The notes under the pieces were generated by a model. It had not been told where the DNA came from and did no database searches. It was given only the letters and a program-made list of their open reading frames with translations. This document shows positions 1 to 64,000 of a DNA stretch of 64,000 nucleotides, one piece after another. How positions within the stretch are numbered: position 1 is the stretch's first letter; each line of letters begins with the position of its first letter. Where the stretch lies: positions 124,001 to 188,000 of the IMG/VR virus record IMGVR_UViG_3300042923_000601. One strand, given 5' to 3'. Position numbers and translations under genes: made by a program.

Positions 1-2
1 CA

Positions 3-242
3 GCGCTAACTTCCCCTAGCCGTATTGCGATTAACGGTACTCCACAGGCTGGAGACTATGTATTGACCTCAGCAGCAGGTTGGGTGCATGTTGAAATCAC
101 CCTGCAAATCTTCGTTGGGACAGATGTATATTTCCCTAACCTCTATGGTACATCTGGAAGCACTATACAGATTGCTATGCCGGTATTGGTACCAGGAAGG
201 CACGGTGTAGGGATTCATGAATCCCCAATTTCAGCCGTATAA
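3..242 (+). CDS. 3' end of a truncated upstream gene, probably a beta-rich tail/virion protein
   Basis: Open frame from the window start to TAA at 240-242 (ALTSPSRIAING...GIHESPISAV), followed by a terminator hairpin. Confidence 0.6.
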   Translation, partial: ALTSPSRIAINGTPQAGDYVLTSAAGWVHVEITLQIFVGTDVYFPNLYGTSGSTIQIAMPVLVPGRHGVGIHESPISAV

Positions 243-259
243 CGTATCGCACAAATCGA

Positions 260-291
260 GAAGAGACGGTAAATACTGTCTCTTCTTTTTT
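260..291 (+). terminator. Rho-independent terminator
   Basis: Stem GAAGAGACGGT / ACTGTCTCTTC, loop AAAT, followed by a T-run. Confidence 0.85.
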
Positions 292-312
292 GCATGAGAG
301 TCTATTCGACAA

Positions 313-324
313 AACAACATGATA
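313..324 (+). promoter_or_regulatory. AR9-type late promoter AACA-N6-TA
   Basis: AACA ACATGA TA upstream of the giant fibre gene; the same motif precedes many structural genes in the window. Confidence 0.65.
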
Positions 325-369
325 AGTACATGTATCAAAATCATACTTACACGAAGGGGGATAAGCCCG

Positions 370-3300
370 ATGTCATTACCTTATGTGCTTTCTGAATTGG
401 GGAAATTGAGCAACTCGCTCACAAATGTAATCCAGCAGATTGAAACTCAGCTGGGAAACGGCACGTTAACGTTAGACGGGCTGAAAAGTGATATCCAGGC
501 TATCTTGAATAGCGCTGGTCAGGCGAATGGGCTGGCACCACTCAATGGTACAGCCACGATCAACAAGCAGTATCTGCCACCTATACAAGAGCTGGTTAAA
601 CACGGCAACGAGTGGCATGACAAAGCGTATGTGACTCAGACCGAGATTGATACCTCGGTTAGCGCGTATGCGGCTAGACGGGACAACCCGAACGTCGTTA
701 CAAAGGCACAGGTCGGTTTGAGTAACGTGGACAACGTTAAACAAGAACCCTACCGTAACCTTGGTCTGAACGCCAAATCGGCGACTGACTTGCCGAATAC
801 CTACCCTGTAGGGATCAGCTATATGCTGGCTGATAGCACTAAAGGATTCCCATTTACCGGAGTCCATAATGGTGTAATGACTTACAACTTGAGCGATGGC
901 ACCACATCTACTTACCAATTTGCATTCAATTATGAGAATGCAAGGGTTCCCCGTATACGCGTACGCTCAGCTACCCTGGGTAATACAGCATGGGGTGACT
1001 GGGCTGTTATGTATACCAGCGCAGAGCCTCCTACAAAGGCTGATCTGGGTCTTGGGAATGTACAGAACTACCCAGTTGCAACTGATGCTGAAGCAGCTGC
1101 TGGGGTATCTAACGTAACGTACATGACACCTGCCCGGACTAAAACTACTGTAGATGCTGCGGTTTCCAGTGTCAGCAATACACAGGTACTTGGCCCAGGT
1201 ACAAATCTTGTAACGGCTGGTAAAGAGGGCGCAGAGCTTGACCTGAAGGTTAATGGTCGCACCCTTGTAAATATTCTGGGTACAATGGGTAGTGGGGAGT
1301 CCGTGGCAAACTGGGGTATATCCGGTACAGCACCAACTATATCCACTACACAGAAACGGTCAGGAACAGCTTCGTTTAAATTCAGCACGACTGACACGTC
1401 AGGTGTGTTGGTCAAAGACCTTGCCATCCCACTGGATAAATCCAAGTATTATATGGTGACTTGCTGGGCGTATGTTGAATCGTATACTAGCGGTGGAGCA
1501 ACACTTAACATTCGTGAATACAATACATCAAATGTACGATACAATGTGAGTGTGAATACGACGAAAGTCGGCGAATGGCAGCAGCTTCTTCTTAAGGTAC
1601 CTAATAACAACACCATCTCTACCACTGAAGGGTTCCGTATCATTGCTGGTGTCAACACCACTGGTACAATGGTTGTATACTACGATGAACTTCGACTGTA
1701 TGAAGTTTCTGCAGCTGAATACGCCGCCATTGGTACTACGCTGGCCACACCAGAGCAGATCGACGCCTATTTCCCGTACGTGGATGGTAAACAACACGTT
1801 CAAGGCGTTGCTATTACGAAGCAGGGTAAGAACTTGCTGCTCCCACTGACTCAAAGAGGTACAAACAACGGTACTGTAATCGATGCGTATGCATTTGACC
1901 ATCCAGCACTCGTTGCCTTCGGTAATGGGTACATGACGTATGATGTAATTCCCAATACCGACTACGTTTTTTCTGCGGTGCCAGGTGCTACAGGTCAAAT
2001 GGGTGTATACAATGACACTGCTACGGTAGCGTTATCGGATTATGCCAACACTCCACGTGCATTTAATAGTGGAGCAAATACAAAGGTGCGCATATATTTC
2101 AGAAATACAGTTGTAGGCACAGTTCGATTCTCTGATCTTCAACTGGAATTCGGCACTGTAGCTACACCATTCGCACCCGCTGAACCTCAAACTGTCGTCC
2201 TTCCAGTGACACTTGGTGAAGTTGGAGGGATAAAAGACTCCGTATCGAACGCAGGTACTGAGTGGTTGTACACTGAGAGAGTAAGGAAGAACGTAGTAAT
2301 CGACGGGTCATTAACATGGGCCTATAATGATTCTCCCGGTACTGGGCTTAGAGTTGTCAAAACCGCAATGGCTGGTGGTAGTTCTGCAATGCCTGTCCGT
2401 ACCGTGTTGTATGATGGCCGTGTAGGGGGTTCACACTTACCTGCCGGTACAAATAACCGTGCAAGTGCAACCACGGATACGTTCTACATTATGGTTTCAA
2501 ATGCTGAAGCTGGGTGGACAGATACACTTACACCTAGCGCCAATGCAATTAAAGCGCTGATGAATGGATGGGAGGCAGTTGCTAACAACGGTACCACGTA
2601 CACAAGCTGGACGTCTATCCTTGACGGAAGTGTAGCACCGACAAATACTGAAGCATGGGTTGCCGCAAATAAGGCACCGAGCTGGAGTGCATGGTGTTCA
2701 CTTGACTATGCGTTGGGAACCGCCGCTATACCGGTTACTATCTCATCTGCTGAAGGTGCAATCAGCCTTCACCCGGGTGGCAATCAGGTAACCGTTGAGA
2801 CCGGTATTATTCAACGCGAGAAAATCGCCCCTCAACTTTCAACTACCTACGGTAGATACTACATCAATGAAGTGGGTGCAACAGTATCCGCTGTTGACTC
2901 TCCTTTGAAGTACAAAACAAATCGGATTTTGGATGTCTATGCTGGCGGAACCAAAGCCAAATGGATATCTGAAACCAATGCATCTAACCAGAACGGGACG
3001 GCGATCGCCTCCATTCTCACAGCCGACTATGACGCGTCCAAAACTTACTATGCAACGTATATTGCACTGGATAAGTATCTGATGACGCCATCTGTCGCGG
3101 AAGTAAATGCATCATGGAAATCCGGTTTAAACGGTGTTGTGCCTGAATTGGCTCAAAGCGTTGCCGATCTTAAATCAGCAATGGATTATCCTGTACTCTA
3201 TTCGCCTGAAATGCTAGGTGAACCAACAGTACCGACAGCGCCTGATGGTACTCGAAATAAGCAAGCTGCTAGTACAGAGTTTGCAGCTAAAGTTGCCGAA

Positions 3301-6300
3301 TCCTATGCAAATGCAAAGTTCATTAAAGAAGACCATACTCAGGCCATCAGCCAAGGGCTGTCGATTATCAATGGTGGTGAGACAGGCGCAGACGTTGATT
3401 TCAGTATTAACGGTCGCACATTAGTCAACCTTCTTGGTAATTACGGTAATTTTGAGGTTGATAGTAATAATGACGGTCTCGGAGATGGCTGGATTCGACA
3501 AGGTGGAACGCTTACCCTGTCAACGACAGGTGTAGCATATGGCACTAAATCTCAACGGATCACATCGACTTCATCTGACACATCCATAACAGACCGCGGT
3601 ATGTATCGGTATGTATGGCTTGAGGCAAGTAAGTACTATGTGGCAATTGCACATTTGACTACTGATGGTACTACTATTGGTATGATTCGCATGGAGGAAG
3701 GTGCATCTGGTACCAATATAGATACAAGTTCCTCAGTTAACCAAACGTTGTTCATTAAGTTCTCGCCAGTAGCTACCAAAAACTTTGTCTTCCGGGTATT
3801 TAACCGGGCACCTGTTGGGTCTGTTGGCTGGATTGAAATTGACGGTATTAGTATTTACGAAGTAGATGCGGCCACGTATGCACGAATTGGTGTAGATATT
3901 ACTGCATCCAACATTCGCACATATCTCCCATATGTGGATGGTAAACAGCATCTGCAGAATATTGTCATCAGTAAGCAAGGACTTAACCTAATGCCAAACG
4001 CGCCTGAAAGTGTTAGCACTGTTGCTAAGCTGGATGGGCCGTATGCCATGACTTTAGTTGCAACCGCAGCAGGACAGAGCAGTTTCTGGGATATTCCTGT
4101 TAAACCTGGTGTAACGTATACAATACGAGCTGAACTGACAGGTACAGTTGGTATTATCGCACGCACTCTGTTTAAGGAAGACCTATCTACGAACGCTGCA
4201 TATGCAACAGCTTTAACTTCTACAGGTACGTACACCTTCACCGCATTTGAAGGTTCGGCATTTGTACGGGTATATTTTAATAGCACGGCTGCAGGCACAT
4301 CTACACTTAAGAATTGGATGATGGTAGTTGGTGATGCAACTGCTTTACCGACAACATTTGTTCCGTCTGATATCCCGCAAACCGTTATTCTCCCGGTTAC
4401 TCTCGGTGAAACGAGTGGGGTTACAGATACCGTTTACAACTCTGGGTCTGAGTGGCTCTACGTTGAACGGATTAAGAAAAATGTACCGCTTGTAGGTGGC
4501 CTTGCATGGGCGTTTAATACAACCTTCACTGGTGTAAAACGTCTATCTCTTGCTCTATCACCAGCAGCACTCAGCGGGTTTTCATCCGCTCGTGTTGTCC
4601 GGTATGATGGTCTCCAGTTTAAAAATAATGAAACTACGGCGTCCGGCAATCCTAACGTCAGTCAGATATCAAACAATCAACTTCTTTTGAATTTGGCTAC
4701 TGCTGATACGGGCTGGGTTGACGCACTAACCCCTAACACAAATGCAATCAAGGCATTCTTCAACGGCTGGAAAGCGACTGCTAATAATGGAACGGCTTAT
4801 ACCACATGGGCATCCTCTATTGATGGTAGCGCACCAGCCACTAACACCGAAGCATGGGTTGCAGAGAATAAGGCACCGGGAATGACTACATGGGGTACTG
4901 TAGACTATGTACTGGCATCTGCTGAAGTACCAACTGCTGTTTCAGCCGCAGAAGGTAGTATCACCTTACACCCTGGTAATAATCAGATTTCTGTAAACAC
5001 TGGTGTTATCGTTCGTGAGAAAGTTAACCCTGTGTTTTACGTATCTGGTAATTACTACGTCATCAATAATATCGCAACCACACAGAATCTCTACCTCAGC
5101 ATGTTGAAGTACCGCATGGCTGATGTAGTGACACTGTACGAAGAATCAACTGTGTTCAACCGGTATATCAAGCGTGCACATGGTAATGCGTACGGGACGT
5201 ATCAAATGGAGATTTCACCATCAAATTTTGATACCACCAAGGATTACTACCTCACGTACATCGCACGGGATAAACCAGCGTTCTCTGGTTTTGTCACCGA
5301 CATGACCGCAAACTGGAAGACAGGTATTACTGGCACCGTGACCGAACTTGTTCAAGCTGTTGCTGAGCTTCGTAACGGTGACGATACGAAAATGTACCAT
5401 AATCCACACTTTACAGGTGAGCCAACTGTACCAACGGCAGCCGATGGTACTCGTACCAAGCAAGCTGCCAGTACCGAGTTCACAGGTAGAGCGATCGACA
5501 ATTTCTCGGCTTCCAAGCTACAACGTGCGGATAACGTGCAGGTTTTGAGTCAAGGTACAAATATCATTGATGGTGGTGACACCGGAGGTGATCTTGATCT
5601 TACCGTAAACGGTCGCACACTGGTCAACCTCCTTGGTAACTACGGTTCCGGAGAGAGTTTATCTGGGTGGTCACTGGCCGGTACCACGGTGCCAACGATA
5701 TCCACCACCCAAAAACGTTCAGGTACCTCGTCATTTAAAATGGCAACGGGTGCAACTGGAGGAAGTTATCTGTTCCGAGACTTCAACACTTCCCTTCAAT
5801 CGACTAAGCAATATGTAGTAGCCGGGTGGGCATTTGTTGAGTCATGGTCGTCAGTAGCGGCTGGCCCCTCAATTACCTTGTATGATGTAGGTACAAATAC
5901 TCAGAAATATCAGGTACTGGGCGATAAAGCGATTATTGGTTCATGGCAGCCTCTGGTTCTGAAAGTACCAACTAGCAATACTCTTGTAGGGACAGGGTTC
6001 AGAATCTTAATAGGGCATGGTAGTGCAGGTGCAAGTGTGTCTTATTACAGCGACATTCGTCTGTATGAAGTTACTGCCGCCGAATATGCTGCTATCGGTA
6101 CGACGATTACAGGTGATGCATTTGACACTGCTTTCCCATACGTTAATGGTAGACAGCATGTGCAAGGTGTTGCTATCACTAAGCAAGGTCAAAACTTACT
6201 AGCAAGTAAACCACCCGTGCTTAATGCAAGAGCAAGAATGAATGGTCCGTATGATATGGTATTGGATGCCACTGGAGGTAACGATTCGTCGTATTTCCTA

Positions 6301-9300
6301 ATTGATGTCCCTGCCAACACTACGATTACGCTAAGTTTAGCACATAACGGACGCGTAGCTATTGCCAACGCAGCCGGGACTGTGAATCTCGTAGGGTATT
6401 CGTCATCCCAATTACTTACGGTAAACACCGGCAGTAATACTACTATCGGGGTACACTTCAGTAACTACTCGGCTGGAACGGGTACATTTACATTTAAGAA
6501 CTGGATGCTTGTCATTGGGGATGCAACCGCACTCCCGTCGACATTCACTCCAGCTGAACCACAAACCGCTATTCTACCTGTAACTCTCAGCCAGATTGGA
6601 GATGCACGGGATACCGTGTACAAAGAGGGTTCAGACTGGATGTATAACGAACGAATCAAGAAAGGAGTCACACTGACGGGTGCTCTGCCATGGACACTTG
6701 GGACTAGCTATACTGGATACAAGTACGTAACCGTGCAGTCCAGTAATTTCCCAGGAATGTATATGGATAAAACAGCCGCGAATATATCGACAGCTCCACC
6801 GCTTCGTGTCACTAAGTATAACGGAGAACCTGTTACGCATGCAGTGTCTTTCTCATCCGAAGGGTCGGACAGATTTAACTATGGTACCGACGTGTCCAAG
6901 GTTGATATCACGGTGTCATCAGGAGATTCTGGATGGGGTGACAGCTACAGTCCATCAGCGGCTGAAATTGCTGCCTATTTCTATGGATATCGCATGAATA
7001 ACGGTACATTTGGTACTGCGTATAACGGAACTGGTACTAAAACATGGGCTGTTATTGGCGCGACAAATAATACCGGTGCGGTAACCGTTGTCCCAACATC
7101 TCAAGCACCAATCACGGCATTGTGGAGTCCGTATATTCTTGACTACACGTTGTCATCAGCTGCAGCACCTTCATTCATCCCTAATGCTGAGGGTGACATC
7201 ACTCTGCATCCGGGAAAGAACCAAATTGCTGTAGAGACCGGAATTATCCAGAGAGAGAAGGTTACACCAAGTCCATATCTAACCAATTACTACATCAACG
7301 CACTTTCAGGGGATAAACTGTCCCTAAGACCATCACGCATACTACAGGTTTATAAAGGAAATAATGCGGATTCTAAGTGGATACAGATAACTAGATCGAC
7401 ATCTGAGGAACCTTCGTATTCTGTATATGGGCCAGCGTATGCCATTATAAAGTCTGGTGATTTTGACCCGACTGCAACCTATTACGTAACATATGTGGTT
7501 GCCCAGAAACACACCAGATCAGCTAATCTGTCTGACGTAACTACATCATGGAAATCCGGTATTAACGGGGTAGTTGCCGAGCTTACTCAGGCCGTAGCTG
7601 ATCTTCGCGAATCCATCGATTATCCTGTACTCTATTCACCTGAAATACTGGGTGAGCCAACAGTTCCAACAGCACCAGACGGTACTCGAAATAAGCAAGC
7701 GGCTAGTACAGAGTTTGCAGCCCGGGTTGCCGAGAATTACACCGCTGCCACGCTTGACGGTGTGACAAACGTCCAAACACTTGCTTCCGGTGTGTCCCTT
7801 ATCACCGCAGATAAGGTTGGGTCGGACCTTGACCTGATCATTAATGGTCGGACGCTGGTTAACATCTTGGGCACCGTTGGGGGTGGAGAAAGCTTAACTG
7901 GTACCATACCAGCCGGTGTTGCTCCAGTGATTTCTACTACCCAGAAACGGTCTGGTTTATCGTCATACAAGTATGTACCAACGGCATCATCTCCGAGTTA
8001 CTTTTATAAAGACTACACTGTTTCGCTTGACAAGTCAAAGTACTATGTACTTGGCGCATGGTTTTATACTGAGTCAACAGCGAATACTGGTATGACTGAA
8101 GTGTCACTACGTGACGCTGGATCGTTTACAGCTAGATACTCGATATACGGAGCCCAATCGGTTACGGGTAGCTGGCAATGGCGGTTCGCGAAAATACCGG
8201 CTAACAATACCTTAGTTGGAAATGGGTTTAGACTTCTTGTCGGTATGGGCGGTGGTTATGCAGGTGTGTTCTATATCGATGATATTCGTCTCTATGAGAT
8301 CACTGCTGCGGAATACAACGCAATTGGGACAACGATTGATGGAGATGCTGTTGACCAGTACTATCCGTATGTGGATGGGAAAAAGCATACCCAAGGTTTA
8401 GCGATCACTAAATTCGGGCGAAATTTGCTGGATGGTATTCCGATCACGCTTCATGCTAACGCTAAGATGAATGGGCTGTATGATCTGACACTAACTGCAA
8501 CCGCCACCTGGTCTCATAGCTGGTTACCAACTATACCAGTTGTCGGTGGCCGAAAGATGACGTTCTCAATTGATCCGTTAACAGTGAACGGTGCCTATGT
8601 CTACGTCTTTGAGTATGACAGTAATGGGACGCAGCTTTCATCCGTGGGAGCGGTTGCGAATATCAACTTCTCATCTCTGACATTCACAACCAATACACAA
8701 ACGGTAACAATTCGTGTTCAACTTACTAATGCGATTGCTAGTGGCACGTTCACCTTTAAGAATTGGAAGTTGGAATACGGTGACAAGACACCATTTGAAC
8801 CAGCGGCACCACAGAATGTAATCATCCCAGTTACCCTTGGGCAAATTGGTGATGTTACTGACACTGTGTACAATGCAGGTTCAGACTGGATGTACGCTGA
8901 GCGCATTAAGAAAGATGTTGTTTTGGACGGTTCTTTGACTTGGGGAGTGTATAGTACAGTAACAGGGTTTAAGAATGTTCAGGCCGCAATCCCTTCACTG
9001 AGTGGGACGGGCGGCGCTGATGACGCTGCACTTGCTGTGCGATATGACGGAATACCCCTTAAGAATGTAGATGAAGCTGTTGCATCTTGGACACAGCCGG
9101 ATTATTTCAGACTGTATAACGGATCGGTTTATATGTCTATCAGATCGACCGACTCTGGTTGGACTGATGCGCTGAACCCTAACGTTAACGCGGTCAAAGC
9201 ATTTATGAATGGGTGGAAGGCTGTTGGAAGCAATGGTACTGTATACACAAGCTGGGTATCCATCCTTGATGCAAGTGTACCGACAACCAATACCGAAGCA

Positions 9301-12300
9301 TGGGTTGCTGCCAATAAAGCACCGGGCTGGACTGGTTGGGCGACGCTTGATTATGTGATGACATCAGCACCAGCACCTGTACCGATTCGACTCTCTGAAG
9401 GCAGCATCTCTCTACATGGTGGCGTAAACCAGATTATGGTTGAAACCGGGGTCATCCAACGGGAAAAAGCTAAGCCGATCTATGACAACGGATTTTGGAA
9501 CATCAACGCCCAAGTCGGAAGTAACAACGATTCAAAACTTGCATACCGCACTAAACGGACACTAGCTATCTATAAAGACGCTAACATCGATCCAAGCTGG
9601 ATTGTTGGAACACGTCCAAGTACAAGCACACTGATTCCACTATTCGGCAATGATGGGGTTCAGGCTCCGACTGCCATGTATGATCCAACTGCTACTTATT
9701 ACGTCACATATCTGGTATTAGATCAGTATGCTGTGACTCCTAGTCTTACGAATATCAGTGCATCGTGGAAAACCGGTCTTAACGGTGTAGTAACATCCCT
9801 TGCACACGATGTCGCCATGCTTCAGGCAGACAACGATCGTCAGGACTTTGCTGACAAGTATCTGAATGACAAAGTGGCAGTGTTGCAAAACCTCTACCCT
9901 ACCACACTTACAGGAGATTTTGCCATCAATGCAAACGGTAAAGACCTTCTGCAAATGGTTGTAGCTGCTGGTAATGGATTTAAGACGCTTTGCGCCAATT
10001 CAACATCCACTAACATACCTTCTGGGGTAACATTCCGAGGGCATTCTTTTGGATCAGTTGGGTCTGACGGGGAGTGGACTGGCTTTGTACAGCTGTACAG
10101 TCAGCTTAACACTAACTTCAGTAACTTCCGGTACGGTGCTTCCGGTTGGGGTGGTTGGCAGAAAAACATCAATGAAAATATGGCATCCGGTGAAACTCGC
10201 GTCAATGCTATCAGCCTCGGCGGGTATAATGTTGAGAAGACGAAGTCGTATGCGATCCCAAATACCTTAACTAACGCAAAAATGGATATTACTTGGGAAC
10301 CAGTTCTTAGTTCCGGCACGGTGGAAATCACAGTCACATGTGGATTTAACACTGTGAACGCGAACGGGGTTATCCGAAAGGTGATCAGCTACGGCTCAAA
10401 CGCATCAGGTGGAATCAATCCGTATAACTCCTATTACAAAGAGGTACTTGGACCAATCAAGAACTACCTTGGTGTATCGGAGCTGGTATACGACTCAACT
10501 ACCGCAAATTTAAAAATTACGGTAGAGACACTAGCCAATGGGTACGTGTTTGGTGGTACTGTAACGGTGAAGTTTCTTTCATCTATGGGACGCGCTGTTC
10601 CAAATATCACAATCGGTGATCCGTACTCTGGTGCTTCCCTCGGGTCAGTTGTCCCTGTACAGGTAATACCGGATGATACAGTAACTACCTCCGGATACCA
10701 GATTCAGAAGCATCCGCTGACGAACAATATCGGTCAAAATATTCTACTGACGGCCAACACCGACCTCAACACCGTTGTTACAGCAGGTTTCTACAGCGGA
10801 AATGGATTAACAAATGCTCCAACCAATGAAGTAACATGGTGGTATGTTCAGGTATATGTACACAGCGGGTCTGTCGGGTATGTATTACAGAGAGCCTATC
10901 ATTTGAGTGCAACTGGAACGCCGACCGAGTATATTCGCCGCAGGGTCAATAATACTTGGACAACATGGGTTTACGTACCAAATAGCAGTATGCTTAATGT
11001 GGCAAACGGTATTCTACAACTGGACAGCAGCGGACTCGCACCACTGGCACAACTCCCAGCTATTCAGAAATGGCTGCTTACTAGCAATACTGGTTCTGGT
11101 AAGGATGGTGTTGCAACGTACGACCTCAACACACTCATTACCACAGGGTACTATTCCATAAATACCAACAGCACGAATATGCCGATATCAGGATCATCCA
11201 CCATGCTTCTTGTGATGTACTTCGGATCGACATACTACCAGCAAGAAGCTACAGTCTATGCAACAGGGCCAGTGGTTCGTAAGTTCGTTCGCGAAACACG
11301 AAACTCTGGTACTACTTGGACCGCATGGGCGGAAATCGAAACAACTGCTAAAAAGGATGTCGCGAACGGTTATGCAGGGTTAAATGCCAGCGGGGTTTTA
11401 CTACCTTCTGTCATGCCAGCCACTGTGACCAAACGGGTCAACCTGTATGGACAGCTTCAGATTACGTCATATCGTAGATCGGTTGTTGCGCTTTGCGAAG
11501 TGACAAACACTGAACCTGGGGCTACTTCCTATACCAATGGCGTACTCACCTTCAAGCGTGTTAATGGGCTTGCTGGACAGACTACCATTATGGTAAGTGC
11601 TGAAAAACGATGGAGTAGTACAGCGATGAATATCTCAGTCCTTAAGATGGGATTGACTGGTGCTGCCATTCGCCCATGTACGTTTACGTATAATGGTGTG
11701 AAATACGGTGGACTTGAAATCTATATCGAGGCTGCTGAATCGCAACTGGTTGAGTTTAATGGTGCTGGTAACTTCACACCGTTTGGTGTGGATTACTATA
11801 CCGTAAACACATCCACTGTCGTTAATGCCGAGATAAACAACTCGCTTGGGCTTGTCGAGGGAACCGACTTCTATTACATCAACGGGATTTTCATGAATGA
11901 TGTCAGTATTTCCCCTACGACAGACTCAATTGCGAACAGACCAGTGCTACGCGACAGTAACAAAAAGATCGCAGAAGTTGCATCTACTCGTAGCAACGGG
12001 GTCAACATTGCCCTTACTGCCACGAATACGTTGACAACAGCTGTCTCTTACACCACGTCAGGTGTCGTAGCGAACTATGTTGTGTATGTCACAATATGGC
12101 CAAGCGTAGCGACCACATTAACAATCCAACTGACGTACACTTCACCAATGGGAGGCTCACAAACTACGGTGATCTTAAACGCCAAACAGCTTGCAGCCGG
12201 GGCTGAGTCTAGCCTAATCCCACTGTACGTTACAGCAAATGCATTCTCAACTATGAACCTCCAGTATCTGAGCACGACGACGAACTCGACGAATCCTCTG

Positions 12301-12330
12301 AGAATATCGTACACAATACAGGAGATGTAA
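370..12330 (+). CDS. Giant modular tail fibre / receptor-binding protein (~3990 aa)
   Basis: Likely start ATG 370 after GAAGGGGG (track start 319). Contains the fibre motifs DNPNVVTKAQVGLSNVDN and PTVPTAPDGTRNKQAASTEF, four ~730-aa cassettes each opening with NGRTLVNxLG and carrying carbohydrate-binding-like beta domains, and C-terminal knob-like repeats (DLNTVVTAGFY / DLNTLITTGYY). Confidence 0.85.
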   Translation: MSLPYVLSELGKLSNSLTNVIQQIETQLGNGTLTLDGLKSDIQAILNSAGQANGLAPLNGTATINKQYLPPIQELVKHGNEWHDKAYVTQTEIDTSVSAYAARRDNPNVVTKAQVGLSNVDNVKQEPYRNLGLNAKSATDLPNTYPVGISYMLADSTKGFPFTGVHNGVMTYNLSDGTTSTYQFAFNYENARVPRIRVRSATLGNTAWGDWAVMYTSAEPPTKADLGLGNVQNYPVATDAEAAAGVSNVTYMTPARTKTTVDAAVSSVSNTQVLGPGTNLVTAGKEGAELDLKVNGRTLVNILGTMGSGESVANWGISGTAPTISTTQKRSGTASFKFSTTDTSGVLVKDLAIPLDKSKYYMVTCWAYVESYTSGGATLNIREYNTSNVRYNVSVNTTKVGEWQQLLLKVPNNNTISTTEGFRIIAGVNTTGTMVVYYDELRLYEVSAAEYAAIGTTLATPEQIDAYFPYVDGKQHVQGVAITKQGKNLLLPLTQRGTNNGTVIDAYAFDHPALVAFGNGYMTYDVIPNTDYVFSAVPGATGQMGVYNDTATVALSDYANTPRAFNSGANTKVRIYFRNTVVGTVRFSDLQLEFGTVATPFAPAEPQTVVLPVTLGEVGGIKDSVSNAGTEWLYTERVRKNVVIDGSLTWAYNDSPGTGLRVVKTAMAGGSSAMPVRTVLYDGRVGGSHLPAGTNNRASATTDTFYIMVSNAEAGWTDTLTPSANAIKALMNGWEAVANNGTTYTSWTSILDGSVAPTNTEAWVAANKAPSWSAWCSLDYALGTAAIPVTISSAEGAISLHPGGNQVTVETGIIQREKIAPQLSTTYGRYYINEVGATVSAVDSPLKYKTNRILDVYAGGTKAKWISETNASNQNGTAIASILTADYDASKTYYATYIALDKYLMTPSVAEVNASWKSGLNGVVPELAQSVADLKSAMDYPVLYSPEMLGEPTVPTAPDGTRNKQAASTEFAAKVAESYANAKFIKEDHTQAISQGLSIINGGETGADVDFSINGRTLVNLLGNYGNFEVDSNNDGLGDGWIRQGGTLTLSTTGVAYGTKSQRITSTSSDTSITDRGMYRYVWLEASKYYVAIAHLTTDGTTIGMIRMEEGASGTNIDTSSSVNQTLFIKFSPVATKNFVFRVFNRAPVGSVGWIEIDGISIYEVDAATYARIGVDITASNIRTYLPYVDGKQHLQNIVISKQGLNLMPNAPESVSTVAKLDGPYAMTLVATAAGQSSFWDIPVKPGVTYTIRAELTGTVGIIARTLFKEDLSTNAAYATALTSTGTYTFTAFEGSAFVRVYFNSTAAGTSTLKNWMMVVGDATALPTTFVPSDIPQTVILPVTLGETSGVTDTVYNSGSEWLYVERIKKNVPLVGGLAWAFNTTFTGVKRLSLALSPAALSGFSSARVVRYDGLQFKNNETTASGNPNVSQISNNQLLLNLATADTGWVDALTPNTNAIKAFFNGWKATANNGTAYTTWASSIDGSAPATNTEAWVAENKAPGMTTWGTVDYVLASAEVPTAVSAAEGSITLHPGNNQISVNTGVIVREKVNPVFYVSGNYYVINNIATTQNLYLSMLKYRMADVVTLYEESTVFNRYIKRAHGNAYGTYQMEISPSNFDTTKDYYLTYIARDKPAFSGFVTDMTANWKTGITGTVTELVQAVAELRNGDDTKMYHNPHFTGEPTVPTAADGTRTKQAASTEFTGRAIDNFSASKLQRADNVQVLSQGTNIIDGGDTGGDLDLTVNGRTLVNLLGNYGSGESLSGWSLAGTTVPTISTTQKRSGTSSFKMATGATGGSYLFRDFNTSLQSTKQYVVAGWAFVESWSSVAAGPSITLYDVGTNTQKYQVLGDKAIIGSWQPLVLKVPTSNTLVGTGFRILIGHGSAGASVSYYSDIRLYEVTAAEYAAIGTTITGDAFDTAFPYVNGRQHVQGVAITKQGQNLLASKPPVLNARARMNGPYDMVLDATGGNDSSYFLIDVPANTTITLSLAHNGRVAIANAAGTVNLVGYSSSQLLTVNTGSNTTIGVHFSNYSAGTGTFTFKNWMLVIGDATALPSTFTPAEPQTAILPVTLSQIGDARDTVYKEGSDWMYNERIKKGVTLTGALPWTLGTSYTGYKYVTVQSSNFPGMYMDKTAANISTAPPLRVTKYNGEPVTHAVSFSSEGSDRFNYGTDVSKVDITVSSGDSGWGDSYSPSAAEIAAYFYGYRMNNGTFGTAYNGTGTKTWAVIGATNNTGAVTVVPTSQAPITALWSPYILDYTLSSAAAPSFIPNAEGDITLHPGKNQIAVETGIIQREKVTPSPYLTNYYINALSGDKLSLRPSRILQVYKGNNADSKWIQITRSTSEEPSYSVYGPAYAIIKSGDFDPTATYYVTYVVAQKHTRSANLSDVTTSWKSGINGVVAELTQAVADLRESIDYPVLYSPEILGEPTVPTAPDGTRNKQAASTEFAARVAENYTAATLDGVTNVQTLASGVSLITADKVGSDLDLIINGRTLVNILGTVGGGESLTGTIPAGVAPVISTTQKRSGLSSYKYVPTASSPSYFYKDYTVSLDKSKYYVLGAWFYTESTANTGMTEVSLRDAGSFTARYSIYGAQSVTGSWQWRFAKIPANNTLVGNGFRLLVGMGGGYAGVFYIDDIRLYEITAAEYNAIGTTIDGDAVDQYYPYVDGKKHTQGLAITKFGRNLLDGIPITLHANAKMNGLYDLTLTATATWSHSWLPTIPVVGGRKMTFSIDPLTVNGAYVYVFEYDSNGTQLSSVGAVANINFSSLTFTTNTQTVTIRVQLTNAIASGTFTFKNWKLEYGDKTPFEPAAPQNVIIPVTLGQIGDVTDTVYNAGSDWMYAERIKKDVVLDGSLTWGVYSTVTGFKNVQAAIPSLSGTGGADDAALAVRYDGIPLKNVDEAVASWTQPDYFRLYNGSVYMSIRSTDSGWTDALNPNVNAVKAFMNGWKAVGSNGTVYTSWVSILDASVPTTNTEAWVAANKAPGWTGWATLDYVMTSAPAPVPIRLSEGSISLHGGVNQIMVETGVIQREKAKPIYDNGFWNINAQVGSNNDSKLAYRTKRTLAIYKDANIDPSWIVGTRPSTSTLIPLFGNDGVQAPTAMYDPTATYYVTYLVLDQYAVTPSLTNISASWKTGLNGVVTSLAHDVAMLQADNDRQDFADKYLNDKVAVLQNLYPTTLTGDFAINANGKDLLQMVVAAGNGFKTLCANSTSTNIPSGVTFRGHSFGSVGSDGEWTGFVQLYSQLNTNFSNFRYGASGWGGWQKNINENMASGETRVNAISLGGYNVEKTKSYAIPNTLTNAKMDITWEPVLSSGTVEITVTCGFNTVNANGVIRKVISYGSNASGGINPYNSYYKEVLGPIKNYLGVSELVYDSTTANLKITVETLANGYVFGGTVTVKFLSSMGRAVPNITIGDPYSGASLGSVVPVQVIPDDTVTTSGYQIQKHPLTNNIGQNILLTANTDLNTVVTAGFYSGNGLTNAPTNEVTWWYVQVYVHSGSVGYVLQRAYHLSATGTPTEYIRRRVNNTWTTWVYVPNSSMLNVANGILQLDSSGLAPLAQLPAIQKWLLTSNTGSGKDGVATYDLNTLITTGYYSINTNSTNMPISGSSTMLLVMYFGSTYYQQEATVYATGPVVRKFVRETRNSGTTWTAWAEIETTAKKDVANGYAGLNASGVLLPSVMPATVTKRVNLYGQLQITSYRRSVVALCEVTNTEPGATSYTNGVLTFKRVNGLAGQTTIMVSAEKRWSSTAMNISVLKMGLTGAAIRPCTFTYNGVKYGGLEIYIEAAESQLVEFNGAGNFTPFGVDYYTVNTSTVVNAEINNSLGLVEGTDFYYINGIFMNDVSISPTTDSIANRPVLRDSNKKIAEVASTRSNGVNIALTATNTLTTAVSYTTSGVVANYVVYVTIWPSVATTLTIQLTYTSPMGGSQTTVILNAKQLAAGAESSLIPLYVTANAFSTMNLQYLSTTTNSTNPLRISYTIQEM

Positions 12331-12342
12331 AACAATATGGTG
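12331..12342 (+). promoter_or_regulatory. Late-type promoter AACA-N6-TG
   Basis: AACA ATATGG TG between the fibre stop codon and the next RBS. Confidence 0.5.
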
Positions 12343-12390
12343 GGGACCTTGTGTCCCCACTCTATTTATATCAAATAGGAGGCGAATACA

Positions 12391-13845
12391 ATGGGTCAAC
12401 TAATCGTGTCAGGCGACGCAACCGCAGCTGACGTCCTTATAGGGCATACTTTTAGTGCTGGGCCGTTAAACGGTGTAGCCGGTACAATGCCTGATAACGG
12501 AGCCGGAGGAACGGTAACTCCTTCTGCATCCACACAAACAAAGGCCGCAGGATATTATTCAAGCGCTATTACAATATCGGCTGTAACGTTCACCGCAGCA
12601 AATGTATTAACAGGAACAACAATCGCGGGTACGGCAGGTACGATGCCAAACCGTGGAGCAGTAACAATCACCCCGTCTTCCGCTGCTCAAACTATCGCCG
12701 CCGGATACCATAATGGGTCAGGTACAGTTGCCGCAGTTACCGTGCCTGCCGCTAACGTATTGACAGGAACAACAATTGCAGGTGTGGCAGGGACCATGGT
12801 GAATAATGGTGCAGGTGGAACCGTAACTCCTTCTGCATCTACACAAACCAAACCAGCCGGATATTATTCAAGTGCTATTACAATTTCGGCAGTATCGGTT
12901 CCTGCAGCCAACGTTTTAACAGGTACTACAATTGCAGGAACCGCAGGTACGATGCCTAACCGTGGAGCAGTAACAATCACCCCGTCTGCCTCCGCTCAAA
13001 CCATTGCTGCTGGGTACCATAATGGCTCAGGTAGTGTTGCTGCTGTAACATTTCCGACAGAGTATGTTCTAAATGGTGTTGTTATTGCAGGCACTGAAGG
13101 AACGATGGCGAGTTATGGTGACCAAGAGATGATAACCGCTGGTGGGACAATGGGCGAAGGTTATGTCACGCTATCCAGTTACGCAGAGGGGTATGTTAAT
13201 AGTGGAACCACATACTCTTTGCAGTCGGGCGTTATTTCAGCCTCTAAGATTCTAGCCGGGCAGAATATTCTCGGTTTAGGGGGAACTGCGACATCTGATG
13301 CGACTGCTGTGGCCGCTGACGTCTTATCTGGTAAGACAGTATATATTAACGGGGCAAAAATTATTGGGACGATGCCTAACATTACGTCTGGATCAGACCC
13401 AGCACAAGGCGTTGGTCTATGGGGGGATGGCGGCTTAGCAGTGTATCCATCACCAGGATATCGTAAGGGTGGTGCGGGTGCTGGTGAAATTAAAGTATCT
13501 GTGGCTCAGCTCCAAACAGTCGCAAGTATACAGCCGGGGAACATCCGTAGTGGGGTTACTTTATTTGGAGTGGTGGGTAATGTGGTACCACGCGTGTATT
13601 CATACTATTCCTTCAGTATGGACGCGGGCTCTAACGTAGTCGGATATAACGCGGGGTTTACACCAAGGGCGATTGCAGTTAGAGGTACAGTTGGACAAAC
13701 TGTAGTTGCCGCATCCTGGTTTTCGGACGGCAATGTGTATGGGTCATTTGCCCAATACATTGCCATTTCCACAGCTGGAAATAACATCACTTTTACTAGA
13801 CAAACCTCCGGGACTATCAATTTTGATGTATCGATATTTGGCTAA
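12391..13845 (+). CDS. Tail fibre / fibre-associated protein with A/G/T-rich repeats
   Basis: RBS AGGAGG; repeats AANVLTGTTIAGxAGTM and ATAxAADVLxGxT typical of Firmicute phage fibres; ~102-aa tandem duplication. Confidence 0.7.
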   Translation: MGQLIVSGDATAADVLIGHTFSAGPLNGVAGTMPDNGAGGTVTPSASTQTKAAGYYSSAITISAVTFTAANVLTGTTIAGTAGTMPNRGAVTITPSSAAQTIAAGYHNGSGTVAAVTVPAANVLTGTTIAGVAGTMVNNGAGGTVTPSASTQTKPAGYYSSAITISAVSVPAANVLTGTTIAGTAGTMPNRGAVTITPSASAQTIAAGYHNGSGSVAAVTFPTEYVLNGVVIAGTEGTMASYGDQEMITAGGTMGEGYVTLSSYAEGYVNSGTTYSLQSGVISASKILAGQNILGLGGTATSDATAVAADVLSGKTVYINGAKIIGTMPNITSGSDPAQGVGLWGDGGLAVYPSPGYRKGGAGAGEIKVSVAQLQTVASIQPGNIRSGVTLFGVVGNVVPRVYSYYSFSMDAGSNVVGYNAGFTPRAIAVRGTVGQTVVAASWFSDGNVYGSFAQYIAISTAGNNITFTRQTSGTINFDVSIFG

Positions 13846-13873
13846 AAACGCAACACTAGACCTGGTATTATCA

Positions 13874-13885
13874 AACAATCTAATA
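13874..13885 (+). promoter_or_regulatory. Late promoter AACA-N6-TA
   Basis: AACA ATCTAA TA upstream of the endolysin RBS. Confidence 0.65.
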
Positions 13886-13915
13886 ACCCAAGTAAAAAAG
13901 GAGTGGATAAATCAT

Positions 13916-14860
13916 ATGCAAACCAAAGGCAATTTCCTGCTGATGGAACTGTCTGAGTTTCAGGCGTGGTTGGAGAAGCAAGTAATCACCCGTGCTGTTT
14001 CTAAAGTTCAGTTCCATCACACCGCAAGTCCTAACTACACAACACGTAAGATGGTTAATGGTGTAGCGACCCAGGATCACTTTAAGTGTCTGGAAGGCAT
14101 GCGCGACTACCATATCATCACCAACGGATGGTCTGCAACCGGTCAAAACATCACCATCTTCGAAGACGGTAAAGTGGCAATCAGTCTTGACCGCGATTTG
14201 AACAAAACTCCTGCTGGTATCACTGGCCAGAACACCGGTCAAATCTGTATCGAAAACATCGGTAACTTCGACAAGGGTGGCGACACGATGACAGCTAAGC
14301 AACGCGAAGCTATCATCCATGTGTATGCTTGCTTGGCTAAGAAGTTTAACCTGCCGATCGATACTGACCATTTTGTATACCATGCATGGTTTACAGCTAG
14401 TGGCACAAGACTCGCTGACTATACCCCTGGTAAGTCCTCGAAGTCCTGCCCGGGCACCAACTTCTTCGGCGCAGGAAACACGGTTGCATCTGCTAAAACG
14501 GTCGTGTTCCCGCTGATTCAAGCTGAACTCAACAGATTGAACGCGCCTGTTACTCCGCCGCAGCCGGTTCCATCAACAGATATCCCGCAGGAAATCACAG
14601 TGTATTACAACACCGTGAAGGATACCGGGGTACTGTACAATAACAAAACGTATGTCAAGCTTACCAAGCTGGCTGAAGTACTTGGATTTGAAGCCGGTTA
14701 TGATAACGCCACGAAGAAAGCAACAATCAACGGTAAGGAACTGCAAGATACCCTTGTAGTTGACGGTCGTGCATTTATTCAGGCACGTCCAATCGTTGAT
14801 GCCTTCGGCGGTGAACTGAGCTGGAATAATGATACCAAGGTGCTCAAGGTCACTAAGTAA
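13916..14860 (+). CDS. Endolysin: N-acetylmuramoyl-L-alanine amidase (Amidase_2-like) with a C-terminal copper-amine-oxidase-N-like wall-binding domain
   Basis: Start ATG 13916 after AAGGAG (track start 13706 overlaps the upstream gene). Zn-ligand motifs FHHTA, YHAWF and KSCPG; Pro-rich linker; C-terminal TYVKLTKLAEVLGFEAGYDNATK...LSWNNDTKVLKV. Confidence 0.85.
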   Translation: MQTKGNFLLMELSEFQAWLEKQVITRAVSKVQFHHTASPNYTTRKMVNGVATQDHFKCLEGMRDYHIITNGWSATGQNITIFEDGKVAISLDRDLNKTPAGITGQNTGQICIENIGNFDKGGDTMTAKQREAIIHVYACLAKKFNLPIDTDHFVYHAWFTASGTRLADYTPGKSSKSCPGTNFFGAGNTVASAKTVVFPLIQAELNRLNAPVTPPQPVPSTDIPQEITVYYNTVKDTGVLYNNKTYVKLTKLAEVLGFEAGYDNATKKATINGKELQDTLVVDGRAFIQARPIVDAFGGELSWNNDTKVLKVTK

Positions 14861-14883
14861 TCGGCCACTCTGGTAACATGCAC

Positions 14884-14913
14884 AAAAGCATGAGGTTAAT
14901 CCCTCATGCTTTT
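14884..14913. terminator. Intrinsic terminator hairpin
   Basis: AAAAGCATGAGG / CCTCATGCTTTT inverted repeat. Confidence 0.8.
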
Positions 14914-14963
14914 CTATCTTAAACAAATGATAAATCATGTAACGGAGTTGAGGAGGGTTTACA

Positions 14964-15998
14964 ATGAAATTTCTTGGGAAAAAAGTGAAACGCCGTATTT
15001 ATGTATTTATATCTTCGGCTGTTATCGCCATTACACTGCTGGTGACTTATCAGTCGATTGTATATGCTGCTAAACTGGATGCTGATGATAGGCAATCAGA
15101 TAAAATAACAGCTATTCGCTCTGCTGAATGGAATGCTGTAAATGTTATTATTAAGGACACGATTGAGCAGGCAGGGCAGAAGCTCGATCAAGAGATAATT
15201 CCTGCTCTCTTAGATGATATCAACTCCTATTATGGAGATGATACCGAAAAGCTTAGTCATGATTTGGAAAATTTAGCCAACCCTGACTATGATAATCCGT
15301 TGACTCACACTATTGCTAAACATATTAGAGGGAAGTACCTATTTGGTGTCACATCAGACGCCAATGACATCTTCGCCCTCACAAAAAAAGACGGCGTTAT
15401 TGCCGATTTGTCTGTTAGTACAAGCTCTCCTGAGCGACCTCGGAGTTTATCAGCCGAGGCGAATGCACACTACAACGTAACGTTAGCAAACTCTGCGTTC
15501 AGTGCGATTGTAAATCAAGCTCGTTCGGTGAACCAGCCGGTGATCTTCTGGCAATTTAATCAACCAGATGACACATACGCAGGGTCAATAACCGGTATGA
15601 AGCTAAGTGAAATGCGAAAATACTTTGAAGAGAATAACGGGAGTTTGGACTCCCTACGTTCGTTTGAATTTTTGGTGCCCAGATATATCTTCTTTGACCA
15701 TGACCTTTTAGGTAATGAGCTTGTAGATGATAGGGGTGTCCAGCATTCTATTTATCAAATTGTGTTAGTTCAAGGATTTAGCATTACCGAGATTATTGAA
15801 AATACGGATATGCTAGATTCTATTTATAACGGTATTAACGTTAACGATATCGCTAATGTAAGTGGGTATTTATCTCTCAGCCGAATGCAGCAGATTCTCA
15901 TTTTTGGGGGACTGTTTGTGATTACGTGTTGGGTGCAGTTTTCAGTACAAACTAAAAGGAAATACGTGGATCAGCATGAATCAACTATAAATATATAG
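14964..15998 (+). CDS. Membrane protein with N- and C-terminal TM segments and a large extracytoplasmic domain; possibly a lysis regulator
   Basis: RBS GAGGAGGG; hydrophobic IYVFISSAVIAITLLV and QILIFGGLFVITCWV; located next to the endolysin. Confidence 0.6.
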   Translation: MKFLGKKVKRRIYVFISSAVIAITLLVTYQSIVYAAKLDADDRQSDKITAIRSAEWNAVNVIIKDTIEQAGQKLDQEIIPALLDDINSYYGDDTEKLSHDLENLANPDYDNPLTHTIAKHIRGKYLFGVTSDANDIFALTKKDGVIADLSVSTSSPERPRSLSAEANAHYNVTLANSAFSAIVNQARSVNQPVIFWQFNQPDDTYAGSITGMKLSEMRKYFEENNGSLDSLRSFEFLVPRYIFFDHDLLGNELVDDRGVQHSIYQIVLVQGFSITEIIENTDMLDSIYNGINVNDIANVSGYLSLSRMQQILIFGGLFVITCWVQFSVQTKRKYVDQHESTINI

Positions 15999-16104
15999 AT
16001 AATTAACCCCGCGTGGTTTCCGTGCATCCACCAAACCCTGATTTCGATTATCCATTACACCGATGCATATCACAAAACGGGCCGTGGAGGTGAGGGGGAG
16101 TTTT

Positions 16105-16452
16105 ATGAGCCAGCCATTCCAGATCGAGCCATTTTTACAAGATGATATCACATTGTTTCTCGTTGTACTCTCGCTTACCATCCTCGGGTCGTACGTGAAA
16201 GATGTGTTCTCCAGGAAGCAATCGAGGCGGAAAACGACCTTACCAATGATATACTCATCTGCAGTAATCATGACCATCTTAATTTTTGCTACGTCGGATA
16301 TTATCATGAAGTACTTTCCGGGTCGGAACTTCCTTGCTGTCTGTGTTGTCGGGGGATTGGTTTCTGTTGAAGTTGTCCAGAGACTGACGACGCTTGGTGG
16401 TATAAAGAAGTTTATCGACGAGTTCATTGAGTTTTACAAGAAGAAAAAATAA
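16105..16452 (+). CDS. Small multi-TM membrane protein, holin-like
   Basis: Likely start ATG 16105 after GAGGGGGAG; three hydrophobic segments and a basic C-terminus (YKKKK). Confidence 0.55.
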   Translation: MSQPFQIEPFLQDDITLFLVVLSLTILGSYVKDVFSRKQSRRKTTLPMIYSSAVIMTILIFATSDIIMKYFPGRNFLAVCVVGGLVSVEVVQRLTTLGGIKKFIDEFIEFYKKKK

Positions 16453-16466
16453 ATTGTAAAGAAGAG

Positions 16467-16493
16467 GGAGAGACAGCTAAATGCTGTCTCTCC
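16467..16493. terminator. Bidirectional terminator
   Basis: GGAGAGACAGC / GCTGTCTCTCC between convergent genes. Confidence 0.8.
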
Positions 16494-16515
16494 TTTCTTA
16501 AGTTTGGAAGAAGAA

Positions 16516-16605
16516 TTACTTCTTCTTACCGTCGCCAGTGGTACCTACCGGAATACCAATAGTAGTGTGGTCGATATCACCGCGTTTTTGTCTGAGGTTG
16601 ATCAA
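16516..16605 (-). CDS. Small 29-aa peptide MINLRQKRGDIDHTTIGIPVGTTGDGKKK (not in the ORF track)
   Basis: TTG start preceded by a strong GAGGAGGTG RBS; TAA at 16516-16518; followed by the terminator. Confidence 0.6.
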   Translation of the reverse strand: MINLRQKRGDIDHTTIGIPVGTTGDGKKK

Positions 16606-16628
16606 TGTTGTCACCTCCTCCAATATAA

Positions 16629-16658
16629 AGTGAACCTAGATTTGTTGCTAGGTTCACT
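16629..16658 (-). terminator. Hairpin/terminator after the ppk operon
   Basis: AGTGAACCTAG / CTAGGTTCACT perfect 11-bp stem. Confidence 0.7.
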
Positions 16659-16688
16659 AATATGATATATACTTGGAACCCTATAAAA

Positions 16689-16910
16689 TTACGGCTTGAA
16701 CGGCGGTGTGATTTGAACACCAAGATCATGCGCCATCGTAAAAAGTTGGCGTGTTTCTGCCGTAAGATGCATCATTGCAATGGCAGCAAGCGAGACCTCG
16801 ATCTCATCCATTGACTGCACAATGATATCAGAATGGTGTTCGATCTGCTGGCTCAGATTGTTGACACGAGCCTGAATGTGCATTCGAGTTAGCTCTAATG
16901 CTTTATCCAT
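16689..16910 (-). CDS. Hypothetical protein (73 aa)
   Basis: GGGAG RBS; directly downstream of ppk. Confidence 0.6.
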   Translation of the reverse strand: MDKALELTRMHIQARVNNLSQQIEHHSDIIVQSMDEIEVSLAAIAMMHLTAETRQLFTMAHDLGVQITPPFKP

Positions 16911-16928
16911 CCGGTTTCTCCCCTTGTG

Positions 16929-19900
16929 TTATCTAATGAAATACTTGTGAGCATCCAGGGATGACGGTGCATCAGGTGCCGCACCATCTTCACCCCGAAC
17001 AAGGTTTAATTCACGGTAAGGAACATACCCTACAGCATAACTGATGAAACTATTCTCCGTATCATCCAGCAATACCTGAAGGTTTCCTTGTACCCGCAGT
17101 TTAAGGTTTGGATCAGATACCATGAACATCAACTCCAACCGGCGATCCAGATTACGGGTCATCAGGTCGGAAGAACTGAGGAATACATCATCCCCGAATT
17201 GGAATACCCGGCTGTGCTCAAGGAACCGGCCAACAATCGATTTTACTTTGATATTTTCGCTGTACCCTGGAATACCTGCAATCAGAGAGCAAGCTGACCG
17301 GCAAATGATATCGATATTAACACCGGCATTAGATGCTTGATACAGTTTTTCCGCCATACCAGGGTCAGACAGATTGTTCACCTTAATGATAATTCGGCCA
17401 TCAGACCCAAGCGCGATCTGCTGGTCAATCAAGGTGTATAAGGTTGACCGGATTGCAATTGGTGCAATCTTGATATTGTTAAGCTGACTATCTTCGGAGA
17501 TGAATCCGCCAGTCAGCATGTTAAAGATACTATTGATATCCGAGCAGACTTTCTTATCCGAAGTGAAGTAGCTGTAATCGGTATACACCTTGGAGTTCTT
17601 TTCACTGTAGTTACCAGTGCCGATATGACAGAACTGTTCACCTGTCTTTCCTTTGAGGCGGAATACATGAGTCATCTTGGCATGAGTCTTAATATGCTCA
17701 TAACCATAGACAACGGTTGCACCTGCCCGCTGGAGTTTATCTGCCCATTCAATATTGGTTCCTTCATCATACCGAGCTTTAAGTTCCATTACCACGGTCA
17801 CGTTCTTTCCAGCCTCAGCCGCTTTGATCAGGTGACGGATGATCTTAGAATCATTACCCGACCGGTACAGCGTCTGTTTGATGGAAATGACATGAGGGTC
17901 TTCGCATGCATCGCGGATGAATCGTACGACGCTATCAGTGAAGCTTTCATACGGATGATGTACCAGCACATCCCGTTTCGCAATCCGAGCCAGCATCGTT
18001 TTCTTATTATGCTCTTCATACAGTGGACGCGGCTTGAAGTGAGGGTACTTAAGTGCAGGGTCATCAGATGCTTTATACAGCTGAATGACATCCGACATTT
18101 TGATCCGTTCTTGAACGTGGAATACATACCGGCTTGGGATATCCAAGGACGACTGAAGTGCTGATTTGATTTTCTTATTCGCACCAGCCAAGATATCCAG
18201 TCGAACCGGATCGTTGTACAGCATACGGCTTTGGACATTCATAACCATTGTTTCCACATAACCTTTATCCTCATCCACAACCACAGTGTCACCATCGCGG
18301 ATCACACGGAAAATCGTGATATCAGAGCAGGTTGAACCCGGATAGAGATCAGTGATGTTAGCAAGGATGATGTCTTCGATGAAGTACCAACCGTGTTTAC
18401 CGATCTTAACAATCCGATCCAAGTGGGTTGGGATTTCGATCAGCCCCATACGTTCAGTACCGTCTGCTGTCTCTACAAAGAGTGCAATGTAGATAGAGAG
18501 TGGTTTAAGGTGCGGGATTGGACGAGTCACATCCAGAGCCAGTGGTGCAAGTGCAGGCTTGATAGTGTAATTGAAGTACTTCTTGACCTTGTTACGTTCA
18601 AAATCGGTCAGGATGTGAATGTCAGACTCAGCCAGCTTGTCAATTAAATGCCGATATGTGGAATCCATTCGTTCCACCATGGACTTGCATTCGCTGATAA
18701 TGTTATTAACGACCTGACGGTCTTCGACTTCATCTTCTTCCTCATCATCCAGTTCTTCATCGTCTTTGAGTCTGGATGCTACACGAACAGCGAAGAATTC
18801 ATCCAGATTAGAGTTCGCGATAGATAAGAACTTCACTCGTTCCAGGAGAGGTGTAGTGTCCTTATCTGCAAGGGACAATACCCGATTGTTGAAGCTTATC
18901 CAGGAAAGCTCCCGGTCAATGTAGGGCATTTCAGCCGTATTAATTCCAGTTGTCATTGTAGTACCTCCGTTTACTTTGTTGATTATATCATCAGTGTTAG
19001 CCATTAAATCAGGATGCTGGAAATCAAGGATCATGGCTTCAATATCAGCCAAACTTCTTTCTATACCATGCACATTCTTCAGTTTCTTCTGTATCTTTTC
19101 AGCAACCGTTGGTGTAGATTCTAACTTAAATCGGCCGAAGTGTGCAGGTGGCGTAGGATCAAGAATTTGAGTCATCCGTAGAATGATCTCCTTAATGTCA
19201 TGTAACTCCATTGATATATTACATATCGATTTCAGATCACGCTGAATCTCAACTGGTGTCTTGTATATGGGCCCAGCCTCATACTCTGCCTGAGACCGAA
19301 AAGTGTGCTCTTCGTTATCTTGCAGTATTGTTATGATCGCATCAAACTGCTGGGGTATACCTATTGGCAGGGTTTGTGCCGTTCTTAGAACAGACATCGC
19401 ATGCTTTACCGGTATATTAGGTTTGTTGAATAACATAGGCGCAATTCGAATATCTTCTTTATTGACAATAATTCTGTCATTAATCTTCGCACCTAGCTTA
19501 TCTTTGTCGAAGTTCAACCTTACAGGTTCGGCGTTAATCGTCTTAACTAGCCGGTCGTATTGCTGGATAGTGGATGTGATCAGTTTAATACCCACGTCCA
19601 CACCATAATCAGACTTCAGTATGCCATCAATCTCGTCTGGCGTCAGGTGCACAGCATCTTCTCCACGCTCAGCCCATTGTATATAAGCCTGAGAATTTTG
19701 AAGTAATGCTATGATAGCCTTGAATATTTTTGAAATACTGAGTGATGACCACGGTATCGAGGTCAACGTATGCCTAGCTTCATCCGCCGTCAGCTGATTA
19801 TCAAAGAAGGCAGGTGCAATTCTAATGCCTTCGTCATCAATAATGATTCTTTTAAAGCGAACCTTCGGCGCATCCGCGCTATGGCTTCCGCCACGTCCAG

Positions 19901-20051
19901 GTTCATTGTCAGTTCTGGTTTCACTCCCTTCATCGTCAAGCTGTGTATTTTCATTGTTGTTACTGGTCTCAACGTCAGAAAGCATTTCGCCAGAACGAGT
20001 TCCCCCGTCATTCATTCCATTTCCACTCGCACTGCCGTTCGTTTCGTTCAT
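16929..20051 (-). CDS. ppk1: Polyphosphate kinase 1 with a ~365-aa N-terminal extension
   Basis: Motifs DRELSWISFNNRVL, SNLDEFFAVRV, DVLVHHPYESF, IKQTLYR, ELKARYDE, KTHAK (phospho-His), HIGTGNY, SIVGRFLEHSRV and MTRNLDRRLE. RBS GGAGG at the 5' start; a second GGAGG precedes the in-frame ATG at 18956. Confidence 0.93.
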   Translation of the reverse strand: MNETNGSASGNGMNDGGTRSGEMLSDVETSNNNENTQLDDEGSETRTDNEPGRGGSHSADAPKVRFKRIIIDDEGIRIAPAFFDNQLTADEARHTLTSIPWSSLSISKIFKAIIALLQNSQAYIQWAERGEDAVHLTPDEIDGILKSDYGVDVGIKLITSTIQQYDRLVKTINAEPVRLNFDKDKLGAKINDRIIVNKEDIRIAPMLFNKPNIPVKHAMSVLRTAQTLPIGIPQQFDAIITILQDNEEHTFRSQAEYEAGPIYKTPVEIQRDLKSICNISMELHDIKEIILRMTQILDPTPPAHFGRFKLESTPTVAEKIQKKLKNVHGIERSLADIEAMILDFQHPDLMANTDDIINKVNGGTTMTTGINTAEMPYIDRELSWISFNNRVLSLADKDTTPLLERVKFLSIANSNLDEFFAVRVASRLKDDEELDDEEEDEVEDRQVVNNIISECKSMVERMDSTYRHLIDKLAESDIHILTDFERNKVKKYFNYTIKPALAPLALDVTRPIPHLKPLSIYIALFVETADGTERMGLIEIPTHLDRIVKIGKHGWYFIEDIILANITDLYPGSTCSDITIFRVIRDGDTVVVDEDKGYVETMVMNVQSRMLYNDPVRLDILAGANKKIKSALQSSLDIPSRYVFHVQERIKMSDVIQLYKASDDPALKYPHFKPRPLYEEHNKKTMLARIAKRDVLVHHPYESFTDSVVRFIRDACEDPHVISIKQTLYRSGNDSKIIRHLIKAAEAGKNVTVVMELKARYDEGTNIEWADKLQRAGATVVYGYEHIKTHAKMTHVFRLKGKTGEQFCHIGTGNYSEKNSKVYTDYSYFTSDKKVCSDINSIFNMLTGGFISEDSQLNNIKIAPIAIRSTLYTLIDQQIALGSDGRIIIKVNNLSDPGMAEKLYQASNAGVNIDIICRSACSLIAGIPGYSENIKVKSIVGRFLEHSRVFQFGDDVFLSSSDLMTRNLDRRLELMFMVSDPNLKLRVQGNLQVLLDDTENSFISYAVGYVPYRELNLVRGEDGAAPDAPSSLDAHKYFIR

Positions 20052-20092
20052 AACTTAAATTCCTCCAGTATAGTTAGGATGTGATACACTTG

Positions 20093-20105
20093 TATAATAT
20101 ATACC
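20093..20105 (-). promoter_or_regulatory. Early-type AT-rich promoter (GGTATATATTATA)
   Basis: Recurrent motif upstream of non-structural genes; resembles the phiKZ early promoter TATATTAC. Confidence 0.6.
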
Positions 20106-20144
20106 TGAAATCAATAATATTTGCACGTTATGCTATGTGTAAGA

Positions 20145-20156
20145 AACAATAGGATA
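20145..20156 (+). promoter_or_regulatory. Late promoter AACA-N6-TA
   Basis: AACA ATAGGA TA upstream of 20172. Confidence 0.6.
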
Positions 20157-20171
20157 ATCTAAGATAAAGGA

Positions 20172-20555
20172 GTGAAAGCCATGCTGACACCATCTGAATT
20201 TTTGATCATCGTCGCTGTGGTAGCTGGTGCAATTGCAGTTACCGGTCGCTGGGTATATTACAAAAGAACGGGGAAAGAACTGGTTGAGGGTGATAGCAAC
20301 CTGATTCTGAATCTCCGCAACACAGTGGTATCGACTCTCCTCGAAGGTATTCACCTGAAGGAAATCGAAACCGAGCAAGGTCGAGATGCTGTCCGGGATG
20401 AAATCGCAGCTAAGGCTAAGCAAATCCTCGCTGAAACCACAGCTTTGACGGAAGGTGAAAAGGAGCTTGTATCCAAGCTCGACTTCACATTATTCATTGC
20501 ACTGGTTGAGAAGGAACTTATTAGTCGCGGTGTACTCGAACCTGAGAAATCATAA
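20172..20555 (+). CDS. N-terminally anchored membrane protein, possibly holin-like (LL-H-type architecture)
   Basis: Single N-terminal TM FLIIVAVVAGAIAV followed by a charged helical domain; late-type promoter. Confidence 0.5.
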   Translation: MKAMLTPSEFLIIVAVVAGAIAVTGRWVYYKRTGKELVEGDSNLILNLRNTVVSTLLEGIHLKEIETEQGRDAVRDEIAAKAKQILAETTALTEGEKELVSKLDFTLFIALVEKELISRGVLEPEKS

Positions 20556-20561
20556 GAAGAA

Positions 20562-20587
20562 CGGACATGGAGATTCCTCCATGTCCG
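20562..20587. terminator. Bidirectional terminator
   Basis: CGGACATGGAG / CTCCATGTCCG between convergent genes. Confidence 0.8.
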
Positions 20588-20591
20588 GTTT

Positions 20592-21854
20592 TTATTTGTC
20601 GTAATCCTTGCCCTTACTATTGAGGTCTCGCTCGTTGATCAATTTCTGAATCTCCATGATATAAGGCATGTTCAGATACACACATACCGTATATACACTT
20701 TGAGGCTTAGCCTGCTTCATGGTCAGTTCATACGTATCACCCTTGAACTCATAGACATCAGGGTTCTCAGGAACAAGTTCTTCCCATTCATAGATAACGA
20801 TCTGGGAATACGGTTCCGTAAGACCATTGTCATTAATGTACTTGATTGCATCACGGACATCAACCCCTATAAAATCCATCAGTCCAAGGGTTTCCTTAGG
20901 CTTATCATACTCAACCTTAACTGAGGTGTACAGGCTGTATCCGTTACGTACAGTCTCAATCACAGGAGCTTTGGACTCAAGATAAATACGAACCGTGTAA
21001 GAGTTCAGCATATCCGTTGGGTTACCCGGGAGGATATCCTTAGTCACCAAGAGGAAATTCTCCATTACGTTAACCTCTACCCGGATTTGGAATTCCAATT
21101 GGGTAAGATGGTCAATACGCTGAGACCGAGTTCGATCCAGTGTAGGTAGGTCAGGGAGATGAAGTTGCAAGGTACTCTTTGCTAATACAAAGAACTCCGT
21201 CTTTCCTGTAGCCGGTCGGTGCAGTCGAACAATAGTTGCAGTTGACATTCGGTTTAGCTCGGCCAGGAATTCAGGGGTAGACTGATCCATCCCTAATCGC
21301 TCTGCCAAATAATCAATGAATGCCTTTGGGATCAGCGTTTCGGTATACCGCTCAATACCAAACATGTGCCGGAACCGAAGGTTTGCACGAAGGTATTTAA
21401 GCAGGTTAGTACCGAGCATATTGGTTTCAGTCAGCATAACAATACGAAATGCAAAGCTTTCTCTGGCGATAGTATAGCCCAGCGCATAGTCAGGTGGATC
21501 ACCATCCGTCAGGAAGAACTCCGCATTCATGTGATTGAACACAGGGTCGTTCATATGGTCAATCGGAATAAATTTATCCCATTGTATCTTAGGGAGAGCC
21601 GAGGATTCATCATCCGGTAGATACTTAGGGTCGATAATCAAGGTCGGTGTTTCACGCTGGATCATGTTTTTATTCTGACCCCGGATATTCTTAAAGGCAA
21701 CCTCAGTTGTAACATACGTTTCTTTAAAGAAACTAGGAGACGGCATCGCATCCTTGATGTAGTGCTCAATGATTGCAGTCAAATTGCCTAGTATGTGAGA
21801 GAATGAGGTGGTCGCTTTATACATCTTACTCTGCCATTCATGCTTTTCGCCCAC
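20592..21854 (-). CDS. Hypothetical protein (420 aa), probable virion structural protein
   Basis: GTG start with AAGGA RBS; has its own late promoter; no recognisable catalytic motif. Confidence 0.6.
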   Translation of the reverse strand: MGEKHEWQSKMYKATTSFSHILGNLTAIIEHYIKDAMPSPSFFKETYVTTEVAFKNIRGQNKNMIQRETPTLIIDPKYLPDDESSALPKIQWDKFIPIDHMNDPVFNHMNAEFFLTDGDPPDYALGYTIARESFAFRIVMLTETNMLGTNLLKYLRANLRFRHMFGIERYTETLIPKAFIDYLAERLGMDQSTPEFLAELNRMSTATIVRLHRPATGKTEFFVLAKSTLQLHLPDLPTLDRTRSQRIDHLTQLEFQIRVEVNVMENFLLVTKDILPGNPTDMLNSYTVRIYLESKAPVIETVRNGYSLYTSVKVEYDKPKETLGLMDFIGVDVRDAIKYINDNGLTEPYSQIVIYEWEELVPENPDVYEFKGDTYELTMKQAKPQSVYTVCVYLNMPYIMEIQKLINERDLNSKGKDYDK

Positions 21855-21878
21855 GGGTATTCAGTCCTTTCCTTGGTT

Positions 21879-21890
21879 TAATGGGTTGTT
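21879..21890 (-). promoter_or_regulatory. Late promoter AACA-N6-TA
   Basis: Minus strand AACA ACCCAT TA. Confidence 0.6.
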
Positions 21891-21937
21891 TTAACGAAAA
21901 AAATATAGGTACACCCGAAGGTGTACCTATTGTCAAT

Positions 21938-23455
21938 TTACGAAGCATTTTCACCCAGAGCGTAGAGTTCAGACAGGATCAAGATGTAGTCCTTAATGAA
22001 CTTCATGCGCTCAGAATAGTTACCATGCGTACGAGACACATAGTTGTATTTCGGGCTGAGGGTTGGTTCGAAGGTCTTGATCAATCTCCAGTCCTTCATT
22101 GGGAAGTAGTACAAGCTGTCCCCGTCATGGTCTCCCGCATATCCGTCAAGCAGAGATGGTGAGATACGCATACACAGGTCGTCAATGTCATTACCAACAG
22201 CCACGACTTGCAGTAGACGAATGGAACGGTCAGATAGAGTAGGTGGACGACCAACCATTACACAAATCGGCGTCTTGGACTCTTTCAAGATCGTCATCAT
22301 CAGTGCATAGATACGTGGATTGTAAATCCGCAGGCTATCGTTGATGATCTTGTAAGCTTCATTCTCCGTAATATCATCCAAGATACACAAGAGGTGAATC
22401 AACTCAAGTTCAAGGAATACGATACCTGTAATGTACGGGATTTGAACATCGCATGGTCTAAGATGTACACCTGGGATGATGATGCTTCGGGCCGCGTAGT
22501 CAATACGAACGCCACCGAAGTTCGATCGGAACATCCCTTCTTTACCGGAATACGTATCAACCAGCCATGCATACAGGTCATTCAGTTTCTGCTGAATACC
22601 ATGCAGTGCGGGCACGATGGTCAGCTCGTTATCCGGCTCCGTTACGATCAGGTTGTATTGAGACATGATCATACCATAGAGCTTGTTCGGTTTAAAGGCA
22701 CGAACCTTTTCATTATTCTCGATATGCGGGCGAATGATCGCGCTGTATACCGGGATATAGTTAGTAAAGATCGATTCCTTGTCCCTAACCAGGAGCTCGT
22801 AATGATCACGCTTCTTATTGGCTGTATCAAGACCCATATAGAAATCAAGGATTTCGTCAATGTGCTTATACAGATACATCATGCCTACATTATGGTATCG
22901 TTTACGCGGCTCAACATCATCTCTGAGATTCCCATCGACTGACCATCTGGCGGTGCTCATCTTGAGGATGTTCTCAAGTTCGCCTTTACCAAACAAGATG
23001 TTCATATGGGTATACATAGCTGGGTTGATAACCACATACTGCTGCAGGGGAATCCAGCCCATGATGCTAAGGTCAGCATCCATGAATTTAACTGGTGTTC
23101 CGCACACTGGGCAAATCTCATCAATGGAAATTGCACCGCCTGTTTCACCGCACTGACACCGGTAAGCATCTTGCCGTCCGGTTTGGTTGTCGAATTGGGT
23201 GTAACCATAACGAGGTGAGAAGATACCGTCCACGGTTTTATTGCCAGCTTTATCAATGGCTTCAGGGTTTGTCACAAGGAAGTCTTTCCCGGACTTAAGA
23301 CCCTTCTCCGCCTCTTTACGGAGATTTACTTTAATCAACTGCTCAGATTCGATGGACTGATCATAGTCCTCAAAGTAGCGTTTAACCTCGGGTAATTGGA
23401 ATTGCTTGACGTCACCATAGTCGATGACGTCTCCGTTTAACATAACTTCTTGCAT
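21938..23455 (-). CDS. Phage RNA polymerase beta'-like subunit, N-terminal half (Zn finger, clamp, catalytic DPBB)
   Basis: Start ATG 23455 after GGAGG. Motifs DGIFSPRYG, CQCG..CPVC, GKEGMFRSNFGGVRIDYAARSII, GRPPTL and catalytic loop YAGDHDGD. Confidence 0.9.
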   Translation of the reverse strand: MQEVMLNGDVIDYGDVKQFQLPEVKRYFEDYDQSIESEQLIKVNLRKEAEKGLKSGKDFLVTNPEAIDKAGNKTVDGIFSPRYGYTQFDNQTGRQDAYRCQCGETGGAISIDEICPVCGTPVKFMDADLSIMGWIPLQQYVVINPAMYTHMNILFGKGELENILKMSTARWSVDGNLRDDVEPRKRYHNVGMMYLYKHIDEILDFYMGLDTANKKRDHYELLVRDKESIFTNYIPVYSAIIRPHIENNEKVRAFKPNKLYGMIMSQYNLIVTEPDNELTIVPALHGIQQKLNDLYAWLVDTYSGKEGMFRSNFGGVRIDYAARSIIIPGVHLRPCDVQIPYITGIVFLELELIHLLCILDDITENEAYKIINDSLRIYNPRIYALMMTILKESKTPICVMVGRPPTLSDRSIRLLQVVAVGNDIDDLCMRISPSLLDGYAGDHDGDSLYYFPMKDWRLIKTFEPTLSPKYNYVSRTHGNYSERMKFIKDYILILSELYALGENAS

Positions 23456-23469
23456 ATTGTGTCTGCCTC

Positions 23470-24048
23470 CTATTGCTTTTTGTGTATACTGCGTCCTACT
23501 TCTTTGTATAAAAGATCGCAAAATACCTTCATATGAGTTTTGCGGAATTCGACCGGTAAATTTGGCACTCCCACTAATTCATATGGGAATGCATACTTGC
23601 CGATGTGTTTATACGGGATGATTTCGTTAGACATGTGCTTGAGAAATATGGTTCGTCTACCTTCATGAATATCTTTCCGAGTAAGTTCGGTGAATTCAGA
23701 TAAGTATCGCCACTCATGATAGATTTTCTCCGGCGCGTAGGTTGTCATTTCAACCGCCGTGTTAACAAAGATTAAAATCGTTTCGATCAGGATCATTTCC
23801 AGCAACTGACCGAACTTTGCTCTTTCTACAGCGCCGTAATTTGCCTTGATGGCAGCCACGATAGCGTTTGGTGATATCGTAACTTCTCTTACAACGGTTC
23901 TTGCACGGCCGGTAAACTTAAACCGGACCAGTTCACCAGTGGGTATATTCCCAATGATAACGTTCGTTGCTAATTTCAGGCTGTTATCTCCCCTACAGAC
24001 CTGAATCATTTCGTTGAGCCGCCTCTTGACTCTCCGTTTACTGAACAT
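23470..24048 (-). CDS. Hypothetical protein (192 aa) co-transcribed with beta'-N
   Basis: GGGAGGG RBS; early-type promoter upstream. Confidence 0.65.
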   Translation of the reverse strand: MFSKRRVKRRLNEMIQVCRGDNSLKLATNVIIGNIPTGELVRFKFTGRARTVVREVTISPNAIVAAIKANYGAVERAKFGQLLEMILIETILIFVNTAVEMTTYAPEKIYHEWRYLSEFTELTRKDIHEGRRTIFLKHMSNEIIPYKHIGKYAFPYELVGVPNLPVEFRKTHMKVFCDLLYKEVGRSIHKKQ

Positions 24049-24100
24049 TGCACAACCCTCCCTACTAACGGTATAGTGAACATCTCTGTGTTTACACAGC

Positions 24101-24114
24101 TATAATATATAACC
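24101..24114 (-). promoter_or_regulatory. Early-type promoter GGTTATATATTATA
   Basis: Recurrent motif, lying between a terminator and the gene start. Confidence 0.65.
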
Positions 24115-24137
24115 ATTCATTTCATCCATAAAGATAA

Positions 24138-24162
24138 GAGATACGGAACAAATCCGTATCTC
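24138..24162 (-). terminator. Terminator after beta'-C
   Basis: GAGATACGGA / TCCGTATCTC. Confidence 0.75.
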
Positions 24163-24169
24163 TCCCTTT

Positions 24170-25369
24170 TTATTTACCGATAAGGTCATCCACCGTCACG
24201 CGGTAAGTATAAACCTTTTTGTTATGGAACGCCTTAAGCCGCTTATTCATCATCGTCGATCCAATCTTGGACGACGCTATACCAACGGCTTTAAGTTTAA
24301 GTCTATACGATTGTGAACCCAGACATGCATTACAGATATGCGGTTTAGGCTGGTGGCAGAACATTGGTGATCTAAACTTCATCCGTCTTCCCTCATACTG
24401 CTTGAAGTTTTCAGGGGTCAGTTCCACCAACTTCTTACCATCAATCATATTCATGTACATGAGTTCGTTCTTAAAGAATGGGTCTACAACCATGTGGATG
24501 TACCCATCAGTACCGCAGTCTGAACCCTTTGGTCCAGATGCAACGTCTTGCAGGGTTGCAATAAACTTCTGAGCTGCATAACCACCCATCGCAACCCCTT
24601 TAGCGCGCTGGAATGTACCATATACAGCTGAGTCAGCAAGCAAGTGATACTCTTCTTTGGATATCCCGTCATCGTAGTTTGAGGTAGCGATCTTCCAATC
24701 GCCTGTCCCTGTATCAACGATCGGACCCTTCATGAGCATCATGGTCTTGAAGTTATTATCGAAATTGAGCTTCGCGTCAGAAGCAAAGTTATCCCACTCT
24801 GGGAGTTTCTCCAAATGCTTCTTCGCCATATCAACCAGCTCTTTTTCAATCTTCGCGCCGACGATAACATCACCCTCGGCGATTTCCTTCGCGTATTTCT
24901 TAAAGAGCATTGCGCGGTGTTCCTTGACCTCTTTCGGGATGGTAAAGAGTCTAGGCGAGAGTGATACATTGATCAATTCTGCCAAATCACCACCACCAAG
25001 CCAGTCAAGAGAGTCAATTAACTCAAAGAACTGCGCAGACACAATCTTGTCTTCAAACAGGGCTTGGGAGATTAACGTGTAAATTTTCTTTAGCACGCCG
25101 CCTGTAATCGGGGTGTTTACATAACCAACCACATCCGAGAAATGTTTATCGATAACCAAGCGGTTAAAGATGTACAATCCGATTGTGGTCAGACCCTTTA
25201 TATTTTTGCAGCATGCATTCTCCGGTAAGAAGAACCAATCTGTTGTGGTGAACCTTGGTGTTGGGTTATTGCGTGTCCGGCCAAAGTAACTCTTCAGCAG
25301 CGTGGTTGTGATGTCGTCTTGTGTTAACTTAATGACTTCCTGTATTTCTTCGGGAGTCAGTGATCTCAT
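24170..25369 (-). CDS. Phage RNA polymerase beta'-like subunit, C-terminal/middle part (bridge helix to trigger loop)
   Basis: Bridge-helix-like AKGVAMGGYAAQKF, QD...SDCGT, RSPMFC, Zn motif ICNACLG, and trigger-loop-like KIGSTMMNKRLKAFH. Confidence 0.88.
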   Translation of the reverse strand: MRSLTPEEIQEVIKLTQDDITTTLLKSYFGRTRNNPTPRFTTTDWFFLPENACCKNIKGLTTIGLYIFNRLVIDKHFSDVVGYVNTPITGGVLKKIYTLISQALFEDKIVSAQFFELIDSLDWLGGGDLAELINVSLSPRLFTIPKEVKEHRAMLFKKYAKEIAEGDVIVGAKIEKELVDMAKKHLEKLPEWDNFASDAKLNFDNNFKTMMLMKGPIVDTGTGDWKIATSNYDDGISKEEYHLLADSAVYGTFQRAKGVAMGGYAAQKFIATLQDVASGPKGSDCGTDGYIHMVVDPFFKNELMYMNMIDGKKLVELTPENFKQYEGRRMKFRSPMFCHQPKPHICNACLGSQSYRLKLKAVGIASSKIGSTMMNKRLKAFHNKKVYTYRVTVDDLIGK

Positions 25370-25383
25370 AGTATAACCTCCCT

Positions 25384-26211
25384 TTAGATGATGTACACCT
25401 TATACGAGAAGGTGAAGAATGATTCAGCATCCCGCAAGAACATGTTTGGAATGTTAAGCTTGGTCACCGCACGCACACCTGCAAAGTCGGTTCCATCAAG
25501 GAAGCCAGCGATCAGGGTGATACTGTTGAATCGGCAGTTTGCGATGTTACCATACGTTGCCACGTACCACTCACGTACATCTTGCGGTGAAATCGTGAAT
25601 ACGACTTCTGCGAACGCAAGAATGCCAAGTGTAGTGTCCACACTGTCAATGTTCGGAGGAACTTCAGTTCCATCGGTGAACAGGTGACGAACGACCGGGT
25701 CTACGTCAAAGCGTTTACCGTAATAATAGAACTTAGAACCAACCTGTTTCTTCATGGCGTACTTGGCCTGGTCGGCTGTAGACAAGTCAGCGGTAGTGTC
25801 AACCACACGAATCGGGATCATACCGGATACGGATTTGTCTTTGAACTTAACAGCGCGGATCAAGTCAGGTGTTTCTACACCGGCATTACCGATCATGATG
25901 CCAAAGATCGTCTCATTTTTGAGGTTATCTTGGTTCGGCGTGATCGTATGTTTGATCTGCAGGTCTTGGGATAGCGTGGTCTGTCCAAATGACGACCGAC
26001 GTTTAAACATTTGCTCCAAGATGTACGTGGAACCCGGGAGAATGATATCATTGAATCGAAACATCTTTCTCCCAGTGATCCCATTCGTGATTTCAAGCAC
26101 ACCAACTACCTTTGTTTTGTCCAGCCCTCCGACGAGCAAACGCCCATCGGAAAGCATAAGTTCATCACGAACGCCTACCTTATCTGTTAAACTATCCGGA
26201 AATATATTCAT
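25384..26211 (-). CDS. Probable baseplate/tail structural protein (275 aa)
   Basis: In the late operon with the 756-aa protein; beta-rich; GGAGG RBS. Confidence 0.55.
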   Translation of the reverse strand: MNIFPDSLTDKVGVRDELMLSDGRLLVGGLDKTKVVGVLEITNGITGRKMFRFNDIILPGSTYILEQMFKRRSSFGQTTLSQDLQIKHTITPNQDNLKNETIFGIMIGNAGVETPDLIRAVKFKDKSVSGMIPIRVVDTTADLSTADQAKYAMKKQVGSKFYYYGKRFDVDPVVRHLFTDGTEVPPNIDSVDTTLGILAFAEVVFTISPQDVREWYVATYGNIANCRFNSITLIAGFLDGTDFAGVRAVTKLNIPNMFLRDAESFFTFSYKVYII

Positions 26212-28462
26212 ACTGACTACCTCCTAATTGGGCTATAATTTCAAGATCATCGGTAACGCGAATCGAAGTCTCTTTCTTTAGTGTTCCCCGAATACCGACA
26301 TCGTCGACCACAGTAACGTTGTTATGGTAGAATGCGGTACCGGCTGCACTGTATGAATCCACCACTTTGATATTATTGAGCATATCGTCAATATTGTAAG
26401 TGACAGACATAGAGAATACATTGATCGAGAACGCTTTAAAGGTATTGATGAGTTTAAGGACATACGTCTTGAGGATATTCTCACTTGATACGGTCGGCAT
26501 CTTTAAGAAGACGTAATCAAACCGTGTTGTTTGAATATACTCCTCTAGAGTAGTGAGTAATTTGAAGATTGTGGTGTCGATTAGATCGTCATCCAGGTTT
26601 TCAAGATAAATACCCACAACTTGGTTAGCCGCCGATAGGTAGTCCTGATACGTTTCAGCGATCTGACCGTTTGGTTTTGTGAATACTGAGGCGGATAGTT
26701 TTGACTGACTCATGTATCGGAGCAATTCACTTACCGTTTGGTATTCAGCAAGGCTCCGAGTCGAGGTCTTGATAGCCAGTAGGCGATCGTAAACCTCTTT
26801 GTTTCGGAAGTACAGGTTAATGAGTTCAGACGGCTGGGTAAATGGGCCTGGTGGAAGGATTGCAGATACATTCCCAGGCACGGTGTAGCCATATTTCTTC
26901 ATGATTGCATCAACGTCTGCCATATTTCGGTCAAAGTTGAACTTGTGTACGACGGCAATATCAATCGGGTCAGTGATAATGTCACCCGCAAAGCCTACCT
27001 TGCGGCTAGTCAATGCTGCCAGCATATTGATAGCATAGAAAAGGGTGATACGTTGTCCAAGGAAAGGCTCTGTCAGTACCAATCGATCCAGTGACGCACG
27101 AAGTGCCATCGTCATAGATAAGAAGTAAGATACTTCAAAGGACAGTTTGGACATATTGTACGCAGTATTGATATTGATGTAGTCCGTGTCAATATAGTTG
27201 AAAGGCTTCTCAAGGAGTTTCTGTCTGATACCTTCCTTGGACTCGTAGCCTCCCCAGTACGGGTCATCGGTAACCACATCTACGTAGGCCAACCGGTTCT
27301 CTGGTTTACGAATCTCATTGTCGATATTGGTTGAGTTAATATCAACCTGTGCGAAGTTAACATCGTACATTTCGTCATACTTTGGTGTCACACCGTCGGC
27401 CTCGTATGAGAAGATATAGTTATCGTCTGAGTCCTTCAGGTGTTCCTTTACCAAGATGAATTTACGGACAGTGATGTCATCAAAGCCAAAGATTGAGAAT
27501 ATCTTTGCGATAACTTCATCCGTGCCTCTAGATACGATTAGGGAGTTGATGTTGTCCGCAATCTTCTTACGGTACACAAACGGAATGTCATCGAAGATAT
27601 CAAGTTTATAGGACTGAAGTAGATTATGGATCATAAGTTCATTGGTGTATTCCTTGGCATTATAAATATCAATGGCTTCGTTAATGGTCATAATTAAGGC
27701 GTTTACCATAATCATAAAGCCGATGTATGAATCGAAGTACGTCTGGTCAACAGAAAATCGCCGATTGTAGTAGTTGTTAAGAATGTAAGTCTGGGATCGG
27801 ATATAGTTGACATCAAACCGCTGTTTAATAAAGGCATTGTTCGGCGGGGATGACCGGATAATATCAAACCGCTTAGCTTCACGGGCAGTCATAACCCCAA
27901 TCCGATTCGCACCCAAGTACTTCAGGTACGCACGGTCAGGATACTTCGTCTTCAGGGATTCAATGTATCCCATATTATTCAGAATGAAGATTTCATCATC
28001 CGTCATTTCATGGACGGGCTTAGAAACATCAACCCCCTGGATAGGAGCCTGAATGTAGATTTTGAGATAATCGGTTGTAGATGGGAGGCCATTGAGCATT
28101 CGGTAGTAGTTGTTCTTCTCCTCGAACTCTTCCAATATCTTCTCCCGTTTAAGCTCAACCAGTGCATCACGAAGCTCATATGGGATATTCCGCTTAGATT
28201 TAAGCGCCTCTGCAATCTGTGCAGTTGTTAACCCAACGGCTTCTAATAGATCAACCTCAAAGTTCAGATACGTATCGAAGGTATCACTACCCCGTATAAC
28301 AGCAGCGTATTCTTCATAATTGCGAAGTGTGTCTAACGTCTCACCGGCGTTAGCCAAATCTTCTCGCTTTACAACGACGTTTGCCATCATTGCTATAAGT
28401 TCTTTCGCCAGTTCCATTACATATGACGCTTCAACATTAAGTTCATCAGCCACTCTGATCAC
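26192..28462 (-). CDS. Probable baseplate-wedge-like virion protein (756 aa)
   Basis: GTG start; motifs EEKNNYYRMLNGLP and RGTDEVIAKIFSIFGF recalled from jumbo-phage structural proteins; late-like promoter upstream. Confidence 0.55.
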   Translation of the reverse strand: MIRVADELNVEASYVMELAKELIAMMANVVVKREDLANAGETLDTLRNYEEYAAVIRGSDTFDTYLNFEVDLLEAVGLTTAQIAEALKSKRNIPYELRDALVELKREKILEEFEEKNNYYRMLNGLPSTTDYLKIYIQAPIQGVDVSKPVHEMTDDEIFILNNMGYIESLKTKYPDRAYLKYLGANRIGVMTAREAKRFDIIRSSPPNNAFIKQRFDVNYIRSQTYILNNYYNRRFSVDQTYFDSYIGFMIMVNALIMTINEAIDIYNAKEYTNELMIHNLLQSYKLDIFDDIPFVYRKKIADNINSLIVSRGTDEVIAKIFSIFGFDDITVRKFILVKEHLKDSDDNYIFSYEADGVTPKYDEMYDVNFAQVDINSTNIDNEIRKPENRLAYVDVVTDDPYWGGYESKEGIRQKLLEKPFNYIDTDYININTAYNMSKLSFEVSYFLSMTMALRASLDRLVLTEPFLGQRITLFYAINMLAALTSRKVGFAGDIITDPIDIAVVHKFNFDRNMADVDAIMKKYGYTVPGNVSAILPPGPFTQPSELINLYFRNKEVYDRLLAIKTSTRSLAEYQTVSELLRYMSQSKLSASVFTKPNGQIAETYQDYLSAANQVVGIYLENLDDDLIDTTIFKLLTTLEEYIQTTRFDYVFLKMPTVSSENILKTYVLKLINTFKAFSINVFSMSVTYNIDDMLNNIKVVDSYSAAGTAFYHNNVTVVDDVGIRGTLKKETSIRVTDDLEIIAQLGGSQYEYISG

Positions 28463-28473
28463 CCTCTCATTTA

Positions 28474-28502
28474 AACATTCGATAAAGCATTTATCCCATG
28501 TT
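28474..28502. promoter_or_regulatory. Divergent pair of AACA-N5-TA late-like promoters
   Basis: Plus strand AACA TTCGA TA (28474-84) and minus strand AACA TGGGA TA (28492-502). Confidence 0.45.
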
Positions 28503-28539
28503 TTCGAGCTAAAATCACACTTAATATAAGGAGGTTTAT

Positions 28540-28830
28540 ATGAAAATTAAAGAGATGCAAATGTCTGGCGGCAGGACAGCGTGGCGTATTTATTGCCCAG
28601 GCTGTAAGGCTTTTCATATGATCACAGCTGATGGCTGGAGTTTTAACGGTGACATTGATAAACCGACGTTCTCACCTTCTCTGGTTGTCGATGCGAACTC
28701 CAGTACAGTATGTCATAGCTTTATTCGCGAAGGTAAGATCGAGTTTCTGTCAGACTCCTACCATGAGTTAGCTGGCCAGACCGTTGACTTACCGTCATTT
28801 GAATTAGAGCTTAGATCATCATATAGATAA
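28540..28830 (+). CDS. DUF6527-like small metal-binding protein
   Basis: CPGCxxxH, WSFNGDIDKPTFSPS, CHSFIREGKI and HELAGQTVDLP. Confidence 0.65.
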   Translation: MKIKEMQMSGGRTAWRIYCPGCKAFHMITADGWSFNGDIDKPTFSPSLVVDANSSTVCHSFIREGKIEFLSDSYHELAGQTVDLPSFELELRSSYR

Positions 28831-28849
28831 TCAGGAGAGGAGAATCATA

Positions 28850-29479
28850 ATGAGCGATATTACATTTAAGGGGAAACGTAATCCTAAGATCGTATCGAAT
28901 ATAGACCCTGACCAAGCTATCCGGTTTTATCTGAACAGCAAAGATTTATTCCATGAGGATGATTTCTCTAACTTCCGGAATGCATGTAAGGGTATTACCC
29001 GACAGAGCGCGCGGTACACCAATGTTAAAGCTGCATTATTTGAGCTTGGGCTTGATCGTTGCCAAGTATTCTCGGGTATCACCAAGGACATGGCTCCACT
29101 TGAAATGCATCATGGGCCGATCTTTGATATGAACGCGATCTGCTCTATTGTCATTGACCACCTTTTGATGGAAGAAGAGCCTGAATTGACGACATTTAAA
29201 GTGGCTGATCTCGTACTGCGTGAACATGAGCTACATAACATTCAGCTTTTCATGCTGTGTGAAACGGCTCATCAAGCAGCAGAGAATGGCTCTGTATTCC
29301 TTAACTTCAATCAAGCGTATGGTCGTCTTGACCGGTTCATCAAGAAATACCGTAAGGGTATCCGTATTGAACACCTTGATCTTATCGAGGACTATATTGA
29401 AAAATCCAAGGAATTCAAGTCAACAGATAACGGTGTATTTGACCTGTACAAAAAGGTCAAAAAATATGTAAAAAAATAA
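28850..29479 (+). CDS. HNH-like (His-Me finger) protein, paralog of 39231-39974
   Basis: LEMHHGP...LCETAH. Confidence 0.5.
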   Translation: MSDITFKGKRNPKIVSNIDPDQAIRFYLNSKDLFHEDDFSNFRNACKGITRQSARYTNVKAALFELGLDRCQVFSGITKDMAPLEMHHGPIFDMNAICSIVIDHLLMEEEPELTTFKVADLVLREHELHNIQLFMLCETAHQAAENGSVFLNFNQAYGRLDRFIKKYRKGIRIEHLDLIEDYIEKSKEFKSTDNGVFDLYKKVKKYVKK

Positions 29480-29481
29480 GG

Positions 29482-29507
29482 GTAGTGGCTCCGACTGGGG
29501 CCACTAC
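29482..29507 (+). terminator. Terminator
   Basis: GTAGTGGCTCC / GGGGCCACTAC followed by a T-run. Confidence 0.75.
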
Positions 29508-29537
29508 TTTTTACTATACCCGACAATTAATAAATCA

Positions 29538-30011
29538 ATGAAAAGGACTGATAATATGTACACAACATGGTTTATGTTAGCCTTGCTTTTAGCAGGTGTA
29601 ATCTGCCTCATATCCATTTCGTTTGCAGTATGGATGTACGGTTTGAACCTTAGAAAAATACGGAAGAACCCACCTCGGAAACCACTTGAGTACAATCCGG
29701 CTGTGGTTCAGGCATTTAATGAATGGTTGCTGAGTAATATAGGGATGCACTTGACGGAATACGTCGAGGGGAAGACTGGGCTTACCCGTTCTAAGCTGAA
29801 GGAACTCACTCTTGATTCCAAGTTCACATCCGACTGTGTTGAAAAGGTATCCCAAAGCGTTACCTCTAATATGCCGGTGTACTACGAGGTTTATATGACA
29901 CAATTCCATGGGCGTGATCGATTTGCTAATGTTATCTACCGGATGACGAAGCGTGTCGTTACCCAGTGGGTCACCAAGCAATTAGCCGACCGCCGAGACG
30001 AATTTCAATAA
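29538..30011 (+). CDS. Membrane-anchored hypothetical protein
   Basis: N-terminal TM WFMLALLLAGVICLISISFAVWMY. Confidence 0.6.
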   Translation: MKRTDNMYTTWFMLALLLAGVICLISISFAVWMYGLNLRKIRKNPPRKPLEYNPAVVQAFNEWLLSNIGMHLTEYVEGKTGLTRSKLKELTLDSKFTSDCVEKVSQSVTSNMPVYYEVYMTQFHGRDRFANVIYRMTKRVVTQWVTKQLADRRDEFQ

Positions 30012-30041
30012 AAAAGAGAAGCCTCTAAGGGCTTCTCTTTT
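30012..30041. terminator. Bidirectional terminator
   Basis: AAAGAGAAGCC / GGCTTCTCTTT between convergent genes. Confidence 0.8.
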
Positions 30042-30052
30042 CACCGGTTGAT

Positions 30053-30508
30053 TTAGCTGAACGTAACTTCTACGGATATTGCATCCGGAATCTCCATCTT
30101 GAATTCCGATGTTATAGACGCATGGGCTTTGGTAATGACATCGGCAGTCCACCCGAACCACATGTCAGTCCAAGGTTCTGTAAACTCAACAACCACAGTG
30201 GCATCAGTTGCTTCAAATTCCATTCGGGTAGTGTTACCACTTGTCTTGACACTGAATGCATACCGTTCAAAATCATCGCGAAACCGTTTATTCTGATCCA
30301 CCAGATCGAGCAATTCGAATGTAGGGGCACCTTCGTCATGTAAGACTTCTGCCACATTACATTCAGACATATCCATATTCTCACCGGATGTGTTGAACTC
30401 CTGGATCGCAGCTGCGATAATTTCTTCGTTTGTCATACCATCGGTATCATCAAGGGCAATATGGCGTTTAAATTCCACTACAGTTCTGCGTGATTGTTTG
30501 GTTGTCAT
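30053..30508 (-). CDS. Hypothetical acidic protein (151 aa)
   Basis: ORF with GGGGA RBS in the early cluster. Confidence 0.6.
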   Translation of the reverse strand: MTTKQSRRTVVEFKRHIALDDTDGMTNEEIIAAAIQEFNTSGENMDMSECNVAEVLHDEGAPTFELLDLVDQNKRFRDDFERYAFSVKTSGNTTRMEFEATDATVVVEFTEPWTDMWFGWTADVITKAHASITSEFKMEIPDAISVEVTFS

Positions 30509-30550
30509 TTTAATATCCCCATTCGTTTAATTATTAGTGAAAAAGCCTAC

Positions 30551-30829
30551 CTATTCGGTAGGCTTATCAGTTTGGCGTGTATCATCAGAGGCCAGATACT
30601 CTCGTAATCCTGGCATTTGTGTTATTGGGTGTGGCGGAGCGTCATTTTCTTCATCTAGCGCGGCTTCAAAGAACGCGTTCAATGTGTCCATGATACCTGC
30701 ACCGCTGAAATATATAGCCCGCTCAACGTTATCCACCGCCTTAAGTTCAGCTAATGGATCGTCATTATGGGTTCTAGGCTTAAAGGGTATAACGTTACTT
30801 TTAGATTCGTGTTCGTTTTGCATGTTCAA
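30551..30829 (-). CDS. Hypothetical protein (~90 aa)
   Basis: ORF after GGAAGGG; terminator at 30543-30565. Confidence 0.55.
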   Translation of the reverse strand: MNMQNEHESKSNVIPFKPRTHNDDPLAELKAVDNVERAIYFSGAGIMDTLNAFFEAALDEENDAPPHPITQMPGLREYLASDDTRQTDKPTE

Positions 30830-30844
30830 ACGCCCTTCCAGAGT

Positions 30845-31852
30845 TTAAATTGTCCCGCGCTTAGTTAGCGAATGGTAGTATTCTTCTGCTGACCAAGTCT
30901 GCGGACGATATACTGGTACATATGTGTCAATATAGTCCATCATGGTTTTATATGGCACAGTATTAACCAACACCCTCAGGCCGTTCGGTAATAAGCATAT
31001 TGCTCTATGAGTAGAGCGTGGATCGCGCGGGTAATCGGTATTGTATATGAAATGTGCTGCAAGAACCCGATTTCCAGCCTTCTTAGATAAACGACGGAGG
31101 ACACGTCTCTCCTTTCGAGATAAGCCATTCTTAGCATCAATGTTCCATTTGATATAAGGCTCTCTCCTCGGTGAGAACGGAGTTCTTGCAGATTGTCCCT
31201 CCAGTATAATAAGTTCCTGATGCTCAGGTTTAAAGTCTGCACCAAATGGCTTGAGTGTATCGCCTATCGTAGAGTCACCCTTTATACCAATTGTCTGGAA
31301 TAATGTATGGCCGAGTGGTTTGAGTGCAATTCGGTCACCATCAAAATCAGGTGGCTGCTTACCCTCGTGTATATGCAACTGCTCAACGGGCATATACAAT
31401 CTGTCACCGTCGAAGTTAGCATCCCATCTTGATCTGTCAAATGCCCCGAGGTCCTCAACGGGAATGTCATTGACCGCAGGATTTGCCTTGAGTAATTCCT
31501 TTAGTCTAGATTTCGGCATGACAAGGGCGTCATCAATCTCAGCATCGCGCCCCAATGATCCCTTGGTATGTACATACGCGAGGAGCGAATCGCTGATACG
31601 CTTCGAATTGGCAACATCACCTTCTGCATACCTTGAAATCGCATCGTTTGCCTCTGACCCTAACCCCACATCGATAGGATGGTCAGGTAGACAGTCCAGT
31701 AGGCGTTGATGTTCCTCAATAGACATTTCAATTTCGTTTGGCTTTCCATTAGGGAGAATACTGGCCCGTGCTGAAAAGCTCTTTGGTCTATCATTATTAC
31801 CTTTCCCGAAAAGTCTATTCAGCATTCCTTTTACAGCTGCTCTCTTTGTCAT
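30845..31852 (-). CDS. Hypothetical protein with RNAP beta'-like motifs (degenerate DPBB-like)
   Basis: Start ATG 31852 after AAGGAG; KGMLNRLFGK..SFSARASILPN.KPNEI, WDANFDGD and PDFDGD. Confidence 0.65.
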   Translation of the reverse strand: MTKRAAVKGMLNRLFGKGNNDRPKSFSARASILPNGKPNEIEMSIEEHQRLLDCLPDHPIDVGLGSEANDAISRYAEGDVANSKRISDSLLAYVHTKGSLGRDAEIDDALVMPKSRLKELLKANPAVNDIPVEDLGAFDRSRWDANFDGDRLYMPVEQLHIHEGKQPPDFDGDRIALKPLGHTLFQTIGIKGDSTIGDTLKPFGADFKPEHQELIILEGQSARTPFSPRREPYIKWNIDAKNGLSRKERRVLRRLSKKAGNRVLAAHFIYNTDYPRDPRSTHRAICLLPNGLRVLVNTVPYKTMMDYIDTYVPVYRPQTWSAEEYYHSLTKRGTI

Positions 31853-31888
31853 ACGAATTTCTCCTTTTAGTGGGTTATTGTGCACATT

Positions 31889-31900
31889 TATAATATATAT
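31889..31900 (-). promoter_or_regulatory. Early-type promoter ATATATATTATA
   Basis: Recurrent motif. Confidence 0.55.
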
Positions 31901-31966
31901 CTGTATAGGTTGGTTATTACATATAAAAATACTCAGTAGGAGGTTATCCTACTGAGTATTCGTTAT

Positions 31967-32149
31967 CTATTCTCTGAGTCGAACTTCATATCGGTCAGAT
32001 ACGTCTTCATTCGACAGCCATGTGTCTCCACCCATGCAGGCAGCAGTGAGTTCATACACAAAGCCATCTACTCCAACGTAAAGCCGACTATCTTCAGAAT
32101 TAACTGCGACATCGTTTTGTTTATCCCATATGACGATTTGTATTGGCAT
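31967..32149 (-). CDS. Hypothetical protein (60 aa)
   Basis: Coupled to the upstream gene; terminator at 31928-31960. Confidence 0.55.
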   Translation of the reverse strand: MPIQIVIWDKQNDVAVNSEDSRLYVGVDGFVYELTAACMGGDTWLSNEDVSDRYEVRLRE

Positions 32150-32829
32150 TAGAGTCCCTCCGGTGGAGACAGTCTCTCTACAGCATCGAGAGCGAGCCTG
32201 ATGACGTACTCTCGGCGGCTTTCTTTAGCTCTCTTCGCCAATTCGTGATCGTCAGGGAACATAACCGATCTGGTTTCGATTACTATCTTGGCACCAGCAT
32301 GTTTACCGCTGGCTGCATATAGTGCGAATTGAGTTGGGCGCGCCACATTATCAAATGTGCGATCCACTTCCCAACCTGCTGGGAGTGCATTATCAATATC
32401 ATTATGATACCATGGTATATCCGATGTGAATTCAAGCTTCTCGGATAAAACGGTTGCTTCCCTTAGCCGTTCCATTGGATCAGACATCACTGTAAGCGGG
32501 CCGATCTTCTCACCTGTAAAATATGAGGTGTAGGCGTATTGCTTAACCTTAACTACATTATTAAAAGCTGCCAACACGATTTCTAATGCATTAGTTATAA
32601 TAGCGTCAGCTATAAGATTAGCCCGGGTAGCACCTGCTTCACCAGCCGTACTCTCATATAGTGAGGCCATATCAACCGAAAGTGGAATTTCCACTGTTGG
32701 ATCATCGATTAGGCTAATTGAGATACATGGAATGGCTGGGGAGTATCTCTTGCGATCTACGTTTAATATCCACCCAGTAGGCAGTTTTGCATTCACTCTA
32801 GCATACGCTTCTTCAATAATTGGTAGCAT
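32149..32829 (-). CDS. Hypothetical protein (226 aa)
   Basis: AAGGAG RBS. Confidence 0.6.
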   Translation of the reverse strand: MLPIIEEAYARVNAKLPTGWILNVDRKRYSPAIPCISISLIDDPTVEIPLSVDMASLYESTAGEAGATRANLIADAIITNALEIVLAAFNNVVKVKQYAYTSYFTGEKIGPLTVMSDPMERLREATVLSEKLEFTSDIPWYHNDIDNALPAGWEVDRTFDNVARPTQFALYAASGKHAGAKIVIETRSVMFPDDHELAKRAKESRREYVIRLALDAVERLSPPEGL

Positions 32830-32905
32830 TAGTATCGACTCCTTTAGATTATTAAAAACGTGTTAAAGGTAGAGTAGAAACCTACTCTACCTAAATGACT
32901 GCTAC

Positions 32906-33649
32906 TTAACGCCAGGTGGCATCCACGTACGTGATTGCACGATCGCTGACAATGTCAGCTGTTTCAGGGGCATCGAATTGAAGACCAAGAATGTCCACAA
33001 CAGCCTGATCCAAGACACTGGCTGCCACATCCAAGAGTTCTCTCATTTCGAACGGGTTTGTTTTGGTGATTACTTGGCGCGTTTGGTATACCACGCGATT
33101 CTGACCCACTTCGGTATGTGGGTTGTGCTTAATCGCAAGCTGCTGGAATACTACATATGTAGCATCTGTAATGATGACATGGTCTGATGGTATACGAATG
33201 TCAAGTGACAAGACGTTAACCTCGGACCCGTTATGCGTAACCGTTTGTGTGCCGTGTTTGTACGGTTTAAGTTCAACTGCGCCGTCAGTCACAATCTGGT
33301 ATGCGTCAATGACATTAGGTTTAACGGAGAACCGAGCCGGGATAGCGACCCGAGGTTCTTTGTTAATCACCCGTGTCAAGCCGTATTTATCAAGAAGCTG
33401 CTGGAATGCATCCGACCGGAAGTAGAAATACTCCTCAGTTGGGCTTTGTACAATGACAATTTCGCCGTCTTCCAGCTTATGGTGAAGCTGCTTTCCTTTG
33501 ACAACGTACAAGTAGCCGTTATCAACGTAGATACGATACCCTTCGATTTCAAATTGATTCTTAGGAGATGTCGATTTAGTAGCATCTTCCACGTCAATTC
33601 GAACTCGGGTATACTTTTTAGAATTGGTCTGTGAGCTTATAACATGCAT
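32906..33649 (-). CDS. Hypothetical protein (247 aa)
   Basis: GGCGGGG RBS; terminator at 32867-32892. Confidence 0.6.
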   Translation of the reverse strand: MHVISSQTNSKKYTRVRIDVEDATKSTSPKNQFEIEGYRIYVDNGYLYVVKGKQLHHKLEDGEIVIVQSPTEEYFYFRSDAFQQLLDKYGLTRVINKEPRVAIPARFSVKPNVIDAYQIVTDGAVELKPYKHGTQTVTHNGSEVNVLSLDIRIPSDHVIITDATYVVFQQLAIKHNPHTEVGQNRVVYQTRQVITKTNPFEMRELLDVAASVLDQAVVDILGLQFDAPETADIVSDRAITYVDATWR

Positions 33650-33801
33650 GGATAATTCCCCGCCTTCAATTGTATAATGATGATGGAAGACTGTGGCCCA
33701 GCCTCCCGGTCAATAAATTGTTTCCAGAATATAGTATTTCATACTCCGGAACGCAGAGAAAAAAAGATACTGAGAGACGGAATTAGCCGCCTCTCAGTTC
33801 T

Positions 33802-34101
33802 CTACTGTAAATTAATCGTGACAACACCCGGTGCAGGAGATGTGACCAGCCCAACACTGGATAATCCCGGCGGGAATTTGTCGATTACTGATGCTTTGGT
33901 TCGAATCATAAAAGCACCATCTTCGTTTGGATACAGTCCGCCGACGTAATGCTCGTCAGCATATACCTCACCGGGGGAAGCCATGTTGTATTTAGCCTGA
34001 ATATCCAACATTTGTTCATGTGTAATTGAGATGTTAATATCTGAGACAACGCATTGCATATCAATTACGTATACGGGTAACGTATATGACATATTAGCCA
34101 A
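33802..34101 (-). CDS. Hypothetical protein (99 aa), late-type promoter
   Basis: GAGGAG RBS; AACA GGGCAA TA at 34118-34129; terminator at 33769-33798. Confidence 0.6.
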   Translation of the reverse strand: MANMSYTLPVYVIDMQCVVSDINISITHEQMLDIQAKYNMASPGEVYADEHYVGGLYPNEDGAFMIRTKASVIDKFPPGLSSVGLVTSPAPGVVTINLQ

Positions 34102-34137
34102 CTCCTCTGAATGATTATATTGCCCTGTTAGAGCAAA

Positions 34138-34941
34138 TCATTTCGAGATGAAAAAGAACCGCTGGATAAGCGTGATGATATAGGTCATGTAGTTGAAACT
34201 ATGGTCTACATCAAACCCATCCAAGTAATGTAATGCGTATATGGAGTTATCTCTACCCGGTATACCTAGATTATACATGCTATTGGCATTTAGTTCCCGG
34301 TAGTAGTGATAGTCTAACTCCTGAGCTTTATACTGAGAAGCAAACTTCTTGATCTTAGTAACGACTCGTTTGTTATCAGCTGTCTCCAGCAGTGAGAATA
34401 TATCTTTCAGGAATGAAAGCATAGCTTCATGGTACTGTAGTTTATCGTCATTGATACCCTTGACCGCTATCTCTCTCCCTTTATTTCGGAAGTAGTATTC
34501 GTAATTACCAAACTTATGAAACGATGTGTACCTGTTCTTTAAGGCAAATTCCACATTAGAGAAGGAGGTTTTATCACACCGCTTATTAATCAGAAAGATC
34601 GCATCCTTACGGATCGAGAGAATCTGGTGCTCCTCGATCTTATTGTCAATAAAGAACTTCTTACGCATCTTGGCAAAGCCCTTCAGCATTTCCTTGGCTA
34701 GGTTACGGTCTTCTCGTTGTAATAGACCGATACGAATCTTACGCTCGTCCTTAGATAGTGAAGCTAAGTATTTGATGGTGCTGTCGTCTAGCAGTTCGTA
34801 ATACTTGATGATGTTAAAGCCTGCATCCCGCATATCATACTCGAAGATGTTGGCTCCGATGATATAGTCAATATCTTGAGTGTATAACTCTCGTTTCCAT
34901 AAGCTATGGTTAAGTAATTCTATAGGAACCAGTTTGTCCAC
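34138..34941 (-). CDS. Small polymerase-palm-like protein (divergent family-B-like)
   Basis: GTG start with GGAGG; motifs FEYDMRDAGFNII and LSIRKDAIF resemble PolB palm motifs A and C. Confidence 0.45.
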   Translation of the reverse strand: MDKLVPIELLNHSLWKRELYTQDIDYIIGANIFEYDMRDAGFNIIKYYELLDDSTIKYLASLSKDERKIRIGLLQREDRNLAKEMLKGFAKMRKKFFIDNKIEEHQILSIRKDAIFLINKRCDKTSFSNVEFALKNRYTSFHKFGNYEYYFRNKGREIAVKGINDDKLQYHEAMLSFLKDIFSLLETADNKRVVTKIKKFASQYKAQELDYHYYRELNANSMYNLGIPGRDNSIYALHYLDGFDVDHSFNYMTYIITLIQRFFFISK

Positions 34942-35038
34942 TGATGTAAACCTCCTTCCTCTTTAATATACAGTTATGTATTTAACCAAAAAAGAAGGAG
35001 AGGCAATAAGCCCCTCCTACCTTTGTCTAGCAGCCGGA

Positions 35039-35851
35039 TTATTCGGCAGTGTCGTTAATCATGTCGTACACTTTGTGCGCCACGTTAATAGCGTCTTCTT
35101 TGCTCCAGCGATCACGTTTCTTGGAAACGTCAGCTGCAGCGATTGCCTTCTTGACGCGTTTAGCAGCCTTTTCGCTGTGGTTTTCATACAGCCCAATTGC
35201 TTTGACCACGGAACCCTTCTTAACTTCGTCCAGATCATCGCATTGGCCGATGTACAGTACGATGCGAGTAATCGCATGCTTTCCTTCCAGCTTGTCAAGC
35301 GCCTTCACGCCGTCGAAGGAGAGCGATACGTTTTCCTTTGCATAGTCCTGCATGTAGGATTTGAATTTCTTGTTGCGCTTGGATTCGCCTTTGGTGGATT
35401 TCCAGTTGTCCTTAACGGACTTCAGGTAATCACCAAGCTTGATACGTTTAACACCGAAGGTGTCCTTGAAGTACTCCGCCAGTGCTTGCAGGAAGCCGGT
35501 TTTCCATTCTTCGTCGGATACAACGAGAACCGGAATATAAGTTCCTTCATTCAAGCCCCGGATGATGGTGTAGACAAAGAATTCCTTCTCGCTCTGCTTC
35601 AGCTCTTTAGCATATGCCTTAGCGAACTTCTTTTTGGCCTTCTTACTGACATTGTCTCCAGTAACAGTTGCCAGAAGCTCGGCAGATGGGCGCAGTGCGC
35701 TGAGTGTATCATTGCCGATAACGACTTCATCGTCGCCATCTTTCATTGTCAGTTTCAGTTCCGGTGACATGAGATACACGAATGTGTTTTCCAGTGGACG
35801 GGAACCATCAGCTGCCAACTTTTCGAACTTGCTTTCGTTTACAATAATCAT
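35039..35851 (-). CDS. Hypothetical Lys-rich protein (270 aa)
   Basis: AGGAGG RBS; late-type AACA CTCCAA TG at 35887-35898. Confidence 0.65.
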   Translation of the reverse strand: MIIVNESKFEKLAADGSRPLENTFVYLMSPELKLTMKDGDDEVVIGNDTLSALRPSAELLATVTGDNVSKKAKKKFAKAYAKELKQSEKEFFVYTIIRGLNEGTYIPVLVVSDEEWKTGFLQALAEYFKDTFGVKRIKLGDYLKSVKDNWKSTKGESKRNKKFKSYMQDYAKENVSLSFDGVKALDKLEGKHAITRIVLYIGQCDDLDEVKKGSVVKAIGLYENHSEKAAKRVKKAIAAADVSKKRDRWSKEDAINVAHKVYDMINDTAE

Positions 35852-35944
35852 TACGTATTCCTCCTAGGGATTGGTTATAATTTCATCATTGGAGTGTTTC
35901 CGGAGTAGTATAATACTACTCCGGTATTTCCATGAATTGATACC

Positions 35945-37660
35945 TTAATTGTTTCCTTCGCCTTCAAAATACTGGCCGTCGTAATCCTTATTGAATTCAC
36001 GGATCGGCTTTGCAACCATAGACGATACAATCATGTCGTCCATGTGGTCAGGTGGGAGATACTCCACCAGCCGTTTCAAGTGCTCCACCAGGTCAATCGT
36101 AAACACAGTGCCATTGGCAGATGCCACGATAATCGGGTGACGTTTTAAGTCTTCAACAACCATACCAATATGAATCTCATTGCTATAGCCGTTAGGTATT
36201 AACATTGTAATTCCAGCATCCTTGGCCACGTCCCGCTGATCTTGCTCAGCCTGTGGTGACACGGGAGCTGTTGCGACTGGCTCAGGTGTAGTTCCAAACC
36301 GGGCATGGATCATTTGAATGAGTCCAAGTGCATCGGTCTTAGAGAGGTCACCGATATGCTCAGATGCTTTACTCCAGTCAAAAGCTGGAGGTGCAATCGG
36401 CTGAGGCGTATCTGTAACTTTCACGTATTGTGCTTCCTGTACTTCAACCGGGCTGCTTTCAGGTTCAACATGTGCAACCGGCCGGTTGTTAAGGCTTTTG
36501 AGATTTTCCAGCATACGCCGTTCTTCCTCTTCAGCCAGTCTGCTTTGCTCTTGAAGCTCTGCATCATCGACCTCTGTTTCATCCGGGTGTACATTATATT
36601 TACGAAGGTCGGATAATGCAGCTTCGACGACATCATTCCCAGAAGTAAGAGCACGCTGAGGAGTTTCCTCCCGGTACTCAGGGGTGATATCAATTATACC
36701 ACCACGCTTTTTTTGCCAAATGTCTACCGATGGACCAGCCGAGGATGACGGGGTGTAATCCTGTCGACTGTCATCAGATTGCTTGGAACCTCCAAGCTTC
36801 TTCTTCCACATGTCTTTCACGGACACCATGCCAGATTCTCCTTTCGGGGTTTTGTCCCGGGTAATCTTAACGTACTCTTTCAGGTTGTCGTTGTATGACG
36901 TCGCATCAGATTTGTGCCGGGTTGTCTTATAAGATCGATAAAATTCCGCCAGCTCAGGTGTAAGCTCAAAGTAGTCCGTCCTTGGAGGGACGGCATACAT
37001 ATCGGAATTGTATCCTTCCATTAATACCGAAATCGAAAATACGTTACCACATTTCGGACATTGCATCATCGTGAAGGTCTTATTGTATTCAAGAGTTCCC
37101 TTACACTGCTTATAATCGTTATCAAGTGCTTGATGCGGGCATCTGAACTCGGCCAGGGATTTATATTCCACATAACCGAAGTCGATAACCGATATGTTGC
37201 CGTTTTTATCCCGTCCATAGTTCTTAGGTTTATCTGTACCCAAGTCTACGAGAACGAAGCCTGCTTTATCCAAATCTTGGAGCAGCTTCCTTACGGCCTT
37301 TTGTGTGTCTTTGGCATAGAATTCATTCAAACTGAAGGTTTTCTTCTTAGTCTGAACCAGTATATAGCCATCAGCATCAATATCATGGCTCGTTGGGAAA
37401 GCGCTGTGTTTTGCGGATTTCTCATACTCATTCAGATTATCCGATACGCCTTGCTCATCAAGCGCAACTTTGAAGACGACTTTTGGAAATTCGTTATGAG
37501 TAAAGATTTGCCGGTTCGTACCCATGTCGAGTTCTTTGAAGTCAAGCTTCTTCAGAATCTTTTTGTAGTAGTCGGCTTTTTCATGCTGATCGACCGGTTT
37601 AATAACCATCTTCCCGATCTTCTCCAGTATTTCGTCATTCAGTAAATCGTGTAAAATCAT
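35945..37660 (-). CDS. Protein-kinase-like domain plus Zn ribbon plus a long acidic, probably disordered C-terminus
   Basis: ELDMGTNR (Gly loop), VFKVA, NLNE, LVDLGTDKPKNYG (catalytic loop), VIDFGY; CPH...CKG...CPKCG. Confidence 0.7.
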   Translation of the reverse strand: MILHDLLNDEILEKIGKMVIKPVDQHEKADYYKKILKKLDFKELDMGTNRQIFTHNEFPKVVFKVALDEQGVSDNLNEYEKSAKHSAFPTSHDIDADGYILVQTKKKTFSLNEFYAKDTQKAVRKLLQDLDKAGFVLVDLGTDKPKNYGRDKNGNISVIDFGYVEYKSLAEFRCPHQALDNDYKQCKGTLEYNKTFTMMQCPKCGNVFSISVLMEGYNSDMYAVPPRTDYFELTPELAEFYRSYKTTRHKSDATSYNDNLKEYVKITRDKTPKGESGMVSVKDMWKKKLGGSKQSDDSRQDYTPSSSAGPSVDIWQKKRGGIIDITPEYREETPQRALTSGNDVVEAALSDLRKYNVHPDETEVDDAELQEQSRLAEEEERRMLENLKSLNNRPVAHVEPESSPVEVQEAQYVKVTDTPQPIAPPAFDWSKASEHIGDLSKTDALGLIQMIHARFGTTPEPVATAPVSPQAEQDQRDVAKDAGITMLIPNGYSNEIHIGMVVEDLKRHPIIVASANGTVFTIDLVEHLKRLVEYLPPDHMDDMIVSSMVAKPIREFNKDYDGQYFEGEGNN

Positions 37661-37706
37661 GCTACACTCTCCTTTTGTGCTCTACATAATAAGTCGGATT
37701 CACATC

Positions 37707-37720
37707 TATAATATATAACT
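37707..37720 (-). promoter_or_regulatory. Early-type promoter AGTTATATATTATA
   Basis: Upstream of the kinase gene. Confidence 0.6.
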
Positions 37721-37736
37721 ATACTGCAAAATGAAC

Positions 37737-38327
37737 TTACAATCCATGCTTGGTCCAGAAGCTCTCAGTAATATCCTGACGCCCTTCTTTAATATTACGT
37801 AGTGCTTCTTTGAAGTCCTCCAGATTCTCGTCATACTGAGTTCCTGATAGGCGACTTCTATCTTTGTCAGCCATTTGACTGATAAGTTTCCTATGATCCT
37901 TCTTACTGAGATGGACTTGGTCATATGACTTGTACTCCATCATCGAAGCAAGTTTGCCCTTCTTCTTCCTCTCTTTCGCCAGTTTTTTGTTTTTCTTCTT
38001 GGTCTTCTGGATGTCCCGACGAAGACCAGCCAATGTTTTGGCTGGTTTAGAATTCAAAGGTCGATTTGTTTCATTTGGAATTTCCGGTTCATCCGGGGTC
38101 CTAAGATGTTCCTGCGCAGCCCATTCCTCTTCTTTAACCAAGAATTGAATAAACTGTTCCTTTCGTGTAGGTGATAGACTATCATAATAAATTTTGACAT
38201 TCCCAGACAGTTTGCTTTCGATGAACTCTCCCTTGGTTACATGGGGATTCTCATCGTGAAGTTTTTTGTCTAGCTTATCTAATTTGCCAAGCAACTTATT
38301 CAGCTTTTTGGTACCTTTCTTTTTCAT
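37737..38327 (-). CDS. Hypothetical Lys-rich protein
   Basis: Likely start MKKKGTKK at 38327, overlapping the RNase H 3' end. Confidence 0.6.
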   Translation of the reverse strand: MKKKGTKKLNKLLGKLDKLDKKLHDENPHVTKGEFIESKLSGNVKIYYDSLSPTRKEQFIQFLVKEEEWAAQEHLRTPDEPEIPNETNRPLNSKPAKTLAGLRRDIQKTKKKNKKLAKERKKKGKLASMMEYKSYDQVHLSKKDHRKLISQMADKDRSRLSGTQYDENLEDFKEALRNIKEGRQDITESFWTKHGL

Positions 38328-39057
38328 CCATGATGCCGCCTTTCTTCTGCGACTTTCTAATGATACCACGACGGAGAAGCCCGTCATCTAATTCTTCAGT
38401 TGCAAGTTGATCCACCTCCATATTACATACAAGTAGACGAAGTAATTCTAGACTAGAAATTGACATCTTATTCTTACGATAAAAGGTTTCCTTAGCTTTA
38501 ATAAATTTCGAATTACTAAATAGCTCATTATGCAGTTTACCTAAGAGTTCTTTATCAGGCACTCCATGTACTAAACAATCTTTAAGTCGACGAATACTTT
38601 GCTTGAAGAACTTCTTATCAATACAGTGACTATTCAAATGCAAGAAATGAATATTGTATTTCGAATTCATCAAGAATCGGTGATAGATTTCCTCATATAG
38701 TTCGTGACTAGCTACAGGTTCACCTTTAGCTGTCCGCATAACGCCACCTTTAGAATCTTTAACCCATTGGAATATCCGATACTCTAAAGCTTCTTTTGTG
38801 ATCAAATTGTCGGTAAATAAATTTATGGTATAGGGAGGCTTGACTTTTTCCTTATCGACCTTTTTGATTGCTTGGTCAAAAGCTTCCAGCGCCGATAGAA
38901 TTCCATCAATTTCAGCATGATTCCCAGTTTCTCCTACCATAAACTTGCTACCTGCCGTAATTGTGCGTCCGATTATACATAATTGGTAGGCGCTTGAGCT
39001 GTAGAATTCAGCATCGTGGACGTAGGCCGCGCCGTCGGTGAAAATTTCAAATACCAC
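38296..39057 (-). CDS. rnhA: Ribonuclease HI-like protein
   Basis: IFTDGA, NHAEIDGI, LFTDN, WVKDSKG..RTAKGEPV and HLNSH...NMEVDQLA. Confidence 0.8.
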   Translation of the reverse strand: MVFEIFTDGAAYVHDAEFYSSSAYQLCIIGRTITAGSKFMVGETGNHAEIDGILSALEAFDQAIKKVDKEKVKPPYTINLFTDNLITKEALEYRIFQWVKDSKGGVMRTAKGEPVASHELYEEIYHRFLMNSKYNIHFLHLNSHCIDKKFFKQSIRRLKDCLVHGVPDKELLGKLHNELFSNSKFIKAKETFYRKNKMSISSLELLRLLVCNMEVDQLATEELDDGLLRRGIIRKSQKKGGIMDEKERYQKAE

Positions 39058-39123
39058 TTGTCAGGCCCTCCTTATTGGTTTTTTAGTTCGTGATGTATTT
39101 AGCTTATATGTATGATGGCACAT

Positions 39124-39138
39124 TTATAATATATCACT
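39124..39138 (-). promoter_or_regulatory. Early-type promoter AGTGATATATTATA (coordinates approximate)
   Basis: Upstream of the RNase H gene. Confidence 0.5.
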
Positions 39139-39230
39139 AAAATTGCATATAAAATTCAAAATATTGTCATCTGGCCCAGTAGTTTGGCAATAGAAATAAG
39201 CAAGGGAATTATCTCCCTTGCTTAGCATTA

Positions 39231-39974
39231 CTACATATAGCCCTTATCTCTCTTGATATCATGCAAGACTTTCTCAAATGCATCCACCTTTAGGAAACCA
39301 GGGCACTCATAGTAGAGCATTTTAGGTTTCATGTAATTCGGGATGATGTCTTCGAACTTCTCATACCGGACAGAGAGGTCTTGAAGGTATTCGTAATTTT
39401 CCCGAGTAGAATCCGGAATCCACTTCTTATACTCTTTGTAGAATGCATGGAAGTCCCATGGGTCGTCGATAAATTGTAGCGGTACAAAGACTTCAGGTGC
39501 ATTCTCACTATGAATCAGGGAGTGAGTTGTCTTATCTAGAGGTACTAAGCCGACCTGTCCGGTGAAGTGGAGATACATGACTTCATGTGCAACCTCCAAA
39601 GCATCCAGGCTTTCACCCATTTCTTGACGTTTACGTGCAACTGCATACACAATATCCTCCAGGGTGAACGGTGTGTGGTGAATCTCGATAGAGAACTTCT
39701 TGTCCGCCACATCCTCTATACCCTTGAAGAACATACTTTTATTCATACCACGGTGTACCTTTAAAAAAGGTATGAGCCTGGTCTTGTACTCGAACGACCC
39801 ACGAACGGTCTTCTTATACTCATTCATTGCACGGCGCAGTTCCTTTGGATTATCAAAGTCAAAAGCCGGGTCAAACTCAATAGGTTCAAGACTATCTTCG
39901 TCAATATGCTTAATGACGACCTCATCATGGCTAGTCTCAGCATATGCTTTTAAATCAATTTTTGGGCTTCTCAT
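39231..39974 (-). CDS. HNH-like protein, paralog of 28850-29479
   Basis: Likely start ATG 39974 after AGGAGGAG; IEIHHTP...LVPLDKTTHSLIH; late promoter AACA GCCAAT TA at 40011-40022. Confidence 0.55.
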   Translation of the reverse strand: MRSPKIDLKAYAETSHDEVVIKHIDEDSLEPIEFDPAFDFDNPKELRRAMNEYKKTVRGSFEYKTRLIPFLKVHRGMNKSMFFKGIEDVADKKFSIEIHHTPFTLEDIVYAVARKRQEMGESLDALEVAHEVMYLHFTGQVGLVPLDKTTHSLIHSENAPEVFVPLQFIDDPWDFHAFYKEYKKWIPDSTRENYEYLQDLSVRYEKFEDIIPNYMKPKMLYYECPGFLKVDAFEKVLHDIKRDKGYM

Positions 39975-40092
39975 GGTCAGGACTCTCCTCCTATATAGCG
40001 TAGTTGCCTTTAATTGGCTGTTGGTTAACTCCGGATAGGTTCCATAAACGACAAAAAAGAAGAGAGCCATTTGGCCCTCTTCTACAACGTGA

Positions 40093-40629
40093 TCAATAAT
40101 CGTCGTCATCGTCTTCATTCCTAGTGACGATGACACCAAGCGGGCCCGGATTTGCTGGTGGAATAGTCAGACCAATGTCGTCCAGTCCTTCATCATCCTC
40201 AGCGTCATCATCTTCGTCGTCAGCTTCAGCCGCGTTTTCAGCTGCGCGAGTAGCAAAGAGTTCAAGCTCCTCTTTAGCTGTCTCAAACGAATGATGGAAG
40301 TCCTGTGCTTCGTCAGGGATCAGGTTTGTTCTAATATTAAACACACCATAACCCTGAACGTAGTCGTTCTCCGGAGCCTCAACCGCTTCAGATTCCTCAC
40401 TATAGATGTCGACAACGTCGCCGTCATCATCGACTGTGGCATACAGCGGTCTGGTTTCATACCGGCCACGTCTAGCGTACTTAACCGCCGCATCCTCGTC
40501 GCGATCGAAATCAAGCAAGGTCTCATCGCATGTGCGGCACATTAAAACGACGTTGTCGTCACCATACTGTATGGCCTTGATCTTGTGTCCAACGTGCGGT
40601 TCCAAATCGTAGAATCCTTCCAATGCCAT
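40093..40629 (-). CDS. Highly acidic protein with a putative Zn motif
   Basis: HVGH...CRTC and D/E-rich tracts; early-type promoter at 40676-40689. Confidence 0.65.
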   Translation of the reverse strand: MALEGFYDLEPHVGHKIKAIQYGDDNVVLMCRTCDETLLDFDRDEDAAVKYARRGRYETRPLYATVDDDGDVVDIYSEESEAVEAPENDYVQGYGVFNIRTNLIPDEAQDFHHSFETAKEELELFATRAAENAAEADDEDDDAEDDEGLDDIGLTIPPANPGPLGVIVTRNEDDDDDY

Positions 40630-40693
40630 TGTTCATCCCATCCTTTTGTCTAAGATTTTGTGGTCTTACTTTGATTATAATATATAACTATAA

Positions 40694-41353
40694 TCACAGA
40701 ATAATTTGAAATGACTGTGGTACAGTCGGGTTAGCGATAAGTTCCCTGAACGCCCTGATGATATGTGCAGTATCATCCTGGCTGAACTCAATAGTACCAT
40801 AAAGTTCCGATTGTACCTTCAGTGTGAAGGTAGTGCCCTCAATCTGTGGCTCTCGAATAAAGTCCATCCACTTATGCCGATGCATCGTTTCGAGGAAATG
40901 GAATGAATCTGCGTCAACTTGAAAATCAATGGTGTTGACAGTCGGTACCAACGTCGGGTCACTCTGAATAGGTAAGTCACGCACGGTTAATGTCACCGTT
41001 ACGACGCCGTCTTCGATTGGCATTCCAGCAGCCGTATTAACTACGTTAGAAAAGCTATGCGGTGCAATCCCGTCTTCCTGAATTGATTGGATAACGGGCT
41101 GCATGACGTTTATATGGCGAACAAGCTGATTCAAAAACGCTGGAGTCACGTCAATCTTAATTTGATCATCCGTCAGTCGTTCCCCTGTAATAAGCTGGGT
41201 TTCTCCAAGACCAAGTTGACTCGTGTCAAATGGTCGCAGGATGTCTAATGCCTCTTCTGGTGTAACAGCATGGGTCTCACGGTGTAATGCACCGCATTTA
41301 CTTGCAAAATCAACAAGAAGCGTAAATTCCTCATTATTTACAGTAATCTGCAT
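40694..41353 (-). CDS. Hypothetical protein (219 aa)
   Basis: AAGGAGG RBS. Confidence 0.65.
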   Translation of the reverse strand: MQITVNNEEFTLLVDFASKCGALHRETHAVTPEEALDILRPFDTSQLGLGETQLITGERLTDDQIKIDVTPAFLNQLVRHINVMQPVIQSIQEDGIAPHSFSNVVNTAAGMPIEDGVVTVTLTVRDLPIQSDPTLVPTVNTIDFQVDADSFHFLETMHRHKWMDFIREPQIEGTTFTLKVQSELYGTIEFSQDDTAHIIRAFRELIANPTVPQSFQIIL

Positions 41354-41371
41354 GTGTCATTTTCCTCCTTA

Positions 41372-41938
41372 TTATATTCTGCTCACTGTAAGATCAAATA
41401 CTATACCAGAGTATAATGCGCTCGACATTGATGCATCCTTGGTATACATATGATCTTCGATCTCGTACTTGATCAGAATCTGATTGATATCCGACTCTGT
41501 GATAAAGACATCCCGGAAATGAGTAGGTGTGAGGTCATCGTTATGGTCTTCCAAATATTCCCTGAGGGTCTCATAGAAATTCGAATAGCCCTCAGCGTTA
41601 TCGTTATAAAGGACGTACTGGATTTCATCATCCTCCATTTTCAGATAATCTGTGATGATATCTGCGATCTCAGCAGCGATGTTCTCATCACCCTGGGCGT
41701 TCTGGATGGTCACGCTGACTGTCACGTCAGAGTTAAAGAATCTGGAGTCAGTTTCTTCAGTGATGATATCCTGGAGGATACCTTGGATATTAGAAGTATC
41801 CACATTAGGCCCAACCAGATTGAAGGCTCTGACATATGGACCGTGCATAATCAGAATAGCAACTTCTTGAACTTCCTCATTGTCGTCCATCGACGCATAG
41901 ATAACAGCTTTTGGAACTCTTGTGATTGGTAGTTTCAT
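41372..41938 (-). CDS. Hypothetical acidic protein (188 aa)
   Basis: Overlaps the upstream stop (ATGA); AGGAG RBS. Confidence 0.65.
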   Translation of the reverse strand: MKLPITRVPKAVIYASMDDNEEVQEVAILIMHGPYVRAFNLVGPNVDTSNIQGILQDIITEETDSRFFNSDVTVSVTIQNAQGDENIAAEIADIITDYLKMEDDEIQYVLYNDNAEGYSNFYETLREYLEDHNDDLTPTHFRDVFITESDINQILIKYEIEDHMYTKDASMSSALYSGIVFDLTVSRI

Positions 41939-42933
41939 CTTCGATCATCTCCTAGTATAATATATGACATATTGCTATCAATACGAAGCATCGTCCATAC
42001 CAGATCACTGATGGTCTTAGTATACGTCTTGGCTGGAGGCTCTGCATGATACTCAAACAACTCTGCCATCTCACTGAATGAAATAGAGATAAAAGCGTCA
42101 ACCATTACGGATGATGGCAAGACGGCATCTAGTACCGACTTAGACCGTTTACGTGACCGAACGAACCGTGTGATAAATCGAAGGACTCGATTCGTATTGA
42201 CATCTATCTGGACACGGTCGGAGTCAAGGTTTGCATCCGGTGTAAGATCACTAAGCCGAAGTGTGGTTGGTGTCTCCGTGATAAAAGCATCATCAGATTC
42301 AAACCGAATCCCTTGGTGGGTACAATAGTCATTAGCGACAACGTTATATCCATCCAGTACAAGATCACGGTAGATATACTGAGGAACTTTTAACTGAATC
42401 GTTACGGAAAAGAGATAGCTCAGTTCTTCTCTGGATAATTCGGATGCACTGAGTGCGGCCAAGAAATCTCGACCCAGCGTCCGCATGTCGTTAAGGATGT
42501 TATGTGCGAAGTTAGATTGATAATGGAATTCGGTGTCTTTCGATTTCCATTCTCCCCCGCTTATCGGGTCTTTCCGGGCATTGATGAAACGAGTGGTTTG
42601 AGACAACCGTGACAACTGATACGCGATATCATTGGTTTCCGCCATTTGGATAATATCCTCATAGGCACCAACTGTCACGCTCATGTAGTAGTGGTTATCC
42701 GTCTCAACCAACTTAATGTATTGCCGGTGAGGCGACTTAATATTCATGATCTGAAGAAGTTCGGTTGAAAGGTATTCATCTTCCCGTTTTGGGATTTCGA
42801 CAATAAGTAACAGGTGGCGGTAGCTGCGACTATCATGCTCGCTAATATCATCCAGACCATATTTATTGGCCAGTATACGGGAGATATAGGAGCTAATATT
42901 CCTACCATTTGGGGTAAAATACAGCAATTTCAT
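41935..42933 (-). CDS. ThyX-fold-like protein lacking the catalytic RHRx7SxR motif
   Basis: FSVTIQLKVPQYIYRDL and KSVLDAVLPSS...FISISFSEMAELFEYHAEPPAK mirror the ThyX FTFxxKAPIFVARQ and ARxVLP...NxRxLxxFxxLRxxxxAQ segments. Confidence 0.45.
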   Translation of the reverse strand: MKLLYFTPNGRNISSYISRILANKYGLDDISEHDSRSYRHLLLIVEIPKREDEYLSTELLQIMNIKSPHRQYIKLVETDNHYYMSVTVGAYEDIIQMAETNDIAYQLSRLSQTTRFINARKDPISGGEWKSKDTEFHYQSNFAHNILNDMRTLGRDFLAALSASELSREELSYLFSVTIQLKVPQYIYRDLVLDGYNVVANDYCTHQGIRFESDDAFITETPTTLRLSDLTPDANLDSDRVQIDVNTNRVLRFITRFVRSRKRSKSVLDAVLPSSVMVDAFISISFSEMAELFEYHAEPPAKTYTKTISDLVWTMLRIDSNMSYIILGDDRR

Positions 42934-43024
42934 TAGTGATCCTCCTTTAATATTCCGGTAAAGTTATCCTATTCTGATGTCGTATTTGGAATTAGTTACT
43001 ATTGCCGTAATTACCTTGATTTCG

Positions 43025-43037
43025 GGTTATATATCAT
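43025..43037 (+). promoter_or_regulatory. Early-type promoter variant GGTTATATATCAT
   Basis: Upstream of 43075. Confidence 0.45.
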
Positions 43038-43074
43038 CTACGTAGAAACCAATACAAATTAGGAGGAATTTAAT

Positions 43075-43710
43075 ATGTCAACAGTAAAAATCTCTCGTGA
43101 AAACCGCAAAGGTCCAGTTGGATATGCAGCTCGTATTTACAAGGTGGTAGAAGAAGGACATCAAGCAGGACGGTCACCTCGGAAAATTTCCAAGTCCGTT
43201 CGCGAAATCCTTGGGCAGGTGAAAGAAAAGGACATGGCTGAAACTGCCACGCTTCTATTCGATGATCTGCTGGTCGATCACGACCTCTACACCTTGTTCG
43301 CACGGGTACAAGCCAATCTGGAAGTTGAAGCTTTCACTGAGAAATTCAGAGCACTGCAAGCCAATGCCGAGAAAGCCCCACTCTTCAAGGTTAACGGCTA
43401 TGACTTCACTGACAAGGATGGGGTGAAAGCTGCTGCCCGTACTGAGGCTAAGGCTGATGGTGCTGATGATATGTGGGCAGCTGAGGATGAAGAATCTGAA
43501 GAACCACGCGTTGTCCTGACCAATACGAAGAAAGACGGCGTAGAAAAAGAAGACAAGAAGCCGAACTTCTTCACGATGGATAAGGAAGAACGTAACGCTC
43601 TGATCAAAGAAGAGCTGGAACTGCGTCCTCGTATCATCAAAGCCAAAATTGACACACAGGCTCGGATGTCATGGTTCCACCTGAAACATGCATTTGGTTT
43701 CAAAGGATAA
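43075..43710 (+). CDS. Hypothetical charged protein (211 aa)
   Basis: AGGAGG RBS; terminator at 43710-43734. Confidence 0.7.
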   Translation: MSTVKISRENRKGPVGYAARIYKVVEEGHQAGRSPRKISKSVREILGQVKEKDMAETATLLFDDLLVDHDLYTLFARVQANLEVEAFTEKFRALQANAEKAPLFKVNGYDFTDKDGVKAAARTEAKADGADDMWAAEDEESEEPRVVLTNTKKDGVEKEDKKPNFFTMDKEERNALIKEELELRPRIIKAKIDTQARMSWFHLKHAFGFKG

Positions 43711-43801
43711 AGAAGGAGGACTTTCCTCCTTCTTCTTTTTTGTACAAAAGTATCGCTTAAACTACGATGTGATATGAAATTTATAGAGGCGGTGTTTATT
43801 A

Positions 43802-44191
43802 ATGGGTAATTATCAGGTATCATTCGACAAAGACGCGGATTTGGAACTCGTTGAAAAGCAGCTTGCTAAGCTGGTAGAGGAGTGGACCGAAGAGTCCGGT
43901 GATAACTGGGTGATTTCGACTGGGTTCCTCCCACGGAAAGTTATCGAAGCTAAGGGATGGTCAACGGCGATCCACGACATGTTCGATCGTGTTATCCCGG
44001 AAGGTCACATTCTGCATGTGAACCAATCGTTTGAAACGCTGGAAGAATGCATGGCTAATCTTGAAGAGACCCGGCGTATCATTGCAAATGGAACAACTCG
44101 GCTGTATGTACTGGGTACGAAGTTGAACCCTGGTGTAGTAGCTGAAATCAATGCACGTGCATCCGGCTCAATCTTCTTCCCATCGGTTTAA
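43802..44191 (+). CDS. Hypothetical protein (129 aa)
   Basis: GAGGCGG RBS; terminator at 44200-44223. Confidence 0.65.
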   Translation: MGNYQVSFDKDADLELVEKQLAKLVEEWTEESGDNWVISTGFLPRKVIEAKGWSTAIHDMFDRVIPEGHILHVNQSFETLEECMANLEETRRIIANGTTRLYVLGTKLNPGVVAEINARASGSIFFPSV

Positions 44192-44228
44192 CGTAGAAAA
44201 GAGACTACCTCACGGTAGTCTCTGTTTT

Positions 44229-44789
44229 TTATGAAATCATGAGTTTATCATAGCAAGCCTTGACGACGCGAGCGTCGTGCAGCGCGTTACGTTTATTGCC
44301 CGGTACACAGTGATCCACGAAGTCTTCGCGTGTGACATCAGGGTCAACGCCTTTCGTAGTCATCAGTGTACAAATATCCATTGGGATATATGAAATCTGT
44401 CTTGGGATTGCATATTCGGGTGCCCACAGTTCCCGGAAAAGTGTCCAATCATAGTTAAGGCAATCCGACCATACGGTGACACCACCTGTATCGACGTCTT
44501 TTGCCACTCTGTTGATCCACTCTCCAAGTTTTGTACGCACGAACCGTTTATGCCCCTTATACCAGAGCGTGTCACCCTGATCTTTTACCCACACTTCACC
44601 GTCGCTGTCATTCATGACAAGATTGTCAATGACATTAGTCAGCAGCCAAGTGTCACCAGCTACATGATCGCGATTGTAGTCGGTAAGTTCCGCATAAAAA
44701 CTTTTACCGGTTTCGGTTACAAACCCAATACTAACCAGAGTCGTATCTTGACGTAGCCCTGTGTATTGAGCTCGCATAAATAAATTCAT
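44229..44789 (-). CDS. DEDDh 3'-5' exo(ribo)nuclease-like protein (Rv2179c/DUF5051-type) with substituted catalytic residues
   Basis: TGLRQDTTLVSIGFVTETGKSFYAE, DCLNYDW, PMDICT and NALHDAR; the usual DTEF reads RAQY and HNAL reads RNAL. Confidence 0.7.
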   Translation of the reverse strand: MNLFMRAQYTGLRQDTTLVSIGFVTETGKSFYAELTDYNRDHVAGDTWLLTNVIDNLVMNDSDGEVWVKDQGDTLWYKGHKRFVRTKLGEWINRVAKDVDTGGVTVWSDCLNYDWTLFRELWAPEYAIPRQISYIPMDICTLMTTKGVDPDVTREDFVDHCVPGNKRNALHDARVVKACYDKLMIS

Positions 44790-44818
44790 CTAAATCCATC
44801 CTCTCAAATTGTGAATAT

Positions 44819-44838
44819 GGCGGAGGTTGTCCTCCGCC
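44819..44838 (-). terminator. Hairpin after RNAP beta
   Basis: GGCGGAGG / CCTCCGCC. Confidence 0.55.
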
Positions 44839-44846
44839 CATCTATC

Positions 44847-47800
44847 TTATAGTTCCTCTCCATATATTTCCTGATACATCTTAGCAGTATTTTTCTTGGC
44901 CCCAATCAAGATACCGTTAATCATAGAGGTCTTGATCAAGCTAAGAACCATACGTGCTCCGACCGAAATAACCCCGATATACGCATCAATCTTGTCGTTA
45001 GGATCGCTAAGCAAATAGGGTTCTTCGCCTTCCTTGAACACGTCACAGGCGATTGCTTTGGTTGCAACGAATGAAGTCAGCTTATCACCAACGCCGAAAA
45101 CGTCTCTATACTTAGTGTAGATTTCAATCAGGAGACCTTCACCTACACGAGTACCTTTGACCTTTCCTGTGGCATCAGGCGTAACTTGCTCGACTTCAGT
45201 GAGGGTTACATCCAGCATTTTAGCATCAATACCCGTTTCCTTAGATACCCGGCGGAGTACTTTCGCATTTTCTGCTTCGTAGTAGTCGATGACCTTACGG
45301 GCAGATTCAGATAGTTCTTCCTTTGGAACGGTGTAATAAATCTTGATATCCTCGATTACGCCGTTGTGTTTGGATACAACTGGTGTCTTAGACGCTTCCT
45401 TGATATCTCCGCTGAACTCATCTGACATTTTAGCCAGCATTTTATTCGTCAGTTCATCATCATGGGACGTATCGAATATGATCAGAGGGTCGTTAACCTT
45501 GATTTCCTGACCCTTCTTAACGATATAGTCGATATTCGAGTTCCGACCAAGTGTGAGCGGTCTCTTTACAACGATATCCGAACTCATCTTACCAGCTAGT
45601 GGCGTGGATACGATAGTTGAATCCTCGAATACCTTGGAGGAGTACCGGATAGCAATACGGGCAAGTGGTCCTGTCATAGTGACAGGGTTACCTGTACGTT
45701 TGTCAATTGTGAAGAAGTCCTTATTGCAAGCAACAATGGCTCCTTCTTTAAAGGATGCACCAGCCTCAAGTATAGGGGAGAGTTTATTGGAGATGAAGAA
45801 TCCACTACCAGCATTCTTACCCATATCTGGACTGAGGTTAACCGTGTCAATTGTACCGTCCCCATACTTCAAAATCATGGTATGCGAGACGTCATCAATT
45901 TTCAGGATTGTACCGTCTTTTTTAGCTTTGAATACGAAGGTATCCCCGATGATATGCGGGAGGACCTTTTCATATCCCGTTCCAAGTGGAGCACGTTCAC
46001 TACCAACGCAAGCCAAGGTATGACGGCTTTGCGCTGAGGTCATTGCTGTACGTTCAGGGTCATCAGATGACACACCAAACGGGATCAATGATTCGGCAGC
46101 ACTAATCATCTTAGCCGTAGACAGTTGGTTGATCTCGTCTTTATTCTGAGCTACTTTGATGTAACCGCGAGCCGATGTGATATTTGCGTCCAGTGTCAAG
46201 GTACGTGCGATACCAATCGAACCCGAGATCGGGGACGCCTGACTGAGTACGCCGACCATACTCGGATGGTATGAACGTTTCGACAGGTTAAAGGCTCGGT
46301 CTTGGTTCATACCGCCGATACCTTTCCAAGTCGTGGAGGATTTAAGTTCGGCTGTGTAGATTGGGTTAAGGTCAGAGTAGTCTTTGGTTAATTGGTTAGA
46401 CAAGATGTCGACCAATACCGCGTCTTTACGAACTGACATCTTAACCGGGTTAGGATTGTTAGCTGTAAACCGGTACGTTTGGTATGCCTTAGCCAGTGCC
46501 TTATATAAGAAGGCGACCACGGCCTCATTCGACCGCGCCCGGTGAACACTCATGTCACCATCATCTGTCATTGAGTTATCTTCAAGCAGCATGTTAGCAT
46601 ACAGGAAAATGTCAATGAAGTTTGTTGGTAGACCATAGTCGCGGAGTACTTCTTCAGTAACGGGGTCAATCAGCAATTGCTGGAAGTTCTCAAACGCATA
46701 CCCGATATTCTTCCGACCAAAGAGGTTCTCGAAGAGTTCAAAGTACACATCCTTACCCAGAAACTCTTGAATCTTGTAAATCTTCGTTGGGATTTCACAG
46801 AAGCCGTTCATAAGAAGAGAGTTTCTCAGTGGATACATTGGGTATACCAACCAAGCATCTTCAAACTCAATGGCTTCTTCTTCGCCAGACTTAAGGTCAA
46901 GCGCCTTTTTACCATCCTCTTTAGCTATGATGCGGTAGTTGATCTCGGCACGCTTCATCATGGAGAGTAACCCATCAAGGAAGGAAAGAAGGAGAGCGAC
47001 AGGAACTTTCTTTTCCATGATTTTTGCCCGGTTATACATATACTTACGACCTGGACGGATATTCGCGAACGGTTTCTCAAACTCTGGGTTGGTTTTCCCG
47101 ATCTCAGAGATCACGAAGTCCATAAGCTGCATGTTGGTACCTTCAACCTTACTGGACTCCGTATCCAGATAGATAATATCCTTACCGTTACGGATCGCGA
47201 TAGGAAGCTTCGTGCTGGTTGCTTCAGGCACAGGCTTCTTCATATCAGCCAGTAACTGGCGGATGAACTTCTGGTTGAAGAAGATTTCGATATTCGGTGT
47301 TTTGATACGGCGATATTTAGTAGCCAGTTCATCATACTCAATGGTGCGGATGTACTCCCGGTTTGCACGAGTGGATTCACCGACTTCGACCTTTACATCT
47401 TTATGCCGGTTCTCACCAATCGACTTCAGGAATACCGCAACCTTAGGAGAGATAGACTGGCCAAACCGCTGAATGAATACCTTTTGATAGGTTGCAATCT
47501 GGACAGTATCCGGCCCGGTTTTCGTGATCGGGAGAGGAATGATCTGATTGGACATGATCTTCTTATTCCCGCCGACCTTGAGGAATCGACCGTTGATAAA
47601 TTTAGGCATGTTAACCACCACAGTGTGGCGACGGCCAGCCTCATCTTCAAACTTGTACGTATGCTCTTCCAGCGAGTTCAGGGAATCACTGATGTCTTTG
47701 ATCTCAGCATCAATGAGATACAGAGGATGATCCTTATACTGGAACGAGCTAACGATCTTAGCGATGTCGGCACGATACAGCTTTTTCAGGTAGGCTTCAT

Positions 47801-49130
47801 CAAAGTTCGGGAATGTCATTTCTTTGAGAGCCGGGTTAACGGTATCAATAGGGAATGTAACCGGTTCGATCGTATTAGCTTCTGCACGAGCCAACACCTC
47901 ACCCAGTGTCATATCGCCCATCTTAACGTCTTTCATCTCTTGAACCAGCTTAACCTCACGGGCAAGACGTGCTCTGGACTTTGGAACGATGTTTTGCATC
48001 TCTGCTTGAATTCTTTCCAGTTCCATCTCCTTGGTCTCTACAACATCAGCCACTTCTTCAGGTGGTAGTTCAGCCTTAGAGACGTCAACATCAGCTTTAC
48101 CGATCGCGTTATCGACGATCTTACTAACGGCATCGTCCGTTGGCGTAACACCTGATGCGGTTAAATCTTCAACAACTTTATCTGCAATAGCCGTTTTGTT
48201 TATAGCGACTGTTGCATCAGCATTTTGCGCCGCTGGTTCCTGTGAGGTAGTGGCGGCATCTACCTTAGGTTCAATCTTGCGGAACTTCGTCATCAGCGTT
48301 ACGAACTCGTCCGCAGACTTTTCATTAACGGTATCCGGTTCCCACAGAAGAATCTGGTTGCCCGACATGAAGTAGAATTTCCATCCGGCGAAGTTGGTGC
48401 TGAAATAAGCATGGTCATTCGCCAGTTTATTGTAGAACAAGGAAATCCAGTTTGACGTATTCTGGAGACGATAGAGTGTACGATCACGTGGGTCGCTGAT
48501 CCAGTCATCCAGTTGGATAAGCATATGTCGATTTGGGTAATTAGCTGATACAACCTTGTCCGCAGTAAATTCTTTGAAGAGGCGGAAGTACTCATTGACG
48601 CGATTCATCGCAAGACGAGTATCCTTTTCACCAAAGAATCTTTCATTATAAGGACCGATTTCGTAGATATAGTTTTTCCGGTTGAGTGCACTCTGATTGA
48701 GGACTAACGTAAAATGTGGAAGCGTAGGCTGAACCTGCCCTTTGAAAATAGTCTGGGCTTCCATGTCGGATAACCGGTATTTGACAAGTGAATTATATAT
48801 TCTATAATTGTATACACGATCCAGTACATATGCACTGGTGTAGCGCATGAGGATATTTGGCCGGTTAAAGAACTCGACCGTTGACTGGATACTCTTTGTG
48901 ACTGCCACGTATACAGACCCATGATTAATATCCTTAGGATCAGTAGGGAGGCGAAACTGCGATGGACTTCTGTACACCTTGTTTGGAACGAGCTGTTCCA
49001 AGCCCAGCCCTGCTTCAAGTAGTATTTGGGCATTTTCTGTTAACAAATCATCGTCCACTGAATCAGGTGGGGATGGCATTTGGTACGTGCCTGCTTGAAT
49101 AGCACGAAGTTGGTCTTGTAGATTATTCAT
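44847..49130 (-). CDS. Phage RNA polymerase beta-like subunit, unsplit, with a long N-terminal extension (virion-RNAP type)
   Basis: RAFNLSKRSYH, SPISGSIGI, AESLIPF, DDPERTAMTSAQSRH, FEDSTIVS and GDKLTSFVATKA; late promoter AACA GACTAA TA at 49175-49186. Confidence 0.9.
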   Translation of the reverse strand: MNNLQDQLRAIQAGTYQMPSPPDSVDDDLLTENAQILLEAGLGLEQLVPNKVYRSPSQFRLPTDPKDINHGSVYVAVTKSIQSTVEFFNRPNILMRYTSAYVLDRVYNYRIYNSLVKYRLSDMEAQTIFKGQVQPTLPHFTLVLNQSALNRKNYIYEIGPYNERFFGEKDTRLAMNRVNEYFRLFKEFTADKVVSANYPNRHMLIQLDDWISDPRDRTLYRLQNTSNWISLFYNKLANDHAYFSTNFAGWKFYFMSGNQILLWEPDTVNEKSADEFVTLMTKFRKIEPKVDAATTSQEPAAQNADATVAINKTAIADKVVEDLTASGVTPTDDAVSKIVDNAIGKADVDVSKAELPPEEVADVVETKEMELERIQAEMQNIVPKSRARLAREVKLVQEMKDVKMGDMTLGEVLARAEANTIEPVTFPIDTVNPALKEMTFPNFDEAYLKKLYRADIAKIVSSFQYKDHPLYLIDAEIKDISDSLNSLEEHTYKFEDEAGRRHTVVVNMPKFINGRFLKVGGNKKIMSNQIIPLPITKTGPDTVQIATYQKVFIQRFGQSISPKVAVFLKSIGENRHKDVKVEVGESTRANREYIRTIEYDELATKYRRIKTPNIEIFFNQKFIRQLLADMKKPVPEATSTKLPIAIRNGKDIIYLDTESSKVEGTNMQLMDFVISEIGKTNPEFEKPFANIRPGRKYMYNRAKIMEKKVPVALLLSFLDGLLSMMKRAEINYRIIAKEDGKKALDLKSGEEEAIEFEDAWLVYPMYPLRNSLLMNGFCEIPTKIYKIQEFLGKDVYFELFENLFGRKNIGYAFENFQQLLIDPVTEEVLRDYGLPTNFIDIFLYANMLLEDNSMTDDGDMSVHRARSNEAVVAFLYKALAKAYQTYRFTANNPNPVKMSVRKDAVLVDILSNQLTKDYSDLNPIYTAELKSSTTWKGIGGMNQDRAFNLSKRSYHPSMVGVLSQASPISGSIGIARTLTLDANITSARGYIKVAQNKDEINQLSTAKMISAAESLIPFGVSSDDPERTAMTSAQSRHTLACVGSERAPLGTGYEKVLPHIIGDTFVFKAKKDGTILKIDDVSHTMILKYGDGTIDTVNLSPDMGKNAGSGFFISNKLSPILEAGASFKEGAIVACNKDFFTIDKRTGNPVTMTGPLARIAIRYSSKVFEDSTIVSTPLAGKMSSDIVVKRPLTLGRNSNIDYIVKKGQEIKVNDPLIIFDTSHDDELTNKMLAKMSDEFSGDIKEASKTPVVSKHNGVIEDIKIYYTVPKEELSESARKVIDYYEAENAKVLRRVSKETGIDAKMLDVTLTEVEQVTPDATGKVKGTRVGEGLLIEIYTKYRDVFGVGDKLTSFVATKAIACDVFKEGEEPYLLSDPNDKIDAYIGVISVGARMVLSLIKTSMINGILIGAKKNTAKMYQEIYGEEL

Positions 49131-49328
49131 TTCACTTCTCCTTTCGAGAGGAACAATCTCGGCATTTTGATGATTATTAGTCTGTTTTGGAGGTGGCTTT
49201 CTAACAGTATCTTAATATAGTCCCATAATAGTATAGTTTTTAAGTTGCATAGAAACTGTATAGTATAGACTCTGATAAAGGAGGAATTTTTAATGCGGGC
49301 ACTTATCGATATTAATAGGGGCACGATT

Positions 49329-49559
49329 ATGAGCATGCTTCGTACTGATCTGGAGGGCTTCCAGCCTAAGGCAGTCGAAGATGTTGCGAAAGACGTGCAT
49401 CATCTGGTAAGCGGCGGTGACGATTCTGGTTACCAGCAGCGTAGTTTCAAAATCGTAAATGGCTATGGTCGCAATAAAGATGGATTCATCATGCTCTTTC
49501 CGATCGAATCAAATAATACTACGAGTAACAGTAAAAAGAAGACGGCTAAGAAAAAGTAA
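49329..49559 (+). CDS. Hypothetical protein (start may be 49293)
   Basis: AGGGGG RBS before MSMLRTD; late promoter AACA GTATCT TA at 49203-49214. Confidence 0.55.
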   Translation: MSMLRTDLEGFQPKAVEDVAKDVHHLVSGGDDSGYQQRSFKIVNGYGRNKDGFIMLFPIESNNTTSNSKKKTAKKK

Positions 49560-49625
49560 TCATTGATAGTTTCCTATTTTATGGACTATCATATAACTCA
49601 CCACTATTTTAAGGAGGCAATTAAA

Positions 49626-50171
49626 ATGAGTACAGAACTTACTGTAGCACAAACCTTGGCAAAACTGAAAGAAAACAATCCTAACCCGCGTAAAATCTAC
49701 AACCGTAATGAACTGACTTCGCTGGTGCAGGCCATCCTGTCGGATGATACCTACCTGGCTAAGGTTCTGAAGGTTAAAGGCGGCGAGTTCATGACTGAAG
49801 ATCGTCAGCTGGCTGGCGCATTCAAGAAGGCTCTGGTTGATGTGGTTAAGAAACTCGGCCTGAGCACAAAAGAAGCTGAAGATGCAATCGCAGACTACAA
49901 AGTGTCCAAGGCACTGGCTGCGTCTATCATCGATGCCGTATCTTACGGCCAGCATACTTACATGAAAGAAGTAGGCAAAGGTGTTACCCTGCTGGGCGAC
50001 GGCGATGTTCAGCAAACCTTCTTCTTCAAAGAAGTTGGCGAGAAAACGCACAACATTCCGAAGGATCGCAATGGCAACGCGCCAGCGCACAGCCAGGTTA
50101 AGGTACAACCTCATGCCCGTATCGGCACAAAGGTTAAGTACAATCCGGCTCTGAAACAGCTGCTTAAATAA
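49626..50171 (+). CDS. HU/IHF-like DNA-binding protein with an N-terminal extension
   Basis: AAGGAGG RBS; C-terminal KGVTLLG...TFFFKEVGEKTHNIP...VKVQPHARIGTK resembles the HU beta-arm. Confidence 0.5.
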   Translation: MSTELTVAQTLAKLKENNPNPRKIYNRNELTSLVQAILSDDTYLAKVLKVKGGEFMTEDRQLAGAFKKALVDVVKKLGLSTKEAEDAIADYKVSKALAASIIDAVSYGQHTYMKEVGKGVTLLGDGDVQQTFFFKEVGEKTHNIPKDRNGNAPAHSQVKVQPHARIGTKVKYNPALKQLLK

Positions 50172-50205
50172 TCGGCATACCGTCTGCACGCACAGATTAG
50201 CCGAG

Positions 50206-50246
50206 AAGAGAGTACGTGGGGATAATTCCCTGCGTACTCTTTTTTT
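50206..50246 (+). terminator. Terminator
   Basis: AGAGTACGTGGG / CCCTGCGTACTCT followed by a T-run. Confidence 0.8.
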
Positions 50247-50267
50247 CGTTTTGATCGGTATTTAGAA

Positions 50268-50279
50268 AACATCAGGATA
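50268..50279 (+). promoter_or_regulatory. Late promoter AACA-N6-TA
   Basis: AACA TCAGGA TA upstream of the tape-measure gene. Confidence 0.65.
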
Positions 50280-50302
50280 ATGCATATACAGGAGGTGGAA
50301 TC

Positions 50303-53300
50303 ATGGCTAAAGAAAACACAGCGGTTAAATCATACGTGGCTAATATCACACAGTCACTACTGCATGCGGGAAAGATCGTTGTTAAGGATGCAATGCCGAC
50401 GATGAGTTCGACGGTAGACAAGAACCAGCAGCTTGTAAAGTCGGGTCTTACTTACACCCGAGAGTTTCTTTCTCACAAAGGCCCTGCCAGTGGTGGATCA
50501 AACAAACTCCTCACTAACGTGATGAAAGACGTTGATGCAATCAAGAAGAATGCATTCGAACGTTTGAAGTCTGGTAAACTGACAGACTTCGATAAGCAAA
50601 CGGATGATCTTGATGATCTGCTCAACATGGGAGGCGAATTCGCGATCGATTGGGGTGACAGTAATGGAGACCCTTTCGCTGACCCGAATGAACCTTGGCT
50701 CAATGATGATACAATGGCGTCGATTAAAGCTGTACGGTCGGCTGCCAAGATTCAGCATGATGGTGATAATATCCGAACCAAAGTAATGGTGGATTCGATT
50801 TATCAGTCTGCTGAACAGGCTGCCAACTACACGGCAAAGACAGCTACCAAGCTTCAAACGATCAAGATGAATATGGCAGCTCAAATGCATACGGAAACTG
50901 TCAAACTGATGGGTAATACAAATGCTCTCCTTCAGAACATGGTTAGTTTCAATAATAACCAAGTCGTAGAGCAGATGAACCGTCAGACGGACTTCTACCA
51001 AGCTGTCATCCTTGAACTTCAAGAGATTAAGGCGTCTGTTAAGATGCCTGAAAAGCAGCAGAGAGGACTTGAAACGTCTGCTGTGGATGAGGTATTCGGT
51101 AGCGGTGGTCTTGATCTGGCAGCCTACGCTAAGCAAATCAAAGGTAACTTCATGAATAGCTCCGTTGGTACCATGCTTGGTATGGGTAAAACGGGTGCTG
51201 ACATGATGGGCGGTAGTGTAATGGATCGCCTGAAGAACGATCCTTTTGGTGTAGTCATTAGTATGCTTGGTGCTGGACTACTCCCTAAGAGCATTGGTTC
51301 GGCGATGAAGAATCTTGACAATTCCTTCTCGGGTCTGATGTCCGCTATGGTACTTAGGCTCAATGGTATGAGAGATAATATCTCGATTCTGGGTGATCTG
51401 TCTCTCCCAAACCTGCTTGGTCTTAATATCGGTCAGAAAAAGACGTTCAATGTGGGTGGTTACCACCGGGAAGCGATGCAATATAACGGTAAAGCAGATA
51501 AAGCGCTGACTGAAGTTATCCCGACCTTACTGAGTCATATTCTCTCCACTCTGCAAGGTACTTCATCCGTTGCTCACTTCGATTACACTACCGGCCGGTT
51601 TAGAGACGGTGCGGCAATAATCAAAGAGAATAATCAACGGGTTAAGGATGCGAAACGTAGTCCTCTGCTGGATGTTAAATCCTCCATGAGACGGTCTCTG
51701 CGTGCATTACCAGGCGGTGATTCAGCAGCTATGGAGAAAGACCTGGACACATTCCTGGAGTATATCGTGGATAGTGGAAAGCTGTACAACCCACGTAAGG
51801 AAACCAGTGCACAAGAAATGAAGAATAAGGGCTTAGACCTTAGTAGTCCTGATGTGTACAACGCCTTGCGGGCGGCATTCCTTAATATGCCTAAGCATTT
51901 ACAGAACACTGCACCACGAGGGGCACTTGAGGGTCGAGGTGCTGGCGACCGTACCATGCGGACAATCGAAAATGATCTGTTTGACACCGGTCTGTCGTCT
52001 GTATATGGTGACTTAACCAAGGTTACTGGCCCGACCGTTAAAGGCCCGGGTGCAATTACACCGGTATCACTCCTGAAAGATATCAAAAATATTCTCATAG
52101 ACGGGATTATCGTCTATGGGGCAGGGAATGTGAACGATCGTAACCCGTCTTCACCTAAGCAGATTCTTAAACGTCGCACGAAGAATCGCCGGGCTAACTC
52201 CGAGGAAGCTCGTGCTGAACTGCAGGCTAGAATTCGGGAAACCGAAGCCAATGGTCCTCGTCCAGAGCTTGATGACATCACAAGAATGCCGTTTGACGAC
52301 ATGCGTACAAGAATGGCTTCGGCTAATAATCCGGGTGACGATCGTGATCGTATGAACTCCGGATTCCTTCGTCGTTTGCTTAATGAACGCAGTATGGTCA
52401 GACGCGCTGGGATGATTCGAGATAAGGTTACCAACCCATCTCAGCTTATTACTGGTATCATTGGCCGTATGGATAGCATGATCTATCGTATGATTTACGG
52501 GAAAGATGATAGTAGTGGTGGAAGTGACGACGCTGACGGCGACGGTGGGGGCGGTGGACGACGCGGTATCATCGGGCGTATCACAGATGCGCTCAGACGT
52601 GGGATGGATAAATCTATCCGGTTTATTGATGCCAAAATCTTCACGCCCATGCATGAGAAGTTCTTCGGTGAACAAGGTCTCTTCACTAAATTTATGGAAA
52701 GCTTCGATCCATTTATTGATAGAATGAAAGAGATGGGTGCTACCGGGTTTAAGAAAGTCACCAAGTTCTTAATGGGTGATAAAAACGCACAGGGATTTTA
52801 TACTGGCGGTGCCCTAGCTGACGTTGGGAACATGTTCGTTGATTTCGGTAATGCTACCCGTAACCTTTTGACCGGTGGCGGTTACACTAGATCAGACGGT
52901 ACCCAAGTTGGTGAGAACGGTCAAAGCGTGTTCTCCTACGTGAAGCAGTACTCCAAAGCCTTATTTGAGAATATCAAAGTGGGGTTGTTTGGGGAAAAGA
53001 AGGAGATCATCAAAGAGGATGGTACTGTTGTCCTCCAGCATGATGGAACCGGTCTGTTTAACGGTGTTGTAGATAGCCTTAAGAACTCTATGAGCGTTTT
53101 CACCTCGATGTTTAAAACCAAAGAGGGCGAAGACCCAAGTGATGTTCAGAAGACTGTTGATAAGTGGAAGGGTGAGCTGAAAGGTTTCCTTCCAAAAGGT
53201 ATTGCCGGTGGAACCGCTGGTATGATGGCAAGCATGTTGTTACCGGGCGGACCAATCCTCGGCGCAATGCTTGGTTCCACATTAGCGTTTGCTTCACACT

Positions 53301-56300
53301 CCAGTCAGTTCCGTGAGATGCTCTTTGGTAACGAAGAGGCCGGAAAAGACGGTATGATTCCAAAGAAATACGTGGACGGGTTCAAGAAATACTTCCCTTC
53401 CATGAGTGCTGGTGGGCTCCTTGGTATGGTTGGTAGCGTTGTACTCCCGGGCGGTCCACTACTTGGACTGATGCTGGGATCATCTATCGGCTATGCATCT
53501 AAGTCTGAACGAGTACAGGAACTCCTCTTTGGTAAAGAAGAGGATGGTAAGGTTATCAAAGAAGGTTTGCTCGGTTCGAAATTCAAGGGCAACCTCAAAA
53601 AGTTCTTCCCTAACATGGGTGCTGGCGGTATCATGGGTATGATCGGTAGTGCATTCCTCCCAGGGGGTCCACTTATTGGTCTGATGCTCGGTTCTGCTGC
53701 TGGATTTGCATCCAAGTCAGAAGCCATCAAGGAGATGCTATTCGGTAAAGAGGAAGACGGTAAGGTAACGAAAAAGGGTTTGTTCTCCCCTGCTACACAA
53801 GCGAAGCTTAAAAAGGCTCTCCCAGTGGGCGTCCTTGGTGGACTTGCAGGTGTTGTTTCCGGCACCGTCGGATTCTTATCCCCAGCAGGACCATTACTCG
53901 GTGCTATGCTCGGAGCCACACTGGCTATCGCTGGTACGGGCGACAAATTCAAAGACATGATCTTTGGTAAGTATGACCCTGAAGAAGAGAAACGTAAGGG
54001 CGGAGCACTTGGCCGCATACGTGACTTTATGAAAACTGAACTGTTCGACCCATTCCGTGAGTGGAGAAAGAAGAAAGGTCTTCAGGTACAGGACTGGTTC
54101 ATGGAATCCGTTCGTAAGCCATTTGAGGCCGCTCTTGATCCATTCAAGCAGGCTATGGGTATGATTGGAACGAAGTTCAGAGATTCATTCGTTGAACTGA
54201 AAGACAGCTTTAAGGGTGCAATCAACCGCGTGTTTGAAAAGAGCGTCGGTGCGCCTTTAGGTGAACTGGTTAAGAAATACATTACCGATCCAATGAAGGG
54301 TGTGCTTGATAAACTCTTTAACGCTATCGGTAAAGGACTCGCTGTAATTGCAACTTCTCCAATCAAGTTCATGACACGCGTTGCGAATAGTGTACTTGAA
54401 AAAGAGGAAGATGAAAAGAAAACAGACAAGTCCGATAAGAAGAAAAAGTCGTTCCGTGATCGGTTTGAAGGTGCAATGGGCAGCCTTAACGGTGCTTACA
54501 TTGGATTCCTTGACTCCATGAAACCTGCAAAGGATAAAGCAGTTAAGGATACCAAAGAGAAAGCTGCTTCTGCATCCAATCAAGTACGTAGAGTCGCTAC
54601 CAATATTAAGGGAAGTCTCCTTAATCTGATTGGTCGATTGAAGTTTGATCCTAAGACGGGCGACGTTATCGTAGACACTGAGCAAGAAGGTGCTGCACAT
54701 ACGGATCAAGGCGTTCGCGTAGATGCTAAGGCGAACTCCACTGTCCCAAATAACGCTGTATTACCACCAACAGCTCCTCAGCCAGAGAACCTTGCTACAA
54801 AAGCTATTGAGGAAGCAAAGGCGGAGTCTGACAAAAATACGGGCCTGGGCACAGGAGAAAAACCACCCCATTCTTCATCTGGTATAAACGGATTGTTCTT
54901 TGACGGTGTGGTTACCTTGTCCGGAGAACTTGATCTCAAGAAACTTGGTTCACACGTTGAGACCACAAATAAGAACGTCCAAACCATTCGTGACGAGGTT
55001 CATGGTCAACTGAACGGTGTGGGCTGGAACTTGCAGTACATTGCAAATATCTTAACCGATGTATACGGGTCACCATCAACTTCCCCTGAAGAGATGGAGA
55101 AACGTGGTAACAAACGTCGTAAAGGGTTCTTCGGTAGAATGACAGATATGCTTAGAAACCCTGTTAAGGCATTCGGTGGACTTTTGAAAGACCTGGTTAC
55201 AGCCCCATTTAAGATGGTAACATCCCTTACGAAGAGTCTCATCGGTGGGATTGTTGGTACTGTCAAGAATGTTATCGGTCCGATCCTAAGACTCCCGGCT
55301 GAAATCGTTAAGATCACTGGTAAAGTCATTGGTACGGTAGGAAGAGTGTTTGCAACCGCACTTGATATGGTTGCACCAGCCGTTAAGGGTATTCTGACCA
55401 CCATTGGCACAGCCACGACTTCAATCATGAAGGGTGCGGGTAAGCTTCTGGTTGGAGCAGCTGACGGGCTAGGAAGAATTATAGCTGGCGCGGGTAAAAC
55501 CGTAGGTTCAGCAATCGCATTAGTAGGCGACTTTGCTCGCCACACCATACCTAAACTCACCAGCGCGCTTGGTCGTTTGACTGGTGTAGTGGGCGACGTT
55601 GTTGTGGGTATTGGTAAGTTTGCTAAAGATATGGTACTTGGCAGTATTCGAGGTGTTGCGAATCTCTTTAAGAAGATTCCGACCCTGACAAAATCGGTTC
55701 AGCAAGTATACGTTGCTGGCGGTACGCTGGATACTGTTAAATCCGTAACAACCATCAAGGAGATTCATACACTGGAACGCTTGGTTAACATTGGTCCACC
55801 TCCGATTGCACCGGGTTCGATTATGAGACGAGTTGCTCGTCGACAGAGTCATGCATCCGGCCTTGACGTCGTACCATACGATAACTACCAAGCCAACCTC
55901 CACCGTGGGGAAATGGTTGTACCGGGCGAACAAGCCAACTTGCTCCGTATTGCAGCAGGTGAATCTCCAGTTCCGATCAGTACAACAAAAGGTCTTCGTG
56001 GTATCAAGAATCAACTCAGCAATAAAATTGGTCAAGCCGTTCAAAAATCTCCAGTATTGCGTAACTTTAGTAAATTTGGTCGCATGCTGAGACGCTTTAC
56101 CTCTAACTTCATTCGTCCAATGTTCCCTCGTATTGATTATCTGGCAAAACAAATCGAGCGAGTTAACACTGAGGACGGATTCAATCAGGCACACATTGGA
56201 TTACTGAATGATATCGCGGTAAGTAACATCCAGATTCTCAACGCGATTGGTGCCAAGCAAAAAGATTCCCTGTGGGATATGCTGAAGGGATTACTAACGG

Positions 56301-59300
56301 GTCTTGGTTCACTCCTTAACCCACTTAAATTCCTTAAAGGATTCCCGGGTAGCTTAATTGACCGACTCCGGTCAACATTCCCATCTCTGAACTGTCCGTG
56401 CCCAACCCCAACCGGTGGCGGTGGAGGCGGTGGGGGAGGCGGTACTCGCACTGTCATTGTAGGTGGTGCTACAAAATCTGGTTCTGGCACGAAAACAACA
56501 TCCTCTGATACTAGAGGTCGTCAGACTCCTGAACGTGGACCAAGCACCTCGCCTACAGTCAAGCCAGGTACAAAAGCACCTAGTCGTACGGTTATACCGG
56601 GTCCAGGTCGCACTACACCTACGGAGCCTACTCCGATACGCACGGTTGTGCCAGGTACTCAAGAGACAGTAACACCTGCAGGGCCTAGAATAGTGAACCC
56701 ATCACGTAATACACCTGCTGAGCCAACTCCTCTTAGACCTGCAGCATCTGCTTCTACCACATTAACAAATGCATTTAATGACATCCAAGCTAGAAAATTG
56801 ATGTTCCAGCCGCAGACTCTGCAACTTGCTGCTACTGGCACTGACGGTGCAGTAATGTACAGCCCTCTGGGGTCGAACTCACCTGTTATGTCCGCTGGTT
56901 CGAATTCAGGCAACATCGTTCAGTTCAGAGGTAGCACATCTTCAACTGGATCATCATATGCGGGTGGATCAAGTAGCACTGGTGGGCCACGTGTACCATC
57001 CAACCTTAGGGTCTTGAACCCAACTGCTACAGTATCAACCGCACCTCCTATCACTGTAGATTCAGCAGGTCGAATCATCAGAAATCCGCAAATCGTACCA
57101 TCTACTCCAGTGACCGTGTCTGGTACAGGTAAGATCAACCGGATTGCAGGTGCTACTGAACCGACTGTGACTTCATCTAATAATGTAGTGACATTCGGGT
57201 CAAAGGCAGCTAAGAGTACGACAGCACCAATTACGGTTGATGGGACAGGGCGAATTATTATCAACACAAACGCCGTGTCATCGGGTAAAGTCGTAGACTT
57301 CGCTCCACGTACAGGCGGCCCGTTTATCAATCAAAATGCCCCATTGACAGTAGATTCAGCTGGTAGAATTACCCGTACTGCCACAAACGTAGTTGAATTC
57401 AATGGTGCAAAATCGGGTACTTCAACATCATCAAGCGTCATGAAAGTTCCTAATGGCGCAGCTGCATATGCACCACTGATTGACACAGCTACTGGGTTTA
57501 GTAAGTGGCTTCCAGCAATTGGCCAGGCTGTGCAGTATGGCGATGCATTAAGACAAGTCGTTGTGGCTGAAGACAAGAATAAAGCATTCTCAGGTGCGCT
57601 AGGGACAATCTCTGGTGGTACTATGGGGGCTGAAATCGGTGCTGCCGTTGGTGGTCCATACGCTCCAGTAACAGGGGCGCTCGGCGGACTGCTAGGCATG
57701 TTTGTGGGTAAAGAGGCCATGGTTGCTATGCATGATAAAGTAACTAAGGGTGTAGACTGGCCGAAGCTTGCATTAAACGTCACCCACGGCATTCAAGATT
57801 ATATCTTCACACCTGTAACAGACACCGTATCAAATATTGGCAAGCGTCTTTCATCTCTGGGTAAAGCTATGGGTGATACATGGGATGCAATTGCCAAGGA
57901 AGGGATAACGTGGGGTACAATAAAGGATAAAATGTTTAGTGCTACCACTTTATTCACGAAGATCACCAATGGAATATCAGATGGGGCTACTAACCTCTGG
58001 AACAAGATTACCGGTAAGGAAGATAAGGAGGAGGAAACTACTCCAACTTGGAAGCCTTTAAACACACCTTCTGGTAATACGCTTACTGACGCGATTACGA
58101 ATTACATGAACGGCAGTAAGACCGAGACCAAGAAGGCTGAAACACCGGCTCCGAAATCTGTTGTCTTTAAGCCTGTCACTACAACTAAACCCCAACCTAA
58201 AATCACTGATTTCCTACTGGGTGGTAAAGGCGGCGAATCTAGTGAGGCGAAACAATACTTGCTCCCATCTTCGATCGGAAATGCATCCACTCTCAACACG
58301 TATGCGAATGGGACAGCAAGTACAATCGGTAGTCTGGCACCAGCAGCTGTAATCAACAGTGTACCTCATATTTCACAGCTGAGTACGGGTGTCAAAACCC
58401 AGAAGTTCGGTAAAACGAAAGATACACTGGGTGATTCCGGATGTGCACCTGCGGTAGCTGCGATGGCGTTGTCTGCTATTATTGGACGCCAAGTAACGAT
58501 CACAGAGATGGCAAATCTGGCGGCAAGCAAAGGATTTAAGGTTGGTTTTAACGGCACTAACCCTCTCTTCTTTAAGTATCTGGAGAAGGATTATCCAGTT
58601 CGTGTGACTAACGTCACCGGCCAATCCATGTCTAAACGAGTCCTGAAAGCACTGCAAGATGGACACCTCGTCATCTTGATGGGTGGTGGACAGGATAAAA
58701 CGGACGCCTTGACCAGAAGCACTGGGTCATCGACTCCATTTGGATCGGTTGCTCACTATGTACTGGCCACAGGCTACGATCAAACGAAGAACCGAATCAC
58801 CGTAAATGATCCATTGTCAAAATCGGGTAGTGACACTTACAACCTGACATCCACATTGGCATCTTCTACCGGCGCGTTCGTCATTCAATCACGCTCGTCT
58901 GGAATGGGAGCCTTCAGCTTGAGAGATATGGACAAATTCCTTCCTGGTTTGACCATGCCTATGCTGGGTAAAGGTGATGATACAGACGCTGGTATCCGTA
59001 GTGAATTCGGGTATGCTATCGGTAAGGGTAAGTCTGACATTACCGTAGATGACATCCGAATGATTAAAAAGCTGGGTGCAGAGTACGGCGTTAACCCGCA
59101 TTTATGGCTTGCACTGGCTGAAGTTGAAAGTGGCTGGAACTCGAAAGCAGAGAACTCCAAGTCTTCTGCTAAGGGTTGGGGTCAAGTTATTAAGGGTACT
59201 GGTAAGTGGTTGTATACTGACAAGCTTAAACTCGGCTCCTACTACGACCATGATACAATGGCTCTTGACAAAGAAACAAATGCTAGAATGTCGATGTACT

Positions 59301-60685
59301 ACTTGGCATCTAACATCAAGTCCCATAGTGGTAATATTGACCGTGCCTTGATCCGTTACAACGGTAATGAGCTAGGTCAAGAATATCCAAACCGGGTATC
59401 CAAATATCTGAGGGAGAACTCTGGTCTGACCTTCGCAGATGTAGGCAACGTTGAAGCCACTGGTGTAAACACCTACAACGGAAGCAGTGATTCCAGCACT
59501 CCAGTAGATGATGGTAAAATCCGTTCAATGTCTGACTTGATGACAAACATCACCAGCACTCTCACATCTCTGACAACGGATCGATACGGTATTGATGTTA
59601 CGAAGTTGCTGAGTGGCGTGGATGAATTATTTGGCCTCGTTGATCCACTTAACGACGGCACAATGTCATCTGACTCATCCTCTAGCGCTTCGTCTAGCAC
59701 TATTGCATGGAACCCTAATGCATCCTCAAGTAGCGATGACGGAAAAGCCGGAGAGTATAAGAACTACATCTTGAGTAAATACACCAACCTGAAGGGCGAT
59801 ACTGACATGCACGAGTTCTTGGCGCAGCGTATCAGTAATCTGGCTTCAGCATATGGTAAATCCGTCGATGTAACAAGCGGCTGGAGAAGTGCTCAGGAGC
59901 AACAAAGACTGATCACGGAATGGCGTCAACGTAACCCAGGGGCGTCCGATACTGAACGTCGTAAATGGGTTGCTGATCCAGGTCAAAGTAAGCATGACAT
60001 TGGCCTTGCAGCAGACTTAGCAGGTTGGATCAAGCAAGTTCCAGCTGCTGAGCTTGCCAAGTATGGTCTCTGGAAGCCAATGTCGAATGAGGACTGGCAC
60101 TTTGAACCAATTGAAACGAAGGCTATTGGGCGGGATAAGCAAGAATATCTGCGTTCAATCTTCGGTCAACCTTATAGTCCTGCAACTGGATATGAAAAGT
60201 ATCTACAGGCAGGGTTTGGCAAGGGTGGAACACCTAAGCCTGTTCTTAAAGCCGTCTCGGTTGGTAAAGAACTGCCGGTTGTTGGTAATGGTATCGGCGA
60301 TCCTGACAGTAATCCGGGTGCTGTTGTAAACGGTGCGCCTAGTGCGGCTGAATATGCAGCAAATGCCCAGCTTGCAGCGTCCTACTTCATGCCATCCTCA
60401 TCTTCACGTGCTGGAGGAGGGGACGATCAAGTCGTTGCTCTGCTGAAAACCATCATCGATCGCTTGGATAGTCTGGTTAATATTTCAGCCGAATCCAAAA
60501 CCATCTTCAAAAACCTTGCATCATCCCTTATGAATGGAACAATTTCTCAAGAAAGTGGTTCGCCAACGGTAGCCATCATCCGCCCTTCTAGCCAAACACA
60601 ATCAACAAATCCTATGATAGATGGGCAGGGACGGTCTCCGTCTAAATCAAGTATTATGGCGGCCATAGCTGCGGGAACAAGATAA
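50303..60685 (+). CDS. Tape measure / tail-associated lysin (3460 aa) with C39-like peptidase, SLT transglycosylase and M15-type peptidase domains
   Basis: Helical N-terminus; four LPGGPxxGxMLG repeats; SGCAPA..HYVL..NDP (papain-like); ALAEVESGWN...GWGQV (SLT); TSGWRS..SKHDIGLAAD..EDWHFE (M15). Confidence 0.85.
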   Translation: MAKENTAVKSYVANITQSLLHAGKIVVKDAMPTMSSTVDKNQQLVKSGLTYTREFLSHKGPASGGSNKLLTNVMKDVDAIKKNAFERLKSGKLTDFDKQTDDLDDLLNMGGEFAIDWGDSNGDPFADPNEPWLNDDTMASIKAVRSAAKIQHDGDNIRTKVMVDSIYQSAEQAANYTAKTATKLQTIKMNMAAQMHTETVKLMGNTNALLQNMVSFNNNQVVEQMNRQTDFYQAVILELQEIKASVKMPEKQQRGLETSAVDEVFGSGGLDLAAYAKQIKGNFMNSSVGTMLGMGKTGADMMGGSVMDRLKNDPFGVVISMLGAGLLPKSIGSAMKNLDNSFSGLMSAMVLRLNGMRDNISILGDLSLPNLLGLNIGQKKTFNVGGYHREAMQYNGKADKALTEVIPTLLSHILSTLQGTSSVAHFDYTTGRFRDGAAIIKENNQRVKDAKRSPLLDVKSSMRRSLRALPGGDSAAMEKDLDTFLEYIVDSGKLYNPRKETSAQEMKNKGLDLSSPDVYNALRAAFLNMPKHLQNTAPRGALEGRGAGDRTMRTIENDLFDTGLSSVYGDLTKVTGPTVKGPGAITPVSLLKDIKNILIDGIIVYGAGNVNDRNPSSPKQILKRRTKNRRANSEEARAELQARIRETEANGPRPELDDITRMPFDDMRTRMASANNPGDDRDRMNSGFLRRLLNERSMVRRAGMIRDKVTNPSQLITGIIGRMDSMIYRMIYGKDDSSGGSDDADGDGGGGGRRGIIGRITDALRRGMDKSIRFIDAKIFTPMHEKFFGEQGLFTKFMESFDPFIDRMKEMGATGFKKVTKFLMGDKNAQGFYTGGALADVGNMFVDFGNATRNLLTGGGYTRSDGTQVGENGQSVFSYVKQYSKALFENIKVGLFGEKKEIIKEDGTVVLQHDGTGLFNGVVDSLKNSMSVFTSMFKTKEGEDPSDVQKTVDKWKGELKGFLPKGIAGGTAGMMASMLLPGGPILGAMLGSTLAFASHSSQFREMLFGNEEAGKDGMIPKKYVDGFKKYFPSMSAGGLLGMVGSVVLPGGPLLGLMLGSSIGYASKSERVQELLFGKEEDGKVIKEGLLGSKFKGNLKKFFPNMGAGGIMGMIGSAFLPGGPLIGLMLGSAAGFASKSEAIKEMLFGKEEDGKVTKKGLFSPATQAKLKKALPVGVLGGLAGVVSGTVGFLSPAGPLLGAMLGATLAIAGTGDKFKDMIFGKYDPEEEKRKGGALGRIRDFMKTELFDPFREWRKKKGLQVQDWFMESVRKPFEAALDPFKQAMGMIGTKFRDSFVELKDSFKGAINRVFEKSVGAPLGELVKKYITDPMKGVLDKLFNAIGKGLAVIATSPIKFMTRVANSVLEKEEDEKKTDKSDKKKKSFRDRFEGAMGSLNGAYIGFLDSMKPAKDKAVKDTKEKAASASNQVRRVATNIKGSLLNLIGRLKFDPKTGDVIVDTEQEGAAHTDQGVRVDAKANSTVPNNAVLPPTAPQPENLATKAIEEAKAESDKNTGLGTGEKPPHSSSGINGLFFDGVVTLSGELDLKKLGSHVETTNKNVQTIRDEVHGQLNGVGWNLQYIANILTDVYGSPSTSPEEMEKRGNKRRKGFFGRMTDMLRNPVKAFGGLLKDLVTAPFKMVTSLTKSLIGGIVGTVKNVIGPILRLPAEIVKITGKVIGTVGRVFATALDMVAPAVKGILTTIGTATTSIMKGAGKLLVGAADGLGRIIAGAGKTVGSAIALVGDFARHTIPKLTSALGRLTGVVGDVVVGIGKFAKDMVLGSIRGVANLFKKIPTLTKSVQQVYVAGGTLDTVKSVTTIKEIHTLERLVNIGPPPIAPGSIMRRVARRQSHASGLDVVPYDNYQANLHRGEMVVPGEQANLLRIAAGESPVPISTTKGLRGIKNQLSNKIGQAVQKSPVLRNFSKFGRMLRRFTSNFIRPMFPRIDYLAKQIERVNTEDGFNQAHIGLLNDIAVSNIQILNAIGAKQKDSLWDMLKGLLTGLGSLLNPLKFLKGFPGSLIDRLRSTFPSLNCPCPTPTGGGGGGGGGGTRTVIVGGATKSGSGTKTTSSDTRGRQTPERGPSTSPTVKPGTKAPSRTVIPGPGRTTPTEPTPIRTVVPGTQETVTPAGPRIVNPSRNTPAEPTPLRPAASASTTLTNAFNDIQARKLMFQPQTLQLAATGTDGAVMYSPLGSNSPVMSAGSNSGNIVQFRGSTSSTGSSYAGGSSSTGGPRVPSNLRVLNPTATVSTAPPITVDSAGRIIRNPQIVPSTPVTVSGTGKINRIAGATEPTVTSSNNVVTFGSKAAKSTTAPITVDGTGRIIINTNAVSSGKVVDFAPRTGGPFINQNAPLTVDSAGRITRTATNVVEFNGAKSGTSTSSSVMKVPNGAAAYAPLIDTATGFSKWLPAIGQAVQYGDALRQVVVAEDKNKAFSGALGTISGGTMGAEIGAAVGGPYAPVTGALGGLLGMFVGKEAMVAMHDKVTKGVDWPKLALNVTHGIQDYIFTPVTDTVSNIGKRLSSLGKAMGDTWDAIAKEGITWGTIKDKMFSATTLFTKITNGISDGATNLWNKITGKEDKEEETTPTWKPLNTPSGNTLTDAITNYMNGSKTETKKAETPAPKSVVFKPVTTTKPQPKITDFLLGGKGGESSEAKQYLLPSSIGNASTLNTYANGTASTIGSLAPAAVINSVPHISQLSTGVKTQKFGKTKDTLGDSGCAPAVAAMALSAIIGRQVTITEMANLAASKGFKVGFNGTNPLFFKYLEKDYPVRVTNVTGQSMSKRVLKALQDGHLVILMGGGQDKTDALTRSTGSSTPFGSVAHYVLATGYDQTKNRITVNDPLSKSGSDTYNLTSTLASSTGAFVIQSRSSGMGAFSLRDMDKFLPGLTMPMLGKGDDTDAGIRSEFGYAIGKGKSDITVDDIRMIKKLGAEYGVNPHLWLALAEVESGWNSKAENSKSSAKGWGQVIKGTGKWLYTDKLKLGSYYDHDTMALDKETNARMSMYYLASNIKSHSGNIDRALIRYNGNELGQEYPNRVSKYLRENSGLTFADVGNVEATGVNTYNGSSDSSTPVDDGKIRSMSDLMTNITSTLTSLTTDRYGIDVTKLLSGVDELFGLVDPLNDGTMSSDSSSSASSSTIAWNPNASSSSDDGKAGEYKNYILSKYTNLKGDTDMHEFLAQRISNLASAYGKSVDVTSGWRSAQEQQRLITEWRQRNPGASDTERRKWVADPGQSKHDIGLAADLAGWIKQVPAAELAKYGLWKPMSNEDWHFEPIETKAIGRDKQEYLRSIFGQPYSPATGYEKYLQAGFGKGGTPKPVLKAVSVGKELPVVGNGIGDPDSNPGAVVNGAPSAAEYAANAQLAASYFMPSSSSRAGGGDDQVVALLKTIIDRLDSLVNISAESKTIFKNLASSLMNGTISQESGSPTVAIIRPSSQTQSTNPMIDGQGRSPSKSSIMAAIAAGTR

Positions 60686-60697
60686 TAAGGGACGGAG

Positions 60698-60721
60698 GAC
60701 GGAGGGTTAACACCCTTCGTC
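60698..60721 (+). terminator. Hairpin after the tape-measure gene
   Basis: GACGGAGGG / CCCTTCGTC. Confidence 0.6.
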
Positions 60722-60754
60722 TTTCCTTATATTCGAATGAACGAGGTGAGTAAT

Positions 60755-62476
60755 ATGGCTATAAGCATTGTATATCAGGTTGGTGATAGTACCGTCGTTG
60801 GTACGATTGGTACAGCGGCGGGTATCCACACTTCTGCCGACATGACGTCTGTTGTTGTCGGGCAATTAGCCCGAGGTGACAAGGTTACCGTAACTGAAAT
60901 TAAGAAAGACCCGATGTTGGCAAAAACCACATGGGGAAAGCATAGTAGAGGATGGACACCTATAACATCATCGGGGATTGTTGTTATGGTACCTATCACT
61001 ACCAATCAAGCACCTGCAACTACACCTGTAACAACACCAACGGTGAATGAGACTCAATCTTTCACGGACGATGAAATCACTCAGACGATCCGTACCATCA
61101 ATAATGAGTACAAGATGACATCCGACGTTCAATTTCGGATGAAATCTGCACGATCGATTATGGGACTCCCCCATCAATTCATCAATACAGCTGATCCTCG
61201 TATCAAGAACTCTGGGTTTGGCCGCATGTTTACTGAGAATATTCTTATGGACATGCCGATTGTATCCATTATCCCAGGTGGGCCAAAGTTCCTTTCGGGT
61301 AAAGGAATCAGTAAGAAAGCCAGAGCTGACCTTGTCAACGCTGTCGTTAAAGGGCTTAACGCTCCTACCGAAATGGTCGGTAACATGATTGATGACCTGA
61401 CCGGTGGTAAGAATGCTAAGTATTACTCCTTTGAAACACAGTACTCGGAGTATATGATGTACGTTAACAACCTTACACGTATCATGTCGATCTATCTTGG
61501 ACTCCGAAAGAATGCGCTCTGGGGCGGAAATAAATCCTACGGAGACTTCAACTGGGAAACCAAGAAGACTGAGGTTGATGGTGCAACATCTCTGATCGAA
61601 TTGCTGGGTAGTCACGGTGCCGTTACTTTTTATTATGACAAATCAGGCACAGGAATGAACGAATCCATGAGTAACAGCACGGATAAGTCCATGCTTGACT
61701 CCGCGATGAATAACGCCTCGAACATGGCGAAAGAAGCCGAATTTATCTTCGGTGTCGGAGCCGGTAAGAGCGTAGACTTCATGAATGAGGCTTTGGCTGA
61801 GCAGAAGATCAACACTCTCTCGGAAAATTTGGCTGGGAATAGTAATATTTTCAGTACGTTATGGACAAATCTAAAAGCTGGGATGACCACAGTTGTATCT
61901 GGTGCCAATATGCTTTTGCCTGAGATTTGGAGAGGTCATACATTCTCCCGTAACTACACGGTGGATATCAACCTCGTATCTCCATATGGTACACCTGAGG
62001 CATTTTATCTCAACATTGGCGTCCCACTATGCTTCCTACTGCCACTTGTTGCTCCTAGACAATTTGGTGCCAATGGCTTCTATTCTCCATTCTTGGTACA
62101 GGCATTCTCAAACGGGATGTTCAACTGCTCTCTTGGCATTGTAGACTCCATGTCGATTAGCCGATTTGGTACAGGGGATTCGATCTCTAGAAAGGGATTG
62201 CCACTTGAGGTTAAGGTGAGTTTGACCTTTAAGGATATGTATGATGCAATGGGTGTCTCTACTGCTGCTAACATGACAGCCCTTATGAATAATACGCCTT
62301 TGCTCGACTTTATGGCGAACTTATCCGCCGTTAACCTTAATGACCCTGACTTGGTTCGTAAAATGAGAATCTTCATTTCATCCAAAGCAGATACGATCAC
62401 AGACCTACCGGGTAACGTTATCAACCGGATATTTGACGCTGCTCGTGACAATATAAATAATTCAATCACATACTAA
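60755..62476 (+). CDS. Probable baseplate hub / tube-initiator-like protein with an N-terminal SH3b-like domain
   Basis: Start after GAGGTG; N-terminal IHTSA...VVGQLARGDKVTV...WGK..RGW, Thr/Pro linker, C-terminal YTVDINLVSPYG...GIVDSMSISR...LPLEVKVSLTFKD. Confidence 0.55.
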   Translation: MAISIVYQVGDSTVVGTIGTAAGIHTSADMTSVVVGQLARGDKVTVTEIKKDPMLAKTTWGKHSRGWTPITSSGIVVMVPITTNQAPATTPVTTPTVNETQSFTDDEITQTIRTINNEYKMTSDVQFRMKSARSIMGLPHQFINTADPRIKNSGFGRMFTENILMDMPIVSIIPGGPKFLSGKGISKKARADLVNAVVKGLNAPTEMVGNMIDDLTGGKNAKYYSFETQYSEYMMYVNNLTRIMSIYLGLRKNALWGGNKSYGDFNWETKKTEVDGATSLIELLGSHGAVTFYYDKSGTGMNESMSNSTDKSMLDSAMNNASNMAKEAEFIFGVGAGKSVDFMNEALAEQKINTLSENLAGNSNIFSTLWTNLKAGMTTVVSGANMLLPEIWRGHTFSRNYTVDINLVSPYGTPEAFYLNIGVPLCFLLPLVAPRQFGANGFYSPFLVQAFSNGMFNCSLGIVDSMSISRFGTGDSISRKGLPLEVKVSLTFKDMYDAMGVSTAANMTALMNNTPLLDFMANLSAVNLNDPDLVRKMRIFISSKADTITDLPGNVINRIFDAARDNINNSITY

Positions 62477-62482
62477 CAATAA

Positions 62483-62505
62483 ACGGATAGGGCTCTCCTA
62501 TCCGT
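62483..62505 (+). terminator. Terminator
   Basis: ACGGATAGG / CCTATCCGT. Confidence 0.7.
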
Positions 62506-62819
62506 ACTTCATTTATTAAAAAGATAAATGGGTTATGACAAAAAAGTATACCCTAACCAAAATCTCTGAGACAGAGGGGCGGCGGGCGGGATTAGATAAG
62601 AATTAAGAACAAATAACTCGAAGAAGGAAAGAGGAATAGGATAGTGATAATATAACTAGCTTAGATAAAGTAAATCCCCGAAGGGGAGAGAAGGATAAAT
62701 AAAAGGTTTAAAAGAATTAAAGACAGGTGGAACCCCCCTCCTGGAAGGACCCGTTAAATTTCGATACATAGGAGAAGCTTTAGGGCTTCTCTTTTGTCTA
62801 TGTAAAAACATACCCATCT

Positions 62820-62833
62820 GGTTATATATTATA
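62820..62833 (+). promoter_or_regulatory. Early-type promoter GGTTATATATTATA
   Basis: Exact copy of the 24101-24114 motif, upstream of 62864. Confidence 0.65.
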
Positions 62834-62863
62834 AAGGTGAACCCTACTAAATAGGAGGTAAAA

Positions 62864-63190
62864 ATGAACACTTATTTAATCGTTGCAACTGGTAAAACGT
62901 CATATCGATTTTATGTAGGAGCATCATCCTACAAACAAGCTGTTGAAAACGCAGCTGACACTCTGATTGAATCCGTGGTAGACTTATTCCACGAGGTCAC
63001 AGACCCTAATCTTGATCCGGTATGCTACTTTGCCATTCAGGATGAAGATGGTGACCAACGCAATGTATTCTTCCTCTATATCGTTAATGAGGAAAACAGC
63101 GCACGGTATAGCTTAAAGACATTCACTAGAGCTACAGATGCGGTGTACCTAGAGAAAAAATTCAATCTGTTAATTAGGAGAGACGTTTAA
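62864..63190 (+). CDS. Hypothetical protein (108 aa)
   Basis: AGGAGG RBS. Confidence 0.65.
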   Translation: MNTYLIVATGKTSYRFYVGASSYKQAVENAADTLIESVVDLFHEVTDPNLDPVCYFAIQDEDGDQRNVFFLYIVNEENSARYSLKTFTRATDAVYLEKKFNLLIRRDV

Positions 63191-63627
63191 TGCCCCATGC
63201 ACCATTTAATACTGTAGAGTTTGCCAAGTACTATCCTGACAGACGGATGCTGGAATCAATGATGGCCAAGGTCACCTTATCCACGGATTCAGCAAGCGTT
63301 CGTGCTTTGATTGAAGAGTATATGCTGACTCATAAAGAGTTATCAGCTGATACCACAGCACTCTTATCTTTCATTCTGGTTCACCATCGTACGCTGCTTA
63401 AGACGACAGTTGTATCTGACACCAGTTGGTGCAATATTAAATTCTTGGTCAGACCTGAAAAGGTCTACGATCTATCAAATCCTAAATTCCGTATTGACGG
63501 AGACGTGGAACGGAAGCTCGTATGTTATACCCGGAATGCATCCAGAATCTTTATTAATTTATCTTCAATACCAACTGACGTTAATGCCAATCAATCGGGG
63601 TATCTTGTACACCCTACACTAACCTAG
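63190..63627 (+). CDS. Hypothetical protein (145 aa)
   Basis: Stop/start overlap TAATG; AGGAG RBS. Confidence 0.6.
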   Translation: MPHAPFNTVEFAKYYPDRRMLESMMAKVTLSTDSASVRALIEEYMLTHKELSADTTALLSFILVHHRTLLKTTVVSDTSWCNIKFLVRPEKVYDLSNPKFRIDGDVERKLVCYTRNASRIFINLSSIPTDVNANQSGYLVHPTLT

Positions 63628-63641
63628 GAGGAAATTGAATA

Positions 63642-64000
63642 ATGCCACTTATCGGAAAGAAAGAAGATTTGAATAGCTTGATCGCAAGACTGGAAAAGTA
63701 TCCTTACACCTCTAAACCATATAAAGAACTGCTGAAAGCCATCGCTAAACAATGCGAAGGTAAGTATAAGGATCAAGCAATCCTCTGTGTTCCTAGAGTG
63801 GCAGCTACGCCTGGGACACATAATATGAATCCAGCCAACGGGAAGCACAGTGATATTGCAACGTTGTTTGGGATGAAACTGGCGTTTGAAGAGGAAAGCC
63901 TCCTTACGTACAGACCACGTAACGAAGTGGAATATGATATGGCTTACCAGCAGGTTATTGCATGTGCTTACGTAACGGATGGAGACCGTTACGTATTCCT
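63642..64000 (+). CDS. 5' part of a Nudix-like (MutT-family phosphoesterase) protein, truncated by the window end
   Basis: AGGAGG RBS; MPLIGKKEDL...YRPRNEVEYDMAYQQVIACAYVTDGDRYVF resembles the RxxxExDxxxKQxIPY segment that precedes the Nudix box in this family. Confidence 0.45.
   Translation, partial: MPLIGKKEDLNSLIARLEKYPYTSKPYKELLKAIAKQCEGKYKDQAILCVPRVAATPGTHNMNPANGKHSDIATLFGMKLAFEEESLLTYRPRNEVEYDMAYQQVIACAYVTDGDRYVF

What the first reader, a model, noticed from the sequence alone, without database searches (positions are those of the whole stretch)
18957..20051. PPK1 fused to three HTH-like repeats with an internal second start: a candidate DNA-tethered polyP synthase system
The extension has two ~125-aa repeats (RIIxxxExIRIAPxxF) and three copies of a winged-HTH-like motif: TPDEIDGILKSDYGVDVGIKLI, TPVEIQRDLKSICNISMELHDI and TVAEKIQKKLKNVHGIERSLADI. 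A GGAGG RBS precedes the in-frame ATG at 18956 (MTTGINTAEMPYIDRE), so both a long form and a canonical-length (675-aa) form could be made. The long form could localise polyP synthesis to phage or host DNA, for example to build a replication compartment or condensate or to remodel the nucleoid. I know of no described PPK1 with this architecture.
Basis: partly seen in the sequence, partly recalled or inferred. Interest (0 to 1): 0.8.

Follow-up and report, generated by a model that had tools for sequence, protein, structure and literature searches.

The report
Phage polyphosphate kinase with orphan N-terminal repeats
A jumbo phage from soil encodes an intact polyphosphate kinase (PPK1) with a 365-residue front end unlike any known protein, made of an acidic tail and a duplicated new domain. 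It probably also makes the plain enzyme from an internal start, and nothing supports the idea that the front end binds DNA.

Summary
Window 16929..20051 (-) is one 1040-codon ORF.

- **Enzyme part:** aa 366-1040 are a complete PPK1. It passes the TIGR03705 equivalog cut-off, aligns end to end with E. coli PPK, and keeps both active-site histidines.
- **Extension:** aa 1-365 comprise an acidic disordered head (1-61), two ~125-aa copies of one domain (29% identical, z = 14 against shuffles), and a third partial copy.
- **Internal start:** GGAGG-7 nt-ATG sits at codon 366. It is the only truly internal ATG of 450 in 28 genes with such a site, in a phage that otherwise avoids GGAGG inside genes.
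- **Fusion is real:** a ~98% identical strain in a second soil sample (another study) carries the same junction without indels.

The interpretation does not hold.
- The extension has no HTH or any other family match and no homologue in any database searched.
- A confident model of one repeat (pLDDT 84.5) matches no solved or viral fold.
- The extension is acidic (pI 5.1, net -15).

Related jumbo-phage PPK1s form their own clade with conserved gene order. They carry unrelated acidic N-terminal extensions of 17-131 aa.

I read this as a lineage-specific, fast-evolving, non-catalytic appendage for targeting, assembly or regulation. Two isoforms are likely. It is a new variant of a known enzyme and of moderate interest.

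The parts
16929..20051 (-). Whole ORF: 1040 aa plus the stop codon, the long form of the phage PPK1.
   Evidence: It is listed as P0001 on the 246,689-bp contig IMGVR_UViG_3300042923_000601.
20062..20066 (-). GGAGG Shine-Dalgarno of the long start, 10 nt before the ATG at 20051..20049.
   Evidence: Most genes of the window have GGAGG-like sites 7-10 nt upstream of the start.
19869..20051 (-). aa 1-61: acidic, polar, low-complexity head, probably disordered (pI 4.05, net -10).
   Evidence: The sister protein P0002 starts with a head of similar composition.
19494..19868 (-). aa 62-186: repeat 1 of the orphan alpha/beta domain. It contains the beta-hairpin RIIIDDEGIRIAPAFF and the helix-loop-helix TPDEIDGILKSDYGVDVGIKLI.
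   Evidence: The AF2 model has pLDDT 84.5 and pTM 0.78 and no fold match.
19122..19493 (-). aa 187-310: repeat 2 of the same domain.
   Evidence: 29% identity to repeat 1 over 105 aa, z = 14.
19017..19121 (-). aa 311-345: partial third copy, holding only the terminal helix-loop-helix of the repeat.
   Evidence: Resembles repeat 2 (z = 4.9; 1 of 2000 shuffles) but not repeat 1. Alignment A1.
18957..19016 (-). aa 346-365: linker. It contains the internal GGAGG (18968..18964), read as codons N-G-G-T.
18954..18956 (-). In-frame ATG of codon 366, the candidate second start, which would give a 675-aa canonical-length PPK1.
   Evidence: It is the only truly internal ATG of 450 with GGAGG 4-11 nt upstream. 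It lies 8 residues before the position aligned with residue 3 of E. coli PPK. The local mRNA is weakly structured (z +0.5).
16932..18956 (-). aa 366-1040: complete PPK1. Domains: N (aa 377-481), middle/head (485-658), C1 (686-848) and C2 (862-1002). The KTHAK histidine lies in aa 788-792 and the LEHSR histidine in aa 944-948.
   Evidence: Pfam. TIGR03705 scores 676 bits against a cut-off of 466. 1XDO alignment with E 3e-95.
20052..20171 (.). 120-nt divergent intergenic region upstream of the long start. It probably holds the promoter(s) for PPK and for the opposite small membrane-protein gene.
   Evidence: Three sigma-70-like matches on the minus strand at 20067-20143, though overall such matches occur at chance frequency.
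16629..16658 (-). Terminator-like hairpin after the small 73-aa ORF (16689..16910) that follows PPK. It is the likely end of the transcription unit.

Best explanation
The gene encodes a catalytically competent phage PPK1 with a lineage-specific, non-catalytic N-terminal appendage.

Shown:
- It is one real ORF.
- The PPK1 part is complete and keeps its active-site histidines.
- The appendage is an acidic disordered head, two tandem copies of an orphan ~120-aa alpha/beta domain, and a partial third copy. It grew by internal duplication.
- PPK1s of related jumbo phages sit in the same gene order. They carry unrelated acidic N-terminal extensions of very different length.
- A perfect SD plus ATG lies exactly at the appendage/enzyme boundary.

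Inferred:
- The appendage is a fast-evolving adaptor. It controls where, with what partner, or in what oligomeric state the kinase works, through protein-protein contacts or self-association via its amphipathic helix pairs. The acidic head may also keep the enzyme off polyanions or act as an autoinhibitory mimic of the product.
- It is not a sequence-reading DNA-binding module.
- The phage makes two isoforms from one mRNA: the decorated 1040-aa form and the bare 675-aa enzyme.
- The enzyme itself interconverts ATP and polyP during infection of a starved soil Firmicute-like host.
For: 1. Real and fused.
2. PPK1 complete.
3. Repeats.
4. Compact domain with no known fold: pLDDT 84.5 and pTM 0.78; no PDB or BFVD match.
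5. No homologue of the extension in 5.8 billion clusters, 1.84 billion representatives, INPHARED phages, IMG/VR or JGI metagenomes.
6. Native codon usage.
7. Phage PPK1 clade: support 100/100. P0001 is sister to P0002 (98/97). Long extensions (61-375 aa) are scattered among short ones.
8. Extensions of relatives: all acidic (pI 4.0-5.0) and mutually unrelated.
9. Conserved synteny: RNAP beta' piece, then the 420-aa protein, then the small opposite-strand gene, then PPK.
10. Internal SD-ATG is unique among 450 internal ATGs, and GGAGG is depleted in coding sequence.
11. One relative (P0006, locus L006) also has GGAGG-8 nt-ATG at the boundary.
12. The motif has a heptad-like I/L pattern.
Against: - No direct evidence for any partner, localisation or oligomerisation.
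- The AF2 model rests on a pseudo-alignment of the protein's own three repeats, so its confidence may be inflated. The lack of fold matches could then reflect a wrong model.
- The internal SD-ATG is absent in three of the four relatives with long extensions. It could be a relic.
- Neutral or acidic proteins can still bind DNA through a local basic patch.
- No expression or proteomic data exist for this uncultured phage.
Confidence: 0.5

Rival explanations
1. The repeats are (winged) HTH-like DNA-binding modules that tether the long isoform to phage or host DNA, so that polyP is made on the nucleoid or a replication compartment.
For: - Each repeat ends in a predicted helix-loop-helix.
- The tandem arrangement would suit binding of repeated or extended sites.
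- Sub-threshold Foldseek rows include a few DNA-binding proteins (Fur, TEA domain, integrase N-terminal domain), but with probability <= 0.23 and TM <= 0.34, which is chance level.
- PolyP is known to act on bacterial chromatin (review PMC11894788).
Against: - No HTH, wHTH, SAP or AbrB family hit, even at E <= 10.
- No fold match to any of the many solved HTH domains.
- The order of secondary-structure elements is not that of a wHTH.
- The extension is acidic (net -15; repeats -2 and 0).
- The motif's only PDB resemblance is to coiled-coil zippers.
Confidence: 0.12
2. Relic model. The SD-ATG at codon 366 is only the leftover start of an ancestral canonical-length gene. The extension is a recently accreted, weakly constrained add-on. 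Only one form, long or short, matters functionally.
For: - Short-extension relatives start 17-43 aa before the PYxDRE motif.
- The internal SD is missing in P0002, P0005 and P0009.
- Extensions are hypervariable across the clade.
Against: - The two repeats have diverged to 29% identity yet still model as a compact domain with native codon usage. That argues for long-term maintenance as protein.
- GGAGG is selected against inside genes of this phage, yet a perfect one persists here at ideal spacing.
Confidence: 0.2
3. Packaging model. The N-terminal appendage is a targeting or pro-region that loads PPK into the capsid, or onto another phage structure, for delivery with the DNA. Other jumbo-phage virion proteins carry N-terminal pro-regions (my own knowledge of phiKZ-like phages).
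For: The gene lies directly downstream, on the same strand, of RNAP beta and beta' pieces and a virion structural protein. The variable N-termini would fit phage-specific targeting.
Against: - No proteomic or sequence evidence.
- No recognisable protease motif was tested.
- A terminator (20562-20587) and an opposite-strand gene separate PPK from that block.
Confidence: 0.08
4. Artefact. Two adjacent genes were fused by an assembly or sequencing error, or by a very recent mutation.
For: The base after the internal ATG gives ATGA, the typical overlap of coupled genes.
Against: - An independent assembly is identical, and a ~98% strain from another sample and study bridges the junction without indels.
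- No alternative-frame ORF ends at that TGA.
- Relatives have no separate gene there.
Confidence: 0.03

Closest known systems
Bacterial polyphosphate kinase 1 (E. coli PPK, PDB 1XDO/1XDP; TIGR03705)
   Same: aa 374-1004 align with residues 3-654 of the E. coli chain (E 3e-95). There are four domains in the same order, and the KTHAK and LEHSR histidines are kept.
   Different: There are 365 extra N-terminal residues with no counterpart. An acidic insert lies in the N domain (aa 430-444). The gene is phage-borne and belongs to a separate, long-stemmed clade.
PPK1 of related uncultured jumbo phages (P0002-P0015; contigs up to 258 kb)
   Same: 50-67% identity in the enzyme part. The neighbourhood is the same (RNAP beta' piece, 420-aa protein, small opposite-strand membrane protein). 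The N-terminal extensions are acidic.
   Different: Their extensions are 17-131 aa, unrelated in sequence to this one and to each other, and lack the repeat domain.
Dictyostelium discoideum PPK1 (Zhang et al. 2007, PNAS 104:16486)
   Same: From my own recollection of the paper, it is a PPK1 with an N-terminal extension of about 370 aa that has no known homologue and is needed for activity and localisation. The text was not held here; only the citation was seen.
   Different: It is eukaryotic. Homology of the two extensions was not tested because no sequence was at hand. No repeats or internal start are known to me there.
Winged helix-turn-helix DNA-binding domains
   Same: A helix-loop-helix ends each repeat, and a beta-hairpin is present in the domain.
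   Different: The hairpin is N-terminal and four helices and a strand separate it from the helix pair. There is no family or fold match, and the charge is acidic.
In-frame dual-start bacterial and phage genes that give a long and a short isoform (for example ClpB, IF2, lambda S; own knowledge)
   Same: Two in-frame ATGs, each with its own strong SD, on one mRNA.
   Different: Here the two starts are 365 codons apart and bracket a whole multi-domain module. No protein evidence exists.

Membership tests
Polyphosphate kinase 1 (PPK1) | Four domains (PP_kinase_N, PP_kinase middle, C1, C2) in order, each above the Pfam gathering score. | tested here: met
   104.9, 117.4, 219.3 and 167.3 bits, against cut-offs of 23.8-31.
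Polyphosphate kinase 1 (PPK1) | Whole-protein score above the NCBIfam equivalog cut-off (TIGR03705). | tested here: met
   676.1 bits against a cut-off of 465.85, covering aa 377-1005.
Polyphosphate kinase 1 (PPK1) | The autophosphorylated histidine of the C1 HxK motif and the C2 histidine (E. coli H435 and H592; numbering from memory) are conserved. | tested here: met
   the alignment puts the query's ikTHAKm opposite E. coli's lkiHAKl, and leHsRv opposite leHdRv. Positions are aa 790 and 946.
Polyphosphate kinase 1 (PPK1) | ATP-dependent polyP synthesis. | not testable with these tools
   This needs an enzyme assay.
Winged HTH / HTH DNA-binding domain | Sequence match to an HTH-clan family. 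| tested here: not met
   no Pfam or NCBIfam family matches the whole extension or single repeats at E <= 10 (Pfam) or E <= 0.1 (NCBIfam).
Winged HTH / HTH DNA-binding domain | Three-helix core followed by a beta-hairpin wing, superposable on solved wHTH domains. | tested here: not met
   One search gives the topology beta-beta-alpha-alpha-alpha-alpha-beta-alpha-alpha. In one search the best PDB match has E 0.54, and no match of more than ~30 aligned columns exceeds TM 0.34. Caveat: the model was built from a 3-row pseudo-alignment.
Winged HTH / HTH DNA-binding domain | Basic DNA-facing surface. | tested here: inconclusive
   net charge is -2 (repeat 1), 0 (repeat 2) and -15 (whole extension). 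Surface electrostatics were not computed because no coordinates were available.
Winged HTH / HTH DNA-binding domain | Binds DNA. | not testable with these tools
   Needs EMSA or anisotropy.
In-frame dual-start gene (two isoforms) | Internal in-frame start codon with a Shine-Dalgarno site at functional spacing. | tested here: met
   GGAGG-7 nt-ATG, unique among 450 internal ATGs. GGAGG is depleted in coding sequence.
In-frame dual-start gene (two isoforms) | The internal start is conserved in relatives that carry an extension. | tested here: inconclusive
   present in P0006 (GGAGG-8 nt-ATG) and absent in P0002, P0005 and P0009. Their extensions are not homologous.
In-frame dual-start gene (two isoforms) | Two protein products observed. 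| not testable with these tools
   No RNA or proteome data exist for this uncultured phage. Only DNA runs hold it.
N-terminally extended PPK1 of the Dictyostelium type | The extension is homologous to that of DdPPK1. | not tested
   No DdPPK1 sequence was returned by any tool. The exhaustive phmmer search of the extension found no relative at all, so homology is unlikely.

The most novel reading that the evidence does not exclude
The duplicated orphan domain is a new fold that docks the long isoform onto a polyanion or a phage-built structure, such as phage DNA, a replication compartment or the capsid interior. PolyP synthesis, or polyP-driven ATP regeneration, would then be spatially confined. 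The internally initiated short isoform would supply free enzyme. This would be a two-isoform, spatially programmed polyP system in a jumbo phage.
Probability: 0.12. Interest if true: 0.75.

Novelty: new variant of a known kind. Interest (0 to 1): 0.4.

Why it matters
- PPK1 genes in phages are usually noted only as auxiliary metabolic genes. Here a whole clade of jumbo-phage PPK1s keeps a fixed genomic position next to the phage RNA-polymerase genes, while its acidic N-terminus keeps changing. This suggests the enzyme is wired into phage-specific biology rather than carried along passively.
- The window's copy is the extreme case. It has a 365-aa appendage built by duplication of a domain with no known relative or fold, plus a probable second start.
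- If the appendage proves to target or regulate the kinase, it would be a handle on what polyP does during infection. It would also add a new domain family.
- If not, it is an example of rapid de novo-like domain growth on a conserved enzyme.

Tried and rejected
- **Family searches on the extension.** Pfam, PHROGs, NCBIfam and PADLOC on the extension, and Pfam at E <= 10 on single repeats: nothing.
- **Homologue searches.** Three word-index searches: the extension as a region of the full protein, the PPK region and the extension alone. Exhaustive phmmer over 1.84 billion representatives. tblastn against phages. IMG/VR and JGI metagenome scans with the protein and with the repeat alignment. All found only the protein itself.
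- **P0121.** The single other hit is a 2608-aa protein built from many near-identical repeat units. Fourteen short, weak repeat matches add up in it, so I judged it spurious.
- **ESM Atlas.** Scores were 0.5-0.57, which is uninformative.
- **AF2 on aa 60-365 without an alignment.** pLDDT 37.5, unusable.
- **AbrB/MraZ and SAP/HeH leads.** From memory, the DxxGIRIAP hairpin recalled AbrB/MraZ and the TPxEI...LK...GI...L..I motif recalled SAP/HeH. Neither got any support from Pfam or Foldseek.
- **Genes upstream of PPK in relative L008 (188 and 218 aa).** Tested as possible split versions of the extension. hhalign probability was <= 0.2%.
- **Paralogues of the repeat.** None elsewhere in the window or in relatives' loci.
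- **Sigma-70 promoter scan.** Matches occur at chance frequency.
- **Literature.** No paper on PPK in jumbo phages. The Dictyostelium PPK1 paper is not held.
Full report
**What is there**

The minus strand of window 16929..20051 carries one uninterrupted ORF of 1040 codons. The window is part of IMGVR_UViG_3300042923_000601, a 246,689-bp viral contig. It has no near relative among deposited phages. Its split RNA polymerase beta' piece is most like those of AR9/PBS1, phiR1-37 and the Staphylococcus jumbo phages, at 23-29% identity. Runs that hold the sequence are soil and silage metagenomes. A relative's locus encodes SLH and Amidase_3 lysis proteins, and nearly all genes use GGAGG-type ribosome-binding sites. 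I infer a Firmicute-like host.

**The enzyme part**

- Residues 377-1002 carry the four PPK1 domains in order, each far above its cut-off.
- The protein passes the NCBIfam PPK1 equivalog threshold, 676 against 466 bits.
- Residues 374-1004 align with residues 3-654 of E. coli PPK (1XDO, E 3e-95). This includes the histidine of the KTHAK motif (aa 790) and that of LEHSR (aa 946).

I take the enzyme to be active. This is inferred from conservation and has not been assayed.

**The extension**

Residues 1-365 match no family in Pfam, PHROGs, NCBIfam or PADLOC. Single repeats also find no Pfam family at E <= 10.

- aa 68-172 and 193-297 are 29% identical over 105 residues.
- The alignment score is 14 standard deviations above shuffles, and no shuffle comes close.
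- A third segment (aa 311-345) copies only the terminal helix-loop-helix. It resembles repeat 2 (z = 4.9) but not repeat 1.

The layout is therefore:

| Segment | Residues |
|---|---|
| Acidic low-complexity head | 1-61 |
| Repeat 1 | 62-186 |
| Repeat 2 | 187-310 |
| Partial repeat | 311-345 |
| Linker | 346-365 |
| PPK1 | 366-1040 |

Codon usage of the extension fits the phage's genes in frame 0 only, and its GC content is typical. It is native coding sequence. The duplication is old enough to have decayed to 29% protein identity.

**Is it a real fusion?**

- A 239-kb Logan contig is identical over 16700-20700, but may come from the source sample.
- More tellingly, a ~98% identical strain in a different soil sample and study yields contigs that bridge 18802-19013 (the junction), 19026-19464 and 19650-20573, with substitutions only and no indels.
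- A more distant relative from silage shares the head and first hairpin, then diverges at 19801. It matches again at 19177-19289 and from 18978 downstream.
- In the loci of related phages the small opposite-strand gene is followed directly by PPK. No separate gene occupies the place of the extension.
- No alternative-frame ORF ends at the ATGA of codon 366.

The lost-stop and artefact explanations are therefore very unlikely.

**The second start**

GGAGG (18968..18964) lies 7 nt before the in-frame ATG of codon 366. I scanned 28 genes of the window, 17,382 codons with 450 internal in-frame ATGs. Only two ATGs have GGAGG 4-11 nt upstream. One is this site. The other is codon 23 of the RNAP beta' ORF, which is evidently that gene's true start.

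GGAGG is under-represented inside genes: 25 observed against 46 +/- 6 after codon shuffling. The site sits 8 residues before the position that aligns with residue 3 of E. coli PPK, where a canonical PPK1 would begin. The surrounding mRNA is weakly structured.

Among the four relatives with long extensions, P0006 also has GGAGG-8 nt-ATG five residues before the PYIDRE motif. P0002, P0005 and P0009 do not.

I consider production of both a 1040-aa and a 675-aa form likely, at roughly 0.5-0.6, but unproven. A relic of an ancestral start is the alternative.

**Is the extension an HTH or DNA-binding module?**

The evidence is negative on every test I could run.
- No sequence family matches.
- Folding aa 60-365 alone failed, with pLDDT 37.5.
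- Folding repeat 1 with the protein's own repeats as the alignment gave a confident model: pLDDT 84.5, pTM 0.78, and all five models at 71 or above. The order of elements is beta-beta-alpha(short)-alpha-alpha-alpha-beta-alpha-alpha. A winged helix has a three-helix core followed by the hairpin wing, which is a different order.
- Foldseek against 350,542 PDB chains and against BFVD returned nothing better than E 0.37-0.54, with TM <= 0.38. A canonical wHTH would have found many matches.
- A profile of the repeats against PDB sequences hit only GCN4-type isoleucine-zipper tags, over profile positions ~73-105 (E 2e-4 to 1e-2). This reflects a 3-4 spaced I/L pattern, that is, amphipathic helices.
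- The extension is acidic: pI 5.1 and net -15, with repeats at -2 and 0.

None of this excludes DNA binding, but nothing supports it. One caveat applies: the model rests on a three-row pseudo-alignment.

**Evolutionary setting**

The closest PPK1s (50-67% identity) come from uncultured contigs of up to 258 kb. Together with this protein they form a clade with 100/100 support on a long stem, apart from bacterial PPK1s. The window's protein is sister to P0002 (98/97).

Gene order is conserved: RNAP beta' piece, a 417-420-aa protein (phrog_21946), a small opposite-strand single-pass membrane protein (33-45% identical across five phages), then PPK.

The segment before the conserved PYxDRE motif ranges from 17 to 131 aa in relatives and is 375 aa here. 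Long and short versions are interleaved on the tree. All are acidic, with pI 4.0-5.0. None is detectably similar to another. The N-terminus of this phage enzyme is thus a hot spot of innovation, and the window's copy is its most elaborate product.

**Best explanation**

The gene is a functional phage PPK1 with a lineage-specific, non-catalytic appendage that arose by duplication of an orphan domain.
- Shown: the anatomy, the reality of the fusion, the lack of relatives, and the clade pattern.
- Inferred: the appendage acts as an adaptor for partner binding, self-association or localisation, possibly with an autoinhibitory or anti-sticking acidic head. The internal start supplies the undecorated enzyme.

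Rivals, with my estimates:

| Rival | Estimate |
|---|---|
| DNA tether | 0.12 |
| Relic start with a weakly constrained add-on | 0.2 |
| Virion or structure targeting | 0.08 |
| Artefact | 0.03 |

**Comparison with what is known**

Phage-borne PPK1 genes are already annotated, for example in Vibrio phages GR7B and GR11A. From memory, an unrelated ~370-aa N-terminal extension is known on Dictyostelium PPK1 (Zhang et al. 2007). That paper could not be read here.

The new features are the orphan duplicated domain, the probable dual start, and the recognition of a jumbo-phage PPK1 clade with hypervariable acidic N-termini. I found no paper on PPK in jumbo phages.

Verdict: a new variant of a known kind, with interest 0.4.

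Noticed in passing
window 20172..20555 (+), probable start at 20181; L003:7506-7874, L004:7516-7893, L006:7514-7879, L008:1968-2339: A small protein of about 124 aa with one N-terminal transmembrane helix is 33-45% identical across five phages. In four of them it is transcribed divergently right next to PPK, so it may be a conserved partner. It has no significant family match (FliL at E 0.0012, below its cut-off).
   Followed up: partly
P0002-P0015; loci L003, L004, L006: Jumbo-phage PPK1s form a separate clade (100/100) with conserved synteny to an RNAP beta' piece and a phrog_21946 protein. Their N-terminal extensions are all acidic, of very different length, and mutually unrelated.
   Followed up: yes
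L006:8001-10382 (P0006): This relative has GGAGG-8 nt-ATG at codon 90, five residues before PYIDRE, while its annotated start has only a poor SD. Either it also has a dual start, or its 94-aa extension is a gene-calling artefact.
   Followed up: partly
window 18720..18764 (aa 430-444): An acidic insert (DDEELDDEEEDEVED) lies inside the PPK N domain, and similar acidic runs occur in the relatives. In the read-laying, unrelated contigs pile up here because of the low-complexity GAA/GAG sequence, which explains the depth spikes at 18710-18843.
   Followed up: no
window 21938..23521 (-): This ORF is the RNAP beta' N-terminal piece. Its real start is probably the ATG of codon 23 (23455), which has GGAGG 10 nt upstream, not the TTG of the longest ORF. 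An RNAP beta piece (24170..25369) and a virion structural protein (26192..28462) lie further upstream on the same strand.
   Followed up: partly
window 319..12330 (+) and 50303..60685 (+): There are two giant ORFs. The 4003-aa one has no Pfam match at all. The 3460-aa one ends in Peptidase_C39_2, SLT transglycosylase and VanY domains, so it is a likely cell-wall-degrading virion or ejection protein.
   Followed up: no
window 20562..20587: A perfect 11-bp-stem hairpin with T-runs on both strands lies between the convergent 420-aa gene and the small membrane-protein gene. It is probably a bidirectional terminator and isolates PPK from the RNAP/virion gene block.
   Followed up: no
window 19801 (run X3, silage metagenome): A relative at about 88-90% identity shares the acidic head and the first beta-hairpin of repeat 1, then diverges completely at 19801. 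It matches again only at 19177-19289 and below 18978. The repeat region therefore varies even among close relatives.
   Followed up: partly
L006:4100-4864 and 13933-18382: The neighbourhood of the related 258-kb phage encodes an anti-Pycsar Apyc1-like metallo-beta-lactamase-fold protein and two radical SAM proteins.
   Followed up: no
window 16689..16910 (-): A 73-aa helical ORF with its own SD follows PPK by 18 nt and precedes a terminator-like hairpin (16629-16658), so it is probably co-transcribed. It is not conserved at that position in relatives, and its only family matches are far below cut-off (Phasin_2 at E 0.049).
   Followed up: partly

What the first reader, a model, noticed from the sequence alone, without database searches (positions are those of the whole stretch)
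41935..42933. Apparently inactive ThyX-like protein, a possible dominant-negative of thymidylate synthesis
The C-terminal ~170 aa follow the ThyX pattern, but the RHRxxxxxxxSxR signature is replaced by LDGYNVVANDYC. The N-terminal part looks like a partial second copy. ThyX is a homotetramer with inter-subunit active sites, so a dead copy could poison a host ThyX or sequester dUMP/FAD, favouring dUTP. That would fit the AR9-type promoters. It requires a ThyX-using host, which is unknown here.
Basis: inference. Interest (0 to 1): 0.62.

Follow-up and report, generated by a model that had tools for sequence, protein, structure and literature searches.

The report
Catalytically dead ThyX-fold phage protein
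A jumbo phage from soil carries a conserved gene whose protein has the shape of the flavin-dependent thymidylate synthase ThyX but none of its working residues; since the phage also has a real ThyX and a real dUTPase, the protein is more likely a re-used scaffold than a poison of thymidylate synthesis.

Summary
The ORF at 41935-42933 (-) is a real gene: 332 aa, strong AAGGAGG ribosome site, 11 full-length relatives. No sequence method links it to ThyX (Pfam, NCBIfam, PHROGs and hhalign all blank). Two independent structure predictions place it in the ThyX fold. Residues 140-331 match solved ThyX chains (Z 5.6-4.5, next hit 2.9). The whole length matches long phage ThyX proteins (TM 0.63-0.72). 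No family member keeps the RHR...SxRY signature or the other dUMP-binding arginines, so "inactive ThyX-like" holds.

The dominant-negative, dUTP-favouring reading does not hold. The same 246.7-kb genome encodes a bona fide long-form ThyX and a canonical dUTPase. It lacks the known dU-DNA enzyme families (zinc dCTP/dCMP deaminase, NT5C dTMPase, Ham1 dTTPase). The dU phages PBS1 and phiR1-37 lack this family.

The AR9-type promoters are real: both early and late consensus motifs are enriched. The gene sits in a conserved block and is tightly coupled to an acidic 188-aa gene in seven contigs. The best reading is a non-catalytic ThyX-fold pseudoenzyme acting with that partner; its actual role is unknown. 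Interest is moderate.

The parts
41935..42933 (-). CDS of the ThyX-fold protein (332 aa, P0001), stop codon included
   Evidence: ORF list and translation. Eleven full-length relatives at 21-34% identity. AF2 model pLDDT 78.
42941..42947 (-). Shine-Dalgarno AAGGAGG, 7 nt before the ATG
   Evidence: Read directly from the sequence. AGGAGG is the most enriched hexamer upstream of this genome's genes.
42934..43074 (.). 141-nt divergent intergenic region upstream of the gene; it holds no AR9-type early or late consensus for this gene
   Evidence: Motif scans. The only near match is TATATCAT at -45 of the opposite gene, 43075-43710 (+).
42595..42933 (-). N-terminal module, residues 1-113 (strand-helix-helix-strand-helix-hairpin-two helices). 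It includes the family-invariant His40 and the start motif MKLxYxTPN.
   Evidence: Secondary structure of the model. His40 aligns with the first His of the ThyX GH.S..H motif of Jenst ThyX in 11 of 11 members. Weak RNAP-L/alpha-like hits match those given by a real ThyX core.
42538..42591 (-). Low-confidence linker, residues 115-132; variable in length across the family
   Evidence: pLDDT below 50; gapped alignment columns.
41941..42516 (-). C-terminal ThyX-fold domain, residues 140-331
   Evidence: VIA-align Z 5.6-4.5 to five ThyX/PolB chains, covering chain residues about 8-209. Foldseek against PDB. A weak in-register HMM alignment of the LP-strand-helix region to T. maritima ThyX 124-205.
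42322..42357 (-). Residues 193-204 (LDGYNVVANDYC), at the place of the RHR...SxRY ThyX signature; not conserved in the family
   Evidence: Alignments A1 and A4 and the column table.
41372..41938 (-). Downstream acidic 188-aa gene (pI 4.1). Its ATG overlaps the stop of the ThyX-fold gene (ATGA), making it the likely functional partner.
   Evidence: ORF coordinates and sequence. The same ~185-aa gene follows within -4 to +20 nt in all seven contexts. Orthology shown by alignment A3.

Best explanation
The gene encodes a non-catalytic descendant of a long-form phage ThyX, i.e. a ThyX-fold pseudoenzyme.

Shown:
- It is a real, conserved gene.
- Its predicted structure is ThyX-like over the whole length, closest to the ~300-350-aa phage ThyX type of Brevibacillus phage Jenst and crAss-like phages.
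- No member of its family keeps the residues that bind FAD and dUMP in ThyX: the RHR triad, the Ser/Arg/Tyr of SxRY, and the equivalents of the two later arginines.
- The phage has a separate working set for dTMP synthesis (long-form ThyX plus dUTPase).

Inferred:
- The protein no longer makes or binds thymidylate precursors.
- It has been kept as a folding and assembly module.
- It acts as a complex with the translationally coupled acidic 188-aa protein encoded just downstream.
- It works within a conserved block that also holds two RNase H-like genes and lies beside a virion RNA polymerase beta-like subunit gene.
- It does not antagonise thymidylate synthesis.
For: Real gene.

Small family: an exhaustive phmmer search of 1.84 billion representatives found 13 hits. 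Eleven are full-length or partial relatives, one is a fragment of the protein itself, and one is a low-complexity false hit.

Fold. Calibration: the genome's genuine ThyX gives Z 9.0-7.4 to the same five PDB chains.

Loss of motifs.

Own ThyX and dUTPase.

Conserved synteny and tight coupling to the ~185-aa gene.

Co-occurrence: the closest relative (P0004) and a 58%-identical ThyX (P0017) come from the same sample.

Full-length conservation at only 21-34% identity, with a confidently predicted fold, argues for purifying selection on structure rather than decay.
Against: - No direct evidence for any function or partner. The pairing with the 188-aa protein rests on gene order alone and was not co-folded.
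- Homology to ThyX rests on predicted structures; no sequence statistic supports it.
- Residue mapping at 14% identity is uncertain.
- A few polar residues are conserved (H40, E77, N101, D149, D279; R/K151). They could form a new active or ligand site, which would make it an enzyme after all.
- Its promoter and time of expression are unknown.
Confidence: 0.55

Rival explanations
1. Neofunctionalised enzyme. The ThyX scaffold carries a new active site built from the few conserved polar residues (H40, E77, N101, D149, D279) and acts on a nucleotide or another small molecule, in the way PolB is a re-purposed ThyX.
For: Conserved polar residues in an otherwise very divergent family. PolB appears among the structural hits. 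ThyX paralogs with changed specificity are known (PMC5954106).
Against: Only one invariant column exists among 12 sequences. No conserved arginine cluster is available to hold a nucleotide phosphate. PolB keeps the ThyX motifs, whereas this family keeps none.
Confidence: 0.15
2. Prozyme-like partner of the phage's own ThyX. The dead paralog would bind the active long-form ThyX and tune its activity up or down.
For: Both genes occur in this genome, and both families occur in one related sample. Dead paralogs regulating active ones are known in trypanosomatids (PMC3663545, PMC5201418).
Against: The two genes lie about 124 kb apart. They belong to different long-ThyX architectures: the best BFVD matches of one score TM about 0.22 with the other. 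They share no detectable sequence similarity. The co-fold did not reach the mark (this counts as no evidence either way).
Confidence: 0.08
3. First reader's model. The dead subunit poisons a host ThyX tetramer or sequesters dUMP/FAD, lowering dTMP and favouring dUTP for a uracil-DNA lifestyle.
For: The phage's RNA polymerase and both promoter classes are of the AR9/PBS1/phiR1-37 type, and those phages have dU-DNA. ThyX active sites lie between subunits (Leduc 2004, cited in PMC5954106).
Against: The phage encodes its own ThyX and a canonical dUTPase and lacks Dcd, Dtm and Dtt families. PBS1 and phiR1-37 lack this protein family. The ligand-binding residues needed for sequestration are gone. 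Divergence makes mixed oligomers with a host ThyX unlikely. The host is unknown.
Confidence: 0.05
4. The ThyX resemblance is not homology. It would be a chance or convergent alpha/beta arrangement, or a bias of the structure predictors.
For: All sequence-based tests are negative. Z 5.6 is below the level at which the aligner's notes advise trust.
Against: Two independent predictors (ESMFold in the Atlas, AF2 here) and four search methods all return only ThyX. The top five hits stand clearly above the rest. Weak sequence matches are colinear and in register: the N-terminal LLYxTP strand, His40, and the LP-strand-helix region.
Confidence: 0.07

Closest known systems
Flavin-dependent thymidylate synthase ThyX (Pfam Thy1 PF02511; e.g. 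Thermotoga maritima TM0449, Mycobacterium tuberculosis ThyX, PBCV-1 A674R)
   Same: Same fold for residues 140-331 (Z 5.6-5.1; Foldseek prob 1.0). Same order of strand, helix, signature loop, helices, LP-strand and C-terminal helices.
   Different: No profile match. The RHR, SxRY and later arginines are all missing. There is an extra N-terminal module of about 113 aa. Z is 5.6, against 9.0-7.4 for the genome's real ThyX.
Long-form phage ThyX of the Brevibacillus phage Jenst / crAss-like type (303-346 aa)
   Same: Same length class and a whole-length structural match (BFVD E 2.6e-7, TMq 0.57; Atlas TM 0.63-0.72). Colinear MAFFT alignment with a shared N-terminal LLYxTP strand and His.
   Different: Jenst ThyX keeps GH.S..H, RH, SQRY, ELAR and LRDDVHAQ, and scores 84 bits on TIGR02170. 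The candidate keeps only the first His.
The phage's own long-form ThyX (P0003, 393 aa, genome coordinates 41650-42831, minus strand; family of more than 3900 proteins)
   Same: Same genome and the same superfold.
   Different: A different architecture: a complete ThyX domain first, then a reduced one carrying RHR. Highly conserved, with 74 invariant columns. No detectable similarity to the candidate.
PolB, the UMP/dUMP methylase of polyoxin biosynthesis (a neofunctionalised ThyX paralog)
   Same: A ThyX paralog with a changed role; it appears among the structural hits (Z 4.5).
   Different: PolB is still a flavin-dependent methylase with the ThyX motifs (PMC5954106); the candidate is not.
Catalytically dead paralogs ('prozymes') of trypanosomatid AdoMetDC and deoxyhypusine synthase
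   Same: A dead copy of an oligomeric metabolic enzyme retained under selection.
   Different: Prozymes bind and activate their active paralog (PMC3663545, PMC5201418). Here no interaction with ThyX is shown.

Membership tests
ThyX / FDTS (Pfam PF02511, NCBIfam TIGR02170) | Profile match above the curated cut-off | tested here: not met
   No Thy1 hit at E<=10 for the protein. One of 12 relatives scores E 0.022. NCBIfam gives none.
ThyX / FDTS | ThyX fold | tested here: met
   Predicted models only. Positive control with the genome's real ThyX.
ThyX / FDTS | ThyX signature RHR-(7-8)-S-x-R-Y (FAD and dUMP contacts) | tested here: not met
   Absent in all 12 members. The RH columns fall in a gap. 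The R of SxRY corresponds to D/V/T/K/H/M.
ThyX / FDTS | Later dUMP-binding arginines (T. maritima R147 and R174 equivalents) and the AQxE helix | tested here: not met
   The equivalents are D269 and H296 in this protein and are acidic or variable across the family. The mapping comes from low-identity alignments.
ThyX / FDTS | Bound FAD and dUMP-to-dTMP activity | not testable with these tools
   Needs purified protein or genetic complementation.
ThyX / FDTS | Homo-oligomer with active sites between subunits | not tested
Long-form phage ThyX (Jenst / crAss-like type) | A protein of about 300-350 aa whose whole length superposes | tested here: met
   BFVD TMq 0.57 over 370 columns. Atlas TM 0.63 with 266 residues at 4.2 A. 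ESM model TM 0.72.
Long-form phage ThyX (Jenst / crAss-like type) | Thy1 profile found in two pieces (positions 1-65 and 56-187) with catalytic motifs in the second | tested here: not met
   True for Jenst but not for the candidate.
   PF00383, PF06941 and PF01725 are absent. Thy1 and dUTPase are present. Family list from PMC12697855. PF12917 and dUTPase inhibitors were not searched.
Dead-paralog regulator (prozyme) of ThyX | Binds the active paralog | tested here: inconclusive
   Co-fold score 0.27 against a mark of 0.32; the tool's verdict was 'no answer'.
AR9 / PBS1 / phiR1-37-like jumbo phages (genomic context) | Split multisubunit RNAP closest to that group, with early AAATATATATTAT-N6-G and late AACA-N6-TA/G promoters | tested here: met
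   RNAP beta gives its best hits at 30-33% identity to PBS1, LPJP1, Staphylococcus jumbo phages and phiR1-37. Motif enrichment. Consensus from PMC5312081.

The most novel reading that the evidence does not exclude
A ThyX-fold pseudoenzyme family, always paired with a small acidic protein, has taken on a new non-metabolic job in a thymine-using sister clade of the uracil-DNA jumbo phages. One possibility is a nucleotide-pool sensor or an assembly factor for the replication or transcription machinery. That would make it the first described non-catalytic use of the ThyX fold.
Probability: 0.3. Interest if true: 0.6.

Novelty: new variant of a known kind. Interest (0 to 1): 0.38.

Why it matters
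ThyX is studied as an antibacterial target and as a marker of phage nucleotide metabolism. In the literature I could search, every described ThyX-fold protein is a flavin-dependent methylase. A conserved family that keeps the fold but none of the chemistry would be a first example of exaptation of this fold.

The setting adds interest. The phage uses AR9-type early and late promoters and an AR9-like RNA polymerase, yet it encodes ThyX and dUTPase. It therefore probably has thymine DNA. That makes its clade useful for asking how the uracil-DNA lifestyle, and the uracil-dependent promoter recognition of AR9, arose or was lost.

In practice, the result warns against annotating this gene as a thymidylate synthase on structural similarity alone.

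Tried and rejected
- Family scans of the protein (Pfam, PHROGs, NCBIfam) gave nothing relevant.
- tblastn of the protein and three relatives against 50,697 phage records found no match, so no cultured phage has the family. Megablast of the neighbourhood also found nothing.
- The word-indexed protein search found only a fragment of the protein itself. With the family profile it added nothing new.
- hhalign of the family against long-ThyX profiles, whole and in halves, and against Jenst ThyX was not significant. BLASTP against the phage ThyX and Jenst ThyX was not significant.
- The internal-repeat test of N-terminal against C-terminal half was not significant.
- The profile search of PDB sequences gave only a sub-threshold ThyX hit (E 0.78).
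- Complex prediction of the phage ThyX with this protein returned 'no answer' (0.27 against 0.32). It is no evidence either way.
- Lead rejected: residues 1-100 resemble RNA polymerase alpha / Rpb11 / subunit L (Z 2.0-2.5, 11 of 40 rows). The genuine ThyX of the same genome gives the same hits at Z 4-4.9, so this is a generic property of the ThyX core and not a link to the neighbouring RNAP genes.
- P0015 (540 aa) from the exhaustive search is a low-complexity helical false hit.
- The 188-aa partner gave no usable lead in the ESM Atlas, Pfam, PHROGs or NCBIfam.
- Public runs holding the locus are soil and silage metagenomes, with no RNA data.

Full report
**1. What is there**

The window is bases 124001-188000 of a 246,689-bp viral record judged complete by CheckV. 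The finding's coordinates coincide exactly with a 332-codon ORF on the minus strand, 41935-42933.
- AAGGAGG lies 7 nt before the ATG. AGGAGG is the most enriched upstream hexamer in this genome.
- The stop codon overlaps the ATG of the next gene (ATGA), an acidic 188-aa ORF at 41372-41938.
- G+C and GC3 are typical of the neighbourhood.

This is a real gene.

**2. Sequence-level tests of 'ThyX-like'**

All were negative.
- Pfam shows no Thy1 match even at E<=10. PHROGs and NCBIfam show nothing.
- The word-indexed search of 5.8 billion proteins found only a fragment of the protein itself. Because family scans and the word search left the protein open, I used the exhaustive search of 1.84 billion representatives. 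It found 13 hits: 11 relatives of 223-346 aa at 21-34% identity, the self fragment, and one low-complexity false hit.
- In the alignment of the 12 sequences (A1) only D149 is invariant. M1, H40, E77, N101, L171, L174, D279 and I325 are nearly so.
- One member touches Thy1 at E 0.022. The family profile touches T. maritima ThyX at E 0.78. That match is in the correct register: the LP-strand-helix region against chain residues 124-205.
- hhalign of A1 against a profile of the genome's own ThyX family, whole or in halves, gives probabilities below 1%.
- The N- and C-terminal halves of the family show no similarity to each other.

**3. Fold-level tests**

All point to ThyX.
- The ESM Atlas holds the sequence. 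All 30 feature hits are viral Thy1 clusters (score 0.95, 196 shared features). Its own model matches a 457-aa viral Thy1 protein at TM 0.72 over residues 1-332.
- An AF2 model built on A1 has pLDDT 78 and pTM 0.73.
- Foldseek against PDB ranks ThyX chains first (prob about 1.0, E 2e-3).
- Foldseek against BFVD ranks long phage ThyX proteins first: Brevibacillus phage Jenst (346 aa, E 2.6e-7, TMq 0.57), a 502-aa myovirus protein, and crAss-like ThyX of 303-334 aa.
- VIA-align against 48,161 PDB representatives puts five ThyX-family chains on top, including PolB. They score Z 5.6-4.5 on residues 140-331, and the next hit is Z 2.9.
- The Atlas shape search with the AF2 model gives TM 0.63, with 266 residues aligned at 4.2 A, to a 422-aa viral Thy1 cluster. 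All 30 nearest models are Thy1.
- As a calibration, the genome's genuine ThyX (AF2 pLDDT 80) scores Z 9.0-7.4 against the same five chains.

The candidate is therefore a strongly degenerate but recognisable ThyX fold.

**4. Architecture**

The model has three parts: an N-terminal module (residues 1-113), a disordered linker (115-132), and a complete ThyX-like domain (140-331).

Residues 1-100 gave weak hits to RNA polymerase subunit L / Rpb11 / alpha. The same chains are hit by the core of the genuine ThyX at Z 4-4.9. This is therefore a signature of the ThyX core itself, not a link to the neighbouring RNAP genes.

I fetched the Jenst ThyX (KT151955, 346 aa).
- It matches Pfam Thy1 in two pieces: profile positions 1-65 at its N-terminus and 56-187 at its C-terminus.
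- It keeps GH.S..H, RH, SQRY, ELAR and LRDDVHAQ.
- A MAFFT alignment of the family with Jenst ThyX and its one full-length relative is colinear. The shared features are the N-terminal LLYxTP strand, a His before the second strand, the L(S/T)xxEL helix, and the LP motif.

**5. Inactivity**

In that alignment, only Jenst H46 (equivalent to H40) is conserved in all 11 aligned family members.
- The RH of the signature falls in a gap in every member.
- The Arg of SxRY corresponds to D/V/T/K/H/M (D194 in this protein).
- The Arg of ELAR corresponds to D/E/H/K (D269 here).
- The last Arg corresponds to variable residues (H296 here).

At 14% identity the residue mapping is uncertain. However, the family has no conserved arginine cluster under any register. 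Canonical FAD and dUMP binding is therefore very unlikely.

**6. Genomic and evolutionary context**

The adjacent 1427-aa gene (44847-49130, minus strand) is an RNAP beta-like subunit. Its best matches, at 30-33% identity, are PBS1, a Bacillus jumbo phage, Listeria phage LPJP1, Staphylococcus jumbo phages and Yersinia phage phiR1-37. That is the AR9 group, and PBS1 and phiR1-37 have dU-DNA (PMC12697855, PMC5312081).

- TATATATTAT followed by TG about 5 nt later stands before 22 genes.
- AACA-N6-T[AG] occurs in 24 of 119 other upstream regions against 3.9 expected. These sit at -27 to -60 of large structural genes.
- Both match the published AR9 consensus sequences (PMC5312081).
- The candidate's own 141-nt upstream region has neither motif.

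The genome is not equipped for uracil DNA.
- It encodes a 393-aa ThyX (Pfam 62.6 bits) that belongs to a family of more than 3900 proteins with 74 invariant columns.
- It encodes a dUTPase that passes the NCBIfam equivalog cut-off and carries motifs III and V.
- It lacks ThyA, zinc-type dCMP/dCTP deaminase, NT5C and Ham1 families.
- PBS1 and phiR1-37 have neither Thy1 nor the candidate's family.

The candidate is not a recent duplicate of the phage's ThyX. The two have different best BFVD partners, and each scores TM about 0.22 with the other's partners.

**7. Synteny**

In every contig that carries a relative, the order is the same. A giant C39-peptidase/SLT protein comes first, then the ~1400-aa RNAP subunit on the opposite strand, then small genes. 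Next come the ThyX-fold gene, a ~185-aa gene, a ~240-aa gene, an RNase H-like gene, a ~195-aa gene, a 535-657-aa gene and a ~270-aa gene.
- The ~185-aa gene follows at -4 to +20 nt in seven contexts and is orthologous across them (A3).
- The closest relative and a 58%-identical ThyX come from the same sample.
- Public runs holding the locus are soil and silage metagenomes, and no RNA data exist.

**8. Interpretation**

The best-supported reading is a ThyX-fold pseudoenzyme maintained by selection, probably working with its coupled acidic partner. Its role is unknown.

- the phage's own ThyX and dUTPase;
- the absence of this family in dU phages;
- the loss of the ligand-binding residues needed for sequestration;
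- the extreme divergence of any would-be interface.

A co-fold with the phage ThyX gave no verdict and is not counted either way. I found no literature on non-catalytic ThyX-fold proteins.

**9. Limits**
- The homology claim rests on predicted structures.
- The host is unknown.
- The pairing with the 188-aa protein is inferred from gene order only.
- PF12917-type dTMPases and dUTPase or UDG inhibitors were not searched.

Noticed in passing
window upstream of 40093-40629(-), 38296-39057(-), 16929-20051(-), 23470-24048(-), 30845-31885(-); 22 sites genome-wide: A strongly conserved motif taTATATTATa-N4-5-TG stands 12-110 nt before start codons. It matches the AR9 early (virion RNAP) promoter consensus AAATATATATTAT-N6-G.
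   Followed up: partly
window upstream of 44847-49130(-), 50303-60685(+), 20592-21854(-), 20172-20555(+), 32149-32829(-), 35039-35851(-), 12391-13845(+): aAACA-N6-TA(a) stands at -27 to -60 of starts, in 24 of 119 non-early upstream regions against 3.9 expected. It matches the AR9 late (non-virion RNAP) promoter consensus. From my own knowledge, AR9's late polymerase needs uracil in the template strand, yet this phage encodes dUTPase and ThyX. Whether its polymerase reads thymine is an open question.
   Followed up: partly
window 29538-30011(+) at -26, 32906-33649(-) at -87, 44847-49130(-) at -135; 11 sites genome-wide: A third enriched upstream word, TACTATA, often lies about 20 nt before the start codon, directly ahead of the ribosome site. 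It may be another promoter class or a transcript 5' end signal.
   Followed up: no
window 319-12330(+) and 50303-60685(+): Two giant ORFs of 4003 and 3460 aa. The second carries Peptidase_C39_2, SLT and VanY domains near its C-terminus, suggesting a virion-borne cell-wall-degrading or ejection protein. The first has no Pfam match. A 3111+-aa homolog with C39 and SLT sits at the same place in a related contig (L013).
   Followed up: partly
window 21938-23521(-), 24170-25369(-), 44847-49130(-): Three separate RNA polymerase beta/beta'-like genes (PHROGs 2987, 2962, 3148), as in phiKZ/AR9-type phages with split multisubunit polymerases.
   Followed up: partly
genome coordinates 41650-42831(-), outside the window (locus L001): The phage's genuine ThyX is a 393-aa long form in which the signature is split. 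The complete first domain keeps SEKSARY but has NNE in place of RHR. The reduced second domain supplies RHR and the ER.C..AQ.E helix. The family has more than 3900 members. This looks like a fused pseudo-dimer.
   Followed up: partly
genome coordinates 35229-35843(-), outside the window (locus L006): A canonical trimeric-type dUTPase with a ~55-90-aa N-terminal extension of unknown function.
   Followed up: partly
window 39231-40139(-) and 28850-29479(+): Two paralogous genes of PHROG 12252 (unknown function) on opposite strands about 10 kb apart.
   Followed up: no
window 38296-39057(-) and 44229-44789(-): Two RNase H / 3'-5' exonuclease-like genes (PHROGs 531 and 2259; Pfam Rv2179c-like) flank the block that holds the ThyX-fold gene.
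   Followed up: no
window 40093-40629(-): A very acidic 178-aa protein (pI 4.05; 51 Asp+Glu; a poly-Asp tail) with an early promoter. It could be a DNA mimic or anti-defence candidate.
   Followed up: no
genome coordinates about 118580-118625 and 119180-119226, outside the window: Two consecutive genes (162 and 186 aa) have identical upstream sequences of more than 30 nt, including the early promoter. This suggests a local duplication.
   Followed up: no
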